DNA from: Cytophagales bacterium
GTDB taxonomy: Bacteria > Bacteroidota > Bacteroidia > Cytophagales > Cyclobacteriaceae
Assembly (NCBI GenBank): GCA_024232835.1
Contig: JAAEPI010000323.1
Span: 1 to 61,213, forward strand
DNA length: 61,213 nt
Reading direction: 5' to 3'
Shown here: one piece after another, positions 1-61,213 of the stretch
How positions within the stretch are numbered: position 1 is the stretch's first letter
Layout of the letters: every line of letters starts with the position of its first letter
Position numbers and translations under genes: made by a program
Notes under the pieces: generated by a model
What the model was told of the DNA's origin: nothing
The model's input: only the letters and a program-made list of their open reading frames with translations
The model's database searches: none

Positions 1-205
1 AAATGCAGTTAAGTCTTTTGCATCACCCAAAATCTGTAAGTTTCTTAATATATCAATAACATCTCTTATTTCTTTTAATTTCAATCTGAAGCCATGCAGC
101 AGTTGTTGGAAGATATCAGAGATTCGTATTGAGATAACATAATCATGCTGAAGTCGTAAAATCAACTTCCGCAATCAAAGTTTTTTCTTCAATCGAGAAT
201 CCAAA

Positions 206-931
206 ATGAAATATCTGCTTGCAACTACGCTATTAACATCTTGCCAATTCATTTTGGCACAAGAAACCATCACAATAACGGCAGTAGACGGGCTCGAAAT
301 AACAGCTGATTTGTATCAGAAGCATTCTGATGCTGCACCTTTCATAATTTTATTTCATCAAGCAGGATGGAGCCGGGGTGAGTACTTGGAAATAGCCCCA
401 AAACTCAACGAATTAGGCTACAACTGCCTGGCAGTGGATCTACGCTCCGAAGGCAAGATAAATGGCATTTCAAATCAGACAGCATCAAGGGCGAAAAAAG
501 CTGGTAAGAAGACTAGTTATTGGGATGCTTTCCCTGATATCGAAGCGGTGGTGAAATATGTGAAACAATCATTCAAGAGTGAGCGGCTCATCATTTGGGG
601 GAGTTCATACTCTTCAGCTCTAGTATTGAAATATGCCGGAGATAATCCAAACGACGTGGATGCAGTACTTGCATTCGCGCCAGGCGAATACTTCAAGCCT
701 GAGGGTTTCATTCATAGTAGTGCTAAGAATATTACATGCCCATCGTTCATCACCTCTGCAAAAAGTGAGAAAAGCAACTGGTGGAAGATTCATGAAGTAA
801 TACAAACTAGTACCAAGGGTTTCTACGTACCCGCAACTTCTGGTAATCATGGTTCCCGTGCCTTGTGGGGAAAATTCTCAGACAATGAGGGCTACTGGAA
901 GGGCGTGAAAGAGTTTTTGGAAGGTATTTGA
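206..931 (+). CDS. secreted alpha/beta-fold hydrolase (dienelactone-hydrolase-like)
   Basis: 241-aa ORF. N-terminal signal-like segment MKYLLATTLLTSCQFILAQ. Nucleophile-elbow-like IIWGSSYSSA. Overall alpha/beta hydrolase pattern. Confidence 0.6.
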   Translation: MKYLLATTLLTSCQFILAQETITITAVDGLEITADLYQKHSDAAPFIILFHQAGWSRGEYLEIAPKLNELGYNCLAVDLRSEGKINGISNQTASRAKKAGKKTSYWDAFPDIEAVVKYVKQSFKSERLIIWGSSYSSALVLKYAGDNPNDVDAVLAFAPGEYFKPEGFIHSSAKNITCPSFITSAKSEKSNWWKIHEVIQTSTKGFYVPATSGNHGSRALWGKFSDNEGYWKGVKEFLEGI

Positions 932-1016
932 ATTCAAATTAATAGCCTGAACTTCTTCTCTATTTTCCCTATCCATATTATTTAGTAGTTTGCTCATTGC
1001 AAAATCTGACTAACCT

Positions 1017-2708
1017 ATGGCTTACAAAATCTCAAATATCACCACGAGAATATTAAAACATTACGAGAATAAAGGCAAAGAAAACACCCTCACTCCTCCA
1101 GGATACATTCCGCCATTTCAGCGACCCGTCGAATATCTCGCTTATCTTTTTGCTCTTGCCACTGTCCCCGCTTGGATACTTTTAGGTTGGGAGTATGGCG
1201 CGAGTGCGCTAAGTGGTGCATTAATTCTCTTAGGTATTCGGGATACCTTCATTCAAGATGATCACACCATTACGAGGATTTACGGACCAATTGGCCGATT
1301 GAGGTACGTTTTTGAAAACGTTTTTAGGGACAAGTATCTACAATACTTCAACGAAACAAACACCAATGGTAGACCCATGCCAAAGATCGTTCGTGATTAT
1401 ATATACCAAAAAGCAAAGGGAGTAAAATCATTGACCAGTTTCGGTACTGAATTAGATATTTATGATCCTGAGAATACCGCAAGCACGCGCCTTCTCCATA
1501 GTAATTTCGGAGTGACGTCCGAGCCGACCTATGGAGTGATGGTTGGTGAGCATCGGGAGAATATCAAACCATTTAAGATCAAAAACACTGTCAATATTTC
1601 TGCCATGAGCTATGGCGCTCTTAACTACAGGTCTGCAGAGTGCTTGAGTCTTGGGGCAAAAGATGTGGCATTTGTCAATACAGGGGAGGGTGGTTGTGGC
1701 CCGCATGCTGTGGCTGGAAATGATGTGGTTTGGCAACTTGGCACTGGGAAATTCGGAACGGGGAAAGAAGCCACCTTACCAAATGGCGAGCCAACACGGG
1801 TACTGGATTCTGGTTTGTTCAAAGAAACATTAAAGGAGTTTGAAAACATAGGTATGGTTCAATTGAAAATTTCGCAAGGGGCCAAGCCCGGAATTGGAGG
1901 ACATTTACCCGGTAGTAAAGTGACTGCAGAAATTGCTGATGTTCGGAAAGTAGCAATAGGGAAAACAGTAATTAGTCCCTCCCAACATGCAGAGCTTTAT
2001 GATACCACATCCAAAGGAGCCGTGATGAAACTCATGGACTTCTGTAAAGAATTACGAACCTTAGGTGGTCTTCCAGTGGGCATTAAAATGTGTATTGGGA
2101 AATTGTCAGAAATCGATTTACTGGTAGATGCGATGAAAGCCACCGGCGAAGGCCCTGATATGATCCAATTGGATGGAGCTGATGGTGGAACAGGCGCAGG
2201 CCCCAATCTATTCGTAAACTATGTTGGTTATGGAAATGCAGTAGAAACGGTGGCATACCTTCACCGATCTCTTGTAAAAGCAGGCATTAGAGACAAGGTG
2301 ACAATCAGTGCTTCTGGTCGCATATTTACACCTGCGCACGCAGCTCTTGCCTTCGGTGCAGGAGCTGATACGATTGAAACGGCACGGGCGGCTATGCTTT
2401 CTATCGGTTGTATTCAGGCGCTCAAGTGTCATACCAATGAATGCCCCACTGGCATCACTACCAACAACAAATGGCGCATGCATGGCATTAACATCCCAGA
2501 GAAATCTACTCGGATACACAAGTATCTGGAGGGCTTCCATCATGACATGCTGGAGCTGACCAAAGTTCTTGGCCATGCTGACCCACGGGATATAAAAATC
2601 GAGAATCTCCGGACTATTACACAAAAGCCCTGGTATTCGTCGCACTTCGATGAAGATCCGTTTGGATTCTACATGCCCGCCCCAAATGCTGACTCTTGGG
2701 TGAAGTGA
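1017..2708 (+). CDS. FMN-binding glutamate synthase family protein (GltB domain-2-like)
   Basis: 563-aa ORF. N-terminal TM segment followed by GltB FMN-domain motifs NTGEGG, ISQGAKPGIGGHLPG, QLDGADGGTGAGP and CHTNECPTGITT. Confidence 0.85.
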   Translation: MAYKISNITTRILKHYENKGKENTLTPPGYIPPFQRPVEYLAYLFALATVPAWILLGWEYGASALSGALILLGIRDTFIQDDHTITRIYGPIGRLRYVFENVFRDKYLQYFNETNTNGRPMPKIVRDYIYQKAKGVKSLTSFGTELDIYDPENTASTRLLHSNFGVTSEPTYGVMVGEHRENIKPFKIKNTVNISAMSYGALNYRSAECLSLGAKDVAFVNTGEGGCGPHAVAGNDVVWQLGTGKFGTGKEATLPNGEPTRVLDSGLFKETLKEFENIGMVQLKISQGAKPGIGGHLPGSKVTAEIADVRKVAIGKTVISPSQHAELYDTTSKGAVMKLMDFCKELRTLGGLPVGIKMCIGKLSEIDLLVDAMKATGEGPDMIQLDGADGGTGAGPNLFVNYVGYGNAVETVAYLHRSLVKAGIRDKVTISASGRIFTPAHAALAFGAGADTIETARAAMLSIGCIQALKCHTNECPTGITTNNKWRMHGINIPEKSTRIHKYLEGFHHDMLELTKVLGHADPRDIKIENLRTITQKPWYSSHFDEDPFGFYMPAPNADSWVK

Positions 2709-2743
2709 AAAGAAGTACTTAAAGTAACTATTGTTGGGAGTGA

Positions 2744-2759
2744 ACTAAAGTACTTTAGT
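2744..2759. promoter_or_regulatory. perfect 16-bp palindrome ACTAAAGTACTTTAGT, possible operator
   Basis: Read directly. It lies in the 87-bp gap between the GltB-like gene and the scramblase-like gene. The heptamer AAGTACT also occurs at 2713-2719 and 2767-2773. Confidence 0.35.
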
Positions 2760-2795
2760 CACACCAAGTACTCCAAACTCCAGATACTCAAAGAA

Positions 2796-3383
2796 ATGAA
2801 CCCAATAGCAAATAGAAATCTCTTTTTTATTAAGGAACATGTTGGTATGTTCAAGGCTGCCAACAACTACGATATTCTAGATCCTGAAAGTCAAGAAATG
2901 CTCATGGAATGCCGTGAGGAAAAACTTGGTTTCTTCACTAAGATGCTTCGGTTTACCGACTACAAACGAATGACACCCTTCGAAGTGGAAATCAAAACAC
3001 CTTCTGGTGAGAAAGTGGTAACAATAAAAAGAGGTGTTTCGATTTTTTTATCCAATGTGGAAGTCTTCGACGATAAGGATCAATTAATTGGTCGATTCAA
3101 ACAACAGTTCTTTTCTATAGGTGGAAAATTCAACGTACTCAGCCCAAACGATGAGATCATGTGTAAACTGAAAGGCAAGTGGACAAGCTGGGATTTCAAG
3201 TTCATGAAAGAAGACACTGAACTTGCGCATGTGAGTAAAAAATGGGCTGGACTTGGCAAAGAACTTTTCACATCCGCTGACAATTACATGCTCAGTATTG
3301 ACAAGAGCGTGCCGAACGATCACCCGATCCGTTTACTGATCTTAGCTGCCGTGATGTGTATTGATATGGTGTTGAAGGAGTGA
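2796..3383 (+). CDS. scramblase / LURP-one-related family protein
   Basis: 195-aa ORF with a beta-rich body and a C-terminal hydrophobic helix (LLILAAVMCIDMVL), as in tubby-like scramblase-fold proteins. The family call is from recollection only. Confidence 0.5.
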   Translation: MNPIANRNLFFIKEHVGMFKAANNYDILDPESQEMLMECREEKLGFFTKMLRFTDYKRMTPFEVEIKTPSGEKVVTIKRGVSIFLSNVEVFDDKDQLIGRFKQQFFSIGGKFNVLSPNDEIMCKLKGKWTSWDFKFMKEDTELAHVSKKWAGLGKELFTSADNYMLSIDKSVPNDHPIRLLILAAVMCIDMVLKE

Positions 3384-3468
3384 TTTTTCAGTTGACTGGG
3401 GCAAAATATCCAGAACAATTTGAAATTCATTCTGAAGTTTTAAAAACAAAATTTCAACCTAAACTCCA

Positions 3469-4359
3469 TCAACCCATCAACTCCATCAATCGTTTGTCTT
3501 TCACTTCATTCTGCCCTTTAGTGAATGAAAATATTTCTAAACCAATCAATGGCAAATTGAGTAAATACAAATAATCATGCGCATTCAATACTGCCAAGAT
3601 TATATTAAAAGACAGCAAAGTAATCATCACGTGACTTGATTTTATGTTCAGAAAAAGAAATGTCATGTAGGCCAAGATTTTATTCTTACCAAGCAATACT
3701 CTAAAACCCTTCCCGGCTTGCCCTCCTCCCGTTTTAGCCCTCTTCATCCATTCGTTCAATGAGCGAGTGTAATGATGATATATTCTGAGATTATCTGGGA
3801 TCTCCATATTCCCTTTCGCTCTGAACGAATGAGGTCCATTCACTCTCTTGATAGCCTCAGGTTTTCCCATGTCTTTATAATGTGAACTCTTTCTTTCCCG
3901 ACGCTTGTATGAGTCAATGCTACTGCTTAATGGTAATTTCCAGTGTCCATTATTTCCAAAATTGAAACGAGGAATTCTCAGCTTGCCTAGTTTCTCCTTT
4001 TCATATTTTTTTAAACTTACTCTAATATCATTATTGTCCATCGGTACCAGATATTCATCAAGATCAATCAATTGTAGCCAGTCTGTTTGCTGTCCATATA
4101 CATTCACGCATTCCATGTAAGCCATAGTTTGTCTGGAATGATCGGTTTCCCCAATATGCTTTTCGGCTATATCGTCCGTCCATAAAGTATAAGTGATATG
4201 ATCCATATATGGCTCCAACAAATCTCGATGATCACCGCCATTGTCATATAGATAGAAATGATCTACACCCACCTTTATGTGATATTCCAACCATTCCACC
4301 AGGTATTTGTGCTCGTTTCGGAAGATGGCAACAATGCTCAAGTTGTGTCTTCTAGTCAT
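3469..4359 (-). CDS. glycosyltransferase, GT92 (DUF23)-like
   Basis: 296-aa ORF. N-terminal SIVAIFRNEHKYLVEWLEYHIKVGVDHFYLYDNGGDH and later DLDEY resemble the GT92/GT-A signature. The hydrophobic C-terminal tail may be ORF over-extension. Confidence 0.55.
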   Translation of the reverse strand: MTRRHNLSIVAIFRNEHKYLVEWLEYHIKVGVDHFYLYDNGGDHRDLLEPYMDHITYTLWTDDIAEKHIGETDHSRQTMAYMECVNVYGQQTDWLQLIDLDEYLVPMDNNDIRVSLKKYEKEKLGKLRIPRFNFGNNGHWKLPLSSSIDSYKRRERKSSHYKDMGKPEAIKRVNGPHSFRAKGNMEIPDNLRIYHHYTRSLNEWMKRAKTGGGQAGKGFRVLLGKNKILAYMTFLFLNIKSSHVMITLLSFNIILAVLNAHDYLYLLNLPLIGLEIFSFTKGQNEVKDKRLMELMG

Positions 4360-4484
4360 TGCAATTATTCATCTGCAGGATGTTCGTGTTTATAATCCAT
4401 AAAAGTTGGCAGTAACCAATCCACAATAGGCAAAGTTAAATTTGAAACAAAATTCAGAAATCCTTCCTTCTTTCCTTAAATCCA

Positions 4485-4613
4485 CCAGTGGGTTTTACCT
4501 GCCTGCGGTAGGCAGGTTCCCCGATGCTTGCATCGATTGAAGAAATATTTTTCCACATTCATACCTCGTGAGCCTGCCTTTGTTGACAGACAGGCTTGCT
4601 CCGAGGTACTTGA
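4485..4613 (+). repeat. dispersed hairpin-rich repeat, copy 1
   Basis: About 85% identical by eye to the reverse complement of 53808..53913. Shared core: GATGCTTGCATCGATTGAAGAAATATTTTTCCACATTCATACCTCGTGAGCCTGCC...CAGACAGGCTTGCTCCGAGGTACTTGA. This copy has an extra hairpin, ACCTGCCTGCGGTAGGCAGGT. Confidence 0.7.
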
Positions 4614-4669
4614 TGTCAATTCGCTTCTACTCTCTTTGCTGTGCATCTCCAAATCAGCACGTTTCCAAA

Positions 4670-6700
4670 TCAAGACAATCCCGCTCTCTCCAGCAAAGCA
4701 TCTACAGTTGGCTCCTGTCCTCTGAATCGTTTGTATAATTCCATTGGTGGTTCTGTGCCTCCTCTAGATAGGATGTTCTCTTTAAAAGAATTGGCTGTCT
4801 CTTTATCGAATACCCCTCGTTCCTTGAACAAAGCAAATGCATCTGCATCCAGTACCTCTGCCCATTTGTAGCTGTAATATCCTGCTGCATATCCTCCGGC
4901 AAATATGTGACTAAACTGCACGCTCATATTGGTGCCCTCAATTTTAGGGAAAAGATCGATTGGTGCCAATGCCTCACGTTCTAAATCCACCACATCAATA
5001 TCAGCATTCTCTCTGTCATGAAAAGCCATATCTAAAAATCCAAAACTCAACTGGCGCATCGTTGCATACGCCTCGTGATAGGTTGATGCCTTTCTAATCC
5101 GATCAATATATTCCTCTGGTATGCTCTCACCTGTTTCATAATGCTTCGCGAAAAGATCCAGACATTCCTTTTCGTAGCACCAGTTCTCAAATATCTGAGA
5201 AGGCAGTTCTACAAAATCCCAGTAAACACTCGTACCTGAGAGACTTCCGTATCTGGTATTGGCTAACATTCCATGAAGCGCATGACCGAACTCATGAAAA
5301 AGGGTTAGCACCTCATCAAATTTCAAAAGCGATGGCTGATCAGCCGAAGACGGTGTGAAATTGCAAACGATACTTACTTGAGGAATTACGCGCTTGCCAT
5401 CTGGGTTCTCTTGATCTCGAAATGAAGTCATCCAGGCTCCACCTCTCTTGCCTTTTCTAGGAAAGAAATCTGCCCAAAAAATGGCCATTTTCTCTCCTGC
5501 CTCATCAGTCACTTCGTAGGCTTTCACCTCTTCATGATATACAGGAATATTTGAGTTCTCTTTGAAAGAAATTCCATACAATTTCTCGGCGGTTTGAAAA
5601 ACTCCGTCTATTACTTTTTCTAATTGAAAATAGGGCTTAGTCAGTTCATCATCGAGATCATATTTTTTCTTTCTCAGCTTCTCAGAATAATAGCCCCAGT
5701 CCCATCTTTGCAGCTCATGCTCTACGCCTAGTTCTTTCATGTACGCTTTGATTTCCTCCACCTCATCTTCAGCTTTGTGTTTGGCTTTTTCTAGTAAGTC
5801 CTGAAGGAAATCTTTGACATTTGCAGGCCGCATCGCCATGCGCTCCTCCAACACAAAATCTGCATATGTGTTGTACCCAAGTAGACCAGCGAGCTCCTTT
5901 CTAAGCGTGACCAGTTTCTTCACAATCTCTTTATTATCTCTATCTCCATCTTTCAGTGCTTTAGACATATACGCTCGGAACATCTTCTCCCTAAGTGCAC
6001 GATTGTCGGCGTACTCCATAAATGGAATATAGCTTGGTGCCTGAAGCGTGAATATCCATTGCCCTAGCTTCCCCTTTTCAGCAGCTAGCATGGCAGCTCG
6101 TTGTGTTAGGTCACCTGGCAAACCTTTCAAATCATTCTCATCCTCAATGACCAATTCGTACTCATTGGTTTCTGCTAATACATTCTCACCGAACTTGAGC
6201 CCAAGTGTCGACAGCTCCATGGCCACCTCCTTGAATCGCTTCTTGTCCCCATCATTCAATCCTGCCCCACTTCTGATAAAACCTTTGTAGGTCTTCTCAA
6301 GTAGCATAGATTGCTCGGCATTCAGACCCAAAGAATCCATCACATCATATACAGCCTTGATTCTTGCAAACAATCTTGCATTCTGCTGGATCTCGTTGTT
6401 AAAGGCCGTGAGAATCGGGGATGCCTCCTGAGTAATCTTCTGCATTTCCTCACTGGTCTCTGCCGAATTCAGATTGAAAAGTATGGAGGTGGCTCTCCCC
6501 ATCACTTCACCGGATTTTTCTAATGCCTCAATTGTGTTTTCAAAAGTTGCTGGTTCAGTTGCATTAGCAATTCCCAGAATCTCTGCTCTGGCCATATCTA
6601 TAGACTGTTGTATCGCTGGTAAATAATGCTCGTTCTGAATTTCCCCAAAAGGGGGCACCTCAAACGGTGTACTAAACGGCATCAAAAGAGGGTTACTCAT
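4670..6700 (-). CDS. dcp: M3 family peptidyl-dipeptidase
   Basis: 676-aa ORF with zinc motif FHEFGHALHG. Length and N-terminus are typical of Dcp/oligopeptidase A. Confidence 0.9.
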   Translation of the reverse strand: MSNPLLMPFSTPFEVPPFGEIQNEHYLPAIQQSIDMARAEILGIANATEPATFENTIEALEKSGEVMGRATSILFNLNSAETSEEMQKITQEASPILTAFNNEIQQNARLFARIKAVYDVMDSLGLNAEQSMLLEKTYKGFIRSGAGLNDGDKKRFKEVAMELSTLGLKFGENVLAETNEYELVIEDENDLKGLPGDLTQRAAMLAAEKGKLGQWIFTLQAPSYIPFMEYADNRALREKMFRAYMSKALKDGDRDNKEIVKKLVTLRKELAGLLGYNTYADFVLEERMAMRPANVKDFLQDLLEKAKHKAEDEVEEIKAYMKELGVEHELQRWDWGYYSEKLRKKKYDLDDELTKPYFQLEKVIDGVFQTAEKLYGISFKENSNIPVYHEEVKAYEVTDEAGEKMAIFWADFFPRKGKRGGAWMTSFRDQENPDGKRVIPQVSIVCNFTPSSADQPSLLKFDEVLTLFHEFGHALHGMLANTRYGSLSGTSVYWDFVELPSQIFENWCYEKECLDLFAKHYETGESIPEEYIDRIRKASTYHEAYATMRQLSFGFLDMAFHDRENADIDVVDLEREALAPIDLFPKIEGTNMSVQFSHIFAGGYAAGYYSYKWAEVLDADAFALFKERGVFDKETANSFKENILSRGGTEPPMELYKRFRGQEPTVDALLERAGLS

Positions 6701-7034
6701 ATTCTCAGATTAAGGGGAATCTCTGTTAATTAATTCGCATCAAAATTTTAATAGTTTTTTTCATCCAAGGAAAAATTTTGAAGTGCTATCGGGATAGTAT
6801 GATAAATTTTGAAGCAGTATGGAGAAAACTATTAAAACCCAAAGGGAACAAAGATATTGAACAATTTGCTACGTTAAATTATTTATAAAATAGCATCGGA
6901 TATTACAAAATATTATGCCCTGCATCTTGCCCATTCTATTCGTTTTTGAAAGCAATAAATTAAAAGTGATTTCCAAAGCCGCCAAAGGTATCTTTTGTAG
7001 CCTTAACTTTGTGAGTGATTAGATAAATTCTGAC

Positions 7035-8636
7035 ATGATGAAAAAGCTTTATTTCTTTCTACTTATTATAGTTGTTTCTTCGGCTACTGCCCAAGAATTG
7101 GATTCCGTTGATTTAAGTTCTCCTTACAAATCCATTTGGACGCATTTGTACTATTTGCAACCAGATACCTACAACGATTCGTTGGCAGCCCAATCATTCC
7201 AACCAGAAAGAAGAGGATTAGATAGAGCTAAAGATCTTGCCATAAAGTTGAAGCAGGTTTTAGATGGAAATGGCCTGTTTATTTACATGGATGAAGTTCC
7301 TAAAAAAGTGAACTATTATGATTCCATTATCAACAAGCATAAGTATGTTATAACAGAGGAATACCCGGATATCTATCTTCGGAGAAGCGAAAATTCCAAT
7401 GATTGGGTCTATGCAGACGCATCTATGCCGGCAATTGACATTGCTCATGAAAACACCTTTCGCTTTGGTACTGGAGCATTGCTTCAATATTTACCCAAGC
7501 TAGGATCAACGAAAATTCTCGGGTTGTATCTGTTTCAATACATTGCCATTCTGATTTTGGCACTGCTCAGTGCTATTATTTATCGGGCTTTTACATTCCT
7601 TTCAGAAAGGGTCCTTCGTAAAATTCTTATTGCGTCTGGTTTTAGTGAGACATCACACAAGTTTCTGGTCCCGGTCGCACGGCCAATGAGCTTTTTCATA
7701 ATTATCATCCTGTTGGTTCTTTTCGTTCCGGTGTTGCAATTGCCACCAGACTATTCCCAGTATGTGATATTAACACTTCGAATTCTACTACCATTTATAG
7801 GAACGATCATCGCGTTCAGATTTGTAAATATCTTCACACATTACCTGGCTAAACTTGCAGGAAGAACTGAAAGTACGCTGGACGATCAGTTAGTGCCATT
7901 AATTCGAAAGACGCTCAAAACATTCGTAGTAGTCATTGGTACGTTGTTCATTTTACAAAATCTCAACGTTCCAATTCTACCTCTTCTGACTGGTCTTTCT
8001 ATTGGAGGTTTGGCCTTTGCTTTGGCCGCTCAGGATACAATCAAGAACTTTTTTGGTTCATTAATGATATTCATCGATAAGCCGTTTCAGATAGGTGATT
8101 GGGTAACGACCGATGGAGCTGACGGAACTGTGGAAGAAGTAGGTTTTCGCTCATCAAGGATTCGCACATTTGCCAATTCGCTTGTTTACATTCCTAATGG
8201 AAAGCTTGCTGACAGCACAATTGATAATCACGGGCTCAGGAAATATCGTCGATTTTTCACCAAAATATCTTTGACTTACGATACGCCTCCATCGTTGATT
8301 CAAACGTACATCGAAGGCTTACGAAGAATCGTCGATAATCATCCGTATACGCTTAAGGATAACTATCACGTGTACTTCAATGACATGGCAGCCTCGTCTC
8401 TGGATGTGATGTTTTATATCTTCTTCGAGGTACCCACTTGGGGAAAGGAACTGGAAGCTCGGCACGAAGTGCTGATGGAAATCATGAAGCTTGCAGAAAA
8501 ACTAGGCGTCAATTTCGCCTTCCCTACACAAACGCTGCACATGGAGAATTTTCCCGAAAAGAAATCGCTATCACCTGACTACATGAGCGAGGCGGATATG
8601 AAGATGGAAATGGATGAGTATTTTTCATCCAAATGA
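7035..8636 (+). CDS. mechanosensitive ion channel (MscS family) protein
   Basis: 533-aa ORF with a signal peptide and multiple TM helices. MscS core: GSLMIFIDKPFQIGDWV...GTVEEVGFRSSRIRTF. Confidence 0.85.
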   Translation: MMKKLYFFLLIIVVSSATAQELDSVDLSSPYKSIWTHLYYLQPDTYNDSLAAQSFQPERRGLDRAKDLAIKLKQVLDGNGLFIYMDEVPKKVNYYDSIINKHKYVITEEYPDIYLRRSENSNDWVYADASMPAIDIAHENTFRFGTGALLQYLPKLGSTKILGLYLFQYIAILILALLSAIIYRAFTFLSERVLRKILIASGFSETSHKFLVPVARPMSFFIIIILLVLFVPVLQLPPDYSQYVILTLRILLPFIGTIIAFRFVNIFTHYLAKLAGRTESTLDDQLVPLIRKTLKTFVVVIGTLFILQNLNVPILPLLTGLSIGGLAFALAAQDTIKNFFGSLMIFIDKPFQIGDWVTTDGADGTVEEVGFRSSRIRTFANSLVYIPNGKLADSTIDNHGLRKYRRFFTKISLTYDTPPSLIQTYIEGLRRIVDNHPYTLKDNYHVYFNDMAASSLDVMFYIFFEVPTWGKELEARHEVLMEIMKLAEKLGVNFAFPTQTLHMENFPEKKSLSPDYMSEADMKMEMDEYFSSK

Positions 8637-8768
8637 GGCTTTAAAAGAAAGAATGAATTATGTGACAATGTTGGAAAAGTTAGATTCAATGGCTTAGTCC
8701 ATTATTTTTTAATTCGATCCAACACTGCTTGTCTAACATCCAAACTCATACTTTTTGTGTGCTTTCCC

Positions 8769-9131
8769 CTAGCTAATACACATTACGTGAGCTTCGTGCA
8801 TGCTGTAGATCTTTTTGGTTGTGCTTTTCTTTTGGGCAAGAACTTGCTTGAACAAGGATAAGTTCAAATTCGTTTGGGTCATAGTCACGGGGGCATTTTT
8901 CGTTCCAGTTCTCAGACAAGTCGCCCAGCCATTATTTTGAGTTTTCGATTGACTTTTCTGTTCAGTTTGTAGTGAAGCAATGGTCGGGGTTATCGATCCA
9001 TATGCTAACAGGGATCTGCTGAAATGTTTCAACAACCACCCAACTAGTTGAAGCCGTAACAGACCATCTATCACAACCTGAGCCAAATTCTCATCCAAAT
9101 CCATTATTTTGGCCGTCCAATTGAGAATCAC
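8769..9131 (-). CDS. hypothetical protein (doubtful)
   Basis: The only long open frame in a 520-bp gap. GTG start, odd Q/T/S-rich composition, no recognisable motif. A second frame looks protein-like but has three stops. Confidence 0.25.
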   Translation of the reverse strand: MILNWTAKIMDLDENLAQVVIDGLLRLQLVGWLLKHFSRSLLAYGSITPTIASLQTEQKSQSKTQNNGWATCLRTGTKNAPVTMTQTNLNLSLFKQVLAQKKSTTKKIYSMHEAHVMCIS

Positions 9132-9157
9132 GAGACCTTATTATTAATCTATCAAAC

Positions 9158-11023
9158 ATGAAAACAAAATATATACTTGCGCTCCTACCTTTTGTTTGGG
9201 CATGCAATAACTCAACTAAAGAAATGAAAGAGGAAGTAGAACCCAAAAAGGCTATAGACGCACATAGCTATGCTGATCCCAGTCAATCAAAAGTAACACA
9301 CTTGGATTGGGATGCTGAATTGAATTTTGAAAGCAACACCATTCGCGCTACTGCTACTTTGAGCCTTGCGAATAGTTCTGAAGCTACACAGCTAATATTG
9401 GACACTAAAGCACTGACTATCGAAAAAGTCACCCTTGCAGATGGACAAGAAACTACCTTCAAGCTCGGAAAGGAAGATGCTAACCTAGGTCGCTCGTTGA
9501 CTATTGACATTGCACCAGATACTGAAAGTGTCTCTATTCTATACACTACTTCTCCAACCGCGGAAGCCGTCCAATGGTTGAACCCAACACAGACTGCAGA
9601 TAAAAAAGCGCCTTTTCTATTTACCCAATCACAGGCGATATTGGCTAGAAGCTGGGTACCCATTCAGGATTCACCGGGTATTCGCTTTACATATAGTGCT
9701 AAAGTGAAAGTGCCGTCGAATCTACTCGCGCTGATGAGTGCTGAAAACCCAACTGAAAAAAGCGCAGATGGCGTTTATACTTTCAAAATGGAGCAACCGA
9801 TTCCTGCATATTTGCTGGCATTATCTGTCGGCGATCTTGAATTTCGCTCAATAGGAGATAGAGCAGGTGTGTATGCCGAACCATCAGTCATTGAGGCGGC
9901 TGCTTTTGAATTCGAGGATCTGGAAGACATGATCGTAGCGGCTGAGGGACTTTACGGCCCGTACCAATGGGATAGATATGACCTGATCGTATTGCCTCCA
10001 AGTTTTCCTTTTGGAGGAATGGAAAACCCCAGACTGACATTTGCCACGCCAACTATACTTGCCGGAGACAAATCGCTAACCTCTCTGGTTGCTCATGAAT
10101 TGGCACATTCCTGGTCTGGAAATCTGGTGACCAATGCTACCTGGGATGATTTCTGGCTCAACGAAGGATTCACGGTCTATTTCGAACAGAGGATCATGGA
10201 GGAAGTGTACGGCAGAGACTATTCAGAAATGCTCGCTTCTCTTTCGAATCAAGATTTGAAGGAAGAGATAGCAGAAATGACTGCTAAAGGTGAGGCTGTT
10301 GACACCCATTTGAAACTAGATCTGACTGGACGAAATCCCGATGATGGCATGACATCAATTGCCTATGACAAGGGATATCTATTCTTAAGAGGTCAGGAGG
10401 AATTGGTGGGAAGAGAGAAGTTTGATGCATTCTTAAAAGAGTATTTCACCTCCAATGCCTTTAAGGTCATGACCACAGAAGAGTTCGTCCTTCAGCTTGA
10501 GGATTTGTATAGAAAAAATGAGCTGAGTATGGATAGAGAAAAAATCGAAGCGTGGATATATGGACCCGGTCTGCCAGCAGATGCCCCTCAACCAAGTTCC
10601 AACAAATTTAGTCTGGTTGGAGACCAAATGGATGCTTTCATGAGCGGTACTCCAGCCTCAGAATTGACCAATGATAATTGGTCTTCTCATGAATGGCTAC
10701 ATTTCGTACGTGCTATTCCTGAAGATCTGTCACTGCAAAAGATGACCGAACTGGATCAGGCATTCGGCTTTACAAAAAGTGGAAACTCTGAGGTGCTGAC
10801 TGCATGGTTGGAGCAGTCAATCAAACATCAGTACGAACCTGCTTATGACCGATTGGAAGAATTCCTAATTAGTACGGGGCGAAGAAAGTTCCTGATGCCG
10901 TTGTATCGAGCCATGATATTGACAGATGAGGGTAAACAAATGGCAAAAGCGATATACGTTAAGGCGCGACCCAATTATCATTTTGTAGCGTATGATTCGA
11001 TTGATGAGTTGCTGAAGGAGTAG
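9158..11023 (+). CDS. M1 family aminopeptidase (leukotriene A4 hydrolase-like)
   Basis: 621-aa ORF. Lipoprotein-like signal (LLPFVWAC), exopeptidase motif FGGMENP, gluzincin HELAHSWSGN-x18-NEGFTVY. Confidence 0.9.
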   Translation: MKTKYILALLPFVWACNNSTKEMKEEVEPKKAIDAHSYADPSQSKVTHLDWDAELNFESNTIRATATLSLANSSEATQLILDTKALTIEKVTLADGQETTFKLGKEDANLGRSLTIDIAPDTESVSILYTTSPTAEAVQWLNPTQTADKKAPFLFTQSQAILARSWVPIQDSPGIRFTYSAKVKVPSNLLALMSAENPTEKSADGVYTFKMEQPIPAYLLALSVGDLEFRSIGDRAGVYAEPSVIEAAAFEFEDLEDMIVAAEGLYGPYQWDRYDLIVLPPSFPFGGMENPRLTFATPTILAGDKSLTSLVAHELAHSWSGNLVTNATWDDFWLNEGFTVYFEQRIMEEVYGRDYSEMLASLSNQDLKEEIAEMTAKGEAVDTHLKLDLTGRNPDDGMTSIAYDKGYLFLRGQEELVGREKFDAFLKEYFTSNAFKVMTTEEFVLQLEDLYRKNELSMDREKIEAWIYGPGLPADAPQPSSNKFSLVGDQMDAFMSGTPASELTNDNWSSHEWLHFVRAIPEDLSLQKMTELDQAFGFTKSGNSEVLTAWLEQSIKHQYEPAYDRLEEFLISTGRRKFLMPLYRAMILTDEGKQMAKAIYVKARPNYHFVAYDSIDELLKE

Positions 11024-11584
11024 AAAGTTTAACCTATTCAGTCAGAAAAATTATACTTTATGGTTCTACTGTTATTTTATTGGAAACATGAACTTCATGA
11101 ATAATTAGGGTCTGCCGAAGATTGGTTAAACAATAAACTAGACTGGGAGCAAAAAGGTAAACAAAAAAGGATTGACCAATGCCAATAAATGCTGGCAAAT
11201 GTCTGCCTTAGTTTACAACCTGTAAAAAACTCATCAAATTCAAGCAGCCTCCAAAGGCGTTTTGGAGTACAAAAGCTATATCTGGGGCTCTCAACTTGAT
11301 AAGTGAGTTCCTCAATAAGCAAATTATTAACACCAAAAGCAATTATTTATTGATGGTAGAAGTATTAAAAAAAATGAGATTGAAACTTGTGGTTGCGAAC
11401 ATCTGCGAGACGCTTGAACTAGGATCGTTTTTTTACATGCTCGGACGAGGGGGGGACATTTTGAAATTATACAATTTGAAAATCAACTAACACCAACTTG
11501 TTTGGATAAGTTATCATTTGCTAATTGTGAAATTCATTATTTATTGGTTACTTGAGGGATCTATTGAATTAATCAAGGAAGAAA

Positions 11585-11856
11585 ATGGAACAAAAATCTA
11601 ATGGAATGGCTACCGCTGGCTTTGTGCTTGCATTGGTCACACTTTTTATCGGATGGATTCCGATTATCGGATGGATTACTTGGACTCTAGGTCTTGTTTT
11701 TAGTGCAGTTGGAATTTCACGAGCTAAGAATGCTGATGGTAAGGGTAAAGGGCTGGCTATCGCAGGTTGGTAATTAGCCTTGCAGGGTTGCTTTTAATGA
11801 TTCTTTTAGCTGGAGCCATTGCAGCACTGATTGGTATTGGAGCAGCAGCTGGGTGA
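11585..11856 (+). pseudogene. DUF4190-like small membrane protein, frameshifted
   Basis: The 62-codon ORF stops at 11771-11773. The expected final TM helix (LVISLAGLLLMILLAGAIAALIGIGAAAG*) continues in the +2 frame from 11767 to a TGA at 11854-11856. Confidence 0.6.
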
Positions 11857-11899
11857 CCTGCATAGATAAGCCCATATACCTTATTGAAATACATTAAGA

Positions 11900-11936
11900 C
11901 CTCTATTGCGATGTTTCTGGATAGAGGGTTTTTTTG
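11900..11936 (+). terminator. rho-independent terminator
   Basis: CCTCTAT-14 nt-ATAGAGG followed by G and a run of seven T, directly after the DUF4190-like gene. Confidence 0.55.
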
Positions 11937-12001
11937 TATTAATAAAGGTTAGACAAGCTTAGAATCAGCGTTTTCGATAAAAATTTTGTATTTTTCCGCC
12001 T

Positions 12002-13006
12002 ATGCTGCAAGATTATGGCTTATTGCTAGACAATATAAAGCGAAGACGCTTTGATGAAGCGATCAGAGATCATGTCCTCTCTACTTCATTTTATAATGAA
12101 GATTTGACAAAATCTGTGAGGTATGCTCTTGAAAGCATGATTGAAATTGACTCTTCGTATGCATACAAGGTATATGCAAATTCAAGAAAAATAATCGAAT
12201 CCGTAGGAAAGGAATTAGGCAACATTGGAATTAATTCAGCGCTTCGTTATCAGGGGGCTCTACGAACAGATACACATATTCGGATTTATGGAGAGTTGGA
12301 CATATTGTGTATTCTGGAAGATACGGCTAGTCACAAAGAGGTATATTCTCTTGGTCAAACCATTCGTGACAATACGTCAAAACTTAAGCTTCAAAGTACC
12401 GATTACGGAGATGGAGTACGCATACGGTTGATCACAGAAAAGCCCGTCTGTAAGATTAATATTATCCCATGTTCGTGGATAAACAATCCTCAGTATGCTA
12501 AGACCAAGAGCGAAATATATCATGCGATTGTTGTATATAATTTCAAGGATAAGACAAGAAAGAAGTATTTGCCTTTTTTAAATATGGCTAGAGTAAATGC
12601 CAAAGACATTGCAACAAATGGTGCATACAAAAAACTTGTCAGGCTTCTGAGGTCTATATGCACGGATGATTCTATTTTGCTTGATGCGTATGAAATTGCT
12701 GGGCTATGTTATAGGATTGAGGATAACATCCTTGTTCAGGACGATAAACGGCCATTGAGTTTTTTGCCAGGGGTTTTTGACTATTTTAAATCTCTTCTGG
12801 CTGAGGCTGATGGTCTTGAGGTGTTGCTATCCCCAAGCGAAAAGGAGCTAGTCTTTGGTAAAAACCCTGATCGAAAGACAGCTGTCACTAAGCTAATGAG
12901 CTCTTTTCAAGGATTAATCGATAATCTAAACGAATCGATTGGAGAAAATTTGGATGCTGAAATAGAAACGTCATCTGATTCTCCCGCTGACTCCAAGACC
13001 GAATAG
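12002..13006 (+). CDS. Pol-beta-fold nucleotidyltransferase, CD-NTase/OAS/SMODS-like, non-canonical active site
   Basis: 334-aa ORF. YQGALRTDTHIRIYGELDILCIL aligns to the GS-x9-13-[DE]h[DE]h motif. KINIIPCSW sits where the third Asp strand (vDvvPa) is expected. NGAYKKLVRLLRSI...LLDAYEIAGLCY matches the helical lobe of the family. Confidence 0.5.
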   Translation: MLQDYGLLLDNIKRRRFDEAIRDHVLSTSFYNEDLTKSVRYALESMIEIDSSYAYKVYANSRKIIESVGKELGNIGINSALRYQGALRTDTHIRIYGELDILCILEDTASHKEVYSLGQTIRDNTSKLKLQSTDYGDGVRIRLITEKPVCKINIIPCSWINNPQYAKTKSEIYHAIVVYNFKDKTRKKYLPFLNMARVNAKDIATNGAYKKLVRLLRSICTDDSILLDAYEIAGLCYRIEDNILVQDDKRPLSFLPGVFDYFKSLLAEADGLEVLLSPSEKELVFGKNPDRKTAVTKLMSSFQGLIDNLNESIGENLDAEIETSSDSPADSKTE

Positions 13007-13060
13007 GACGAACTCGTATTTGACCGGATCAAGTGGATCTAAAAAAAGTCCCAAATCTCG

Positions 13061-13999
13061 CTATTCGTCATAGTAGGTCAGCTCGACTCTGGCACGGGCA
13101 TCAAGAATACCTAGTCGTTTGAATGAAATCGGTGTGAGTCTTATGAGGATATCTTTATTAACACCAGTAGACGGTAGCTGTCCAACAACGCGAACGTACA
13201 CTTTCTTATTGTTCATTAAATTTCTAATTTCTAAAAGAGTACCCGTTGGAAGCTCTTTATGGAGAGCGAGATATTTATCCGTATTTTCCATATCTTCAAT
13301 TTGCATTGCAATCCCTTCAGTTATATGCTTTCCGTACACCTCGCTAGATACTACTGATTCACCGATTCCAGCATAGGTTCGATACCAGAGAATCTGACCA
13401 ATATTAATATTGTTATTTCGGAGATTATTCCACCTTTGGAGACTGTCGATACTGACGTTCCTTTTTTGAGCTATTTGCTGTAGGTTTTCACCAGACTGGA
13501 CATAGTGCATGAGCGCTCTCGTGAAAGGAAGGAGCGGTTTTTTTATTTCTTTTGGTATCTCCGATGATTTCCCAATTGACAGTTCTTGACCAATGCTGAG
13601 AGATTCACTCGTAAGATTATTCAAAGAGGTTATTTCACTCGCCTTTACACCATATTTACGCCCAATTGCAAAGAGAGTCTCGCCTTCGGAGACCACATGG
13701 ATTCTTGTCTCTTTTGTTGATTTATCCTGAGAGATGACATTTATAGGTTCTGTCACTTTGATTGGAATTTCGAGAATTTGCCCACTCCTAATGTTGTTGC
13801 TTTTGATATTGTTTAACTCAACGATTTTTAAAAGATCGGCTTTGTATCTACGGCTAATTGCGTACAAAGTCTCTCCCAGATCCACTTGATGAATCACAAC
13901 CCATTGATCATTTCGTTGCTCGGTTCTCAAAGAATCATATTCTGCGCTCCACCCGAGCGCCCATGCTAGTAGCAAAACAATTATCCAGTTTAATCTCAT
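13061..13999 (-). CDS. LysM-repeat peptidoglycan-binding protein with RlpA-like C-terminal barrel
   Basis: 312-aa ORF with a signal peptide and at least three LysM repeats (e.g. HQVDLGETLYAISRRYKADLLKIVELNN). The C-terminal DPBB-like segment is TGTLLEIRNLMNNKKVYVRVVG. Confidence 0.75.
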   Translation of the reverse strand: MRLNWIIVLLLAWALGWSAEYDSLRTEQRNDQWVVIHQVDLGETLYAISRRYKADLLKIVELNNIKSNNIRSGQILEIPIKVTEPINVISQDKSTKETRIHVVSEGETLFAIGRKYGVKASEITSLNNLTSESLSIGQELSIGKSSEIPKEIKKPLLPFTRALMHYVQSGENLQQIAQKRNVSIDSLQRWNNLRNNNINIGQILWYRTYAGIGESVVSSEVYGKHITEGIAMQIEDMENTDKYLALHKELPTGTLLEIRNLMNNKKVYVRVVGQLPSTGVNKDILIRLTPISFKRLGILDARARVELTYYDE

Positions 14000-14266
14000 A
14001 GATGTTTATTTTGGTCCATTATCTAATAAAAATCAATCAGTACTGAAAGGCAGTAAAGCATCCGGCAAGCAAAATTCGCCATTTTCTTGTCATGAATTTT
14101 ACTAAGAAATTCCAATACATTTTTTAAATCTAGAAGTTTCCGTTCAAAGCTCTCATCAATTGTCAAATAATATCAAAGAATAATGAGCTCACATAGACCT
14201 TTTGAATCAATTGAAGAATTGAAGAGAACTCCAGATAATTGATAAACGCAAAATTTTGTAATAAGA

Positions 14267-15655
14267 ATGGCCAAGCTGGTTAATTTTGGAAAAATAGGAA
14301 TAAGAAAAATGGAGACGATTAAGAGACTCAAACTATATTTTATCACCATGTTGCTGGCGATAGTTGTGGCTGGTCAAGAAGAAGAGCTACCAAAAGTATT
14401 TCATATGCTCGTTGATGATGTCATTGACCCCCGTACTAATCGGTACACGGAGTTGGGCTTAGAAAAAGCCGAAGATCTCGGTGTTGATTATGTCATTTTG
14501 GAATTGGATACTTATGGAGGAGCTCTTACAGACGCAGACGATATACGCACTCGACTTCTTGAATTTACCATCCCCGTTTATACCTACATCAATAAAGATG
14601 CTGCTTCAGCAGGAGCGTTAATTTCGATTGCAACGGATAGTATTTACATGGCCAAGGGTTCGAGTATTGGTGCAGCAACTGTTGTGACAGGAGATGGAGA
14701 AGCGGCTCCTGACAAATATCAATCGTACATGCGTTCTATCATGCGTTCAACAGCTGAAGCCACAGGAAGAGATCCAAAGATCGCTGAGGGTATGGTGGAT
14801 GAGGATATTGATGTGGACAGCATCGCCACAGAAGGTAAGGTTATAACCTTCTCAGTGTCTGAGGCCATTAAACATGGCTTTTGCGAAGCTCAGGTAGAAG
14901 GAATCGATGACATCATGAAACGCTCAGGAGTAGAGGAGTATGAACTTATTGCTTATGACTTGGGAGCGTCTGAAAGCATCATTGCCTTTTTTTTAAATCC
15001 ATTTGTGAGTGGGATTTTGATCATGATGATTATGGGAGGCATTTGGTTTGAGCTTCAAACACCTGGTGTAGGTTTCCCGCTAGGTGCGGCTATCCTTGGA
15101 CTTGTTTTGTATTTGGTTCCTCATTACATGAATGGATTGGCGGAAAACTGGGAAGTCGCTTTGTTGGTGATAGGAATAATTTTAATAGCGGTGGAGATAT
15201 TCATAATTCCGGGATTTGGTGTTGCAGGTGTATTAGGAATAGGTGCCACGGTGAGTTCACTAATTTTGATAATGTTGAATAACAACATGTTTGACTTTTC
15301 ATTCGTGAACTCTGCGGACGCATTTGTGGCAATTATCACCACATTTACAGCCATCCTTGGAGCGGTGGCTTTGCTGTTTATTTTGGGTATCCGTATTACA
15401 AATTCCAAAGTATTTCAACGGATCGCCTTAGTTGATACACAGGTGAAAGAAGAAGGTTTTACATCTAGTGTTTATAAAAAAGAGCACATGGTTGGTAAAC
15501 AAGGCACTTCTTACACAATCCTTCGTCCTAGCGGAAAGATTATTATCGAAGATCAGATATATGATGCATATACTAGGGGAAATTATATTGGTGTGAATGA
15601 ATCTATAGAAGTAATATCCGATGAGGGTACGTCATTAAAGGTGAAGAAAATATAA
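14267..15655 (+). CDS. NfeD family membrane-bound ClpP-class protease
   Basis: 462-aa ORF with an N-terminal ClpP-like domain (ILELDTYGGALTDADDIRTRL), four or five TM helices and a C-terminal NfeD OB domain. An alternative start (METIKRL) is at 14309. Confidence 0.8.
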   Translation: MAKLVNFGKIGIRKMETIKRLKLYFITMLLAIVVAGQEEELPKVFHMLVDDVIDPRTNRYTELGLEKAEDLGVDYVILELDTYGGALTDADDIRTRLLEFTIPVYTYINKDAASAGALISIATDSIYMAKGSSIGAATVVTGDGEAAPDKYQSYMRSIMRSTAEATGRDPKIAEGMVDEDIDVDSIATEGKVITFSVSEAIKHGFCEAQVEGIDDIMKRSGVEEYELIAYDLGASESIIAFFLNPFVSGILIMMIMGGIWFELQTPGVGFPLGAAILGLVLYLVPHYMNGLAENWEVALLVIGIILIAVEIFIIPGFGVAGVLGIGATVSSLILIMLNNNMFDFSFVNSADAFVAIITTFTAILGAVALLFILGIRITNSKVFQRIALVDTQVKEEGFTSSVYKKEHMVGKQGTSYTILRPSGKIIIEDQIYDAYTRGNYIGVNESIEVISDEGTSLKVKKI

Positions 15656-16393
15656 ATGAAAATAATTGGAATCATTCCTTCGCGCTACAGATCCAGCCGG
15701 TCTCCTGGTAAGCCACTTGTAGATATTGGAGGCAAACCAATGATTCAGCGTGTGTATGAGCAGGCATCTAAGGCCAAATCATTGGATCAGGTGGTAGTGG
15801 CTACTGATGACCAGCGAATTGAGGATTGTGTAATTGGCTTTGGAGGAAAAGTAATGATGACAAGTGAGTCTCATCAAAATGGAACTGAACGTTGCGGTGA
15901 AGTGGCAATTGAATATCCAGCTCAGTTCTATATCAATATACAAGGTGATGAACCATTTATCCACCCTGAGCAGATTGATGGTCTCGCAAGTATTCTAAAT
16001 GGGGAAACTCAATTAGGCACCTTGGTTAAAAAAATACAAGATGATTCATTATTGGATAATCCGAATGTAATGAAGGTGACTTTTGACAAGAAGGATGAAG
16101 CGTTTTACTTCAGCCGAAGTTGTATTCCCTTTGTCAGGGATCACGTGCGCAGTGATTGGATGAAGCATCACGATTTTTACAAACATATTGGTATCTATGC
16201 TTATCGCTCAGATGTGTTGAAGGAGATTGTCAATTTGACTTCTAGTTCACTCGAGTTAGCTGAGAACCTTGAACAACTTCGATGGTTGGAAAATGGGTAT
16301 AAGATCAAGGTAGCTAAGACGCATTACGAGTCCACAGGAATTGATACACCTGAAGATATTGATCGAGCTCTGAAGCAGAATCTAACCAGCTAG
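15656..16393 (+). CDS. kdsB: 3-deoxy-manno-octulosonate cytidylyltransferase
   Basis: 245-aa ORF with IIPSRYRSSRSPGKPLVDIGGKPMIQ and NIQGDEPFI motifs. Confidence 0.9.
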   Translation: MKIIGIIPSRYRSSRSPGKPLVDIGGKPMIQRVYEQASKAKSLDQVVVATDDQRIEDCVIGFGGKVMMTSESHQNGTERCGEVAIEYPAQFYINIQGDEPFIHPEQIDGLASILNGETQLGTLVKKIQDDSLLDNPNVMKVTFDKKDEAFYFSRSCIPFVRDHVRSDWMKHHDFYKHIGIYAYRSDVLKEIVNLTSSSLELAENLEQLRWLENGYKIKVAKTHYESTGIDTPEDIDRALKQNLTS

Positions 16394-16396
16394 CCT

Positions 16397-16919
16397 ATGG
16401 AATTTTCCCTTCCAGAGGGTATTTCAATTCTAGAGCGAACACCAAAAGTACTACTGGAAATGCTATCAGGGTTCTCTGACGGCTGGACTAACCAAAATGA
16501 AGGAGGCGGAGACGTGGAGTGCCTTCGATGTAGTAAGTCACCTTATTCACGGGGAGAAGACAGACTGGATGGCTAGAGTAAAGGTCATTTTATATGAAGA
16601 AGATAAGCACTTCAAAGTTTTTGATAGGTTTGCTCAATTTGAAGAGGGCATGGGAAAAAATCTTCAAGAGTTGCTTGCAGAATTTAAGAAATTGCGTTCC
16701 AACAACTTGAAAGAACTATCAGGTATAGTTATCACTGAAATAGACTTTGATAAAACCGGCATTCACCCAGAATTCGGCGAAGTGACTTTAAAGCAACTCC
16801 TATCAACCTAGGTGACCCATGATCTCGGACACATCGCTCAGGTCAGCCGAGTTTTGGCGAAACAATACAAGGGGGAGGTTGGCCCTTGGACCAAGTACAT
16901 AGGTATTCTGAATCGATAA
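16397..16919 (+). pseudogene. DinB family protein, one frameshift plus an in-frame TAG
   Basis: The N-terminal part (MEFSLPEGISILERTPKVLLEMLSGFSDGWTNQNEGG) is in the frame starting at 16397. The body is in the frame starting at 16497. A TAG at 16809-16811 interrupts [39 protein letters not shown], which then runs to a TAA at 16917-16919. Confidence 0.7.
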
Positions 16920-17176
16920 CTATCGGACTGAAAATCTAATTTTAAACCATATCTATTTCATAGATGTTTCGTATGCCTTGGACACGGAAATATTGAAAGG
17001 ACTGGGGCATGAACTAGCAGATGAATAATTGGGCAATGTATTGTTTGATGATACATTGCCTGTTTGCCAAAAGTGACTATAAGATGGAAATGTCTTAATG
17101 ATAAGTCTTTAATGGTTCCTTTGGAATAGTGCCAATTATGATCGAACTTAATCGCTCATCTTAACTTAACAATGCT

Positions 17177-18967
17177 ATGAAAACTTTTAACAACTACAGG
17201 AATCAGTTTGTTCTGATATTTCTCGGTCTCAGCTTCGTTTTTGGAAATAATCTTTATGCGCAATCTGTGCAGATTGAAGACGCAACACGAGATGGATTTG
17301 ACGGGTTACGCAGAATCGGTGATGAGGGATATTATCTTCAGTTTGCCACCCAATGGACAGATGGTATGAAAAAAGGAAGTGCCAAAGTTCGTATAATTAT
17401 GATGGATAATGACCTGAACATTACAGGTGACATTTGGATCACAACAAGAGCAGGTGGTCAAGTTGAGGATGTGGCCTTCAACGGAGGGAATTTCATGGTA
17501 ATAAATAGTAATCTGAGAGAGGCAGTCAGAAAATTGACAATCGTTGACAAAGAAGGAAATGTAGTTGCTGAGCAAACCCTTGAAAAAGTAAAGAGAAGAT
17601 TGCTTTCAAAGCCAGCGTCAATTTTGCCAGTTGGTGACGGGGATTTTATGGTAATCAACTTTATCAAAGAGAAGAAAGTTGGTTACAGCATTAGTAGGTA
17701 TAATAGTAAGCTAGAAGTGCAGTACACTAAGGAGCAAATTCCAGATAAGAAAAAATTGTATCCTACCGACTTTTTTATTGACGGAGACCGGTTGAGTGTT
17801 CTAGAATTTATTACTCCTGATTTCTCGGATTATTTCGAATACCATGTGGCATCATTTGATGTGAACTCCGGTGAACAGATTTTCAAGCAACGAGTACAGA
17901 AACCGGGTGAAAAGGCATCTGGATATGCGACCTTTATTAGAAACGGGGGTGATGGAAAAGTAATGACTGGAGGTATGTTTTTTGATGGCCAAAGGGTGCA
18001 AGAGTCCAATTCAGATGGATTTTTTGCGGCTGTAATAGAGAAAGATGGTACGACTAAATTTTCATTCACTGACTGGAAAGAAGTTAAAGCTCAATTGAAA
18101 GATAAAGGTACTGGACTCTTACTGGGAGGAAAAACGAAGACTTTCATGCATGATATAGCTGTAAACTCAGATGGATCCTTCACACTTATTGGTGAGACCT
18201 ATAGAAAGGGAGATGCCGACATGGCTGGGAATAAGTCTACTGGTGCCAAATTGGGGAAAATGGCTGCAAAAATGGCTGCAGCAAAAGGCGGAGAATCAAA
18301 AGATGTTGATATTGCAGTCACGGTTTCAGGATTTGCTTTGATGAACTTTGATATTGAGGGGAAATTCACAAGTATCGAAAGAATAATTGAACGACCAACA
18401 ATAACAATTATTAAAAACACAACAGACCCTGATGATCTACCATATGTCGGCCAAAGAAAGGGTTTGAATGTTGCTAATATCCTTAATAACAATGGATATT
18501 TTCCGTATCGATTTGTAGCTGAAAAGGGAGACAATAAGTACATCGTTAGTGTGGCCAGTTATAAATCAGTACCGATGGAGCGTTTGTATTTCACAAAGTT
18601 GAATTCTGCTCAATTGGATACTGCTTCGGTGAATGTCACGAGTTCCGATCTTCAGCTTCTTTTGGACATGAAAAATAAGGTGATGAGCAAGATGGGGGGC
18701 TTGGGTAAACTGGCCAAAAAAACTCAAAAAGTTGGTGGGGGAGAGGATAAGAGTGAATTCGAATTAAGAGGTTCTCATGATCCATTCGATTATCGTTCGA
18801 AGGCATCAAATACCAGACTTGTTCAATCGAATATCTCAGGGAAGGTGTTGATTTATGATTTCGTTCCGATAGTAGAGGAGGGAGAAAAACAGAAAGGTTT
18901 CTTCGGACAACTATCCGACACAATGAGAGGAAGTTTGAAAATTCAATATATAGATCTTCCAAATTAA
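17177..18967 (+). CDS. secreted hypothetical protein
   Basis: 596-aa ORF with a clear signal peptide (FVLIFLGLSFVFGNNLYAQ). Beta-rich with a G/K/A-rich linker. No catalytic motif recognised. Confidence 0.6.
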   Translation: MKTFNNYRNQFVLIFLGLSFVFGNNLYAQSVQIEDATRDGFDGLRRIGDEGYYLQFATQWTDGMKKGSAKVRIIMMDNDLNITGDIWITTRAGGQVEDVAFNGGNFMVINSNLREAVRKLTIVDKEGNVVAEQTLEKVKRRLLSKPASILPVGDGDFMVINFIKEKKVGYSISRYNSKLEVQYTKEQIPDKKKLYPTDFFIDGDRLSVLEFITPDFSDYFEYHVASFDVNSGEQIFKQRVQKPGEKASGYATFIRNGGDGKVMTGGMFFDGQRVQESNSDGFFAAVIEKDGTTKFSFTDWKEVKAQLKDKGTGLLLGGKTKTFMHDIAVNSDGSFTLIGETYRKGDADMAGNKSTGAKLGKMAAKMAAAKGGESKDVDIAVTVSGFALMNFDIEGKFTSIERIIERPTITIIKNTTDPDDLPYVGQRKGLNVANILNNNGYFPYRFVAEKGDNKYIVSVASYKSVPMERLYFTKLNSAQLDTASVNVTSSDLQLLLDMKNKVMSKMGGLGKLAKKTQKVGGGEDKSEFELRGSHDPFDYRSKASNTRLVQSNISGKVLIYDFVPIVEEGEKQKGFFGQLSDTMRGSLKIQYIDLPN

Positions 18968-18981
18968 GAAGTACAATTATG

Positions 18982-19257
18982 TTACGGTGGGATGTGGCTC
19001 TGGCCGCATCCCACTTTTTGTTGGTTCCATACGGGTGCATTGGCTTGTAGCTCCTTTTCTAATCTAGCCGAGTGATCATAAAAATCTACTCCCATGTTGT
19101 GCCGAGGGGTGTCCACGAATTGAACCTTAATTCGATTGATATCGCTTTTAGTTGAAATGTCACAGTTGCTTGGTAGTTGGTAATAACCAGCAATGTAGTT
19201 GGCAGCTAGTTTGGCATGAGCGTCAGCCAATAGCCAAACATCCCATGGGTTGCACAA
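18982..19257 (-). CDS. hypothetical protein (doubtful)
   Basis: 91-codon ORF with a TTG start downstream of sdhB. Its 3' end overlaps the terminator hairpin. No motif recognised. Confidence 0.25.
   Translation of the reverse strand: MCNPWDVWLLADAHAKLAANYIAGYYQLPSNCDISTKSDINRIKVQFVDTPRHNMGVDFYDHSARLEKELQANAPVWNQQKVGCGQSHIPP
18987..19020 (+). terminator. rho-independent terminator
   Basis: GTGGGATG-12 nt-CATCCCAC followed by TTTTT, 20 nt after the stop of the 596-aa gene. Confidence 0.6.
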
Positions 19258-19350
19258 ACTAGGCCTATAACGAATAAAATTTTAAACTCGGGGTGAAAGA
19301 GTTTCTTGTACAATGGAACATACCCTTCTTCGAAATTGAGAAATTCTCGC

Positions 19351-20094
19351 TTATTTGAAACTGCTACTCAAATACTCTCGATTCATTCGAGCGATATTCT
19401 CTATAGAAATTCCTTTGGGGCATTCCACCTCGCACGCTCCTGTGTTGGTGCAGTTACCAAATCCTTCTTCGTCCATTTGGCTCACCATATTTTGAGCACG
19501 CTCGGCAGCTTCAACTTTTCCCTGAGGGAGTAAAGCAAATTGAGAAACTTTTGCAGATACGAAAAGCATGGCTGATGCATTCTTGCATGTAGCCACACAG
19601 GCTCCACATCCAATACAGGTCGCTGCATCCATTGCCATATCCGCATCTTCTTTTGGTACCGGTATAGCATTTGCATCTTGAGTATTTCCAGATGTGTTCA
19701 CGCTAATGAATCCCCCTGCCGACATAATCCGATCAAATGCTCCACGATCAACGACCAAATCCTTGATCACAGGAAAGGCTTTCGCTCTCCATGGTTCAAT
19801 GTGAATGGTTTCTCCGTCCTTGAACTCACGCATGTGAAGCTGGCATGTAGTGATTTCCTCACCTGGCCCGTGCGCTTCTCCGTTGATGAATAGTGAGCAC
19901 ATACCACAAATCCCCTCTCGACAGTCATGATCGAAAGCTACTGGCTCTTTACCTTCATTGACGAGTTGCTCATTGAGTATATCCATCATTTCCAGAAAAG
20001 AACTATCTGTAGAAATATTCTTTACCTGATAGGTTTCCAATTGGCCTTTCTCTTGGCTATTTTTTTGTCTCCAGACTTTGAGTGTAAGATTCAT
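19351..20094 (-). CDS. sdhB: succinate dehydrogenase/fumarate reductase iron-sulfur subunit
   Basis: 247-aa ORF with three Fe-S cluster motifs: [20 protein letters not shown] and [12 protein letters not shown]. Confidence 0.95.
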
Positions 20095-20133
20095 ATTTAG
20101 TATTTAGTGAGTTTAGGATTTAGCGACAAGTTA

Positions 20134-20520
20134 CTAGGAGCTAGTTCCAGCATTCTCAAGTTTTTTCATAAGTGTGTTTAGCATTTTGCTTATCTCTACA
20201 AAGACGTTTTCAACATCGTCTGAATTTTTTATATAACCCAAGTCTTTCGACAATTCGAGCTGAGTTTCTAGCTCGTAAAGTGATCCCCGAGAAATTCTTA
20301 AGAACTGAATATAACTACCGGTGGTAGAGCACCCCCAACCTTCAGCGATATTTGAAGGTATGGATACTACAGCTCTTCTCATTTGACTTATCAAGCCAAA
20401 TTTTTCTTCATCTGGAAAGCGAGAAGTTAGAACGTATATTTCTTTAACCATCTTCATAGACTTTTGCCAAACAATAAGCTCTTTATAAGACTTCATTTCC
20501 CCTAATCCCTTGTTGCTCAA
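20134..20520 (-). CDS. four-helix-bundle protein (23S rRNA intervening-sequence / Avd family)
   Basis: 128-aa ORF. LIVWQKSMKMVKEIY...FPDEEKFGLISQMRRAVVSIPSNIAEG...FLRISRGSLYELETQL is the typical signature of this family (TIGR02436, from memory). Confidence 0.8.
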   Translation of the reverse strand: MSNKGLGEMKSYKELIVWQKSMKMVKEIYVLTSRFPDEEKFGLISQMRRAVVSIPSNIAEGWGCSTTGSYIQFLRISRGSLYELETQLELSKDLGYIKNSDDVENVFVEISKMLNTLMKKLENAGTSS

Positions 20521-20534
20521 TCCTCGATTCTTAG

Positions 20535-22544
20535 TTATTTATAAGATCTGGTTTTAAGTTCAATGTTTTTGTATTCCAATTCTTCCTTGTGAAACACCGC
20601 ATCAGCAGGTTCACCTTTATATTCCCAAGCCGAAACATGTTTGAAATTTTTATCATCACGTGCAGCTTCTCCCTCCTCTGACTTGTGTTCTTCACGGAAA
20701 TGGCCACCACAAGATTCTTCTCTGAGGAGTGCATCTCTCGCGAACAATTCTCCTAACTCAAGGAAGTCTGCGACTCGACCAGCCTTTTCCAATTCAAGAT
20801 TCATGCTGTCTGCTGCTCCAGGCACTTTTACATCCTTCCAAAAAGCCGCACGAATTTCCTTGATTTCTTTGATTGCATCCTGAAGACCTTTCGTGTCTCT
20901 AGCCATACCAACCTTATTCCACATGACTTTCCCAAGCTGCTTGTGGAAATGGTCTACTGAATGCTCACCTTTATTATTAATGAAGAAATCAATTTGATCT
21001 TTTACCGACTTTTCAGCTTCAGCAAATTCATCCGTATCTGTAGGTATCGAACCGGTTCGGATGTCATCTGCAAGATAATCTCCAATCGTGTAGGGAAGGA
21101 CAAAATAGCCATCCGCTAATCCTTGCATAAGAGCTGATGCTCCCAATCGATTGGCCCCATGATCAGAAAAATTGGCCTCTCCGATACAGTAGCAACCATC
21201 AATTGTTGTCATTAAATTATAATCCACCCACACGCCACCCATCGTGTAGTGAACTGCGGGATAAATTTTCATTGGGGTTTTGTATGGATTATCTGCTGTG
21301 ATTTTCTCATACATCTGGAAGAGGTTGCCATACTTATCTTCGACCACCTGTTCACCCAATTCTCGTATTTTCTCTTGAGAGGCATCATTCAATCCATGGA
21401 CATTTGCTTCTTCTTGTCCGTACCGCATAAATGCTGATGTGAAGTCCAGATAGACGGCCTCACCCGTTTCATTGGTTCCCACTCCAAATCCAGCATCTGA
21501 TCGTTCCTTTGCTGCGCGAGAGGCAACATCTCGCGGCACCAAATTTCCAAATGACGGATATCTTCTTTCCAGATAATAATCGCGATCTTCTTCTACTATT
21601 TCAGTTGGCTTCATTTTGCCAGCTCGGATAGCTTCTGCATCCTCTTTTTTCTTTGGAACCCAAATCCGCCCATCGTTTCGAAGAGACTCAGACATCAATG
21701 TCAACTTAGACTGCTGATCGCCGTGTTGCGGGATGCATGTCGGGTGGATTTGCGTGTAACAAGGGTTCGCAAAGTAGGCACCCTTCTTGTGGATTTTCCA
21801 ACCTGCAGATACATTTGATCCCATGGCATTAGTAGAAAGGAAAAATACATTTCCATACCCACCAGAGGCGATCACAACTGCGTGCGCGGAATGTCTTTCC
21901 AACTCTCCAGTGATTAGATTTCTTGCAATGATTCCTCTGGCTTTCCCATCCACAATCACAACCTCCATCATTTCATGCCGGTTATACATTTGGATTTTGC
22001 CTTTGCCGATCTGACGAGACATAGCAGAGTAGCAGCCAAGCAAGAGTTGTTGGCCTGTTTGCCCCTTGGCATAAAAAGTTCTGGACACTTGAACACCTCC
22101 GAAAGAACGATTGTCCAAGAGTCCGCCATAATCTCTTGCAAATGGAACACCTTGAGCCACGCATTGATCAATGATGTTGGCAGACACTTCAGCCAATCTG
22201 TAAACATTCGCTTCTCGAGATCTGTAGTCACCACCTTTGACAGTGTCATAGAATAAACGATAAGTAGAGTCGCCATCACCTTGATAGTTCTTTGCCGCAT
22301 TGATTCCACCTTGAGCAGCAATGGAGTGAGCTCGTCGTGGTGAATCTTGATAGCAAAAAGCTTTTACATTATATCCGAGCTCAGCAAGAGTAGCAGCGGC
22401 AGATCCGCCCGCCAATCCGGTTCCTACGATGATCACATCTATCGATCGCTTGTTGGCTGGATTTACCAGCTTAATGTTGTTTTTATGATTGGTCCACTTA
22501 TCTGCTATTGGACCTTCAGGTACTTTGGAATCTAGCTTGGTCAT
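20535..22544 (-). CDS. sdhA: succinate dehydrogenase/fumarate reductase flavoprotein subunit
   Basis: FAD motif [20 protein letters not shown], active-site CGGHFREE. The start is moved to MTKLDSK (22544) because the 681-codon ORF would otherwise overlap sdhC. Confidence 0.95.
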
Positions 22545-22548
22545 ACCT

Positions 22549-23223
22549 TTAAAGTGAATTGATGTAATGAAAAAGAGCAATAAAAATGAACCCGAATGGA
22601 ATTAGGATTGCGTAGGCATTTCCTAGTTTCCTGATGGTCGGTGTGTACTTCCTATGATTTACACCCATAGATTGAAATGAAGACTGGAACCCATGCAGTA
22701 GATGCAAAGCCAACAAGATAAAAGCGAGACAATAGATACCCACCCGAATAGGGTCGTGAAATTTTTCCAGAAGCTCATGATGATATCTATTGGGATCGCT
22801 TGGATTTATTTCCACATACTTAAATGTCAGTTCGGGAATCCAGAAATCATAAAAATGGACTCCCATGAACAATAGAATGACAAGTCCACTATAAATCATA
22901 TTTCTGGACATCCAGCTAGAATTGGCTGAACCCTTATTCATTGCATAGTTTACTTCTCGTGAGTTTTTGTTTTTAAATTCCAAAACAAAACCCATGACGA
23001 AGTGGAAAACTATTCCAAAAAGAAGAATTGGCTGAATGACGAACTGTATCAAAGGATTGGTTCCCATGAAGTGGGATATGCCGTTGAAAGTTGCCTCACT
23101 AAATACTGAGGTCACATTAATTGCAAAATGTTGAAGTAGAAAAATTAGCAGAAAAAGCGCCGAAAGTGCCATGGCGAATTTCTTACCAATGGAACTGTTG
23201 AAAAACTGTTTGGTCCAACCCAT
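22549..23223 (-). CDS. sdhC: succinate dehydrogenase cytochrome b subunit (b558 family)
   Basis: 224-aa ORF with five TM helices and conserved His residues. It lies immediately upstream of sdhA. Confidence 0.85.
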
Positions 23224-23412
23224 AATGGAACTGAGTAATTAGGTGGTTTTGATTAAAGTCAAAGGTAGTAGCGGAAGGGATGGCAAACAATGCACACTAT
23301 TATTTTGATTGATTCTAAATAAGGAAAATAGCAAGGTGTGAACATATTCGTTTGTTTTTTGAGTAGGCTTCTCATTTCACTTTATCATTGTGGTCTCTGA
23401 TTTTCTATTGAT

Positions 23413-26259
23413 ATGAAAAAGATTTTTAAGGTATTCTCCCTTTTCCTTTTTGCTTTTTGTTCGTACAGTGTATACGCTACTCACATAAGGGCATTGGAAA
23501 TTACAGCCCGACGAATTAGCGCAACGAATCTAACCTTTGAGTTTACCATCACAGGATACAGAGATATCGACGGGGTAGAGTTTGCTCCAGGAGATTTTAA
23601 CTTTGGAGATGGAAATATTGCAGAAAATGTGGAGTGGGTTTTTGTTGAAGATGTGGGAAATGATACGCAGAAATGGCAGTTCACTTTGGTACATGATTAT
23701 GCAGGACCCGGAGCATACAAAGTGAGCTATCGGGAGGCTTTTAGAAATGACGGAATAAGCAACATTGCTAATTCAGTTGGTACTTTCTATTATACGGAGA
23801 CACTTATTTTGATTGATCCGTTAATTGGTGTCAACAGTACACCAATCCTTACAGTTCCGCCAATTGATTTAGCAGGATCCGGTTTAATTTTTGTTCACAA
23901 CCCTGGTGCTTTTGATGAGGATGGTGATAGTTTGTCTTATGTGATGTCTATTCCTCAGCAAGATCGGGACTTTGAAGTAGGCGGATATAAAACGCTGATA
24001 AATCCTGAATTCTATGATAATTATAATCAAGGCAACCAAGACAATGATGGTCCGCCCACTTTGGTGTTGGATTCTATATCGGGAGATTTGATCTGGGATG
24101 CAGCTGGAATAGAGGGAGAATATAATGTATCATTCAGGGTTGAAGAGTGGCGAAAAATAAATGACGTTTATTTCAGGTTGGGCTTTGTTACAAGAGACAT
24201 GCAGATTATTGTTGAGGATACAGATAATGAGCCACCAGAATTGGACGTGCCTGATGAACTCTGTGTCGCTGCTAAAACCGTAATTGACAACACGATTTAT
24301 GACCCAGATATAGTTGGGACAGACCCTGATGGTCACCCCGTAACTTTGGAGGCATTTGGTGGACCGTTTGAAGTTTCACAGCCAGCTACTTTTTCACCTG
24401 ATCCTCCTACACCCCAAGGCCCTCCGGGAGTTTTGGATTTTGAATGGAATACGGACTGTAGTCATATTAGAAATAGGCCCTACGAAGTACGATTCAAAAT
24501 TGAAGACAATCCATCATTAAATGCACAGGGTGACCCAACAGCTCCTAAACTGGTAGATTTCGAAACTTGGGAGATTACGATCGTTGGCCCTGCGCCAACT
24601 GGATTAATTACGACTCCACTTTCTGGGAAAAGAATGCAACTTGATTGGGATAGCTATTTGTGTCCAAATACAGGAGCAGCCATGCAAGTTTGGAGACGCG
24701 TTGGCGAATTCCCTTTCCTTGCGGAGGGCTGTGAGATTGGTATTCCAGAAAACTCGGGATATGAAATGATTGCCAGTTTGCCAATTGATTCAGATGTTTT
24801 CATTGACAGCAATGATGAACTTGGATTGGCTCCAGGAGCGAATTACTGTTATAGATTGGTGGCTGTATTCCCGGAACCTAAAGGGGGAACTAGTTATGCA
24901 TCTGAAGAAGCTTGCGCGGAAATAAAAGCGATTGTTCCATTGATAACGAAAGTTGATGTTGTCTCTACTGATGAAGTTACGGGACAAATGAGGGTTGAAT
25001 GGATTGATCCCATAGATATTGACGTTGTTAAGTTTCCGGGTCCATACACGTATGATGTTCTTAGATCAACGAGCCAGCAAAAAGGAACTTTTGCTCCAAT
25101 TGATACGGATTTAACTGATAGATTTTTTGATGACTCAGACTTGAATACTGATGACTTGACTTATTCGTATAAGATTCTTCTCTATGACAACACTGGTCAG
25201 CCGGTCGATACTTCATATGCCGCATCATCTTTACGGCTAGAGTTGATACCGCAAGTTGGTGCCATGAAGGTAACGTGGAATGCTCTGGTTCCTTGGTCCA
25301 ATCTGGATCCCGATTTCCCAATCCATGAAGTTTATCGTGATAATACTAATCCAATGAACGCTTCAGAGTTACAACTAATTTCAAGTGTGGATGTCACACA
25401 ATCTGGATTTAGTTTTATAGATGACGGAAGTTTTAACGGTCAACCGCTTGACGATGAAGTGTCCTATTGCTACTTTGTGAGAGCTCAAGGTTCTTATGAT
25501 AATTCGGATCCAATTGTACCTGAACCGCTAATAAATAACTCTCAAATCCAATGTGCCCAACCAAATGATAAGGTTGCTCCGTGCACACCTCTTTCACTGG
25601 GTCTGGATCAATCGGTGAGCTGTGAAGCCCTTCTGGCAGCAAGTGGAAGCTGTGATTTCGATGCATTTCAAAATAAACTCGATTGGAATTTGGACACAGC
25701 TGCAGAGTGCGATGATGATGTTGCAAGTTTCAATTTGTATTTTTCAGCCACGGGGTTGGAAGACGATTACATTCTTTTGGCAAATACAACAGCAACTGTT
25801 TTTACTCACCTGGGACTTACTTCATTTAAAGGCTGCTATAAAATTTCATCCGTGGACAGATCAGGAAATGAAAGTGAGTTGAGCGATGAGGTATGTAACG
25901 ATAATTGCATTTTCAATTCAGGGGGTACACTTGGGTATGTGTTGCCAAATGCATTTTCTCCAAATGGAGATGGGATTAACGATACCTTTCGAGCTTTTGG
26001 AGACAATGATCCTGATTCTTGTCCACGATTTGTACTGGCTGTTGATTTTCTAGTAATAGATCGCACAGGCAAGAGTCTGTACACCTATTCATCCGGTGAA
26101 GAAGAGAATGATATTTATATCAATTGGGATGGAAAAACAGATAGCGGTCGGATTCTATCATCTGGAACCTATTATTATTCAGCTGTTGTTACATTTGACA
26201 CGCTTGATCCTTCAAAAGCCAAACACACGCTGAATGGATGGGTACAAATTCTGAAATGA
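23413..26259 (+). CDS. T9SS type B sorting domain-containing surface protein
   Basis: 948-aa ORF with a signal peptide. The C-terminal gliding-motility-associated domain reads LPNAFSPNGDGINDTFRAFG...YYYSAVV...GWVQILK. Confidence 0.85.
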   Translation: MKKIFKVFSLFLFAFCSYSVYATHIRALEITARRISATNLTFEFTITGYRDIDGVEFAPGDFNFGDGNIAENVEWVFVEDVGNDTQKWQFTLVHDYAGPGAYKVSYREAFRNDGISNIANSVGTFYYTETLILIDPLIGVNSTPILTVPPIDLAGSGLIFVHNPGAFDEDGDSLSYVMSIPQQDRDFEVGGYKTLINPEFYDNYNQGNQDNDGPPTLVLDSISGDLIWDAAGIEGEYNVSFRVEEWRKINDVYFRLGFVTRDMQIIVEDTDNEPPELDVPDELCVAAKTVIDNTIYDPDIVGTDPDGHPVTLEAFGGPFEVSQPATFSPDPPTPQGPPGVLDFEWNTDCSHIRNRPYEVRFKIEDNPSLNAQGDPTAPKLVDFETWEITIVGPAPTGLITTPLSGKRMQLDWDSYLCPNTGAAMQVWRRVGEFPFLAEGCEIGIPENSGYEMIASLPIDSDVFIDSNDELGLAPGANYCYRLVAVFPEPKGGTSYASEEACAEIKAIVPLITKVDVVSTDEVTGQMRVEWIDPIDIDVVKFPGPYTYDVLRSTSQQKGTFAPIDTDLTDRFFDDSDLNTDDLTYSYKILLYDNTGQPVDTSYAASSLRLELIPQVGAMKVTWNALVPWSNLDPDFPIHEVYRDNTNPMNASELQLISSVDVTQSGFSFIDDGSFNGQPLDDEVSYCYFVRAQGSYDNSDPIVPEPLINNSQIQCAQPNDKVAPCTPLSLGLDQSVSCEALLAASGSCDFDAFQNKLDWNLDTAAECDDDVASFNLYFSATGLEDDYILLANTTATVFTHLGLTSFKGCYKISSVDRSGNESELSDEVCNDNCIFNSGGTLGYVLPNAFSPNGDGINDTFRAFGDNDPDSCPRFVLAVDFLVIDRTGKSLYTYSSGEEENDIYINWDGKTDSGRILSSGTYYYSAVVTFDTLDPSKAKHTLNGWVQILK

Positions 26260-26654
26260 ATAATATAATTTTTTTTGATGGGGTTTGCAATCTTTGCAAT
26301 TCATCTATCAATTTCGTCATAGACCGAGACCCAAAGCTTTTTTTCAAATTTGCCCCTCTGCAATCTGCTATTGCTAAAAAAATGCTATCACCAGTCCAGG
26401 TTGATCCATCGGCTTTGGATGGGATAGTGTACTATAGAGATGGTGCGATCTATCAAAAAAGCAGAGCAGTGTTAGAAATTGTGAAAGAGATGAAAGGAGC
26501 TTGGCCGATTCTATATGTCTTTGTAATTGTTCCTGGTTTTGTTCGGGATCTTTTCTATAACTTGATAGCAAGAAATAGGTATAAATGGTTTGGTAAGCAA
26601 GAAACTTGTAGAATTCCAACGCCAGAATTAAAATCACGCTTTATTGAATCATAG
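26256..26654 (+). CDS. thiol-disulfide oxidoreductase DCC family protein (DUF393)
   Basis: FFDGVCNLCNSSINFV motif. The ATG overlaps the upstream TGA (ATGA). The ORF track also allows a start at 26238. Confidence 0.8.
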   Translation: MNNIIFFDGVCNLCNSSINFVIDRDPKLFFKFAPLQSAIAKKMLSPVQVDPSALDGIVYYRDGAIYQKSRAVLEIVKEMKGAWPILYVFVIVPGFVRDLFYNLIARNRYKWFGKQETCRIPTPELKSRFIES

Positions 26655-26661
26655 GATATAC

Positions 26662-26669
26662 TAATTTTG
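26662..26669 (+). promoter_or_regulatory. Bacteroidota -7 promoter box (TAnnTTTG)
   Basis: TAATTTTG lies 24 nt upstream of the fabD ATG. Confidence 0.4.
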
Positions 26670-26692
26670 TAGTCATCACTAATCAATCATCT

Positions 26693-27568
26693 ATGAAGGC
26701 ATATATATTCCCAGGTCAGGGAGCTCAATTTTCAGGAATGGGAAAAGAACTTTATGATAATCATTCGTTAGCTAAAGAACATTTCGATAGAGCAAATGAT
26801 ATTCTAGGTTTTAATATTACCAAAACAATGTTTGAGGGTACCGATGAGGAACTAAAGCAAACCAATGTTACTCAACCTGCAATATTTCTTCACAGCGTTT
26901 TGGCGGCTCTAACTTCTGAGGGTTTTGCACCAGATCTGGTAGCCGGACATTCGCTCGGTGAGTTTTCGGCTCTTGTTGCCAATGGTGCATTGAATTTTGA
27001 AGACGCGCTCACACTTGTTTCTAAACGAGCAAGTGCCATGCAAAAAGCATGTGAAATGAAGCCATCGACTATGGCTGCAATACTTGGCATGGATGATGAA
27101 ATAGTGGAAGAAATTTGTTCCAATACGCCTGGAATTGTTGTTCCAGCTAACTATAACTGTCTGGGCCAATTGGTGATATCTGGAGAGGTGGATGCGGTAG
27201 AGATCGCTTGCGAGAGTTTAAAAGAAGCTGGAGCGAAAAGAGCACTTATCCTTCCAGTTGGAGGTGCTTTTCATTCGCCATTGATGGAGCCGGCTAGACA
27301 AGAATTAGCGGACGCCATAGCCAATACCACATTTTCAACACCATCTTGTCCAGTGTATCAAAATGTAGATGCTTTGGCACATTCTAGTATTGAGGAAATT
27401 AAAGAGAACTTAATTAGCCAGCTGACAGCCCCTGTGCGATGGACTCAAATTGTACAGAAAATGATTTCGGATGGAGCTAGTGAGTTTATTGAATGCGGTC
27501 CGGGTAAGGTGCTGCAGGGATTGGTGAAAAAGGCAGACCGAGCCATGCCAGTTAGTGGAATTTCATGA
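26693..27568 (+). CDS. fabD: ACP S-malonyltransferase
   Basis: 291-aa ORF with FPGQGAQ, GHSLGEFSALV and GAFHSPLM motifs. Confidence 0.95.
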   Translation: MKAYIFPGQGAQFSGMGKELYDNHSLAKEHFDRANDILGFNITKTMFEGTDEELKQTNVTQPAIFLHSVLAALTSEGFAPDLVAGHSLGEFSALVANGALNFEDALTLVSKRASAMQKACEMKPSTMAAILGMDDEIVEEICSNTPGIVVPANYNCLGQLVISGEVDAVEIACESLKEAGAKRALILPVGGAFHSPLMEPARQELADAIANTTFSTPSCPVYQNVDALAHSSIEEIKENLISQLTAPVRWTQIVQKMISDGASEFIECGPGKVLQGLVKKADRAMPVSGIS

Positions 27569-27714
27569 GGTTTTCTAAGTACATAGCAATTTTGTCAATT
27601 CTGATGATTGGCTTTGTCGCTGAAGGATGTAAAAAAGGCCCTTCAAAATCAACGAAGAATACGAAAAAAATTAAGAAGGGGAAACCCATACCTTGTCCAT
27701 TAAAGGATTGCTAA
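27565..27714 (+). CDS. small basic lipoprotein (49 aa), absent from the ORF track
   Basis: MRFSKYIAILSILMIGFVAEGCKKGPSKSTKNTKKIKKGKPIPCPLKDC. Signal peptide plus lipobox-like VAEGC. ATGA overlap with the fabD stop. It ends 1 nt before the cmk start. Confidence 0.45.
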   Translation: MRFSKYIAILSILMIGFVAEGCKKGPSKSTKNTKKIKKGKPIPCPLKDC

Positions 27715-27715
27715 A

Positions 27716-28393
27716 TTGAAGAAAATAATAGTAGCCATTGATGGATATTCTGGAACCGGAAAGAGCTCCACAGCCAAGGAGGTGGCTCGTCAGCTGGACT
27801 ATATTTATGTAGACAGTGGAGCCATGTATCGGGCAGTAACCTACTATCTACTTCATCACAAAGTTGATATTTCAAATCAGAGTGAAGTGGAGAGGCATTT
27901 GGACTACATCCAATTACAATTCAAAAAAGTGGATGAGCAAAACATCCTTTTTATGAACGGGGAATCAATGGATACCAGGATTAGGACGATGGAAGTGAAT
28001 CAACTGGTGAGTGAGGTAAGTACTTTGATAACTGTACGACGAGAACTGGTGAAGCAACAAAAGAAAATTGGCGAGGAGAGAGGAATTGTAATGGACGGAA
28101 GAGATATTGGGACAGTTGTTTTTACAGACGCGGAACTAAAAGTATTTATGGTGGCATCTCTGGATGTGCGAGGTAAACGACGCAAGTTGGAGCTTCAAGA
28201 AAAGAATATTGATATTCCTTTAGAAGAAGTGATGAGCAACCTTAAAAAACGAGATAAAATTGATTCTGAACGAACGGAAGGTCCATTGAAGAAGGCACCT
28301 GACGCTTTGGAAATTGATACGTCGGATTTAACATTCGATCAACAAGTGACTAAAATCGTAGATCAGGCAAGGAAAGAAATTAATGCAAGTTGA
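27716..28393 (+). CDS. cmk: (d)CMP kinase
   Basis: 225-aa ORF with P-loop AIDGYSGTGKSS and DGRDIGTVV. TTG start. Confidence 0.9.
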   Translation: MKKIIVAIDGYSGTGKSSTAKEVARQLDYIYVDSGAMYRAVTYYLLHHKVDISNQSEVERHLDYIQLQFKKVDEQNILFMNGESMDTRIRTMEVNQLVSEVSTLITVRRELVKQQKKIGEERGIVMDGRDIGTVVFTDAELKVFMVASLDVRGKRRKLELQEKNIDIPLEEVMSNLKKRDKIDSERTEGPLKKAPDALEIDTSDLTFDQQVTKIVDQARKEINAS

Positions 28394-29255
28394 AATAGAC
28401 GATAAATCCGGCTACTGCTTTGGTGTAGAATTCGCCATAGAAATGGCAGAAGACGAAATGCTGGAAGCAGGAAGGCTTTATTGTTTGGGTGATATTGTCC
28501 ACAATACAATGGAAGTTGAGCGGTTGAAGGCCAAAGGGCTGGTAACAATAGATAGATCTCAACTCGAAAATTTGCATGATTGCAAAGTCCTAATTCGTGC
28601 CCATGGTGAACCACCTAAAACTTATCAGTTAGCAATTAAAAATAATATAGAACTTATTGATGCCTCTTGTCCTGTGGTGCTAAAGCTTCAAAATCGTGTA
28701 AAGAATTCTTTTGATTCGGCTAAAGCTCTCAACGGGCAAATTGTGATCTATGGAAAGCCAGGTCATGCTGAGGTGATTGGCCTAACTGGTCAGACATTGA
28801 ATGAAGCAATTGTAATTACAAATGAAGAGGATTTGGATCAATTAGATTTTTCAAGGCCAATTGCTCTGTATAGCCAGACCACAAAGAGCACCAAAGGGTT
28901 TTATCACATGAAGGAACTTATTGAAGCTCGTGTGTTGAAAGAAAAAGGAGAATTGCGAGCTGAAGATTTTAAGGCGAATGATAGTATTTGCAGACAAGTT
29001 TCGAATCGAGAACCTCAGATGGAAAGATTTTCTCAAGAGCATGACGTGATACTTTTTGTTGCTGGAAAGAAAAGCTCAAATGGCAGAGCTCTTTATCAGG
29101 TGTGTTTGAGTCACAATCCATGTAGCTATTACATTGAAAGCGAAAAAGAGATTGACACAGCATGGTTTTCGGAGGATGATCGAATTGGCATTTGCGGAGC
29201 TACTTCTACGCCCAGATGGCTGATGGAGCAGGTAGCAGACAGTATAAATGGGTAG
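28383..29255 (+). CDS. ispH: 4-hydroxy-3-methylbut-2-enyl diphosphate reductase
   Basis: 290-aa ORF with SGYCFGVEFAI, IVHNTMEV and conserved Cys positions. It overlaps the cmk end by 11 nt. Confidence 0.9.
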   Translation: MQVEIDDKSGYCFGVEFAIEMAEDEMLEAGRLYCLGDIVHNTMEVERLKAKGLVTIDRSQLENLHDCKVLIRAHGEPPKTYQLAIKNNIELIDASCPVVLKLQNRVKNSFDSAKALNGQIVIYGKPGHAEVIGLTGQTLNEAIVITNEEDLDQLDFSRPIALYSQTTKSTKGFYHMKELIEARVLKEKGELRAEDFKANDSICRQVSNREPQMERFSQEHDVILFVAGKKSSNGRALYQVCLSHNPCSYYIESEKEIDTAWFSEDDRIGICGATSTPRWLMEQVADSING

Positions 29256-29646
29256 AGGAGTTATGATTATTCGAATTTTTCTGGATACCCACTTTCTTTT
29301 CTCAGCAGACACATTGGATTGCTTTAAGCCTTTTTTTGCTCCATTCGGAGAATAATGGAACCCTCCTAACCTGAGCCTTCGAATTTGAGAGTCTGGTACA
29401 GTCCAAATGAAGGCATTGATTTGCATTTCGTATTTTACATTGGTAATAAAAACCGAAAGAGCAGATCAGTTCCTGAATGGCCTCAATTGGATTGTCAATC
29501 ATTCATTGTCAAGTACACCTGCATATTCGTGCTGAGTACGTAATTATGCCTTGTGGGTCTCCGCTTGCCACTCTAGATAACCACCAATAAAAACCGTAAA
29601 TTCTTTTTGATAAAATCCTGTTTTATTTGCCGATAAATCAAAACAT

Positions 29647-31179
29647 ATGAAAAGTATAGTCGGCAGTTTTATTGCGTTATTTCTTTGCACAGTTTTGGTC
29701 GCCCAGGATCTTCCAACGGTGACTTACGAAATTGACGCAACTCAAAATCTTGACACCTTCGCTGTGTCGTTATCATTGGATGGGAAACTTGATAAATCAG
29801 CAACGATATTCCAATTCGCCTCCACCGCACCAGGTACTTATCAAACCATGAATATTGGCCGCTATGTTAGTGACTTTAAAGCTTTTGATGCCAAGGGCAA
29901 GGAATTGACTGTAACAAAGCAATCTGTAAATCAATTTGTAATTAGTAAACCTCAAAAATTGACAAGGGTAACCTATCTGATTGCAGAGACATTTGATACT
30001 CAGGTTGACGAATATCCGATATATCTTATGTGTGGATCTTCTATTGAGAATGATCATACGTTGATCAATGCGCACACGGTAATGGGTTACTTTGAAGGGA
30101 ATCAAAAAAGTCCGATTAGAATGAGAGCAATAGGATTGGATGGATGGAATGAGGGCACGGCTTTGAGTAAAGTTGATGATTATTACATAGCCGATGATTT
30201 TGATCACGCGGTTGACTCGCCCATTTTGATGGGGAATCTAACGGGTGCAAGTACGGATGTTGCTGGCACGAAAGTAGAAATATACACGTACTCAGCGAAT
30301 GACAAATATGAGTCCAAAATACTGCTCGACAACATGGCCGACATGTTGGAGGCCACACGGAAATTTTTGATCACCTTGCCGGTAGATCGATATACTTTCC
30401 TTTACTTTTTTGAACCAACCCCTCCCGGAGTGACTGGTGCATGGGAGCATTCGTATAGTTCTGAGTATGTATTGGCTGAAGATGATCCAACACCTGACAA
30501 ATTGAGAGGAATTACAGACATTGCTTCGCATGAGTTTTTTCATATAGTCACACCGCTTAATATTCACAGCGAGGTTGTTGAGTCCTTCAATTTTGTAAAA
30601 CCAACCACATCGGTACATCTCTGGTTATACGAGGGTGTTACTGAGTGGGCTTCCAATATTATTTTGTTTAGAGGAGGAGTTATCGATGAAGATGATTATT
30701 TAACAAATGCCGTGGTTCAGAAGATTCTCGTTGACGAGAGATATTTCGATACCTCATGGAGTTTGAAGAAAATTTCGGATGAATCGTTTAATGGGGGTGA
30801 AGCAGCGAAGCAATATGGAAATATTTATTATCGAGGATCGTTGGTCGCCGGCTTGTTGGATATAAAGTTGCTTGAGCTGTCTGATGGTGAATCTGGGTTA
30901 CGGGAGCTTATGCTTGCTTTGGTGAAGAAATATGGAAAGGGCAACCCAATTTCAGAAGACACGTTCTTTGACGACTTGGCAGATATGACCTCTCCAGAGA
31001 TCAGGCCTTTCTTTGATAAGTATATTCTAGAAGTTAATCCATTACCTCATGAAGAGTATTTAGCCAAGATTGGACTTAAACTTGAGCGTGAGGAGTCAGG
31101 TAGAATATCGATCACCAAGATGGAAGAGATGACAGATCAGCAGCAGAAGCTTTACGATGCTTGGAGTATGCGTCTTTAA
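29647..31179 (+). CDS. M61-like gluzincin metallopeptidase
   Basis: 510-aa ORF with a signal peptide, HEFFH zinc motif, downstream LYEGVTEW, and a C-terminal PDZ-like region. Confidence 0.7.
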   Translation: MKSIVGSFIALFLCTVLVAQDLPTVTYEIDATQNLDTFAVSLSLDGKLDKSATIFQFASTAPGTYQTMNIGRYVSDFKAFDAKGKELTVTKQSVNQFVISKPQKLTRVTYLIAETFDTQVDEYPIYLMCGSSIENDHTLINAHTVMGYFEGNQKSPIRMRAIGLDGWNEGTALSKVDDYYIADDFDHAVDSPILMGNLTGASTDVAGTKVEIYTYSANDKYESKILLDNMADMLEATRKFLITLPVDRYTFLYFFEPTPPGVTGAWEHSYSSEYVLAEDDPTPDKLRGITDIASHEFFHIVTPLNIHSEVVESFNFVKPTTSVHLWLYEGVTEWASNIILFRGGVIDEDDYLTNAVVQKILVDERYFDTSWSLKKISDESFNGGEAAKQYGNIYYRGSLVAGLLDIKLLELSDGESGLRELMLALVKKYGKGNPISEDTFFDDLADMTSPEIRPFFDKYILEVNPLPHEEYLAKIGLKLEREESGRISITKMEEMTDQQQKLYDAWSMRL

Positions 31180-31188
31180 TCATGCAGA

Positions 31189-31462
31189 ATGAAGCTGTTA
31201 GCTTTTGTCTTTGTCCTCCTATCGCGCTCATCAATTGTCCAGTCCGATGGCAAGTCTGATATATTGAACACTGTCAATCAGGTTTTTGAGGCCATGCGAA
31301 CTAGTGATAGCACCTTGCTTAAAACTGCATTCACTTGAAAGACCAACTACTTATACAGTGTTTATGAATAGGGAAGGAGTTACTCAACTTCGATCGGATG
31401 ATTTCCAGAATTTCATTGACGCTGTAGGAGAACCTTTGACGATTGATTCGATTTTAGATTGA
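31189..31462 (+). pseudogene. NTF2-fold (lumazine-binding-like) protein, frameshifted and truncated
   Basis: Signal peptide plus ILNTVNQVFEAMRTSDSTLLKTAFT* (TGA at 31336-31338). It continues in the +1 frame as ERPTTYTVFMNREGVTQLRSDDFQNFIDAVGEP and then ends prematurely. Confidence 0.5.
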
Positions 31463-31534
31463 ACTGAATGAAGATGGTTCCAAAAGAATTGGTTTACAAT
31501 TAGCTAATCCACTTGCTTACATTTAGTAAAATGA

Positions 31535-31570
31535 AAAAGGTTGCCTGAAACATCAGGCAACCTTTTGATT
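31535..31570. terminator. bidirectional rho-independent terminator
   Basis: 11-bp stem AGGTTGCCTGA-AACA-TCAGGCAACCT flanked by an A-run and a T-run, 17 nt beyond the ssb stop. Confidence 0.65.
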
Positions 31571-31586
31571 TCAAAAGAGCAAGGAA

Positions 31587-31925
31587 CTAATCTTTCTTTC
31601 CTCCCATCATCAAGAGCTCGTTCATGTTGATCTCTGTGATGTACTTCTTCACCCCATCTTTTTCATAGGAGCGATTGTTGAGTTTACCATTCATGGCAAT
31701 TTCATTGCCTTTCTTCAAGTAGCTCTCTACTACATCTACTTTCTTACCCCACACCACGATATTGTGCCACTGGGTGTCTTCTACTTTCTCTCCTTCGTTG
31801 TTGTAATACACGTCGTTTGTGGCGAGAGAAAAGGTGGCCATTTTCTTTCCACTTTCGAATGTTCGTACTTCGGGTTCGTTACCTAATCTACCAATTAATT
31901 GTACGTTGTTTTTTAAACTTGTCAT
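31587..31925 (-). CDS. ssb: single-stranded DNA-binding protein, short form without acidic tail
   Basis: 112-aa ORF with OB-fold signature NNVQLIGRLGNEPEVRTFESGKKMATFSLATN...TQWHNIVVWGK. It ends MMGGKKD, with no D-D-D-[IL]-P-F tip. Confidence 0.85.
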   Translation of the reverse strand: MTSLKNNVQLIGRLGNEPEVRTFESGKKMATFSLATNDVYYNNEGEKVEDTQWHNIVVWGKKVDVVESYLKKGNEIAMNGKLNNRSYEKDGVKKYITEINMNELLMMGGKKD

Positions 31926-32033
31926 GATACTAAATATTAAAATGTTAATTGATTCACCTGTTGGTAGATGAATTTGTCATTTGACGAAAGCAAAGGTGGG
32001 GATGCCGCCAAACCCAACTCGGTTTTTAAATAC

Positions 32034-32068
32034 TTGTAGTCGTTTATTATCCGTTTGTAGTCGTTTAT
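32034..32068. promoter_or_regulatory. two 14-bp direct repeats TTGTAGTCGTTTAT spaced 21 bp apart
   Basis: Read directly at 32034-32047 and 32055-32068, in the divergent gap between ssb and the zinc-ribbon gene. Confidence 0.35.
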
Positions 32069-32147
32069 AATTGTTTTTATTGTTGATAATCAGTCAATTA
32101 TGAATTGTCCTACATAAGTGTTTTATTTGCATAAAATTGATAGAAAA

Positions 32148-32507
32148 ATGGAAGATGAAAGAAAATGTCCTGAATGTGGACGCTCGGTTCATGGTCGGAT
32201 AGATAAGAAATTTTGCTCTGATGCGTGCCGCAATGCCCACAACAACAAATCCAACGCATCATCAACCAATTACGTTCGCAATGTAAATAGCACCCTCGCG
32301 AAAAATCGCCGAATTCTTGTGGAGCTAAACCCGAATGGGAAAATCAAAAAGCACAAGGATCAATTGCTAAAGAAGGGCTTTGATTTTGATTTCTATACCA
32401 ACAGCTACACAACAAAAGTAGGAGATATTTATCGGTTTTGTTACGAACAGGGCTACCTGCTTCTGGATGAAGGATTTGTTCTTTTGGTGGAGCGGAATGA
32501 TAATTAG
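32148..32507 (+). CDS. zinc-ribbon protein conserved in Bacteroidota
   Basis: MEDERKCPECGRSVHGRIDKKFCSDACRNAHNN followed by a basic helix and C-terminal FCYEQGY. The start is chosen at the internal ATG of the 129-codon ORF. Confidence 0.6.
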   Translation: MEDERKCPECGRSVHGRIDKKFCSDACRNAHNNKSNASSTNYVRNVNSTLAKNRRILVELNPNGKIKKHKDQLLKKGFDFDFYTNSYTTKVGDIYRFCYEQGYLLLDEGFVLLVERNDN

Positions 32508-32608
32508 TTGGCCCACTGTTCAATTTAGAAATACATCATTAAACTATATGGTTGAATAATTAATTCGTTGTATACTTGCACTTCATTAAACCAAAAAGTT
32601 GAATAAAT

Positions 32609-32914
32609 ATGAAAGCAGTCGAAGAACAATACACAGTAAAACCTGAGTACGTAGAAAAACAAAGCCAACATCAAAAAGGTGATGGACACACTTCAGGCAT
32701 ACCCAATTCAGGCATGCATTATGCGTCCTTTACGCTAGATGATGGGGAGACTTTCGTACACATCAACATGGCCACAGATGACGAAACTATGGGCAAACTT
32801 CAGGAAGTTGAGGAGTTCAATTTGTTCCGAACAGCATTGAAGGCTAGCGAACCAGTCTCTCCTCCGAAATCAGAAAGCCTGAATTTAGTAGCCGCAGGAT
32901 TTGAGCTTGATTAA
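32609..32914 (+). CDS. hypothetical protein, possibly ABM (ferredoxin-like) fold
   Basis: 101-aa ORF abutting the ArsR gene (stop 32914, ATG 32915). HYASFTLDDGETFVHI...EEFNLFRTAL resembles small monooxygenase-like proteins. Confidence 0.4.
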   Translation: MKAVEEQYTVKPEYVEKQSQHQKGDGHTSGIPNSGMHYASFTLDDGETFVHINMATDDETMGKLQEVEEFNLFRTALKASEPVSPPKSESLNLVAAGFELD

Positions 32915-33244
32915 ATGAGCGGTTCCACAGAAACCAATCTTGTGTTTTCAGCTCTGGCTGACAAGTCGAGGAGACAAATTGTAGAACTACTTCACACGAA
33001 AGACTCCTCTATTGTAGAACTCACTCAGTCCTTTGATATGTCTTTTCAGGCAATTAGTAAGCATGTCAGAATTTTGGAAAACGCTGCGATTTTAAAAAAG
33101 CGAAAGCAAGGAAAGTTCATGATATGTTCGCTGAATCATCAGGCGCTTACCGATTCTCTGAAATGGATTTCTTATTATTCTAATTTCTGGAACGAATCTT
33201 TTAATAAATTAGAAGGCCTTATTAAGAAGCAGAAAAATGATTGA
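32915..33244 (+). CDS. ArsR/SmtB family transcriptional regulator
   Basis: 109-aa ORF. ALADKSRRQIVELL plus a winged-helix recognition segment FQAISKHVRILENAAILKKRKQGKF. Confidence 0.85.
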   Translation: MSGSTETNLVFSALADKSRRQIVELLHTKDSSIVELTQSFDMSFQAISKHVRILENAAILKKRKQGKFMICSLNHQALTDSLKWISYYSNFWNESFNKLEGLIKKQKND

Positions 33245-33679
33245 AGGAAACAAAGTTTATGTAAACAGGACCTTCTCTTGTGGAGCGAACCATTTGTTCA
33301 AAATTGGCTTACGGACCCTAGTCAATGATGCAATGGTTTGGCCCTGAGGGGTTTGTTGTGGGAGATATTGCCAGAGACTTTGTCGTCGGTGGAGCCTATC
33401 GAATTGAGCTAAAAAAGGAACTGGCCACTTCATTCACAGTGGTGGGTGAATACACTGAAATAGACAGACTCAGGGCATTGAACTCCACCTATTCCTATGT
33501 TGGGTTGAGTACACCGCCACCTCCGAGCGTGGTTAGGATTTCTTTGCTTGCAAATTGTAGACGAAGAAACCACAGCGCTCAAGTTGATGCAGGAATTTGA
33601 AAATCCAAGTCACGATATGGAAACTCGTACGGTGGTCTGGAACTTTATGATGGATAGATTGACAAGTCTATTGCCTTGA
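33237..33679 (+). pseudogene. SRPBCC (AHSA1/START-like) protein with at least three frameshifts
   Basis: Family-like pieces lie in different frames: MIEGNKVYVNRTFS / WSEPFVQNWLTDPSQ / MMQWFGPEGFVVGDIARDFVVGGAYRIELK...TEIDRLRALNSTYSY / VDEETTALKLMQEFENPSHDMETRTVVWNFMMDRLTSLLP*. Confidence 0.65.
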
Positions 33680-33682
33680 ATT

Positions 33683-34213
33683 TTATTCCAGACTCTTCTG
33701 AACCATTCTCGTAATAGACTCTTCACGATTGTAAAAATCTTCCACTTCCTCCAATTTGATCCATCTCAGATCTATGGACTCATGATTTTTTTGGATTTCT
33801 TCTGGATTGGTGGATATAAACAAGAACCGAACATCATAATGCAGATGCTCGGGAATATCTTTTTTCTGTGGAATTGTATGAATGTCAAGGTCAAAAATCT
33901 CATTATTTGCTTTGAAGTGTACAAGACCGGTTTCTTCGTTTAGCTCCTTTTTAGCCACATTCAGTAAATCCTCATCACCATCTGCATGCCCACCTGGTTG
34001 CAACCACTTATCCAGTTTTTTGTGATGCATTAGTAGCACCTTCCCAGAGCCATCAAGTACCCAACAAGAGGCGGTGAGATGCCCAGCAAGTCTGGATCGA
34101 AGAAAGCAATCTTCGTCCTCTAATAATCCCAATAATTCGGATTTGTTTAGTTCTTCATTTTCAAAAGTGGAGGTGTAATTTTGAATGGATCTAATGAGGG
34201 AAGATTTGCTCAT
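33683..34213 (-). CDS. NUDIX hydrolase
   Basis: 176-aa ORF with NUDIX box GGHADGDEDLLNVAKKELNEETG. Confidence 0.8.
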   Translation of the reverse strand: MSKSSLIRSIQNYTSTFENEELNKSELLGLLEDEDCFLRSRLAGHLTASCWVLDGSGKVLLMHHKKLDKWLQPGGHADGDEDLLNVAKKELNEETGLVHFKANNEIFDLDIHTIPQKKDIPEHLHYDVRFLFISTNPEEIQKNHESIDLRWIKLEEVEDFYNREESITRMVQKSLE

Positions 34214-34911
34214 TCCTCCTTCCCAAACAACTTCACAAGTGACACTAAGTGACTAAATAACACAGCAGGAACAACGAGCAATGGAAGCCAAACGAAAGGC
34301 ACATAAAATACCGCTGCATTCACCAACTCGGTACCTGAACCATCATAGAAATAGGGTGTAAATGAGATAGCTCTCACTACGATATTTATAAGCAGTCCCA
34401 GACAAATGAGGTTCCAGGCAATCGCACCGAACTTGTTGCTACTCTTTTTCCCAACTAAGAATACTCCAGCAAAAGGTGCAGTAATTCCGGCAAGGATGTC
34501 ATAATTGGCTCCCTCAAAGGTCATTTCTTCAGCCACAAGTTCAGCCTTAAACAGCCACCAAAGACAAATTTCGACGGGTACCCTCACTATATGGATATAG
34601 GTCAATGTGGTGATTGGCATTTTCTTTACAAAGGCCCTTGTGTTAGGCATTATCAAAAGAACAAGAATGAGAATGATCGTGGGCGCCACGAAAAGCATGA
34701 GTTTAGGTGGCAGGGAATAGTCCAGGAAAAATCCTTTGTATGTAAGAACCCCTGTCAGAAACAACCAGCCCATAAGAGCTGTTACTGTCCAGGTGCTACC
34801 AAATCGCTTGGGCGTTTTGAATGCACGATAGCTAGCGTAAAACAGGAAACCAAAAACGGTGAAAACAACAGCGGTGAAAACTAAACTGATGTGGATGGGA
34901 AGATTCTCCAT
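34210..34911 (-). CDS. integral membrane protein, unknown function
   Basis: 233-aa ORF with about seven predicted TM helices. It overlaps the downstream NUDIX gene by 4 nt. Confidence 0.6.
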   Translation of the reverse strand: MENLPIHISLVFTAVVFTVFGFLFYASYRAFKTPKRFGSTWTVTALMGWLFLTGVLTYKGFFLDYSLPPKLMLFVAPTIILILVLLIMPNTRAFVKKMPITTLTYIHIVRVPVEICLWWLFKAELVAEEMTFEGANYDILAGITAPFAGVFLVGKKSSNKFGAIAWNLICLGLLINIVVRAISFTPYFYDGSGTELVNAAVFYVPFVWLPLLVVPAVLFSHLVSLVKLFGKEE

Positions 34912-35026
34912 GGTAGTGATAGATTAGTAGCAAGATAATTGATCGTATGGAATTTGTGAATTAGTTGATGGGTGAATTGACAGTTGGTATTTGGTAATTG
35001 GTCTACGGTATTTGATCTTTGATCTA

Positions 35027-35665
35027 ATGGATTTAGACGCTCTCGTACATTTCCTTAAAGCTCGACTCACTGAACCCATGCCCGGAATGGATGCGAGTAT
35101 GGAGATGTTTCCTTCCTTGGTTAACGGTGAGCGTATTAAGATAAAGCACGATGATAATGCCAAAGAAGCAGCAGTGATAATTCTACTATACCAAGATGGG
35201 GATACCGTACGATTCCCCATAATTCAGCGCCCAATTTATCCAGGAGTTCATAGTGGACAAATGGCATTGCCTGGGGGCAAGAGTGAAGAGACCGATAGGG
35301 ATTTAATTGAGACAGCTCTTCGGGAAATGGAAGAAGAGATTGGGGTGCCTGCCGAAGACGTGGACGTAATCGGCAGCTTGTCGTCTTTTTTTGTGGCAGT
35401 GAGTAATTTCCAAATACTACCGGTAATTGGCTTAATTCGCAATCAGCCAGAATACATACCTCAGGAAAGTGAAGTAGCAGATATCATTTCGGCAGATGTG
35501 AGCCATTTGATGTCCGATGACTACCTCAAAGAAAAGGAGATGGTGGTCACTGGAGGAGTGACGCTACGATCACCGTATTTTGATTTAGAAGGACGCACAG
35601 TTTGGGGAGCTACATCCATGATGCTCAATGAGTTTAAAGCAATTCTTAAGGAATTTGACACTTGA
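35027..35665 (+). CDS. CoA pyrophosphatase-type NUDIX hydrolase
   Basis: NUDIX box PGGKSEETDRDLIETALREMEEEIG, preceded by AAVIILLY. The first ATG of the 224-codon TTG-initiated ORF is used as the start. Confidence 0.8.
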   Translation: MDLDALVHFLKARLTEPMPGMDASMEMFPSLVNGERIKIKHDDNAKEAAVIILLYQDGDTVRFPIIQRPIYPGVHSGQMALPGGKSEETDRDLIETALREMEEEIGVPAEDVDVIGSLSSFFVAVSNFQILPVIGLIRNQPEYIPQESEVADIISADVSHLMSDDYLKEKEMVVTGGVTLRSPYFDLEGRTVWGATSMMLNEFKAILKEFDT

Positions 35666-35670
35666 AAAAC

Positions 35671-35678
35671 TATTTTTG
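35671..35678 (+). promoter_or_regulatory. Bacteroidota -7 promoter box (TAnnTTTG)
   Basis: TATTTTTG lies 5 nt upstream of the MNT gene ATG, which would imply a near-leaderless transcript. Confidence 0.35.
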
Positions 35679-35683
35679 CACAA

Positions 35684-35995
35684 ATGATACATCCTAATTT
35701 TCATGCGAGCCTTCCATCATTGATTGAAATACTAGATCGAAATAAAGTCGTTGCGGCTTATCTTTTTGGATCAGTGGTATCGGAAACATTCAATGCTGAA
35801 AGCGATGTTGATTTGCTGATCCGGTTTAATGGTGAAGTGTCAGACCCGTTGGAGAGAGGTGAACTTTGGTGGACTCTTCATGACGAGTTGAGAGAAAAAT
35901 TAAATAGAGAAATTGATCTTTTAACTGAGAAATCTTTAAAGAATCCATATCTCATAAAAGAAATAGATAATACAAAGGTGAAAGTTCATGGATGA
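35684..35995 (+). CDS. nucleotidyltransferase (MNT) antitoxin of a HEPN/MNT pair
   Basis: 103-aa ORF with LFGSVVSETFNAESDVDLLI (GS-x10-D-x-D). Confidence 0.85.
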   Translation: MIHPNFHASLPSLIEILDRNKVVAAYLFGSVVSETFNAESDVDLLIRFNGEVSDPLERGELWWTLHDELREKLNREIDLLTEKSLKNPYLIKEIDNTKVKVHG

Positions 35996-36323
35996 GAAGA
36001 TCCAAAAATTGATCTATGATATGCTTCAGGCTATTCTGCGTATTGAAGATTTTATTGGTGAGGAGCGAGTTTTCCTATCGTACGCTGCTGATATTATGCT
36101 CCAGCAAGCGGTTGAACGAAATTTAGAAATTATTGGAGAGGCCATGAGTCAGGACCTGAAGTTATCACCTAGTTTTCAGGTGTCCAATGCCCGTCGGATT
36201 GTTGATGCAAGAAATAAAATAATCCACGGGTATGATGAAATTGAGCCCGAGAATATTTGGAGTATAGTAATTAATCACCTCCCCAAACTGAAGAATGAAT
36301 TGACAGACTTACTTCAGGCATAG
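35988..36323 (+). CDS. HepT-like HEPN ribonuclease toxin (DUF86)
   Basis: 111-aa ORF with R-x4-H motif ARNKIIHGYD. It overlaps the MNT gene by 8 nt. Confidence 0.85.
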   Translation: MDEKIQKLIYDMLQAILRIEDFIGEERVFLSYAADIMLQQAVERNLEIIGEAMSQDLKLSPSFQVSNARRIVDARNKIIHGYDEIEPENIWSIVINHLPKLKNELTDLLQA

Positions 36324-36360
36324 TCTGATTTCACCCTAGACCATCAACTCAAAACAATCG

Positions 36361-37605
36361 ATGAACGAACCCTTAATCACCAACGACGCAACCATTTTCG
36401 GAATATTGATTCTGATTCTTGGTCTTATATTTTACACCTCAAATTTAGATCAGCCATTTTGGAAGAAGCTATACACGTTCATTCCGATGCTTTTACTGTG
36501 TTATTTCGTGCCGTCATTATTGAACACATTCAATATTGTAGAAGTGGAGGATTCGAAGCTCTACTTTGTTGCTTCTCGATATTTGCTTCCGGCTAGTTTG
36601 GTTCTGCTTACGCTAAGTATAGATTTAAAAGAAATAGCTCGTTTGGGACCTAAAGCAATCATTATGTTCCTAACGGGTACAGTCGGGGTAGTCGTAGGTG
36701 GGCCACTTGCTATTCTAATTACCTCGACATTTGCTCCGGAGATTGTTGGTGGAGCAGGACCAGAAGCTGTCTGGAGAGGGATGTCAACTGTGGCAGGAAG
36801 TTGGATTGGTGGTGGAGCCAATCAAGCAGCGATGTACGAAATTTTCAATCCCTCTGATTCTCTGTATTCCATTATGATCACTGTGGATGTGATTGTGGCA
36901 GAAATTTGGATGTTGTTTCTTTTACTTGGAGTAGGCAAAGCAGCACAGATTGACAAATTCTTTAAGGCAGATGCTAGCGCGGTTAACCACCTGCAGGAGA
37001 AAATGGAAAAATTTAGTCTAGGTATTGCCAGGATTCCGTCTACAACGGACTTGTTTGTTATCCTCGCGTTGTGTTTTGGAGCCGTAGGACTCTCTCATTG
37101 GATGGCTGACGGGATAGCACCCTTTATAACAGAAAATGCACCTGCACTTAAAAAATTAAGTCTGGATTCAAAGTTCTTCTGGCTTATTGTCCTAGCAACC
37201 ACTTTTGGATTGATTCTCTCATTTACCAAGGCAAGAAACTATGAAGGTGCTGGTGCTTCGAAGATTGGTACTGTATGCATTTTCATATTAGTAGCTACTA
37301 TTGGAATGAAAATGGACATAGCCGCTATTGCCTCTAATCCTGGTATATTTGGAGTTGGCCTTATTTGGATGGCTATACATGTCGTCCTTCTCCTCATTGT
37401 TGGTAAAATCATACGAGCCCCATACTTCTTGCTGGCTGTAGGAAGCAAAGCAAATATTGGAGGTGCGGCATCTGCGCCAGTTGTTGCTGCTGCGTTTCAC
37501 CCATCATTGGCTCCAGTTGGTGTGCTGCTTGCTGTCCTTGGTTATGCGCTAGGTACCTATGGAGCCTACATTTGTGCACTATTGATGCAGATGGTATCCC
37601 AGTAA
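36361..37605 (+). CDS. DUF819 family membrane protein
   Basis: 414-aa polytopic membrane ORF with SWIGGGANQAAM and ANIGGAASAPVVA motifs, recalled from DUF819. Confidence 0.7.
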   Translation: MNEPLITNDATIFGILILILGLIFYTSNLDQPFWKKLYTFIPMLLLCYFVPSLLNTFNIVEVEDSKLYFVASRYLLPASLVLLTLSIDLKEIARLGPKAIIMFLTGTVGVVVGGPLAILITSTFAPEIVGGAGPEAVWRGMSTVAGSWIGGGANQAAMYEIFNPSDSLYSIMITVDVIVAEIWMLFLLLGVGKAAQIDKFFKADASAVNHLQEKMEKFSLGIARIPSTTDLFVILALCFGAVGLSHWMADGIAPFITENAPALKKLSLDSKFFWLIVLATTFGLILSFTKARNYEGAGASKIGTVCIFILVATIGMKMDIAAIASNPGIFGVGLIWMAIHVVLLLIVGKIIRAPYFLLAVGSKANIGGAASAPVVAAAFHPSLAPVGVLLAVLGYALGTYGAYICALLMQMVSQ

Positions 37606-38243
37606 TGGAAAAACACATTGATGTTTCTATTAAAGCGCCATATTACACGCTTAATAAGTTAACAGAAAAGACAGAGACCATATGGTTGGTCTGTCACGGA
37701 TCCGGTCAATTGGCTCAATACTTCATGAAGAAGTTCGAGGGGTTGGACAAGGAAACCAATTTCATCATTGCACCTCAGGGACTTTCTAAATTCTATCTAG
37801 GAGAAAATAATTTCACCGGAAGAGTAGGAGCCACCTGGATGACGAAAGAGGATCGATTGACAGAGATAGACAATCAACAAATTATGCTCAATGCCATCTG
37901 GGAAAATGAGGTTGGAGAAATCGGAAACAAGAAGATCATTTTCTTTGGATTCTCACAAGGGACGAATACGATTAGCCGATTTGCGGCATTTTCTAAAATT
38001 CGATTTGACAAGCTCATTCTTTGGGTAGGCGGATTTCCTCCAGACATTCCATCAGGAAGCTTTGATCATCTAGTTGGGGAAGAAGAGGTTCAATTTTTTA
38101 TTGGAAATGAAGATCCGTTCGTCAAGCCTGAGATGCTGGATGAGCAAAGCGAATTGGTCAGTACCTCAATGGGAATAGCTCCTGAATTAACAATGTTTGA
38201 TGGTGGGCATGTAGTGATGCCAGAGTTGTTGGAGGGGATTTGA
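37605..38243 (+). CDS. alpha/beta hydrolase (phospholipase/carboxylesterase-like)
   Basis: GFSQG nucleophile elbow (FFGFSQGTN) and C-terminal GGH. The ATG overlaps the upstream TAA by 1 nt (TAATG). Confidence 0.7.
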   Translation: MEKHIDVSIKAPYYTLNKLTEKTETIWLVCHGSGQLAQYFMKKFEGLDKETNFIIAPQGLSKFYLGENNFTGRVGATWMTKEDRLTEIDNQQIMLNAIWENEVGEIGNKKIIFFGFSQGTNTISRFAAFSKIRFDKLILWVGGFPPDIPSGSFDHLVGEEEVQFFIGNEDPFVKPEMLDEQSELVSTSMGIAPELTMFDGGHVVMPELLEGI

Positions 38244-38416
38244 AATTTAAATTATGGTTCTCTAATTTTTTAGCTATCTACCTTCACAATCACCCGTACA
38301 ATCTTCATCGTCATTACACTCACGATGGTGACTTTTCGGAGTATTTTCTGCGATTGGGTAAGGATTGCTGATTAGTTTGAGGTTCGAGATTATCTTAGCA
38401 AACAAATTTGGTTAGG

Positions 38417-38854
38417 ATGGATGAAAAATCGGACATACGGTGGATTCAACGAATGGCTAATTATGAAAAAGCCTTAGCTCAATTAAAGAAGGCTGTGGAA
38501 AAAGCCGAAGAAGAGGAGCTGTCTGACCTGGAGGAGCAGGGATTGATCCAGTCGTTTGAGTACACGCATGAGTTGGCCTGGAGCGTAATGAAGGATTACT
38601 TTGAATATCAGGGGAATACGGAAATCACAGGATCCAGGGATGCTATAAGAGAAGCTTTCAATAGGGGCTTGATTAAGAACGGTGATACATGGATGGACAC
38701 GATCAATAGCCGAAATAAAACGAGCCATACGTACAATGAGGAGACTGCAGAGGAAATTGCCACGGCCATTGTAGAGGACTACTATTTGATATTTGAGGAG
38801 TTTCGAAAGAAAATGAACGAAATCAGATTTGGTGAACAGGGTACAGTACTTTAG
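38417..38854 (+). CDS. HI0074-family nucleotidyltransferase substrate-binding protein (HEPN)
   Basis: R-x4-H motif SRNKTSHTYNEE and the typical F.kAL..L N-terminus. The first ATG of the TTG-initiated ORF is used. Confidence 0.85.
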   Translation: MDEKSDIRWIQRMANYEKALAQLKKAVEKAEEEELSDLEEQGLIQSFEYTHELAWSVMKDYFEYQGNTEITGSRDAIREAFNRGLIKNGDTWMDTINSRNKTSHTYNEETAEEIATAIVEDYYLIFEEFRKKMNEIRFGEQGTVL

Positions 38855-38859
38855 TTCTT

Positions 38860-39159
38860 ATGTACGGCCTCTCAGATCAAAATATTACAGATATTAGTCA
38901 TTGTTTTGCCATTCAAGACAATGTAGAAGAAGTGTGGCTTTATGGCTCAAGAGCCAAAGGCAACTTCAGACCAGGATCGGATGTGGATCTAACGATCAAA
39001 GGGAAGTCACTTGCATTGACAGATTTATATCGTATTGAAAATGCCTTGGATGATCTGCTCTTGCCGTACACATTTGACTTGTCATTATATCATCAGATTG
39101 ATAATAAAGACCTGCTTGCACATATAGAACGAGTAGGCAAGGTGTTTTACAAGAGGTAG
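38860..39159 (+). CDS. HI0073-type nucleotidyltransferase (MNT)
   Basis: 99-aa ORF with LYGSRAKGNFRPGSDVDLTI, 5 nt after the HEPN gene. Confidence 0.85.
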   Translation: MYGLSDQNITDISHCFAIQDNVEEVWLYGSRAKGNFRPGSDVDLTIKGKSLALTDLYRIENALDDLLLPYTFDLSLYHQIDNKDLLAHIERVGKVFYKR

Positions 39160-39317
39160 ATTCTCAACCATTAACTTCTATTATCCATACTGAAGTTTGA
39201 AAGTAGAAAAATCAAATTTCAATTTCCCTTTTTATAGAAGTCAATAATCATTGATTCATACTGAAGAACCAACTCTTCCAGCTTCTTGTTTTTCGTCTGC
39301 ACTCACCTTCCTTTTGG

Positions 39318-39524
39318 CTATCCGTGACTATCCTTAATGACCTTGTCAAACTGGGTCCAGTTTAGGGATATGGAATTGCTGGTACTCTTTGGTTGCCAGT
39401 CAATACCTCCTTTCGAAACCTTTAATGTTCCGTGCTTTTTACCATCTTGGTGAACATCAATGATCACATCCGAATTCGCAATCTCAGTGGATGGTAAGGA
39501 TAATTTTAGACTGTGTTTTGGCAT
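39318..39524 (-). CDS. small hypothetical protein downstream of the methyltransferase
   Basis: 68-aa ORF on the same strand, starting 29 nt after the methyltransferase stop. Beta-rich with no recognised motif. Confidence 0.4.
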   Translation of the reverse strand: MPKHSLKLSLPSTEIANSDVIIDVHQDGKKHGTLKVSKGGIDWQPKSTSNSISLNWTQFDKVIKDSHG

Positions 39525-39553
39525 GATTTAATTTGGTTAATAATGATACATAA

Positions 39554-42500
39554 TTAGCTTTTTTCTCTCTCCATCTCCCCGATAATCTTCATGGTCTCTA
39601 CACTCACCGTGCAGACACGTTCGAGAAGGTTGATCACATGTTCTTTGTAGTCGGCGAAGCGATAGGTATTGAACTTCTCGGCGATGGTTTTGTCTTTTGG
39701 TTTCTTTTCCTTGTATTGATCCAGTATCCACTCCAGCGCAGAGCGATTGCCTAGCTTGTAATCCCAAGCTTCTGAGGGTATGCCACCAAGACTTGTTTGC
39801 TCATCCAGCACTATGATACCAGTTTCTTCATCTGCCTTGAGTTTTACTTTGAGCTTTCCTTTGGCGTCATTGCGAGCCCCTGCAAGGGGCGAAGCAATCT
39901 CTTTTTTGGAGGCAGATTGCTTCACTTCGTTCGCAATGACGGATAGAGCAAACGGCTCCACCTCTTCATAACCAATATGCAACTCCATGAGCGCTTTGCC
40001 CCACTTAACCCACTGGTAGAAGTCTTCATAGTAGGGCAACCGTGGAAACTCCCGTTTTAGATTCAGCGCATACTTCTCCCGATAAGCAGGATTGTGCAGC
40101 ACACCGTAGGTATAATGGAAGATGTCTTCTTTGGTGATGTCTCCATTCCGCACTTGTTGCGGAATCCCCTTCTTCTTGGGAGACTTCTCGCTGACGGTAT
40201 AGTGAGCTTGAAACTGCTCTAAGCCCCAGTCGGTAGTGTTGTCGTGGCGAGTGCCATCAGAAAAGTAGCGGTACAGTGGGAGGCATTGGGAATCACCAGT
40301 CAGATGCAATTCCATTAAAAAATCGGAAGCTAAACACTGAAAACCCTTAACCTGAGAAATTGCACTCACGGCTATAGACAGATTTTCACCCGACGTTTTC
40401 AGAGGAAAAATATTACCAAAAGAATAGAGTCTATCAAAAAGGTCCGTGTCGTAATAGACATTCATTTTGACGAAGGGTCTCCATAATATTGGCCTTAACC
40501 TTTCTAACTGATAATTCAGCTTCACACCCTTTTTCAAAGATCGGATCAACCCTTCAGTCCATTTGATGGTCTTGCTGAGGTTCTTAGAATGCCCTAAATT
40601 TTCATTATAGATTCCATGAAAAAATTGTATCTTCTTTTCAAGATTTTTTCGATTTTTATCATACACCCACTCGTCTCTTCCACTTCTAATTCCGAGTGAA
40701 AACTCTTTAAAAACAGACATTTCATGTTTTCCTGTTTTTACCATTTTATCCATCAACGGCACCAATTCTTCCCAGTCATTGTCGACTAGATTAATCCAGT
40801 TATTTTTTCTCGGAGCGATGTGTTCAAAAGCGATTTCGGAGAACTGCTTATTTTTGATCCATTCCAGTTTTACTTCTTTGCGCCAGTCGTCTTCTATTTC
40901 TCCATTGTAGTAGATCTGGCAGGGTAGCTGCTCGTCTTTGCGAGTCCCTACGGGGGACGAAGCAATCTCTTTCTTGGAGGTAGATTGCTGTGCTGCGCTC
41001 GCAATGACGGCTTGCTTTTTCACCAAAAACATCATCGCTACACCCGTCTGTATGCCGAATACATTGTGGGTGGTGCCCGCTATTCTGGGGTTGGCTCGTA
41101 CGTCACTTTTAGTATCCACCACATAGCAGTAATCAAAGTCCTCTTGAATACATTTTCTGAATCCGTCAAACGTGCGGCTGTCTATAAAACTGCGGTTGGT
41201 GATAAAACTCACGATACCATTCTGATCCACCCTATCCATCGCCCAGCGATAAAAACGGGTGTACATATCATAAACTACAATCTGATTTTGAGCAGAACCA
41301 TACTTTATATAGGTATCCTTTATGCGTTGATCCACTCGCTTGTAGGCACGATTTGAGTTCTGGTAATTGTAGTTTTCCTGCTTCGCATTGTAAGGGGGAT
41401 TCCCGATTACGACAGATATTTTTTGTTTATTCTGCCTTTTGATCCGTTCAGCATTCTCACTGCTAATTCCTCCAAACATATCTATCTGCACGCCCTGATC
41501 TTTGCTCATCCTGTCCCAGCTCAATGAGGCCGTGTTGTCTAGCGTATCTACAAAGCAGATGTTGGGAAATTCGGCATACTTGCCCATCTTTTGTTTGTAG
41601 GTAAACTCTATGTTGAGATTGGCCACATAATAGGGGAGTATGGCTACTTCATTCGCATGAATTTCATGCTGGTACTTGTGCTCAAGATATTGCTCGGGGA
41701 TGTATTCGATAATATCAGTTATGAATGTCCCTGTCCCTGTTGCCGGATCAAGAATATGTACGTTTTCGTCATGCAGGTTCCTTCCGAAATGTTTTTCCAG
41801 CAAGTAATCCGTACTTCGGATCATAAAGTCTACGATCTCATTGGGCGTATAAACTACACCGAGTCTGTCTGCACCTTTTGGGTTGTAGACTTTGTAGAAG
41901 TTTTCATAAACCACCTTTAGGAACTTCTGCTTTTCGTGATGGTCGGCTACTGTGGATGCTTGTGCATTGAGTGTTTTGTAATAGTGCCCTAGTTCGCCTA
42001 GTTGATTTTGGCGGACTTCACGATTCATGAAGGTATTAACCAATCGCTCCAGTTCGTGTGCTATGTTGTTTTCGTGATGAAAATCCGACTCATCGAAAAC
42101 CGATTTGAACAAATCCTCAGTAAGAATGTGCTGAATCACCATCTCCCGAATATCTTCGATGGTGATCGCCGGGTTGATTTCCTGCTTACACATTTCCCAG
42201 AATTCGTCACGGGCTTTGGTGTAGGTGCTGTTGGTTTTGTTTTGCTCGGCTATTAACGTTCTGAGCGTTTCCACTATGGTAGGAATGTCTTCTTTGAATC
42301 CCCGAAGTGCCTCTTCAAAATTTTCGAGGTATTTTGGTTTGTAGTCAATAAAGGACTTCAAGATACGCTGGAGGCTATCACCATCTTGCATGGAAATGCG
42401 TTGTACCTCTTCTCCGTTTTGAATCAAGACGGCTGTCTCACTATCTTGGAAAAGGATATTTGAGTTCGGATATCCGTCTTTGTATAGTTTTTTCTCAATT

Positions 42501-42766
42501 TCCTGATCAATCGAATCTCCTGTGTCTTTGCTTTCTATAAAACCCTTATGAATTCGAAGTTCATTCATGAGAATACCATCTGGACGGATATTCTTGCCGG
42601 TTTCATTTTTGATGGTGACTTCCAAGGCATAGACGTAGTGCTTGGAAAATGCCATTTGCTGCATGAGGGTATCAAACGGCTGTTTGATTGTCATCTCATT
42701 AGAATGCCCCGTCCTTCTCAGCGACTGAAGGTGAGTATAGTACTGGTTAATGAGTTGGTTCGACAC
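39554..42766 (-). CDS. N6-adenine DNA methyltransferase with Type ISP-like C-terminal domain, possible Type IIG restriction-modification fusion
   Basis: 1070-aa ORF. Motif I ILDPATGTGTFI precedes motif IV VVIGNPPYNAKQ (gamma order). The C-terminus NRSALEWILDQYKEKKPKD resembles the Type ISP/YeeA-like specificity domain. The N-terminus has a PD-(D/E)xK-like pattern, IRPDG...GFIESKD. Confidence 0.75.
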   Translation of the reverse strand: MSNQLINQYYTHLQSLRRTGHSNEMTIKQPFDTLMQQMAFSKHYVYALEVTIKNETGKNIRPDGILMNELRIHKGFIESKDTGDSIDQEIEKKLYKDGYPNSNILFQDSETAVLIQNGEEVQRISMQDGDSLQRILKSFIDYKPKYLENFEEALRGFKEDIPTIVETLRTLIAEQNKTNSTYTKARDEFWEMCKQEINPAITIEDIREMVIQHILTEDLFKSVFDESDFHHENNIAHELERLVNTFMNREVRQNQLGELGHYYKTLNAQASTVADHHEKQKFLKVVYENFYKVYNPKGADRLGVVYTPNEIVDFMIRSTDYLLEKHFGRNLHDENVHILDPATGTGTFITDIIEYIPEQYLEHKYQHEIHANEVAILPYYVANLNIEFTYKQKMGKYAEFPNICFVDTLDNTASLSWDRMSKDQGVQIDMFGGISSENAERIKRQNKQKISVVIGNPPYNAKQENYNYQNSNRAYKRVDQRIKDTYIKYGSAQNQIVVYDMYTRFYRWAMDRVDQNGIVSFITNRSFIDSRTFDGFRKCIQEDFDYCYVVDTKSDVRANPRIAGTTHNVFGIQTGVAMMFLVKKQAVIASAAQQSTSKKEIASSPVGTRKDEQLPCQIYYNGEIEDDWRKEVKLEWIKNKQFSEIAFEHIAPRKNNWINLVDNDWEELVPLMDKMVKTGKHEMSVFKEFSLGIRSGRDEWVYDKNRKNLEKKIQFFHGIYNENLGHSKNLSKTIKWTEGLIRSLKKGVKLNYQLERLRPILWRPFVKMNVYYDTDLFDRLYSFGNIFPLKTSGENLSIAVSAISQVKGFQCLASDFLMELHLTGDSQCLPLYRYFSDGTRHDNTTDWGLEQFQAHYTVSEKSPKKKGIPQQVRNGDITKEDIFHYTYGVLHNPAYREKYALNLKREFPRLPYYEDFYQWVKWGKALMELHIGYEEVEPFALSVIANEVKQSASKKEIASPLAGARNDAKGKLKVKLKADEETGIIVLDEQTSLGGIPSEAWDYKLGNRSALEWILDQYKEKKPKDKTIAEKFNTYRFADYKEHVINLLERVCTVSVETMKIIGEMEREKS
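39865..39941. repeat. 77-bp nested-palindrome element, copy A, in frame inside the methyltransferase ORF
   Basis: Outer 11-bp inverted repeat CGTCATTGCGA...TCGCAATGACG (perfect). Inner stems GCCCCT-GCA-AGGGGC and GAAGCAATCT...AGATTGCTTC. Encodes VIANEVKQSASKKEIASPLAGARND. Confidence 0.8.
40933..41009. repeat. 77-bp nested-palindrome element, copy B, in frame inside the methyltransferase ORF
   Basis: CGTCTTTGCGAG...CGAAGCAATCTCTTTCTTGGAGGTAGATTGCT...CTCGCAATGACG. Same orientation and codon phase as copy A. Encodes VIASAAQQSTSKKEIASSPVGTRKD. Confidence 0.8.
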
Positions 42767-42891
42767 AAAAGCTAAAATATGAAGAAATCACCGTAATAGT
42801 TTAGTCCTTATCCGTTGCGTGGATGATTGCGTATAAATAAATAGAAAAATGCTTCCACAGAAGTGTTCGTAACAAAAAACAATAACCTAAA

Positions 42892-45177
42892 TCATTTAGT
42901 ATTTTTCAATACCTGCCCAATCCGGGCAACCACTGTTTCTGCATTCTCCTTTGTGAAACAAAGAGGAGGCTTGGTCTTCAGCACATTATCGAATGGGCCA
43001 TCAGTGCCAATTAGAATATGTTGATTTCGAAGTTCGTTCTTGATGTGATTGGCTAATTCTACATCAGGTTCTTTAGTGATCGGATCTACTACAATTTCTA
43101 CTCCGATGAACAGTCCGGAACCTCGTACATCTCCAATACAAGCATGCTCATTTTGGAGATCCTTGAAGAGCTTTTGGTAATAATCGCCAACCTCTTTTGC
43201 ATTCTTCTGTAGCTCTTCCTTTTCAATTACATTCAAAACAGACAGACCAATGGAACAAGACACTGGGTTGCCTCCAAACGAACTAAAAAACTCCACTCCT
43301 TTGCCAAATGACTCTGCGATTGCAGTGGTGGTGATAACTGCTCCGATCGGGTGACCATTTCCCATAGGTTTACCAAGAATCACAATATCTGGAACCACGT
43401 CTTGCATTTCATAGCCCCAAAAGTGATCACCCAAACGACCGAAACCGGTTTGAACCTCATCGCTGATACAAATACCTCCTTGCTTCCGAACTTCTGGGTA
43501 TAGCTCCTTGAGGTATCCAGATGCCAAGGGAATTTGTCCGCCACAACCAACAATTGGCTCGCTGATAAAAGCGGCGATTGCACCATTCGCATTTCTCAAT
43601 TGATTGATGGCTTCTTTGGCATATAATTTCCCAGCTGTTCCGTAATCAAAGTTGTATTTACCCCTATATTCATCAGGAATTGGGGTTTTTAGAATATGTT
43701 CCTTTTTACCTTGGCCAAGCTCATTGCTGAATTTGTAGTCACTAATGTCTATTGCATTTTGTGTGTTGCCATGGTATCCGTGCTCCATTACCATGAATTG
43801 TTGATTGTCGGTGTGAGCTTGTGCCAGCCTAAGTGCAAGGTCAGTTGCGGAACTTCCCGAATTCACAAAATAAACTTTGTCTAAGGAAGGTGGGAATTTG
43901 GACAATAGTTTTTCTGCATATGCCCCCAATGGATCATATAAATATCTAGTATTTGTATTTAGCTTGGCCATTTGTCGTTGACCTGCTTCAACCACTTTAG
44001 GATGAGAATGCCCCACATGCGGTATGTTATTGTAAGCATCCAGGTAGGTATTGCCATAGACATCATACATATATTGAAATGCCGAACGATTCATGTAGAT
44101 CGGTTGGGAATAGCTCAAAGACACTATCGGACTAATTGATTCTTGTCTTTTTTGAATCATCTGATCGGTAGACATGGGAGTCACAACAGAATATCCAGCA
44201 GCTTCTCGAAAGCGATTTTCAGCCTCCACCGGATTAATTGTGATCCATTGGTGCATCAATCCTACTATGGATTCCTCGCTGCTGAAAGCATAGGTATTTT
44301 CAGGATATAATTTCCTTGAGTGCGAGGAACCACAAACGCTGATACATAATCTGGCAACTATCAAGTAATACAAAACCGACAGCTCGACTTCCAGAACAGG
44401 CAATACCTTGTGATATGCACGAATGATTTCTTGTGCCCATTCTAACGGATCTTCTTTGCCATAACAAGCATACGCAATGGATACGGCTAATTCATTAATT
44501 AAATAGGAGTGAGCCAAATCTCCAAAATCAATTATTCCAGTTACCTGATCTCCTGAAACCAGCAAATTCCATTCGTTCGCGTCATTGTGAATAATATTCT
44601 TTCGAAGCTTGGGTAGTATCGGTACCACGTTTTCTTCAAACTGCTGAAAATAGTACTCGACCAGTCGCTGATTCTTATGATCAGAGATGTCTTGAATTAA
44701 TTCCTTATTGAGATAAAGGCTCTTGATATCCCATGCCCATTCCCTTGCTTGGATAGTGTGATTCGTAATGGATTGAAACTGCAAATCCATATTGGCCAGA
44801 AAGGTGCCAAGAGATTGATACAATGAGATTGAAGGAGTCGCATCACCTAGTAGATCGCCCTCCAGATAGGAGAGCATACGACAAATAGTAGGCTGTCCTG
44901 TAACTGCAAGCTGTTTAACGAAACGACCATCGCAGAATGGAATTGGGGAAGGAAACGCGGAATGGCTACTATTTTGGAGATGAGCCAGTACCTCATTTTC
45001 GGCCAGAATAAGAGTTAATTGGTCTGGATCATCTGAATATGTTTTGAAAATAAATTTTTCTCCTTCGTTTTCGATGAGGTAATTGAAGTTATCATAGCCG
45101 TTTAATTTTTTGATCTCTGGATGTAGAAATCCGAATCCCTCTTGCAACAGAATCTTTATTTCACTCAAGTGGCTCAT
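42892..45177 (-). CDS. fused APH-like kinase / class-III PLP aminotransferase-fold enzyme
   Basis: 761-aa ORF. The N-terminal half has kinase motifs IIHNDANEWNLLV and IDFGD. The C-terminal half has SDEVQTGFGRLG and the PLP-lysine region LGKPMGNGHPIG. Confidence 0.8.
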   Translation of the reverse strand: MSHLSEIKILLQEGFGFLHPEIKKLNGYDNFNYLIENEGEKFIFKTYSDDPDQLTLILAENEVLAHLQNSSHSAFPSPIPFCDGRFVKQLAVTGQPTICRMLSYLEGDLLGDATPSISLYQSLGTFLANMDLQFQSITNHTIQAREWAWDIKSLYLNKELIQDISDHKNQRLVEYYFQQFEENVVPILPKLRKNIIHNDANEWNLLVSGDQVTGIIDFGDLAHSYLINELAVSIAYACYGKEDPLEWAQEIIRAYHKVLPVLEVELSVLYYLIVARLCISVCGSSHSRKLYPENTYAFSSEESIVGLMHQWITINPVEAENRFREAAGYSVVTPMSTDQMIQKRQESISPIVSLSYSQPIYMNRSAFQYMYDVYGNTYLDAYNNIPHVGHSHPKVVEAGQRQMAKLNTNTRYLYDPLGAYAEKLLSKFPPSLDKVYFVNSGSSATDLALRLAQAHTDNQQFMVMEHGYHGNTQNAIDISDYKFSNELGQGKKEHILKTPIPDEYRGKYNFDYGTAGKLYAKEAINQLRNANGAIAAFISEPIVGCGGQIPLASGYLKELYPEVRKQGGICISDEVQTGFGRLGDHFWGYEMQDVVPDIVILGKPMGNGHPIGAVITTTAIAESFGKGVEFFSSFGGNPVSCSIGLSVLNVIEKEELQKNAKEVGDYYQKLFKDLQNEHACIGDVRGSGLFIGVEIVVDPITKEPDVELANHIKNELRNQHILIGTDGPFDNVLKTKPPLCFTKENAETVVARIGQVLKNTK

Positions 45178-45815
45178 TTGCGTGCATGAAGATTCAGAAG
45201 CTCAATGTGAAGCTTCTCTGGGAGAGCAGTTTCATTCTCGAGTTTGGTTATTAATCCATTATTTGGGTCTGAGGTGAATCGCATTTTGAAAACTTCGGCA
45301 ATGGACAGTTCATTGGGGCTTTCCTCAAGTAGAATAAACTCATCTCCGGCATTTACTTCGCCTTCTTCTAATACGCCAATATAGCTACCACAAAACGTTG
45401 TATTTATGAATTTCTTTAAAATCCCCTGATCGCCCATTTTGAATCCAAATTTATAGCATGGTTGGCGTGGTTCTGTAATCACGATTTTCGCACTACCGAC
45501 TTGATAGACATTGCCGATATAGAGGGTAGTTTCGTCTAGCCCCTCAACAGTCAGATTTTCACCAAACATACCAAGATGCCATTCTTGATTGGGGTAGATG
45601 TTTTTCCAATAGGGATAATGATCTGCTGAATATAGGTAGCAAGCTTTGGCTGGGCCGGCATGCACCACTCGCTCGATTACAACATCTCCAACCACATCGG
45701 TTTTACCAAGATGGATAGGATGATCGACGGGCTTTTTATTGATGCCGGTGAACTTTTCTTCGCCGTTCCATTGAAAGGAGGTTCGCTTACCAATATTTGT
45801 GGAAATGACCTTCAT
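45174..45815 (-). CDS. MOSC domain-containing protein
   Basis: 213-aa ORF with GENLTVEGLDE and RQPCYKFG motifs. It overlaps the downstream fusion gene by 4 nt. Confidence 0.8.
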   Translation of the reverse strand: MKVISTNIGKRTSFQWNGEEKFTGINKKPVDHPIHLGKTDVVGDVVIERVVHAGPAKACYLYSADHYPYWKNIYPNQEWHLGMFGENLTVEGLDETTLYIGNVYQVGSAKIVITEPRQPCYKFGFKMGDQGILKKFINTTFCGSYIGVLEEGEVNAGDEFILLEESPNELSIAEVFKMRFTSDPNNGLITKLENETALPEKLHIELLNLHARK

Positions 45816-45862
45816 GGTTCGAATTTAGTAATTCCAGATTACTTCTCCCGATTAGATCAGGA

Positions 45863-45915
45863 TCGCAATGACAGGAAAGTTTATGTCATTGCGAGGAGGA
45901 ACGACGAAGCAGTCT
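45863..45915. repeat. partial, rearranged copy C of the palindromic element (intergenic)
   Basis: TCGCAATGACA-10 nt-TGTCATTGCGA followed by GGAGGAACGACGAAGCAGTCT. It shares the GTCATTGCGAG and CGAAGCA-TCT blocks with copies A and B. Confidence 0.65.
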
Positions 45916-45920
45916 AAAAC

Positions 45921-46712
45921 TTAATTATTCCATTTCTTTAAATGATCACTGATAAAGTCGATCACTTGTTCATGTTCGGTTTTACCTGCTCCTTCGATCT
46001 TGAAAGGTTCACCGAACTGAATATAAATTGGGAGCTTCCGATTAATCCCCCCCAAGTCTTTTACCACAGTTCCGTTTTTCCAAAAATCAGTTTTGATAGC
46101 TATGGGTACCACGTGTGCTTTGGCCTTTTTGGCAAGCTTAATTCCAAGTTTGTTGAATTGACCAGGATCAAAATCCACCACACGTTTGCTTTGAGGGAAA
46201 ACCACCACTGACTTTCCATTTTCTAAATGCTCAACGCCATCAGTCATTACTTTTTTGAAATCGGCAACAGGATCATGACGTGCAACCGTAATTGGATTTC
46301 GCACTCTCATAACTGGCCCAAATAACCAGTGACTCACCAAACTTTCTTTCACGACAAAAGTGACTGGACGTCTGGAGGCTAATATCCCTGGGAAAATCAT
46401 TGTTTCCATCGTGCCCATGTGATTGCTAATGAAAACTACTGGATCGTCCGTTTTGTTGATGTTGTTGAGTCCTTCAATGTGAAATTTTCCCCCGCAATTT
46501 TCTATTAATTGGAAGATATTCATTGATTCAGTGGCCCATTTATATCTATCGAATTTCCCAGCCAGTGCCACTTTTCTATTCATCATCAACTGAGTAAGGA
46601 ACTTTGCATTGAAAAAGGCAGAAGTGCCCAATGCCGCTTTATCGCCAAAATCTCGTGGATGATTTTTGTCTGTATAATATGAATCGGTGTGAATGAAGTT
46701 GTCAGTTGGCAT
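45921..46712 (-). CDS. lysophospholipid (1-acylglycerol-3-phosphate-type) acyltransferase
   Basis: 263-aa ORF with an H-x4-[DE] motif (FISNHMGTMET) and VVVFPQSKR. Confidence 0.7.
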   Translation of the reverse strand: MPTDNFIHTDSYYTDKNHPRDFGDKAALGTSAFFNAKFLTQLMMNRKVALAGKFDRYKWATESMNIFQLIENCGGKFHIEGLNNINKTDDPVVFISNHMGTMETMIFPGILASRRPVTFVVKESLVSHWLFGPVMRVRNPITVARHDPVADFKKVMTDGVEHLENGKSVVVFPQSKRVVDFDPGQFNKLGIKLAKKAKAHVVPIAIKTDFWKNGTVVKDLGGINRKLPIYIQFGEPFKIEGAGKTEHEQVIDFISDHLKKWNN

Positions 46713-46848
46713 TCTGATAATAGGTGATTGGGGTGTAAAGTAATTTGAAATTACTGAGAGTTAAGGAATTAGATTCCAAATGAATTGATCGTTGATTTCG
46801 TGAGTTGCTCGTTTCCACCTTAGCGGTGGAGTCTCATATGTTTTAGGC

Positions 46849-47328
46849 CTATCCCTCTACCCTATACCACGTTTGAGTTCTAAAGAAGAAAGCTAGCCAG
46901 CCCCTCACTTTTAAGGTATTTCCTTTCTCGTCATCATCCTCCAACCACATGGTGCAGGTGTAGATTTTCCCATTTTCCGGATCCATTATTTTACCATTAC
47001 TCCATTTGTCCGAGCCTTTCTCCATTGCCCAGAGGATATCCAAGCCCATGATTGGTTGATCCTTACCTTTTCCTTCTGGACATTCGTCACACAATATGTC
47101 TTCGTAGCGCTCTTTTCCGCTATCCTTCAGCGCATCTGGATCAAGGATTTCAAGTACCCGTCCATAGTAAAGCTTGTCCTTTTTGAAGACCTCAACAGTA
47201 GATTTGGTGATGCCCGTTTCGTCATCAATGGTTTTCCATACACCCAGACAGTCTTTTTCGTTGATTGAGACTTGTGCTGAGAGGGTGAGTGAAAATATCA
47301 AAAAAGCTGGGTATAGGATTTTTTCCAT
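46849..47328 (-). CDS. DUF2147 domain-containing protein
   Basis: 159-aa ORF with a signal peptide. GVWKTIDDETG...LYYGRVLEI...DPENGKIYTCTMWL...LKVRGW is typical of DUF2147. Confidence 0.8.
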   Translation of the reverse strand: MEKILYPAFLIFSLTLSAQVSINEKDCLGVWKTIDDETGITKSTVEVFKKDKLYYGRVLEILDPDALKDSGKERYEDILCDECPEGKGKDQPIMGLDILWAMEKGSDKWSNGKIMDPENGKIYTCTMWLEDDDEKGNTLKVRGWLAFFFRTQTWYRVEG

Positions 47329-47494
47329 GCCCTAATATACCTGATTCCAGAGAGACAACAGAGCTTCAGAAATAGTCCATTAGGAGACAGTTTTTCTGAT
47401 ACTGTCTAACTTGTTAAGTTCTGAAGTTTACTTTTTCTTTTTGGTACGTGGCTTATTCCTGAGGGCGTTTCTAGCTGTTACCCTAGTTGTGTTG

Positions 47495-47671
47495 TTTCGT
47501 ATGATGAAAACTAAACAGAAGGTATCAGGATGTTTTAGAAGCCAACAGGGCGGAGAATGTTTTGCTCGAATAAGAGGCTTTATTGCTACGCTTGGAAAAC
47601 AAAATAGAGAAATCCTAGTTGGTCTTCAGCAAATTTTTCTCTATGATGAGGTAATCACCATAGCTGAATAG
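47495..47671 (+). mobile_element. C-terminal remnant of an IS66-family transposase
   Basis: FRMMKTKQKVSGCFRSQQGGECFARIRGFIATLGKQNREILVGLQQIF matches the conserved tail (R-M-x-K-V-x-Q-K-V-S-G-x-F-R-S...IR-x-Y-I-S-T) recalled for one IS66 subgroup. No upstream DDE domain is present. Confidence 0.45.
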
Positions 47672-47956
47672 TAACGTAGAACCCCCTTTATGCTTTATTC
47701 CCTTGGTAATCAATGTGTTATGTGTTCCCAAGTAGGCTATAGGTATTTCAACTTAGAACAATTTAAGCAATTCTTCCTATTGTGTTGAGAAGTAGTCAAA
47801 ACTAGTTTTGTGAAGTATTATAATTGGATATTTTTAACCATTACAAGATTATGTTCTTAGCCCCATTACAATATCTTTACTCTTTGAGGATCATCTATCA
47901 TAATCATTTGATAATATTGGAATGGCAGTTATGCTTAAAAAATTTGTGGCCTTATC

Positions 47957-49999
47957 ATGAGGAAGGATTATATTAAAATTCAAATCATATTTCTATTGTT
48001 TTTGAGTATGCATACAGGCTTGTATATGCCAGTGGAAGCTCAGAACAATGATAAGCTCTTTAGAAAAGGCCTTAGATATTTTAATAAAGAGAACTACATC
48101 AGAGCCCAAGAATATTTCGAGATATTGCTAGACTCTGGGTGGAATAAGAATAAGGTGTCCACCTACGTTTCTCATTGTTACTTTCAGTTGCATCAGCCTG
48201 AAAGGGTTGAAAAGATTGTTGGCAATCTAGAAAATCCAAGCAGCGATAACATTCATGATTTAGCACTGGCCAAATACTACACTGAGCAGTTCAAAAGTTC
48301 GTTATTTCTGACAAATAATCTAATTGACTCCACTGAATTAGACCTCAATAGCTTTCAAAAGAAAATTCAATTTGCGATAGAATTTTATAGAAATCCCAAA
48401 GGATTTATAGTGCAAAGTTTTGGAAAGGAGATAAACAGTCCATATCGAGAATATAGCACCGTGATGTATAATGATTTCAATACACTTCTTTACGCTTCTC
48501 GTGAAGAAGAAAGTAGCTCAACGGATTATGATGGGCTAACCTTTGAAGAAATTCAAATAACAAGCATAGATACATCTAATAATTGGGTCGAACCAAGGTC
48601 CTTGGAAATGAAAATCGAGAATGACAACCGTCATGATGCGCCCGTGCAGATATATGATCATGGGACTAAAATGATCTCATATCACAACGGGCATCTTTAT
48701 AAGTCAGAATTAAAAGACCAAACATGGGAGTTAGGTAGTCAGCTCAAAATAAAAGGAATAATGGGTACTATGACGCATTGCCATATATCTGATGATGAAC
48801 AAATTATATATTTCTCATCGGATCACTTATCCATCAATGGTGACTTGGACCTATTCAAATCAGTCAAACTAGAAGATGGTAGCTGGGATACCCCTGTGCC
48901 ATTGACGGAGCTTAATACAGATCAAGATGAAGACTCACCATTTATTACCATGGAAGGAACACTTTACTTCAGTTCGAGAGGCCACAATTCAATTGGTGGA
49001 TACGATGTGTTCGAATCCAAGTACAATGAAAATGACAGTAGTTGGTCCGCTCCAAAAAATTTGGGCTATCCAATTAATTCAGTCGCTGAAGATATTTTCT
49101 ACACAAGAGATGGGAAGCTAGGATATATCAGTTCATCTAGAAAGGGAGGATACGGATCATTGGATTTGTATCGGGTCTTTCTATTCAACAAAGTTAGAGT
49201 TGCAGGTAAAATCGTTGATGAAAAACGTGGAGTTCCACTGCCTAGTGTTCGAATCGATCTTCAATATGATTCGAGCTATTTGCACGGATACAGTGACATC
49301 AAAGGTAACTATGAAATGTTTGTTCCAATAAACACTCGCATGAATGTGAAAATAACAAAAGATTCATTGAACCTGATGGAAGGTGGCTACATTGTTAACG
49401 TCTTTTTTAAGGATGAAAATAACAATGAATACAATTTCAATGTAGGCGAAACAACAGACGAACCTACGGCCATTGCTGATTTTGCCACTGATGATGACGT
49501 GACAAGAATAAACATTGATATTCAGAATGACTTCAATACAAATCCATATATCGCTACAATTCCATTGCTGCATGAGAAAGTATGGGTAGATAGTTTAAAT
49601 GTTTTAAGCGAAAAATATCGAAATATTCGTGAGGATCAACTGGCTAAAGAGGCAGAGTCTTATCATGAAGAGGATTCAATCATTGTTCGATTTGGTTACG
49701 ATAGCTACGCTTTGAGCAAGGAGTCCAAAGTAATATTGGATAAATTCTATAGAGACAAATGGAACAGTAATGGAAAGACATTACGGATCAATGGTCATAC
49801 GGATCTTAGAGGCAATGAGGCGTACAATCTCAAATTATCTCTTCAAAGGGCAAGATCAGTATACAGGTATTTTTTGGTAAAGGGGATTTCTGGGAGCAAT
49901 ATGATAGTTCAAGGATTTGGAGAATCACAATTGGCGGATACGTCAAAAAATAATATTGCTCATAGTAAAAATCGGAGGGTACGATTAATTTGTTTTTAA
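47957..49999 (+). CDS. OmpA family protein with TPR, PD40-type beta-propeller and CarboxypepD_reg-like regions
   Basis: 680-aa ORF with a signal peptide and PD40-like repeats (DSPFITMEGTLYFSS, EDIFYTRDGKLGYISS). The C-terminal OmpA motif is INGHTDLRGNEAYNLKLSLQRARSV. Confidence 0.8.
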   Translation: MRKDYIKIQIIFLLFLSMHTGLYMPVEAQNNDKLFRKGLRYFNKENYIRAQEYFEILLDSGWNKNKVSTYVSHCYFQLHQPERVEKIVGNLENPSSDNIHDLALAKYYTEQFKSSLFLTNNLIDSTELDLNSFQKKIQFAIEFYRNPKGFIVQSFGKEINSPYREYSTVMYNDFNTLLYASREEESSSTDYDGLTFEEIQITSIDTSNNWVEPRSLEMKIENDNRHDAPVQIYDHGTKMISYHNGHLYKSELKDQTWELGSQLKIKGIMGTMTHCHISDDEQIIYFSSDHLSINGDLDLFKSVKLEDGSWDTPVPLTELNTDQDEDSPFITMEGTLYFSSRGHNSIGGYDVFESKYNENDSSWSAPKNLGYPINSVAEDIFYTRDGKLGYISSSRKGGYGSLDLYRVFLFNKVRVAGKIVDEKRGVPLPSVRIDLQYDSSYLHGYSDIKGNYEMFVPINTRMNVKITKDSLNLMEGGYIVNVFFKDENNNEYNFNVGETTDEPTAIADFATDDDVTRINIDIQNDFNTNPYIATIPLLHEKVWVDSLNVLSEKYRNIREDQLAKEAESYHEEDSIIVRFGYDSYALSKESKVILDKFYRDKWNSNGKTLRINGHTDLRGNEAYNLKLSLQRARSVYRYFLVKGISGSNMIVQGFGESQLADTSKNNIAHSKNRRVRLICF

Positions 50000-50000
50000 T

Positions 50001-52892
50001 ATGAACTACGAAGCACGATATATTCTATTTTTCTGGACACTCATGCAAGTGATTAATTGCAATGCAAATTCATTCCAAAATCCTACACTAAGCGGTACTG
50101 TAAAGCTCAATTCTACTCAAGAAATAATGAAGGACGTCAGGATATTCATTGACGAAAGGGAAGCTGTCTTGTCTAATGAACAAGGTGAATTCTCAATGAA
50201 GAATTACAATTCACAAGAAGAGCCCGTAAACGTATCGGCTGTAAAAAAAGGATACGAATTAGCCGTTTGGTCTTTCAGAAACAATAATGTGTCAATTACG
50301 ATGAGACCAGCAACAATCAAAACCATTATGGGTAGGTTGAATACAGCATCAGGCTCTCCAAAGGCAGATTCAAAAATTTCATATTTTGGACGAAGGATCC
50401 ATGAAACCACCACAGATAAAGATGGTTATTTCATATTTAGGATTCCTTATGAAGATGAAGTTAGCAGGCAAGATAGATTTGTCGTGGATAATGAGATTAC
50501 CAAAATTGAGCAGTTTTCAGAGGATATAGATGCCGGCAAAGTTGAAATTACCTTATCGGAATTAGGGGCACAGACCCAAAATTATAAGGTAGAAATAAAG
50601 GATGAATTCAACAGTCCAGTAAAAAACACGATTGTTACTATGAAAGATAAGTCATACTTCACTAATGAGGATGGCTTGTTTCAGCTAGAAGCGTCAAATA
50701 TTACTTCCGATTTGTCTGACTGGAAGATTGATGGCTTTAATGTACTAAGTGTTGAGACCAATGACGATGAGAAATCCGTGATAGTTGTAATCGGGATATT
50801 GAAGCTAAGCCGGGATCAGACGCTTGATGAAATAGACTCGATTCAAGCTGCCGTGCAAGATGAAAATCAATTGAGAAACTACACGGCCACTCAGTTGATC
50901 AGTGATATCGAGAAGCTAGAGGATTTCTACACAGAAAAGGGATATCAATTTAGACAGGAAAATGAGCGCATTCTAAGTATCACCGATAGTCTATCAAAAA
51001 TAACCGTTCAAACTGAAGTTGAGAGAACACATGTATTATTCCAAATTGATAAGCTTAATAAGTCCATGGCGTCATCGGCGGAAGCTTTCAACCTCATCAA
51101 TAATAACAGTCTTGAACTAATCAGAATCCTTAAGTTAAAACTTGATGAGAAGAATCAAACCATTAAAGTCATCGAGGAGGAAAACGTTGCATTGATCACT
51201 ACTATCAGTAACAACCTCACTCTTTTTATTGCCATTGTGATTAATTTTTTGCTGATACTATTTATTGCCCTTCTAACTATTAGAAGATTTAAAACCCAAA
51301 ACAAGGTCATCCAACGAACCAAAAGGCAACTGGTAGATGCACAGGAAATAGCCAAAATAGGCAGTATGGTTTATGATTACAAAAACAAATGTTTTACGTA
51401 TTCAAAAAATTTCTTCGATACGCTAAAAATTTATAATTTCAGGCGTATCATCCGACTCCAAAGTAGGTCAGAAGGGCAAATCTTTAAAGATTTGATAAGC
51501 GAAAGTGATAAAGAAAGAGTCACTGAATTATGGAAAAATGGACTTGCTAAACATGAATCGTTTAGCACAGAATTCAAAGGTAGAGCCGACAATGCGGAGG
51601 AAATCCATATTGATATGAACACCAAAATAAACAAGGATTCAATGGGTAAGCTTATCGGAATATCAAGTACGTTACAGGATGTTTCAGAAAAGAAGAAAAA
51701 TGAGTTACTCCTAATAGAGGCAGTTAGAGAAGCAGAAGAGGCATCCAAGATTAAAGAAGAGTTTCTGTCTTCTATGAGCCATGAAATAAGAACACCGCTA
51801 AACGCAATTGTTGGTTTATCAGAGCTTCTGGCCTCTGAGAATCCAAGGCAATCTCAATTGAAAAATCTAACCACAATCCAATTTTCAAGTCAGCATTTGC
51901 TCTCGCTAGTAAATGATATTCTAGACTTTAGCAAAATTCGAGCAGGGAAAGTTGATATTGAAAACAGGGATATTAATGTAAAGAATTTGGTCAATGGCAT
52001 CATTAACACCATGGAATTTAAAGCTAAGGAAGTAGGTATTAGCGTATTAGCAAAGATTGAGAGTGCTGTCCCCGATTTTGTGATTGGAGATGAATTAAGG
52101 ATAAATCAAATCCTAACTAATTTAATAGGAAACGCCATCAAATTTACAAGGAAGGGAAGCGTTACACTATCCTTGTCTTTGGTAAAATCCAAAGACAATA
52201 TTTCTGAAATCAGTTTCAGTGTCAAGGATACTGGCACTGGAATTGCGAAAGACAAATTAGAAATAATCTTCAACAGCTTTGAACAAGAAAACACATCGAC
52301 AGCACGAGAGTATGGAGGAACTGGTCTTGGTCTGGCCATCTCAAAAGAACTCGTTAGACTAATGGGGGGGGATGCGATAATTGTGAATAGTGAGCTTGGT
52401 GTGGGGTCTGAGTTCTGCTTTTCGATACCCTTTAAAAAAGCATCAGAACATGTCAAAGAGGAAAAGAATAAACTTGATAAAAAGGAAAATACCAATTTGC
52501 AATCCAATGCTGATGTAAATGTACCGCCTGGAGTTAAGGTACTTTGTGTGGATGACAATGAAATAAATGTGCTGGTAATTTCACAATATTTCAAAAAATG
52601 GGGAGTAGAGGCCACATACGCAGAAACGGGTGAAAAAGCATTGGAAGCTTTCAGAAATGGCTCTTTTGACATGGTTCTCATGGACATTAGGCTGCCTGAT
52701 ATGGATGGATATGAGGTTACTAACGAAATTCATCGTGAACACCCAGATAGAAATGTTCCAATCATAGCGCTGACAGCTGAAATTAATAAACAAACTTTAG
52801 AAAAAACTCACCAAACAGGAATGGTAGATTTTCTTGGGAAGCCCTTCAAATCAGAAGATCTAAAAAACCTAATTATAAAATATTCTGACTAA
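50001..52892 (+). CDS. hybrid sensor histidine kinase / response regulator
   Basis: 963-aa ORF. Extracytoplasmic CarboxypepD_reg-like repeats, coiled coil, TM helix, PAS-like region, H-box SSMSHEIRTPLNAI, ATPase motifs GNAIKFT and GTGLGLAI, and a receiver domain (VLCVDDNEIN...LMDIRLPDMDG). Confidence 0.9.
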   Translation: MNYEARYILFFWTLMQVINCNANSFQNPTLSGTVKLNSTQEIMKDVRIFIDEREAVLSNEQGEFSMKNYNSQEEPVNVSAVKKGYELAVWSFRNNNVSITMRPATIKTIMGRLNTASGSPKADSKISYFGRRIHETTTDKDGYFIFRIPYEDEVSRQDRFVVDNEITKIEQFSEDIDAGKVEITLSELGAQTQNYKVEIKDEFNSPVKNTIVTMKDKSYFTNEDGLFQLEASNITSDLSDWKIDGFNVLSVETNDDEKSVIVVIGILKLSRDQTLDEIDSIQAAVQDENQLRNYTATQLISDIEKLEDFYTEKGYQFRQENERILSITDSLSKITVQTEVERTHVLFQIDKLNKSMASSAEAFNLINNNSLELIRILKLKLDEKNQTIKVIEEENVALITTISNNLTLFIAIVINFLLILFIALLTIRRFKTQNKVIQRTKRQLVDAQEIAKIGSMVYDYKNKCFTYSKNFFDTLKIYNFRRIIRLQSRSEGQIFKDLISESDKERVTELWKNGLAKHESFSTEFKGRADNAEEIHIDMNTKINKDSMGKLIGISSTLQDVSEKKKNELLLIEAVREAEEASKIKEEFLSSMSHEIRTPLNAIVGLSELLASENPRQSQLKNLTTIQFSSQHLLSLVNDILDFSKIRAGKVDIENRDINVKNLVNGIINTMEFKAKEVGISVLAKIESAVPDFVIGDELRINQILTNLIGNAIKFTRKGSVTLSLSLVKSKDNISEISFSVKDTGTGIAKDKLEIIFNSFEQENTSTAREYGGTGLGLAISKELVRLMGGDAIIVNSELGVGSEFCFSIPFKKASEHVKEEKNKLDKKENTNLQSNADVNVPPGVKVLCVDDNEINVLVISQYFKKWGVEATYAETGEKALEAFRNGSFDMVLMDIRLPDMDGYEVTNEIHREHPDRNVPIIALTAEINKQTLEKTHQTGMVDFLGKPFKSEDLKNLIIKYSD

Positions 52893-53090
52893 TGGAGAGC
52901 TTTACTCGGTATTATATTTTGGTAGAAACGAAAAAGGATGAATGAAAGAATCACCTAATTTATTGAGAATGATTTCTAAGAGAGTGAAAAAAAATACTTA
53001 GATAAAGACCACCAGAAATCAAAATGACTAAATGAGACAGTTGTCAAAAGACACATGCAAGGATTAACTACTTTTTAAAGAATACATAAA

Positions 53091-53450
53091 ATGGCGAATT
53101 TATCGGTCGAAGATATAAGGAAGAAAATGAATTTTAATTTTCTCGATGAAATGGGTTTTAACGAAGAGGTTAAAATTGAGTTTATGACATTGCTCCTCGG
53201 AAAACTTGATGTTTTCAAAAAGAAGTATACTCAGGGCATATCCGAAAAGAATCACGATGATCTTTCTTCGATCGTCCATGAGATGTTGCCTAGTTTGAAG
53301 ATGATCAACTTGGATGATGCGAATGAATTATTTGGTTCACATAAAATGGTGGATCTGGACGATGAAATTTCTGTAGATAAGCTTTTGAAAGAAGTAATCA
53401 CATGTTGCGTCATGATTGAGGAAAAATTGTCAAATTGTTTAGTCGTTTGA
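53091..53450 (+). CDS. small helical protein, possibly HPt-like
   Basis: 119-aa ORF 198 nt after the hybrid kinase. The candidate phospho-His context SSIVHEMLPSLKMI only loosely resembles H-x-x-K-G. Confidence 0.35.
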   Translation: MANLSVEDIRKKMNFNFLDEMGFNEEVKIEFMTLLLGKLDVFKKKYTQGISEKNHDDLSSIVHEMLPSLKMINLDDANELFGSHKMVDLDDEISVDKLLKEVITCCVMIEEKLSNCLVV

Positions 53451-53807
53451 CGATACTCACAAACTGGGAAGTCTGCTTAGCGCATAGCTATCACCTATAC
53501 TTTCCTTCTCTTAGCAATCATACCCCTTAACTGACTTGTATTGGCAATATATTCTCCTTCTTCCTTTTTTACTAATTCCAGTGTAATCAGCAAGAATTAT
53601 ATCGCGTAATTTAATATATCAAAATCTACCAATTAAAACCAGCGATTAAACGGACGTTTAAAGGATAGTTTTTCTGAAGCGCATCTTACCTTATTCCACT
53701 TCATCAGGATCTTACCTATGGTAGTTGCCTCGATACATTTCGCAAAGCCAATGCAACTACACAAACATCCATGATTCAAGTCAGGCAAGCCTTCACAAAG
53801 CCTCAAG

Positions 53808-53913
53808 TCAAGTACCTTGGAGCAAGCCTGTCTGACAGAGGTAGACTCACGAGGTATGAATTTGGAAAAATATTTCTTCATTCAATACAAGCATAGAAGA
53901 ACAAAATCCACTG
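53808..53913 (-). repeat. dispersed hairpin-rich repeat, copy 2
   Basis: Its reverse complement aligns to 4485..4613 at about 85% identity by eye. It lacks the 21-bp hairpin insert and 3 nt. It lies about 280 nt downstream of tRNA-Arg on the same strand. Confidence 0.7.
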
Positions 53914-54192
53914 ATGAGGTTTAATGAATGCCTCAAGGAATATCTGAAAAAGAAATGGTAGGCTACAAAAAACAAGCGTACAGTGCTTAGTCCCATAACA
54001 ATTGCCCTCGATATTATCTTGGTTTTTCTTCCTTTCACTTTTCCTCCAGCTCCTGATAATGGTTGTTGACTATTATTGCATATTATATTGTTGGGGAGCT
54101 GATTGTATTTCAATCTGGCAAAGTGATTCGGATAGAGGTGCTGTGATCCGAGGAAAAAACAAAAGATCGGACTAAATCCGATCTTTGTTGAG

Positions 54193-54266
54193 TACACCCG
54201 GAGGGAGTCGAACCCCCAACCCCCAGAGCCGAAATCTGGTATTCTATCCAGTTGAACTACGGGTGC
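54193..54266 (-). tRNA. tRNA-Arg (anticodon UCG)
   Basis: 74-nt cloverleaf folded by hand: acceptor GCACCCG/CGGGTGT (G1-U72 wobble), D arm GTTC/GAAT with a GG loop, anticodon stem CCAGA/TCTGG, loop TTTCGGC, T arm GGGGG-TTCGACT-CCCTC. No encoded CCA. Confidence 0.85.
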
Positions 54267-54384
54267 ATTTGATAACGACGTTGATTAAAACGGGCTGCAA
54301 ATATATAACAGCCTTTGGTTCTCAATTCTTATTTTTCTCCAAGATTTTATCAAAGCGAGATAGGCTTGTTTCAGTATCCATACC

Positions 54385-54645
54385 CTACCAATCAAGCGTG
54401 GACTTGTACATGATGTTGTCTAAATCTGCCTGTGGCAAATCCATCTCCTCGATAAATTTTCCTATTTCCGAGTCCCCTAAAGGAAATTGGTAATCAGGAC
54501 TCAGGCAAATCTTGACCTAACCAGTGAGGTCAATTGCATATTGTAAAAACTGAGCATCATGGGTGATGCTATCAATCGGACTAATAGTCGAAAGGAAAGA
54601 CCACATGCATGAGAAAAATACACCCGCAGATTCTTGTATTTTTTA
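54385..54645 (-). pseudogene. C-terminal relic of an amidohydrolase-2-like gene with an in-frame TAG
   Basis: The minus-strand frame reads ...GVFFSCMWSFLSTISPIDSITHDAQFLQYAIDLTG*VKICLSPDYQFPLGDSEIGKFIEEMDLPQADLDNIMYKSTLDW*. TAG is at 54517-54519. There is no N-terminal part and no start codon. Confidence 0.45.
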
Positions 54646-54682
54646 GCAAGCTGGAATTCTTCCCTTTTGCAAAAAAAGTGAA

Positions 54683-55840
54683 CTACTCAGTGGTGCAGTA
54701 TTCAGAAAGGAACGGTGCAGTTCTACTCATTCCTAAATCATCTGATCGATTTAGACATTTACAAGCATTTTCTAGTTCCTTCAATTCCAGATAAGCCATC
54801 CCGCTATTGAACCACGTTTGTGCATGAGTCGGGTCAGTTTTAAGATACTGCTGGTAATAACTGATGGCATTTCGATATTCTTTCTGACCAAAATAAGAAT
54901 TACCAAGCAAATACAGCGTCTCTGATTTTGAAGGAGCCAGATTTATTGCCTTTGTGAATTTTACCCGTGCCGATTGGTAGGCCTCATTTCGTTGATCCAA
55001 TCGCCCAGAGTTCAACAGTAAGACAGGATCATTGGGTGTCAGTTTTAGTGCTTGGTCAAACAAATTCCCAGCTGAGAGATAATCCCCTGAATCGAACGCT
55101 TCAATTCCTTTAACAGAAAGCATCGGGGCAAACTCAGGGTTTTTATCCAATTCAGTGGGTAGTATAATGCTTGGGTCAATAATTAGCAAGTTGTACCATG
55201 CCAGCGCAGAACCCGGATTCAAATTTATCGCTTGGGTCAAGTCGTTCTTTGCTTCATCTTCTTTGCCGAGCTCAGTTAATAGCAGTGCTCGATTAACCAA
55301 CTTATCTACAGTTTCACTAATCTCAATGGCTTTGTCAAAATCCAGTATGGCTTCTTCTAGTTGACCCAATTTTTGCAAAGCTAACCCCCGTTTGCTCAAA
55401 ATATCTGCCTCCATTCCGACAAGAGTTGTAATCTGGGTTACCTCTTGTCGGTGCACATCATATTTAACAAATATGCCTTTGGTATCACCTCTATCAATTC
55501 GATTCAATAAAAAATTCAGGCTAGCAATTGCTCTCTCGTATTCCATAGTTTCAACAAGGAATTCAGAAAATTGAAAATAAGCCTCATAATATTCTCTATC
55601 CAGCGTAATCGCCTGCACATAATCCTCATGCGCATTGGAATTGTTTCCCAATGACTGATGGATCATGGCTCGAAGTAAATAGCTCGATGGATCATCGTTA
55701 TCTTCAAGTGATTGATTGCTGAAGGTCAATGCTTGTTTGAAATTCCCTTCGTTGAAACTTGCTGACGCTAAATCGAATGGTTCTTGCCCAAAAGCCGCTT
55801 GACCAATTAATAGGAATAGAAGTAGTGATTTTCGCAACAT
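54683..55840 (-). CDS. tetratricopeptide repeat protein
   Basis: 385-aa ORF with a signal peptide and many 34-residue TPR units (A..Y...G....A..F.KAI pattern). Confidence 0.8.
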   Translation of the reverse strand: MLRKSLLLFLLIGQAAFGQEPFDLASASFNEGNFKQALTFSNQSLEDNDDPSSYLLRAMIHQSLGNNSNAHEDYVQAITLDREYYEAYFQFSEFLVETMEYERAIASLNFLLNRIDRGDTKGIFVKYDVHRQEVTQITTLVGMEADILSKRGLALQKLGQLEEAILDFDKAIEISETVDKLVNRALLLTELGKEDEAKNDLTQAINLNPGSALAWYNLLIIDPSIILPTELDKNPEFAPMLSVKGIEAFDSGDYLSAGNLFDQALKLTPNDPVLLLNSGRLDQRNEAYQSARVKFTKAINLAPSKSETLYLLGNSYFGQKEYRNAISYYQQYLKTDPTHAQTWFNSGMAYLELKELENACKCLNRSDDLGMSRTAPFLSEYCTTE

Positions 55841-55871
55841 GAGATTTGTAACGAAAATTAAAGAAAGAAGG

Positions 55872-56651
55872 CTAAAAAACCTGTTTTATTTGCATACATC
55901 CGTCCTTTTTTAAGTGCACGAAACGACCATGATCGTAAGTGAAAAAGTTAACAGACATAATCAACAACAGAGCCGTATTTTCAATCATACTCGTTTGATC
56001 CAAACAAAGTTGTGAAGTCATTGGATCTGTTGGCATTTTAAGTATCGGCAACATTGAACTACTGTGAACTGAATATTTTCCATGCAAATCATGATTCAGT
56101 GGCTTATAACATTCATCCACATTATCATATCTGAAATCCGAAAGAGCCACCAGGCATGTATTGATCTTAAAATTTGTAGCCTCTTTAGATCTTTCTAAAT
56201 CTTTATCTGGAACAAAGGCAGGGAAATGAATAATAACCTGATCACGACGCGAGCCCTGCTTAATATGGTACTTCGCATTTAATGCTTTATTATAAGGAAC
56301 GTCATAGTTAAACTCAAATCCAGTCAATTTCTTCCCATACTTACTCAGGCAAATTGGGCGCGTACCCACTCGACCTTCTGCAAACTTGGACAATCCCTTA
56401 AACTGAGTTGTCAACTTTGTGCAATGGTAACTCTCACATATCTCCACCATTTCAGACGAAAAACTTGCAAGCAGTGTTTTTGAAATTTCTAAGGCTACCT
56501 CTCTTTCAAGAGATGTTGATTGTGAGACTTTTTTATCTGTATGAATCTTGTCTTTGACACCTACGGTTAGGATATCTGAAACTGGATTTTTTAAATTGAA
56601 TTTATTGTACTCTTTGGAGATATCTTGGATGGCAATTGAAGCTGTATTCAT
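55872..56651 (-). CDS. hypothetical protein
   Basis: 259-aa ORF 31 nt upstream of, and co-oriented with, the TPR gene. No signal peptide and no recognised motif. Confidence 0.55.
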   Translation of the reverse strand: MNTASIAIQDISKEYNKFNLKNPVSDILTVGVKDKIHTDKKVSQSTSLEREVALEISKTLLASFSSEMVEICESYHCTKLTTQFKGLSKFAEGRVGTRPICLSKYGKKLTGFEFNYDVPYNKALNAKYHIKQGSRRDQVIIHFPAFVPDKDLERSKEATNFKINTCLVALSDFRYDNVDECYKPLNHDLHGKYSVHSSSMLPILKMPTDPMTSQLCLDQTSMIENTALLLIMSVNFFTYDHGRFVHLKKDGCMQIKQVF

Positions 56652-56792
56652 TTGATTTTCGGTTGGCTAGTTGGTTAAAGGTATTCAATTGAACGGGAAT
56701 ATAGTGAAAACCTTCACAAAGCCAAAATAAAATGAATGCTTACTTCAAAATATTTCAATTATCGTTTGTAAATGAATGGGTTATGAGATTTT

Positions 56793-56933
56793 CTATCCGA
56801 ATATCCAGACTATCAAATGAATTGATCCAATGAAGCCAGCTCCCAAAACAATAAGCATAATTACAGAGAAACATCCACCCTTGACATAATCGTTCTGTTC
56901 GGATCGTCCCAGATACTGATGCAATACGGCCAT
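56793..56933 (-). CDS. possible 46-aa membrane peptide, absent from the ORF track
   Basis: MAVLHQYLGRSEQNDYVKGGCFSVIMLIVLGAGFIGSIHLIVWIFG. One clear TM helix. Supported only by the ORF and its hydrophobicity. Confidence 0.25.
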   Translation of the reverse strand: MAVLHQYLGRSEQNDYVKGGCFSVIMLIVLGAGFIGSIHLIVWIFG

Positions 56934-57151
56934 AAGTCAGTTTTAAATTTCCAAAATGTGTTCTGCAAAAATAAATAACAATTTATTATATTCCTGATAT
57001 TTCATGGTATAATTATATTTTGGTAGACACCAATTCTTGAATAATTCAGATCAAAAAATCATCCATTTTCGTTGCATATTTATTCCATTAAATAGAAATT
57101 GTCAACACCTCTTTTTAGAAAAATTTTCGATGTGATGAAAACATACCTATT

Positions 57152-57817
57152 CTAACGCCAATCGATAGCAATTTTATCTTTCGAAGACAGGTACTCATTC
57201 GTTTTACTAAAATGCCCACAACCAAAAAAGCCGCGATGTGCTGAAAGAGGTGAAGGATGTGGTGAGCTCAATACCAAGTGCTTAATTCGATCTATGAATG
57301 CCCCTTTCTTTTGCGCATAAGATCCCCAAAGCAGAAACACTAGATTTTCCTTCTTCTCCGATAATGCTCGAATGGCAGCATCAGTAAATTCTTCCCAACC
57401 TTTGCCCTGATGAGATCCTGCTTGATGCGCCCGAACTGTTAACATTGAGTTCAGCAATAAAACACCTTGAGCGGCCCATGATGTCAGATTTCCTGAAGTT
57501 GGTTGTTCTACGCCCATATCCGCTTTAAGTTCTTTATAGATATTTATCAGTGATGGTGGTACCATCACGCCATCTGGTACAGAAAAGCTTAAGCCATGTG
57601 CTTGTCCAGGTCCGTGATAGGGGTCTTGCCCAAGGATAACCATCTGCGATTTTTCAAAAGGGCATGAATTAAACGCATTAAAAATCTGCTGCCCCGGAGG
57701 GTAAATTGTCGCGGTTTGATATTCACCTTTAACAAACTCAATCAACTCACCAAAATAAGGCTTCTCAAATTCGCCAGCAAGCTGTTGATGCCATCCTGTC
57801 TCAATTTTTACTTCCAT
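57152..57817 (-). CDS. ung: uracil-DNA glycosylase
   Basis: 221-aa ORF with GQDPYHGPGQAHGLSFSV and HPSPLSA motifs. Confidence 0.95.
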   Translation of the reverse strand: MEVKIETGWHQQLAGEFEKPYFGELIEFVKGEYQTATIYPPGQQIFNAFNSCPFEKSQMVILGQDPYHGPGQAHGLSFSVPDGVMVPPSLINIYKELKADMGVEQPTSGNLTSWAAQGVLLLNSMLTVRAHQAGSHQGKGWEEFTDAAIRALSEKKENLVFLLWGSYAQKKGAFIDRIKHLVLSSPHPSPLSAHRGFFGCGHFSKTNEYLSSKDKIAIDWR

Positions 57818-57910
57818 TTAAATTTCAGAATTAGAATAAAAACACAATTTGTTTCAAAATCATTTAATATTTTGTTCTGAGCCTTCTATATTTCCATTTT
57901 GAAACAGCAA

Positions 57911-58297
57911 ATGATCACTGCGATAACCAAAGGTGTAAAGGTGACTGTAGAGACGGAGTACATGCCAGAGTATTCTAGCCCTGCCCAGTATCATTTTGTT
58001 TTTACTTATCGAATCACGATTGAGAACGTAAGCGATCACGCTATTCGATTGGTTTCCAGACACTGGGATATTAAAGATGTGACGCATCCTAAACGGGAAG
58101 TTGATGGTGATGGAGTAGTTGGCAAGCAGCCTGTAATCGAGCCCAGAGAAGCCCATCAGTACGTTTCTGGTTGCAACTTAAAATCAGGTATTGGAAGTAT
58201 GTCCGGCCATTATACCATGGAAAAAATCATGGACGGGAAAACTTTCGAGGTAATTATTCCAGGTTTCATCATGGTGGTACCATTCAAACTCAACTAA
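57911..58297 (+). CDS. apaG: ApaG (DUF525) protein
   Basis: MITAITKGVKVTVETEYMPEYS...YRITIEN...LVSRHWDI...GVVGKQPVIEP is typical ApaG. The ATG is internal to the TTG-initiated ORF. Confidence 0.85.
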   Translation: MITAITKGVKVTVETEYMPEYSSPAQYHFVFTYRITIENVSDHAIRLVSRHWDIKDVTHPKREVDGDGVVGKQPVIEPREAHQYVSGCNLKSGIGSMSGHYTMEKIMDGKTFEVIIPGFIMVVPFKLN

Positions 58298-58301
58298 TTT
58301 T

Positions 58302-59066
58302 TTGTCTTCACCGATTTTTGCAGCTGGTAGTTATCTCAATTATTGGCTTAGAGCCAAAGGCTCTCATTCTCTGCATTCGCCTTTCCTATTCAATCTTTAC
58401 AATAAGGCGTTCAAACTTGCTCCCATCTCTTTGATACCTGATTTTGAGAAAATCAGAAGTGCTCTTTTGAAAAACGACGAGCCAGTAGATGTTGTTGATT
58501 TTAAAACAGGTCGTACCCATCTCAGAACCATTGGTAGTGTTGCCAGAACTTCTCTTAGCAAGCCAAAATTTTCAAATCTCCTCCGTCTCCTATGTGATGA
58601 ACTAAAAATTAAGACGATACTGGAAACTGGTACTTCTCTTGGCCTTAATGCACTGTACCTGTCACGGGGAAAATCCGTTGAAAAAGTAGTGAGTATTGAA
58701 GGATCAGATATCATCTACCAATTGGCCAAAAAACATTTATCGCAAACCAAGAGCATTAAACTTCGATCAGGTGATATATACGAGTTGTTTGAATCAAATC
58801 TGGTTCAGCACGAACCTGAGCTAATTTTTCTGGATGCAGATCATCGAAAGTCTGCAGTAGACTTCCATCTAAATAACATTAATCAGCATTGTCCAAAAAT
58901 TAAATGCATTGTTATCCATGATATTTATTGGTCAAGTGATATGGCAACAGCGTGGCAAGAAATTGTACAAAATCAAAATTATTCTCTGACCATCGACATC
59001 TTCCAGGCTGGAATTATATTCCCTAATCAGCAGATGGAAAAACAACATTTCACGTTGAGATTTTAA
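58302..59066 (+). CDS. class I SAM-dependent methyltransferase (O-methyltransferase-like)
   Basis: 254-aa ORF with motif I ILETGTSLGLNALYL and FLDADH. TTG start. Confidence 0.7.
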   Translation: MSSPIFAAGSYLNYWLRAKGSHSLHSPFLFNLYNKAFKLAPISLIPDFEKIRSALLKNDEPVDVVDFKTGRTHLRTIGSVARTSLSKPKFSNLLRLLCDELKIKTILETGTSLGLNALYLSRGKSVEKVVSIEGSDIIYQLAKKHLSQTKSIKLRSGDIYELFESNLVQHEPELIFLDADHRKSAVDFHLNNINQHCPKIKCIVIHDIYWSSDMATAWQEIVQNQNYSLTIDIFQAGIIFPNQQMEKQHFTLRF

Positions 59067-59100
59067 TTCACTTATTTTGCAGCCTCAAGCAAACTAAGAA

Positions 59101-60075
59101 ATGGACAAAAACGAACAATCAGAAAATACTGACAATCAAAAACAGGAGCCGCAAAATCAAGAAGAGCAACTTGAAGAATTCGTGCCGAAAAAGAGCAAAA
59201 GCATGATGCCAGTTTTAATGGGAGTCGCATTTATTCTCATGGTCGTTTTGCTTTATTTCTTTATTCAAAATAGAGGCCTGAAAGAGGAAGTAGCCGAGAC
59301 CCAGACAGAACTCAATCAAGCGGTACTACAATTGGATTCTATCGGAAGTGAATTGGATCAAAAAATACTTGAAATTACTCGCTTAGGCGGAGACGTAGAC
59401 ACCCTACTTCAAATCAAAGCTGAGCTTGAAGGCGAAAAAAGAAAACTTTTATCAACAAACAGCCGAAACAAAAATGCGATCGCCGAGCTGAAAGACAAGG
59501 TAGATGGCTATCAAGAATTGTTGATTATTAAAGACAAAGAAATCAGGGTATTGAAAGAACAAAATGAAGTCTTGCATACTGAAAACACCACATTAAAAGT
59601 GGAGAAAAATCAGTTGTCAGATTCCATCACTTCGATAGCTGAGACGAGAGATCAACTCTCAGAGCAAGTGGCTCTTGCTTCTACCCTGAAGGTAACGGGA
59701 ATGAAAATATTTGCTGTAAATAGTAAAGGGAAGGAAAAAGAAAGCGAATTTAGAAATCGTCATGTCGAGAATTTGCGGATAGAGTTTACTGTCAATGAAA
59801 ATAGAGTGGCTCCAATCGAGGGTAAAGAATTGCTCTTGCGAGTAATTGCACCAGACAATAATGTCTTATTCGATGTTACGCGTGGTTCGGGCTCTTTCAA
59901 CTACGAAGGAAGAGAAATGTTCTACACGGTTAAGAAAGAAATTCTTTATGACCGATCGAGTCAAAAAGTGACGCTGCTTTACAATAAAGGAAGCGAGTAC
60001 ACTCTTGGCAAACACTCAGTAGAAGTCTACACTGATGACTACATGATGGGCAGAGGTAGTTTTGTGATTAAGTAG
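59101..60075 (+). CDS. membrane-anchored coiled-coil protein
   Basis: 324-aa ORF with an acidic/Q-rich N-terminus, one TM helix (MPVLMGVAFILMVVLLYFFI), about 130 aa of heptad-like coiled coil, and a beta-rich C-terminal domain. Confidence 0.6.
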   Translation: MDKNEQSENTDNQKQEPQNQEEQLEEFVPKKSKSMMPVLMGVAFILMVVLLYFFIQNRGLKEEVAETQTELNQAVLQLDSIGSELDQKILEITRLGGDVDTLLQIKAELEGEKRKLLSTNSRNKNAIAELKDKVDGYQELLIIKDKEIRVLKEQNEVLHTENTTLKVEKNQLSDSITSIAETRDQLSEQVALASTLKVTGMKIFAVNSKGKEKESEFRNRHVENLRIEFTVNENRVAPIEGKELLLRVIAPDNNVLFDVTRGSGSFNYEGREMFYTVKKEILYDRSSQKVTLLYNKGSEYTLGKHSVEVYTDDYMMGRGSFVIK

Positions 60076-60147
60076 TCCACGGCTAATGGGTGTCCATAGC
60101 GAATTGGTTTTCAAACTACTTTAAGATAATCTCGTAAGCGGTCGGTT

Positions 60148-61071
60148 ATGAGAAATTACATTTGGGTTCTTTTATGTTTTTGTGCTGTGGCTTGTCATTA
60201 CAAGTTAGGAAACAATAGGGACACTACAAATCCGAAGCAAGCTTTTGAAATAGTCAAGTCAGCGAACTACGAATTAGTAAAAACGAAAGACCAGACAGGT
60301 CTATTAGTTTTATTTCCAGGTTTTGGTGAAAATTTCTCTGAAATCAAGAATGAATTCAATATCGAAGAGGCAGCCACGAGACAAGGTGTGTCCATCCTTT
60401 ACATAAACTTCAATCAACATTTATCTCTAGAGGATCATGAGCAAATTGGTCTGGCTCTATTGATCGATGAAATAATTAGTGTTAATAAATTGAATACGGA
60501 AAACATTTATATCGGAGGTTTTTCGAGTGGTGGAAATGTTAGTTTATCGTTGACCAATTATTTGATCAGAACCAAACATTCGATTAAACCGAGAGGCGTA
60601 TTTATAGTTGACTCGCCAGTTGATTTGCTCCAGCTATACTATGCCACCAAAAGAAATCTTGAGCTTGATTTCTCCGAAGCTTCGATTCGCGAAGCAAAAT
60701 GGCTATTGAATCTATTTAATTCAGATTTTGGTGATCCACAAAACGGAATCGAAAAGTATGAACAATATTCTCCTTATACGGCCACAACCTCTAATCTTAA
60801 TAATGTGACATTCTTGGATTCTCTGAGAATTAGGTTCTATACAGAACCAGATACAACATGGTGGAGAAAGAATAGGCAAAATAATCCAGAGGATTTAAAT
60901 GCTATCTATATAGAAAAGCTATCAGTAGCAATTAAACAAAAACTGGGCAATTCGAAAGTTGAGTATATTGAAACTAAAAATAGAGGCTACAGAGCGAATG
61001 GTGAACGGCATCCACATTCATGGGCAATTGTGGACGAGGATGACTTGATGAAATGGATGCTTGATAAGTGA
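60148..61071 (+). CDS. alpha/beta hydrolase lipoprotein
   Basis: 307-aa ORF with a lipoprotein-like signal (LLCFCAVAC) and nucleophile elbow YIGGFSSGGN. Confidence 0.65.
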   Translation: MRNYIWVLLCFCAVACHYKLGNNRDTTNPKQAFEIVKSANYELVKTKDQTGLLVLFPGFGENFSEIKNEFNIEEAATRQGVSILYINFNQHLSLEDHEQIGLALLIDEIISVNKLNTENIYIGGFSSGGNVSLSLTNYLIRTKHSIKPRGVFIVDSPVDLLQLYYATKRNLELDFSEASIREAKWLLNLFNSDFGDPQNGIEKYEQYSPYTATTSNLNNVTFLDSLRIRFYTEPDTTWWRKNRQNNPEDLNAIYIEKLSVAIKQKLGNSKVEYIETKNRGYRANGERHPHSWAIVDEDDLMKWMLDK

Positions 61072-61172
61072 GAACATTTCGAAACATCCCCATAACTCTC
61101 GTCCATCAGCTTTAGCCCAAAAATTCATTCACTATTTTCTAATAACACACTTCATTTCCTAGTTAATTTTCC

Positions 61173-61180
61173 TACTTTTG
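61173..61180 (+). promoter_or_regulatory. Bacteroidota -7 promoter box (TAnnTTTG)
   Basis: TACTTTTG near the right edge, presumably serving a gene that starts beyond the window. Confidence 0.3.
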
Positions 61181-61213
61181 CACCTCATTTTTAAAAACCA
61201 TTTATTAAATGAT

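Follow-up and report, generated by a model that had tools for sequence, protein, structure and literature searches.

Two in-frame palindromes in a DrdV-like restriction-modification gene of a Cytophagales bacterium resemble doublets of CGTC-tagged REP sequences

Two palindromes in an unbroken reading frame

What kind of sequence can lie twice within one protein gene, as a long palindrome each time, and leave the reading frame open? In the window analyzed here (the whole stretch of DNA under study, 61,213 nucleotides from a Cytophagales bacterium), a leftward-transcribed open reading frame (39554-42766, minus strand) runs uninterrupted across 1070 codons despite two inserts. A first-pass annotation had described these as two 77-nt nested palindromes, and we find them as described, at positions 39865-39941 (copy A) and 40933-41009 (copy B), neither assigned to a strand. 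A repeat search pairs 39865-39942 with 40933-41010 (78 nt, 83% identity); the two copies share the exact ends CGTC...GACG, and the similarity stops there.

Copy B is the first in the protein, where it codes for VIASAAQQSTSKKEIASSPVGTRKD (residues 587-611) in the loop of a beta hairpin toward the end of the methyltransferase domain. Its first 35 nt (40933-40967) form a tagged unit on the plus strand, with TCCCTACGGGGGA as the inner hairpin; a spacer of 15 nt (40968-40982) separates this from a second tagged unit, 27 nt long and on the minus strand (40983-41009). Copy A follows in the protein with VIANEVKQSASKKEIASPLAGARND (residues 943-967), within a target recognition domain loop, and has the same plan: a tagged plus-strand unit of 35 nt (39865-39899) whose inner hairpin is CCCCTGCAAGGGG, then 15 nt of spacer (39900-39914), then a tagged minus-strand unit of 27 nt (39915-39941). 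All four of these units begin with CGTC. RNA folding, which had been suggested as a check, gives -43.7 kcal/mol for copy A (z=-6.9) and -36.8 kcal/mol for copy B (z=-3.9), and none of 200 shuffles folds as well as either copy.

The copies are 1068 nt, or 356 codons, apart, and so have the same orientation and codon phase, as first annotated. The shared phase by itself carries little weight: three to four of the six frames are stop-free in each copy and related units are read in all three phases across other genomes, and we have therefore dropped it as a sign of selection. The 13 nucleotide differences between the copies alter 10 of the 25 residues, and the peptide is thus not conserved as a peptide. 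We found neither a terminator-like site nor a terminator-like tail at copies A or B, and rejected a role for the elements as intrinsic terminators or promoters because such a site is absent. An Rfam scan of the whole window reported only a tRNA, and the elements match no known RNA family.

A CGTC-tagged unit shared among distant genomes

Each palindrome is built from two inverted units that follow the scheme (C/T)GTC-ATTGC-GAG-[small hairpin]-GAA-GCAAT-C. Searches show the unit in more than 120 genome stretches of many phyla and in viral contigs, again more than 120, where pairs with the tags outward predominate. Among 171 exact-pattern matches in 120 genome stretches, GTC is preceded by C in 106 and by T in 57, units of 26 nt are the most frequent, and GCAATC is followed by CAG in 63, giving the tail GCAAT-CCA. 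The window units end in CTC or CTG rather than CCA, a variant that also occurs in other Bacteroidota and Chloroflexi copies. A relaxed search that also covers the window and tolerates one mismatch in the head and tail motifs yields 210 units; the tags point outward in 57 of the 68 close pairs among these, with spacers of 7-60 nt. Many pairs combine a long unit of 32-34 nt with a short one of 26 nt, and copies A and B likewise join units of 34 and 26 nt, measured from GTC, across their spacers.

The stem comprises five canonical pairs (ATTGC/GCAAT), then GA/GAA, then either an inner GCGNAGC or a GC-rich hairpin. Where the middle is 6 nt long it reads C-G-N-A-G-C and N alone varies (A 69, C 27, T 18, and G 10), and middles of at least 14 nt pair into a perfect stem of 4 bp or more in 65% of cases, against 21% when shuffled. 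Sixteen units deviate from the TGC/GCA stem core, four of them (three distinct types) by complementary double changes. What is kept in the inner module is the hairpin shape rather than the sequence, an indication that the unit is recognized as a folded single-stranded nucleic acid.

The unit lies mostly between genes. Another unit of the CGTC/ATTGC type sits within a UvrA-like open reading frame, and among five spanning-frame candidates that we checked, this case alone is clearly internal to a real protein; counts of spanning frames are an upper bound on the intragenic share because high-GC genomes contain long spurious open frames. The subtype present in the window, defined by the spacer TCTTTYTTGGAGG, has no other occurrence in our two subtype-specific searches of metagenome contigs: the first found nothing, and the one match of the second was rejected as a chance coding match lacking the palindrome. 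A search of the literature for the raw sequence GTCATTGCGAG returned unrelated primer matches only.

Relation to CGTC-tagged REPs, Rickettsia palindromic elements, and REPINs

These features invite comparison with the CGTC-tagged REP superfamily (Di Nocera, De Gregorio & Rocco 2013, BMC Genomics 14:522, PMC3733652). According to that study, these REPs are 20-40 bp units with an unpaired CGTC, TGTC, or CCTC tag, and the 27- and 35-nt window units carry such a tag. The likeness extends to the terminal CGTC/TGTC tag, a stem beginning with A-T and then T-A, a short CCA-type tail (in most relatives), a predominance of inverted pairs that are often unequal, a distribution over Bacteroidetes and many other phyla, and a mainly intergenic location. 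CGTC and GTAG REP pairs also occur within open reading frames, where they code for 20-30 amino acids, sometimes twice per frame, and one listed host is an N-6 DNA methylase (PMC3733652). There are differences as well: the published stem is 8-9 bp with a loop of 4-5 nt (some families have atypical loops), whereas here the stem has 5 bp, G-A mismatches, and an inner mini-hairpin in place of the plain stem and loop of four published families, and the window copies have a CTC rather than a CCA tail. We conclude that, judged by tag, stem start, and pairing habit, the element fits the CGTC-tagged REP superfamily.

The first-pass annotation drew a parallel with Rickettsia palindromic elements (Ogata et al., cited in PMC3733652), which are palindromic repeats lying in frame within protein genes that are left intact. 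The parallel is more than an analogy, since PMC3733652 classes RPE-4 as CGTC-4 and RPE-6 as CGTC-1 within the same superfamily, a link drawn from that classification. RPE-1 is longer, as stated in PMC3733652, and the hosts are Rickettsiales, in contrast to the Bacteroidota host here.

The inverted arrangement also recalls REPINs: in both, doublets of inverted REP units form a single long hairpin and behave as what is copied, and copies A and B share their spacer as well as their units. Bertels and Rainey reportedly described REPINs in 2011 as mobilized by RAYT transposases. REPINs differ in consisting of GTAG-type units accompanied by a single-copy RAYT gene, and we saw no RAYT or other Y1 transposase near the elements, either among the window open reading frames or in the gene stretches between pairs in other genomes. 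A search for a mobilizing gene between neighboring pairs gave ordinary housekeeping genes only (L043, L044, L067, L101, L119; four other genomes), and no transposase domain was found in window open reading frames of 150 or more amino acids. For CGTC REPs the literature names no dedicated enzyme (PMC3733652); a linked transposase is known neither for them nor for the units described here.

The host gene codes for a DrdV-like enzyme

The gene at 39554-42766 had been annotated as a restriction-modification-type methyltransferase, to be compared with YeeA/Type ISP-like enzymes. The restriction-modification assignment holds, but the product is more than a methyltransferase, as residues 1-1068 align with the DrdV structures (PDB 7LO5/7LVV; E=7.5e-294), nuclease domain included. 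With domain borders taken from the DrdV paper, the protein has the same domain order as DrdV: an N-terminal PD-(D/E)xK-type nuclease, a helical connector, a gamma-type N6-adenine methyltransferase, and a target recognition domain; Pfam identifies ISP_coupler, N6_Mtase/Eco57I, and Type_ISP_C. Conservation extends to the nuclease, SAM-binding, and NPPY motifs: D63, E78, and K80 (P62-D63...E78-x-K80), D340-P341-A342/G344-T345-G346-T347 in DPATGTGTF, and N456-P457-P458 of NPPY are each invariant in 47 homologues and present in the host protein. The Type ISP enzymes LlaBIII and LlaGI match over the methyltransferase and recognition parts only, and the YeeA/Type ISP-like assignment was rejected in view of the end-to-end DrdV match and the protein's own nuclease domain. 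[quoted passage not shown] A protein database search gives 69% identity to the closest homologue.

DrdV differs in having short loops where the host protein has its two 25-residue inserts. Whether two insertions abolish function or alter specificity had been raised as a question; nothing points to either, the catalytic motifs being intact and the inserts lying in variable loops, and we predict that the enzyme with both inserts most likely still works.

The palindromes might instead have been co-opted, with mRNA or DNA hairpins tuning expression of a potentially toxic enzyme, or with direct repeats allowing codons 587-942, which make up most of the target recognition domain, to be deleted in frame as an off switch. 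The mRNA-strand hairpins are very stable (-40.5 and -32.2 kcal/mol), the direct repeats are separated by exactly 356 codons, and a compensatory C-G to T-A change separates the inner hairpins of the two copies. We regard co-option as very unlikely nonetheless: the runs of exact identity between these 83%-identical copies are short, such elements also occupy gaps between ordinary genes in many genomes, the majority of the closest homologues function with no inserts, and the protein database search revealed no deletion variant.

Both inserts occupy variable loops

As anticipated from the proposed alignment of homologues, both segments are missing in the majority of the closest homologues (69-60% identity). 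Loop 1, the site of copy B, has a median of 6 residues in 119 homologues compared with 29 in the host protein, and is short and clean in five equally close ones (P0002, P0003, P0004, P0006, and P0007). Loop 2, the site of copy A, has a median of 14 residues against 29, and aligns to DrdV residues about 909-928. AlphaFold2 assigns pLDDT<50 to residues 587-612, between strands 576-583 and 617-621, and to residues 951-969, between strands 942-945 and 974-979, such that the in-frame inserts fall in low-confidence loops between beta strands, as is expected of fold-compatible insertions of the Rickettsia type.

A reading of the 25-residue segments as a true protein-level repeat or linear motif, with the DNA palindromy incidental, could draw on their common phase, on the strings that both contain (VIA, SKKEIAS, and R(N/K)D), and on the similar segment VIP...EIASPAARND encoded by the orthologue P0008. 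It is close to refuted, however, by the absence of the segments from most of the closest homologues, by the divergence of the residues while the DNA structure is retained, by the low AlphaFold2 confidence, and by the occurrence of the identical DNA unit elsewhere, mostly between genes and read in other frames. The original view that this is a dispersed DNA element and not a protein repeat is borne out by the missing segments, the spread of the unit over many phyla and viral contigs, and the unconserved peptide. The two findings that the first-pass annotation named as refuting this view did not turn up: further copies are many in the other genomes searched, and in the orthologues with a comparable segment, P0005 and P0008, that segment is itself a palindromic DNA unit of the related CGTC type, located in loop 1, with an ATTCC/GGAAT stem in P0008.

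We propose that the palindromes are very probably REPIN-like doublets of the CGTC-tagged REP superfamily, two of which were placed in loops of the host gene and code for disordered passenger peptides. The doublets would be non-coding, selfish or formerly mobile elements whose usual home is between genes; two doublets of one genome-specific subtype would have been inserted or copied into two surface beta-hairpin loops, probably by an enzyme that recognizes single-strand hairpins. Since no transposase lies in the window or between pairs elsewhere, mobility is something that we infer. The inserts are presumably neutral, and persist because the phase that is read (GTC ATT GCG ... CGC AAT GAC) is stop-free, 75 of the 77 nt make up complete codons, and added residues are tolerated in both loops.

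The loop-1 units in P0005 and P0008 raise a further possibility, which we consider doubtful but worth entertaining, that the loop-1 insert stems from one ancestral CGTC-unit insertion common to the window gene and the P0005/P0008 lineage and later remodeled by insertions or gene conversion; the gene may also have come horizontally with the repeats inside. The window gene and P0005 have the unit at the identical nucleotide position (...GC|CGTCATTGCGAG), read in one and the same phase, the placement of the window protein is weak (bootstrap 16% with P0003, 18.5% with P0005, and 16% with P0005, P0008, and P0009), and the homologous genes lie in differing neighborhoods, as expected of mobile defense genes. 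Against common ancestry, the unit subtypes in loop 1 differ, the first unit being 26 nt in the window but 38 nt in P0005 and P0008; the loop-1 insert of P0009, a protein that clusters with P0008 at 100% bootstrap, is a different one; the five equally close homologues have a clean loop; and copies A and B are each other's closest known relatives, with a common spacer found nowhere else. Neighbor-joining topology suggested that the loop-1 insert arose independently of those in P0005 and P0008, a reading we dropped as the bootstrap values are too low.

In several relatives both loops collect CGTC-type units together with other, unclassified repeat-like inserts. The loops of DrdV-like enzymes could conceivably be preferred landing sites, through site-specific insertion or exchange of restriction-gene alleles, and the loop variants or in-phase direct repeats might alter assembly or switch the enzyme off; we consider this improbable.

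In-frame insertion of CGTC-type REPs is already documented, and the locus, under the reading as REPIN-like doublets, is an ordinary new example: small palindromic repeats absorbed into protein loops, leaving unbroken a large multi-domain enzyme, in a Bacteroidota defense gene whose close homologue has a solved structure. The CGTC/ATTGC unit is uniform over distant phyla and viral contigs. Such inserts pad protein families with spurious segments of the 'VIAS...ARND' type, which mislead domain and loop annotation.

A third pair of units between genes

There are no copies in the 61-kb window beyond copies A and B and a third, and all three fall within 6 kb. The third had been described as a rearranged intergenic copy at 45863-45915; it is intergenic, but we find it to be a pair with the tags inward at 45837-45914 (no strand assigned), comprising a degenerate unit (45837-45873, minus strand) and a 31-nt unit, TGTCATTGCGAGGAGGAACGACGAAGCAGTC (45884-45914, plus strand). 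It lies 6 nt past the stop codon of an acyltransferase open reading frame (45921-46712, minus strand) and 22 nt upstream of the start of a MOSC open reading frame (45815), both flanking genes being on the minus strand, and its units begin with TGTC.

Two palindromic elements in one open reading frame

The ORF at 39554-42766(-) is open across 1070 codons and contains both of the near-identical nested palindromes that the first-pass annotation had placed there in frame: copy A (39865-39941), which encodes VIANEVKQSASKKEIASPLAGARND at residues 943-967, and copy B (40933-41009), which encodes VIASAAQQSTSKKEIASSPVGTRKD at residues 587-611. A repeat search of the window aligned the two at 83% identity across 78 nt. 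On either strand, both fold far more stably than dinucleotide-shuffled sequences, with plus-strand energies of -43.7 kcal/mol (z=-6.9) for copy A and -36.8 kcal/mol (z=-3.9) for copy B, and 0 of 200 shuffles matched either fold. Two short inverted units separated by 15 nt make up each 77-nt palindrome; the left unit of copy A reads CGTC ATTGC GAG CCCCTGCAAGGGG CGAA GCAAT C, and the right unit, on the other strand, CGTC ATTGC GAA CGAAGT GAA GCAAT C. The inner hairpin carries a compensatory C-G to T-A change between copies A and B. The 13 nucleotide differences between the copies alter 10 of the 25 residues, and therefore the peptide is not conserved, whereas the DNA structure is, which supports the earlier view of a dispersed DNA element rather than a protein repeat.

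The third copy is intergenic as annotated, lying between MOSC and acyltransferase genes, but it is more than just rearranged: it is a pair whose TGTC tags face inward, made up of a degenerate unit, 45837-45873(-), and a clean one, 45884-45914(+). A mismatch-tolerant search for the head and tail motifs yielded no further copies in the window. At 44580-44591, a two-mismatch match to the element head appears to be due to chance; it lies within the 761-aa ORF 42892-45177(-), a fusion of an APH-type phosphotransferase domain (26-259) with a class-III aminotransferase domain (359-757).

The unit keeps its shape across distant genomes

A scan of one genome per species with the pattern GTCATTGCGAG-N4-30-GAAGCAATC found the unit in at least 120 genome stretches. 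The matches listed include Alphaproteobacteria (many Bradyrhizobium and Sphingomonadales), Gammaproteobacteria, Chloroflexota, Patescibacteria, Zixibacteria, Planctomycetota, Bacteroidota (Pedobacter, Mucilaginibacter, and Flavobacterium), and Cyanobacteria (Nostoc and Microcoleus), among others; the unit also occurs in at least 120 viral contigs. Among the 171 exact-pattern units in these matches, GTC is preceded by C in 106 and by T in 57, the most frequent length is 26 nt, and the most frequent continuation is CAG, giving a GCAAT-CCA tail. Adding the window and tolerating one mismatch in the head and tail motifs gave 210 units among the matches listed, in which the tags point outward in 57 of 68 close pairs, with spacers of 7-60 nt; many of these pairs join one 32-34 nt unit to one 26-nt unit, as in the window.

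In the middle of the unit, shape is kept and sequence is not. Six-nucleotide middles follow C-G-N-A-G-C, where N alone varies (A in 69 of the units listed, C in 27, T in 18, and G in 10). As DNA, d(GCGNAGC) is well known to form a very stable mini-hairpin closed by a GNA loop. Longer middles are diverse in sequence, and 65% can pair into a perfect stem of 4 bp or more, versus 21% when shuffled. Complementary double changes in the 5-bp stem (TCC/GGA, TCT/AGA, and CGC/GCG) account for 4 of the 16 deviating units, and the enzyme homologue P0008 has an ATTCC/GGAAT stem. Conservation of the mini-hairpin shape in a unit spanning distant phyla and viral contigs is of modest interest.

Outside the window, the elements are mostly intergenic: in the other genomes listed, an open frame of at least 300 aa spans 29% of elements versus 65% of control positions. 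A minority do end up inside real genes. In one genome stretch (L114), a lone unit of this family (2896-2921) lies mid-gene in a UvrA-like ORF, 1761-4490(-), between the ATPase halves, where it encodes VIASKAKQS; this echoes published reports of the frequent occurrence of REPs in uvrA and other repair genes. The subtype-specific spacer pattern had only one metagenome match (L244, 6021-6041), which is coding sequence, VTLEEAISFLEEMFG, with no palindrome, and we attribute it to chance. Some IMG/VR viral contigs (L138, L159, and L169) carry four to six units in a single orientation, unlike the usual inverted pairs; L169 has four in tandem at 33-nt spacing (2695-2818).

Relationship to CGTC-tagged REPs and likely mode of spread

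CGTC-tagged REPs, as defined by Di Nocera, De Gregorio and Rocco 2013 (PMC3733652), have CGTC, TGTC, or CCTC tags, stems opening with A-T pairs, and CCA-type tails; they are mainly inverted dimers, frequently heterodimers, and occur in five phyla, including Bacteroidetes, with Rickettsia RPE-4 and RPE-6 and Neisseria dRS3 as members. The same paper describes dimers within ORFs that encode 20-30 aa, at times two per ORF, and the supplement contains an N-6 DNA methylase with a GTAG-type dimer (PMC3733652). The window's elements resemble CGTC-tagged REPs in tag, stem start, and dimer arrangement, and their relatives do so in the tail, although stem and loop geometry is atypical. From these sequence features, we would file the element under the CGTC-tagged REP superfamily, at that level and not in one of its four families. 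In-ORF repeat insertion is already documented, and the window provides a new example; the first-pass observation and interpretation hold overall, with corrections to host type, third copy, and shared phase.

The elements behave like REP doublets. Their precise common ends and common spacer indicate that the pair is copied whole, as one piece, and survival within an ORF requires a stop-free phase. Copies A and B do share orientation and codon phase, as first noted, because they start 1068 nt (356 codons) apart; however, three to four of their six frames are open (the excluded phase reads TCG CAA TGA at the right end) and all three left-hand phases are in use in the other genomes listed, and shared phase is therefore weak evidence alone. 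The elements have no terminator-like tail. By analogy to GTAG REPs and RAYT transposases, mobilization by an enzyme recognizing folded single-stranded DNA is plausible and would fit the shape-conserved inner hairpin. No candidate enzyme was found in the window, and the genes between neighboring pairs in other genomes are ordinary; for CGTC REPs the literature reports no dedicated transposase (PMC3733652), and the later papers examined identify no mobilizing enzyme.

The host gene and its neighborhood

The host protein had been annotated as a methyltransferase only, but its residues 1-1068 align to 1-1027 of the Type IIL enzyme DrdV (PDB 7LO5/7LVV; E=7.5e-294). In DrdV, a nuclease at the N terminus is followed by a helical connector, the methyltransferase domain (295-635), and the target recognition domain (636-1029) (bioRxiv 10.1101/2021.01.06.425610). 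Pfam identifies a Type ISP coupler, N6_Mtase/Eco57I, and a Type ISP C-terminal domain, and matches to LlaBIII and LlaGI, which are Type ISP enzymes, cover the methyltransferase and recognition parts only. The nuclease-type motif P62-D63...E78-x-K80 is present in the window's protein, as are DPATGTGTF (the SAM motif) and NPPY; D63, E78, K80, the SAM-motif run D340-P341-A342/G344-T345-G346-T347, and N456-P457-P458 of NPPY are invariant in 47 aligned homologues. The end-to-end alignment and these motifs together indicate that the gene is predicted to encode a complete, self-contained DrdV-like Type IIL restriction-modification enzyme, not an orphan methyltransferase. Public names for the family conflict ('predicted helicase', 'type ISP restriction/modification enzyme', 'N-6 DNA methylase'); DrdV, its full-length match, lacks a helicase module, contrary to the first.

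Neighboring genes are chromosomal Bacteroidota genes, one of which encodes a CHU_C type IX secretion signal domain, and no transposase was seen among the window genes. A nucleotidyltransferase substrate-binding (HEPN-like) ORF (38408-38854, +) and, beside it, a Pol-beta-type nucleotidyltransferase ORF (38860-39159, +) lie immediately downstream of the restriction gene; such pairs are commonly toxin-antitoxin modules, and with the restriction gene this one looks like a small defense islet. Six ORFs of 224-596 aa (12002-13006, 17177-18967, 22549-23223, 34210-34911, 55872-56651, and 59101-60075) have no Pfam match at E<=1e-5.

Both segments occupy variable loops

We searched 5.8 billion proteins and aligned the best 120 homologues, the nearest being 69% identical. 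Both 25-aa segments are missing from most of the closest homologues (P0002-P0004, P0006, P0007, and others), which have short loops at these sites. At either site the window's protein spans 29 residues from one flanking conserved anchor to the other, and the medians for the homologues are 6 (site 1, copy B) and 14 (site 2, copy A), with length variable at both across the family. An AlphaFold2 model (47-sequence alignment, mean pLDDT 79) falls below pLDDT 50 at 587-612, between strands 576-583 and 617-621, and at 951-969, between strands 942-945 and 974-979. In DrdV numbering, site 1 lies late in the methyltransferase domain, ~10 residues past the DNA-contacting D564 and K567, and site 2 lies at ~909-928 in the recognition domain, distant in sequence from the base-contacting 673-807.

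Gene DNA was recovered for three homologues. Loop 1 (site 1) of P0005 has one CGTC unit, CGTCATTGCGAGAAGTGAGGAACGAACGACGAAGCAATC, at the identical nucleotide position to the window's copy, followed by a sister-type GTCATCCTGAG...GAAGGA unit. Loop 1 of P0008 holds a complete pair with outward-facing tags, read in the same phase as in the window to give VIP...EIASPAARND, and its loop 2 holds nested GTCA(C/T)NCTGAG-type units; repeat-like inserts of other kinds occur in these loops of P0009, P0089, P0092, and P0102. Bootstrap values are 100% for P0008+P0009, 69% for P0005+P0008+P0009, and 16-18% for the window's protein in any grouping, too low to place it confidently. Because the unit subtypes differ and the P0009 insert differs, comparison of the window with P0005 and P0008 argues for turnover, at the least, in loop 1. 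That related enzymes repeatedly carry inserts in these two loops is of modest interest. Besides the CGTC units, the P0005 and P0008 loci (L121 and L122) carry small GTC-tagged palindromic units in loops 1/2, the GTCATCCTGAG...GAAGGA type noted above and GTCAC(G/T)CTGAGC(C/T)TGTCGAAG, one nested within another, and a CCTTCCCTGGGGAAGG / GCCCGCAGGGC hairpin segment that encodes FPGEGARRAEGV.
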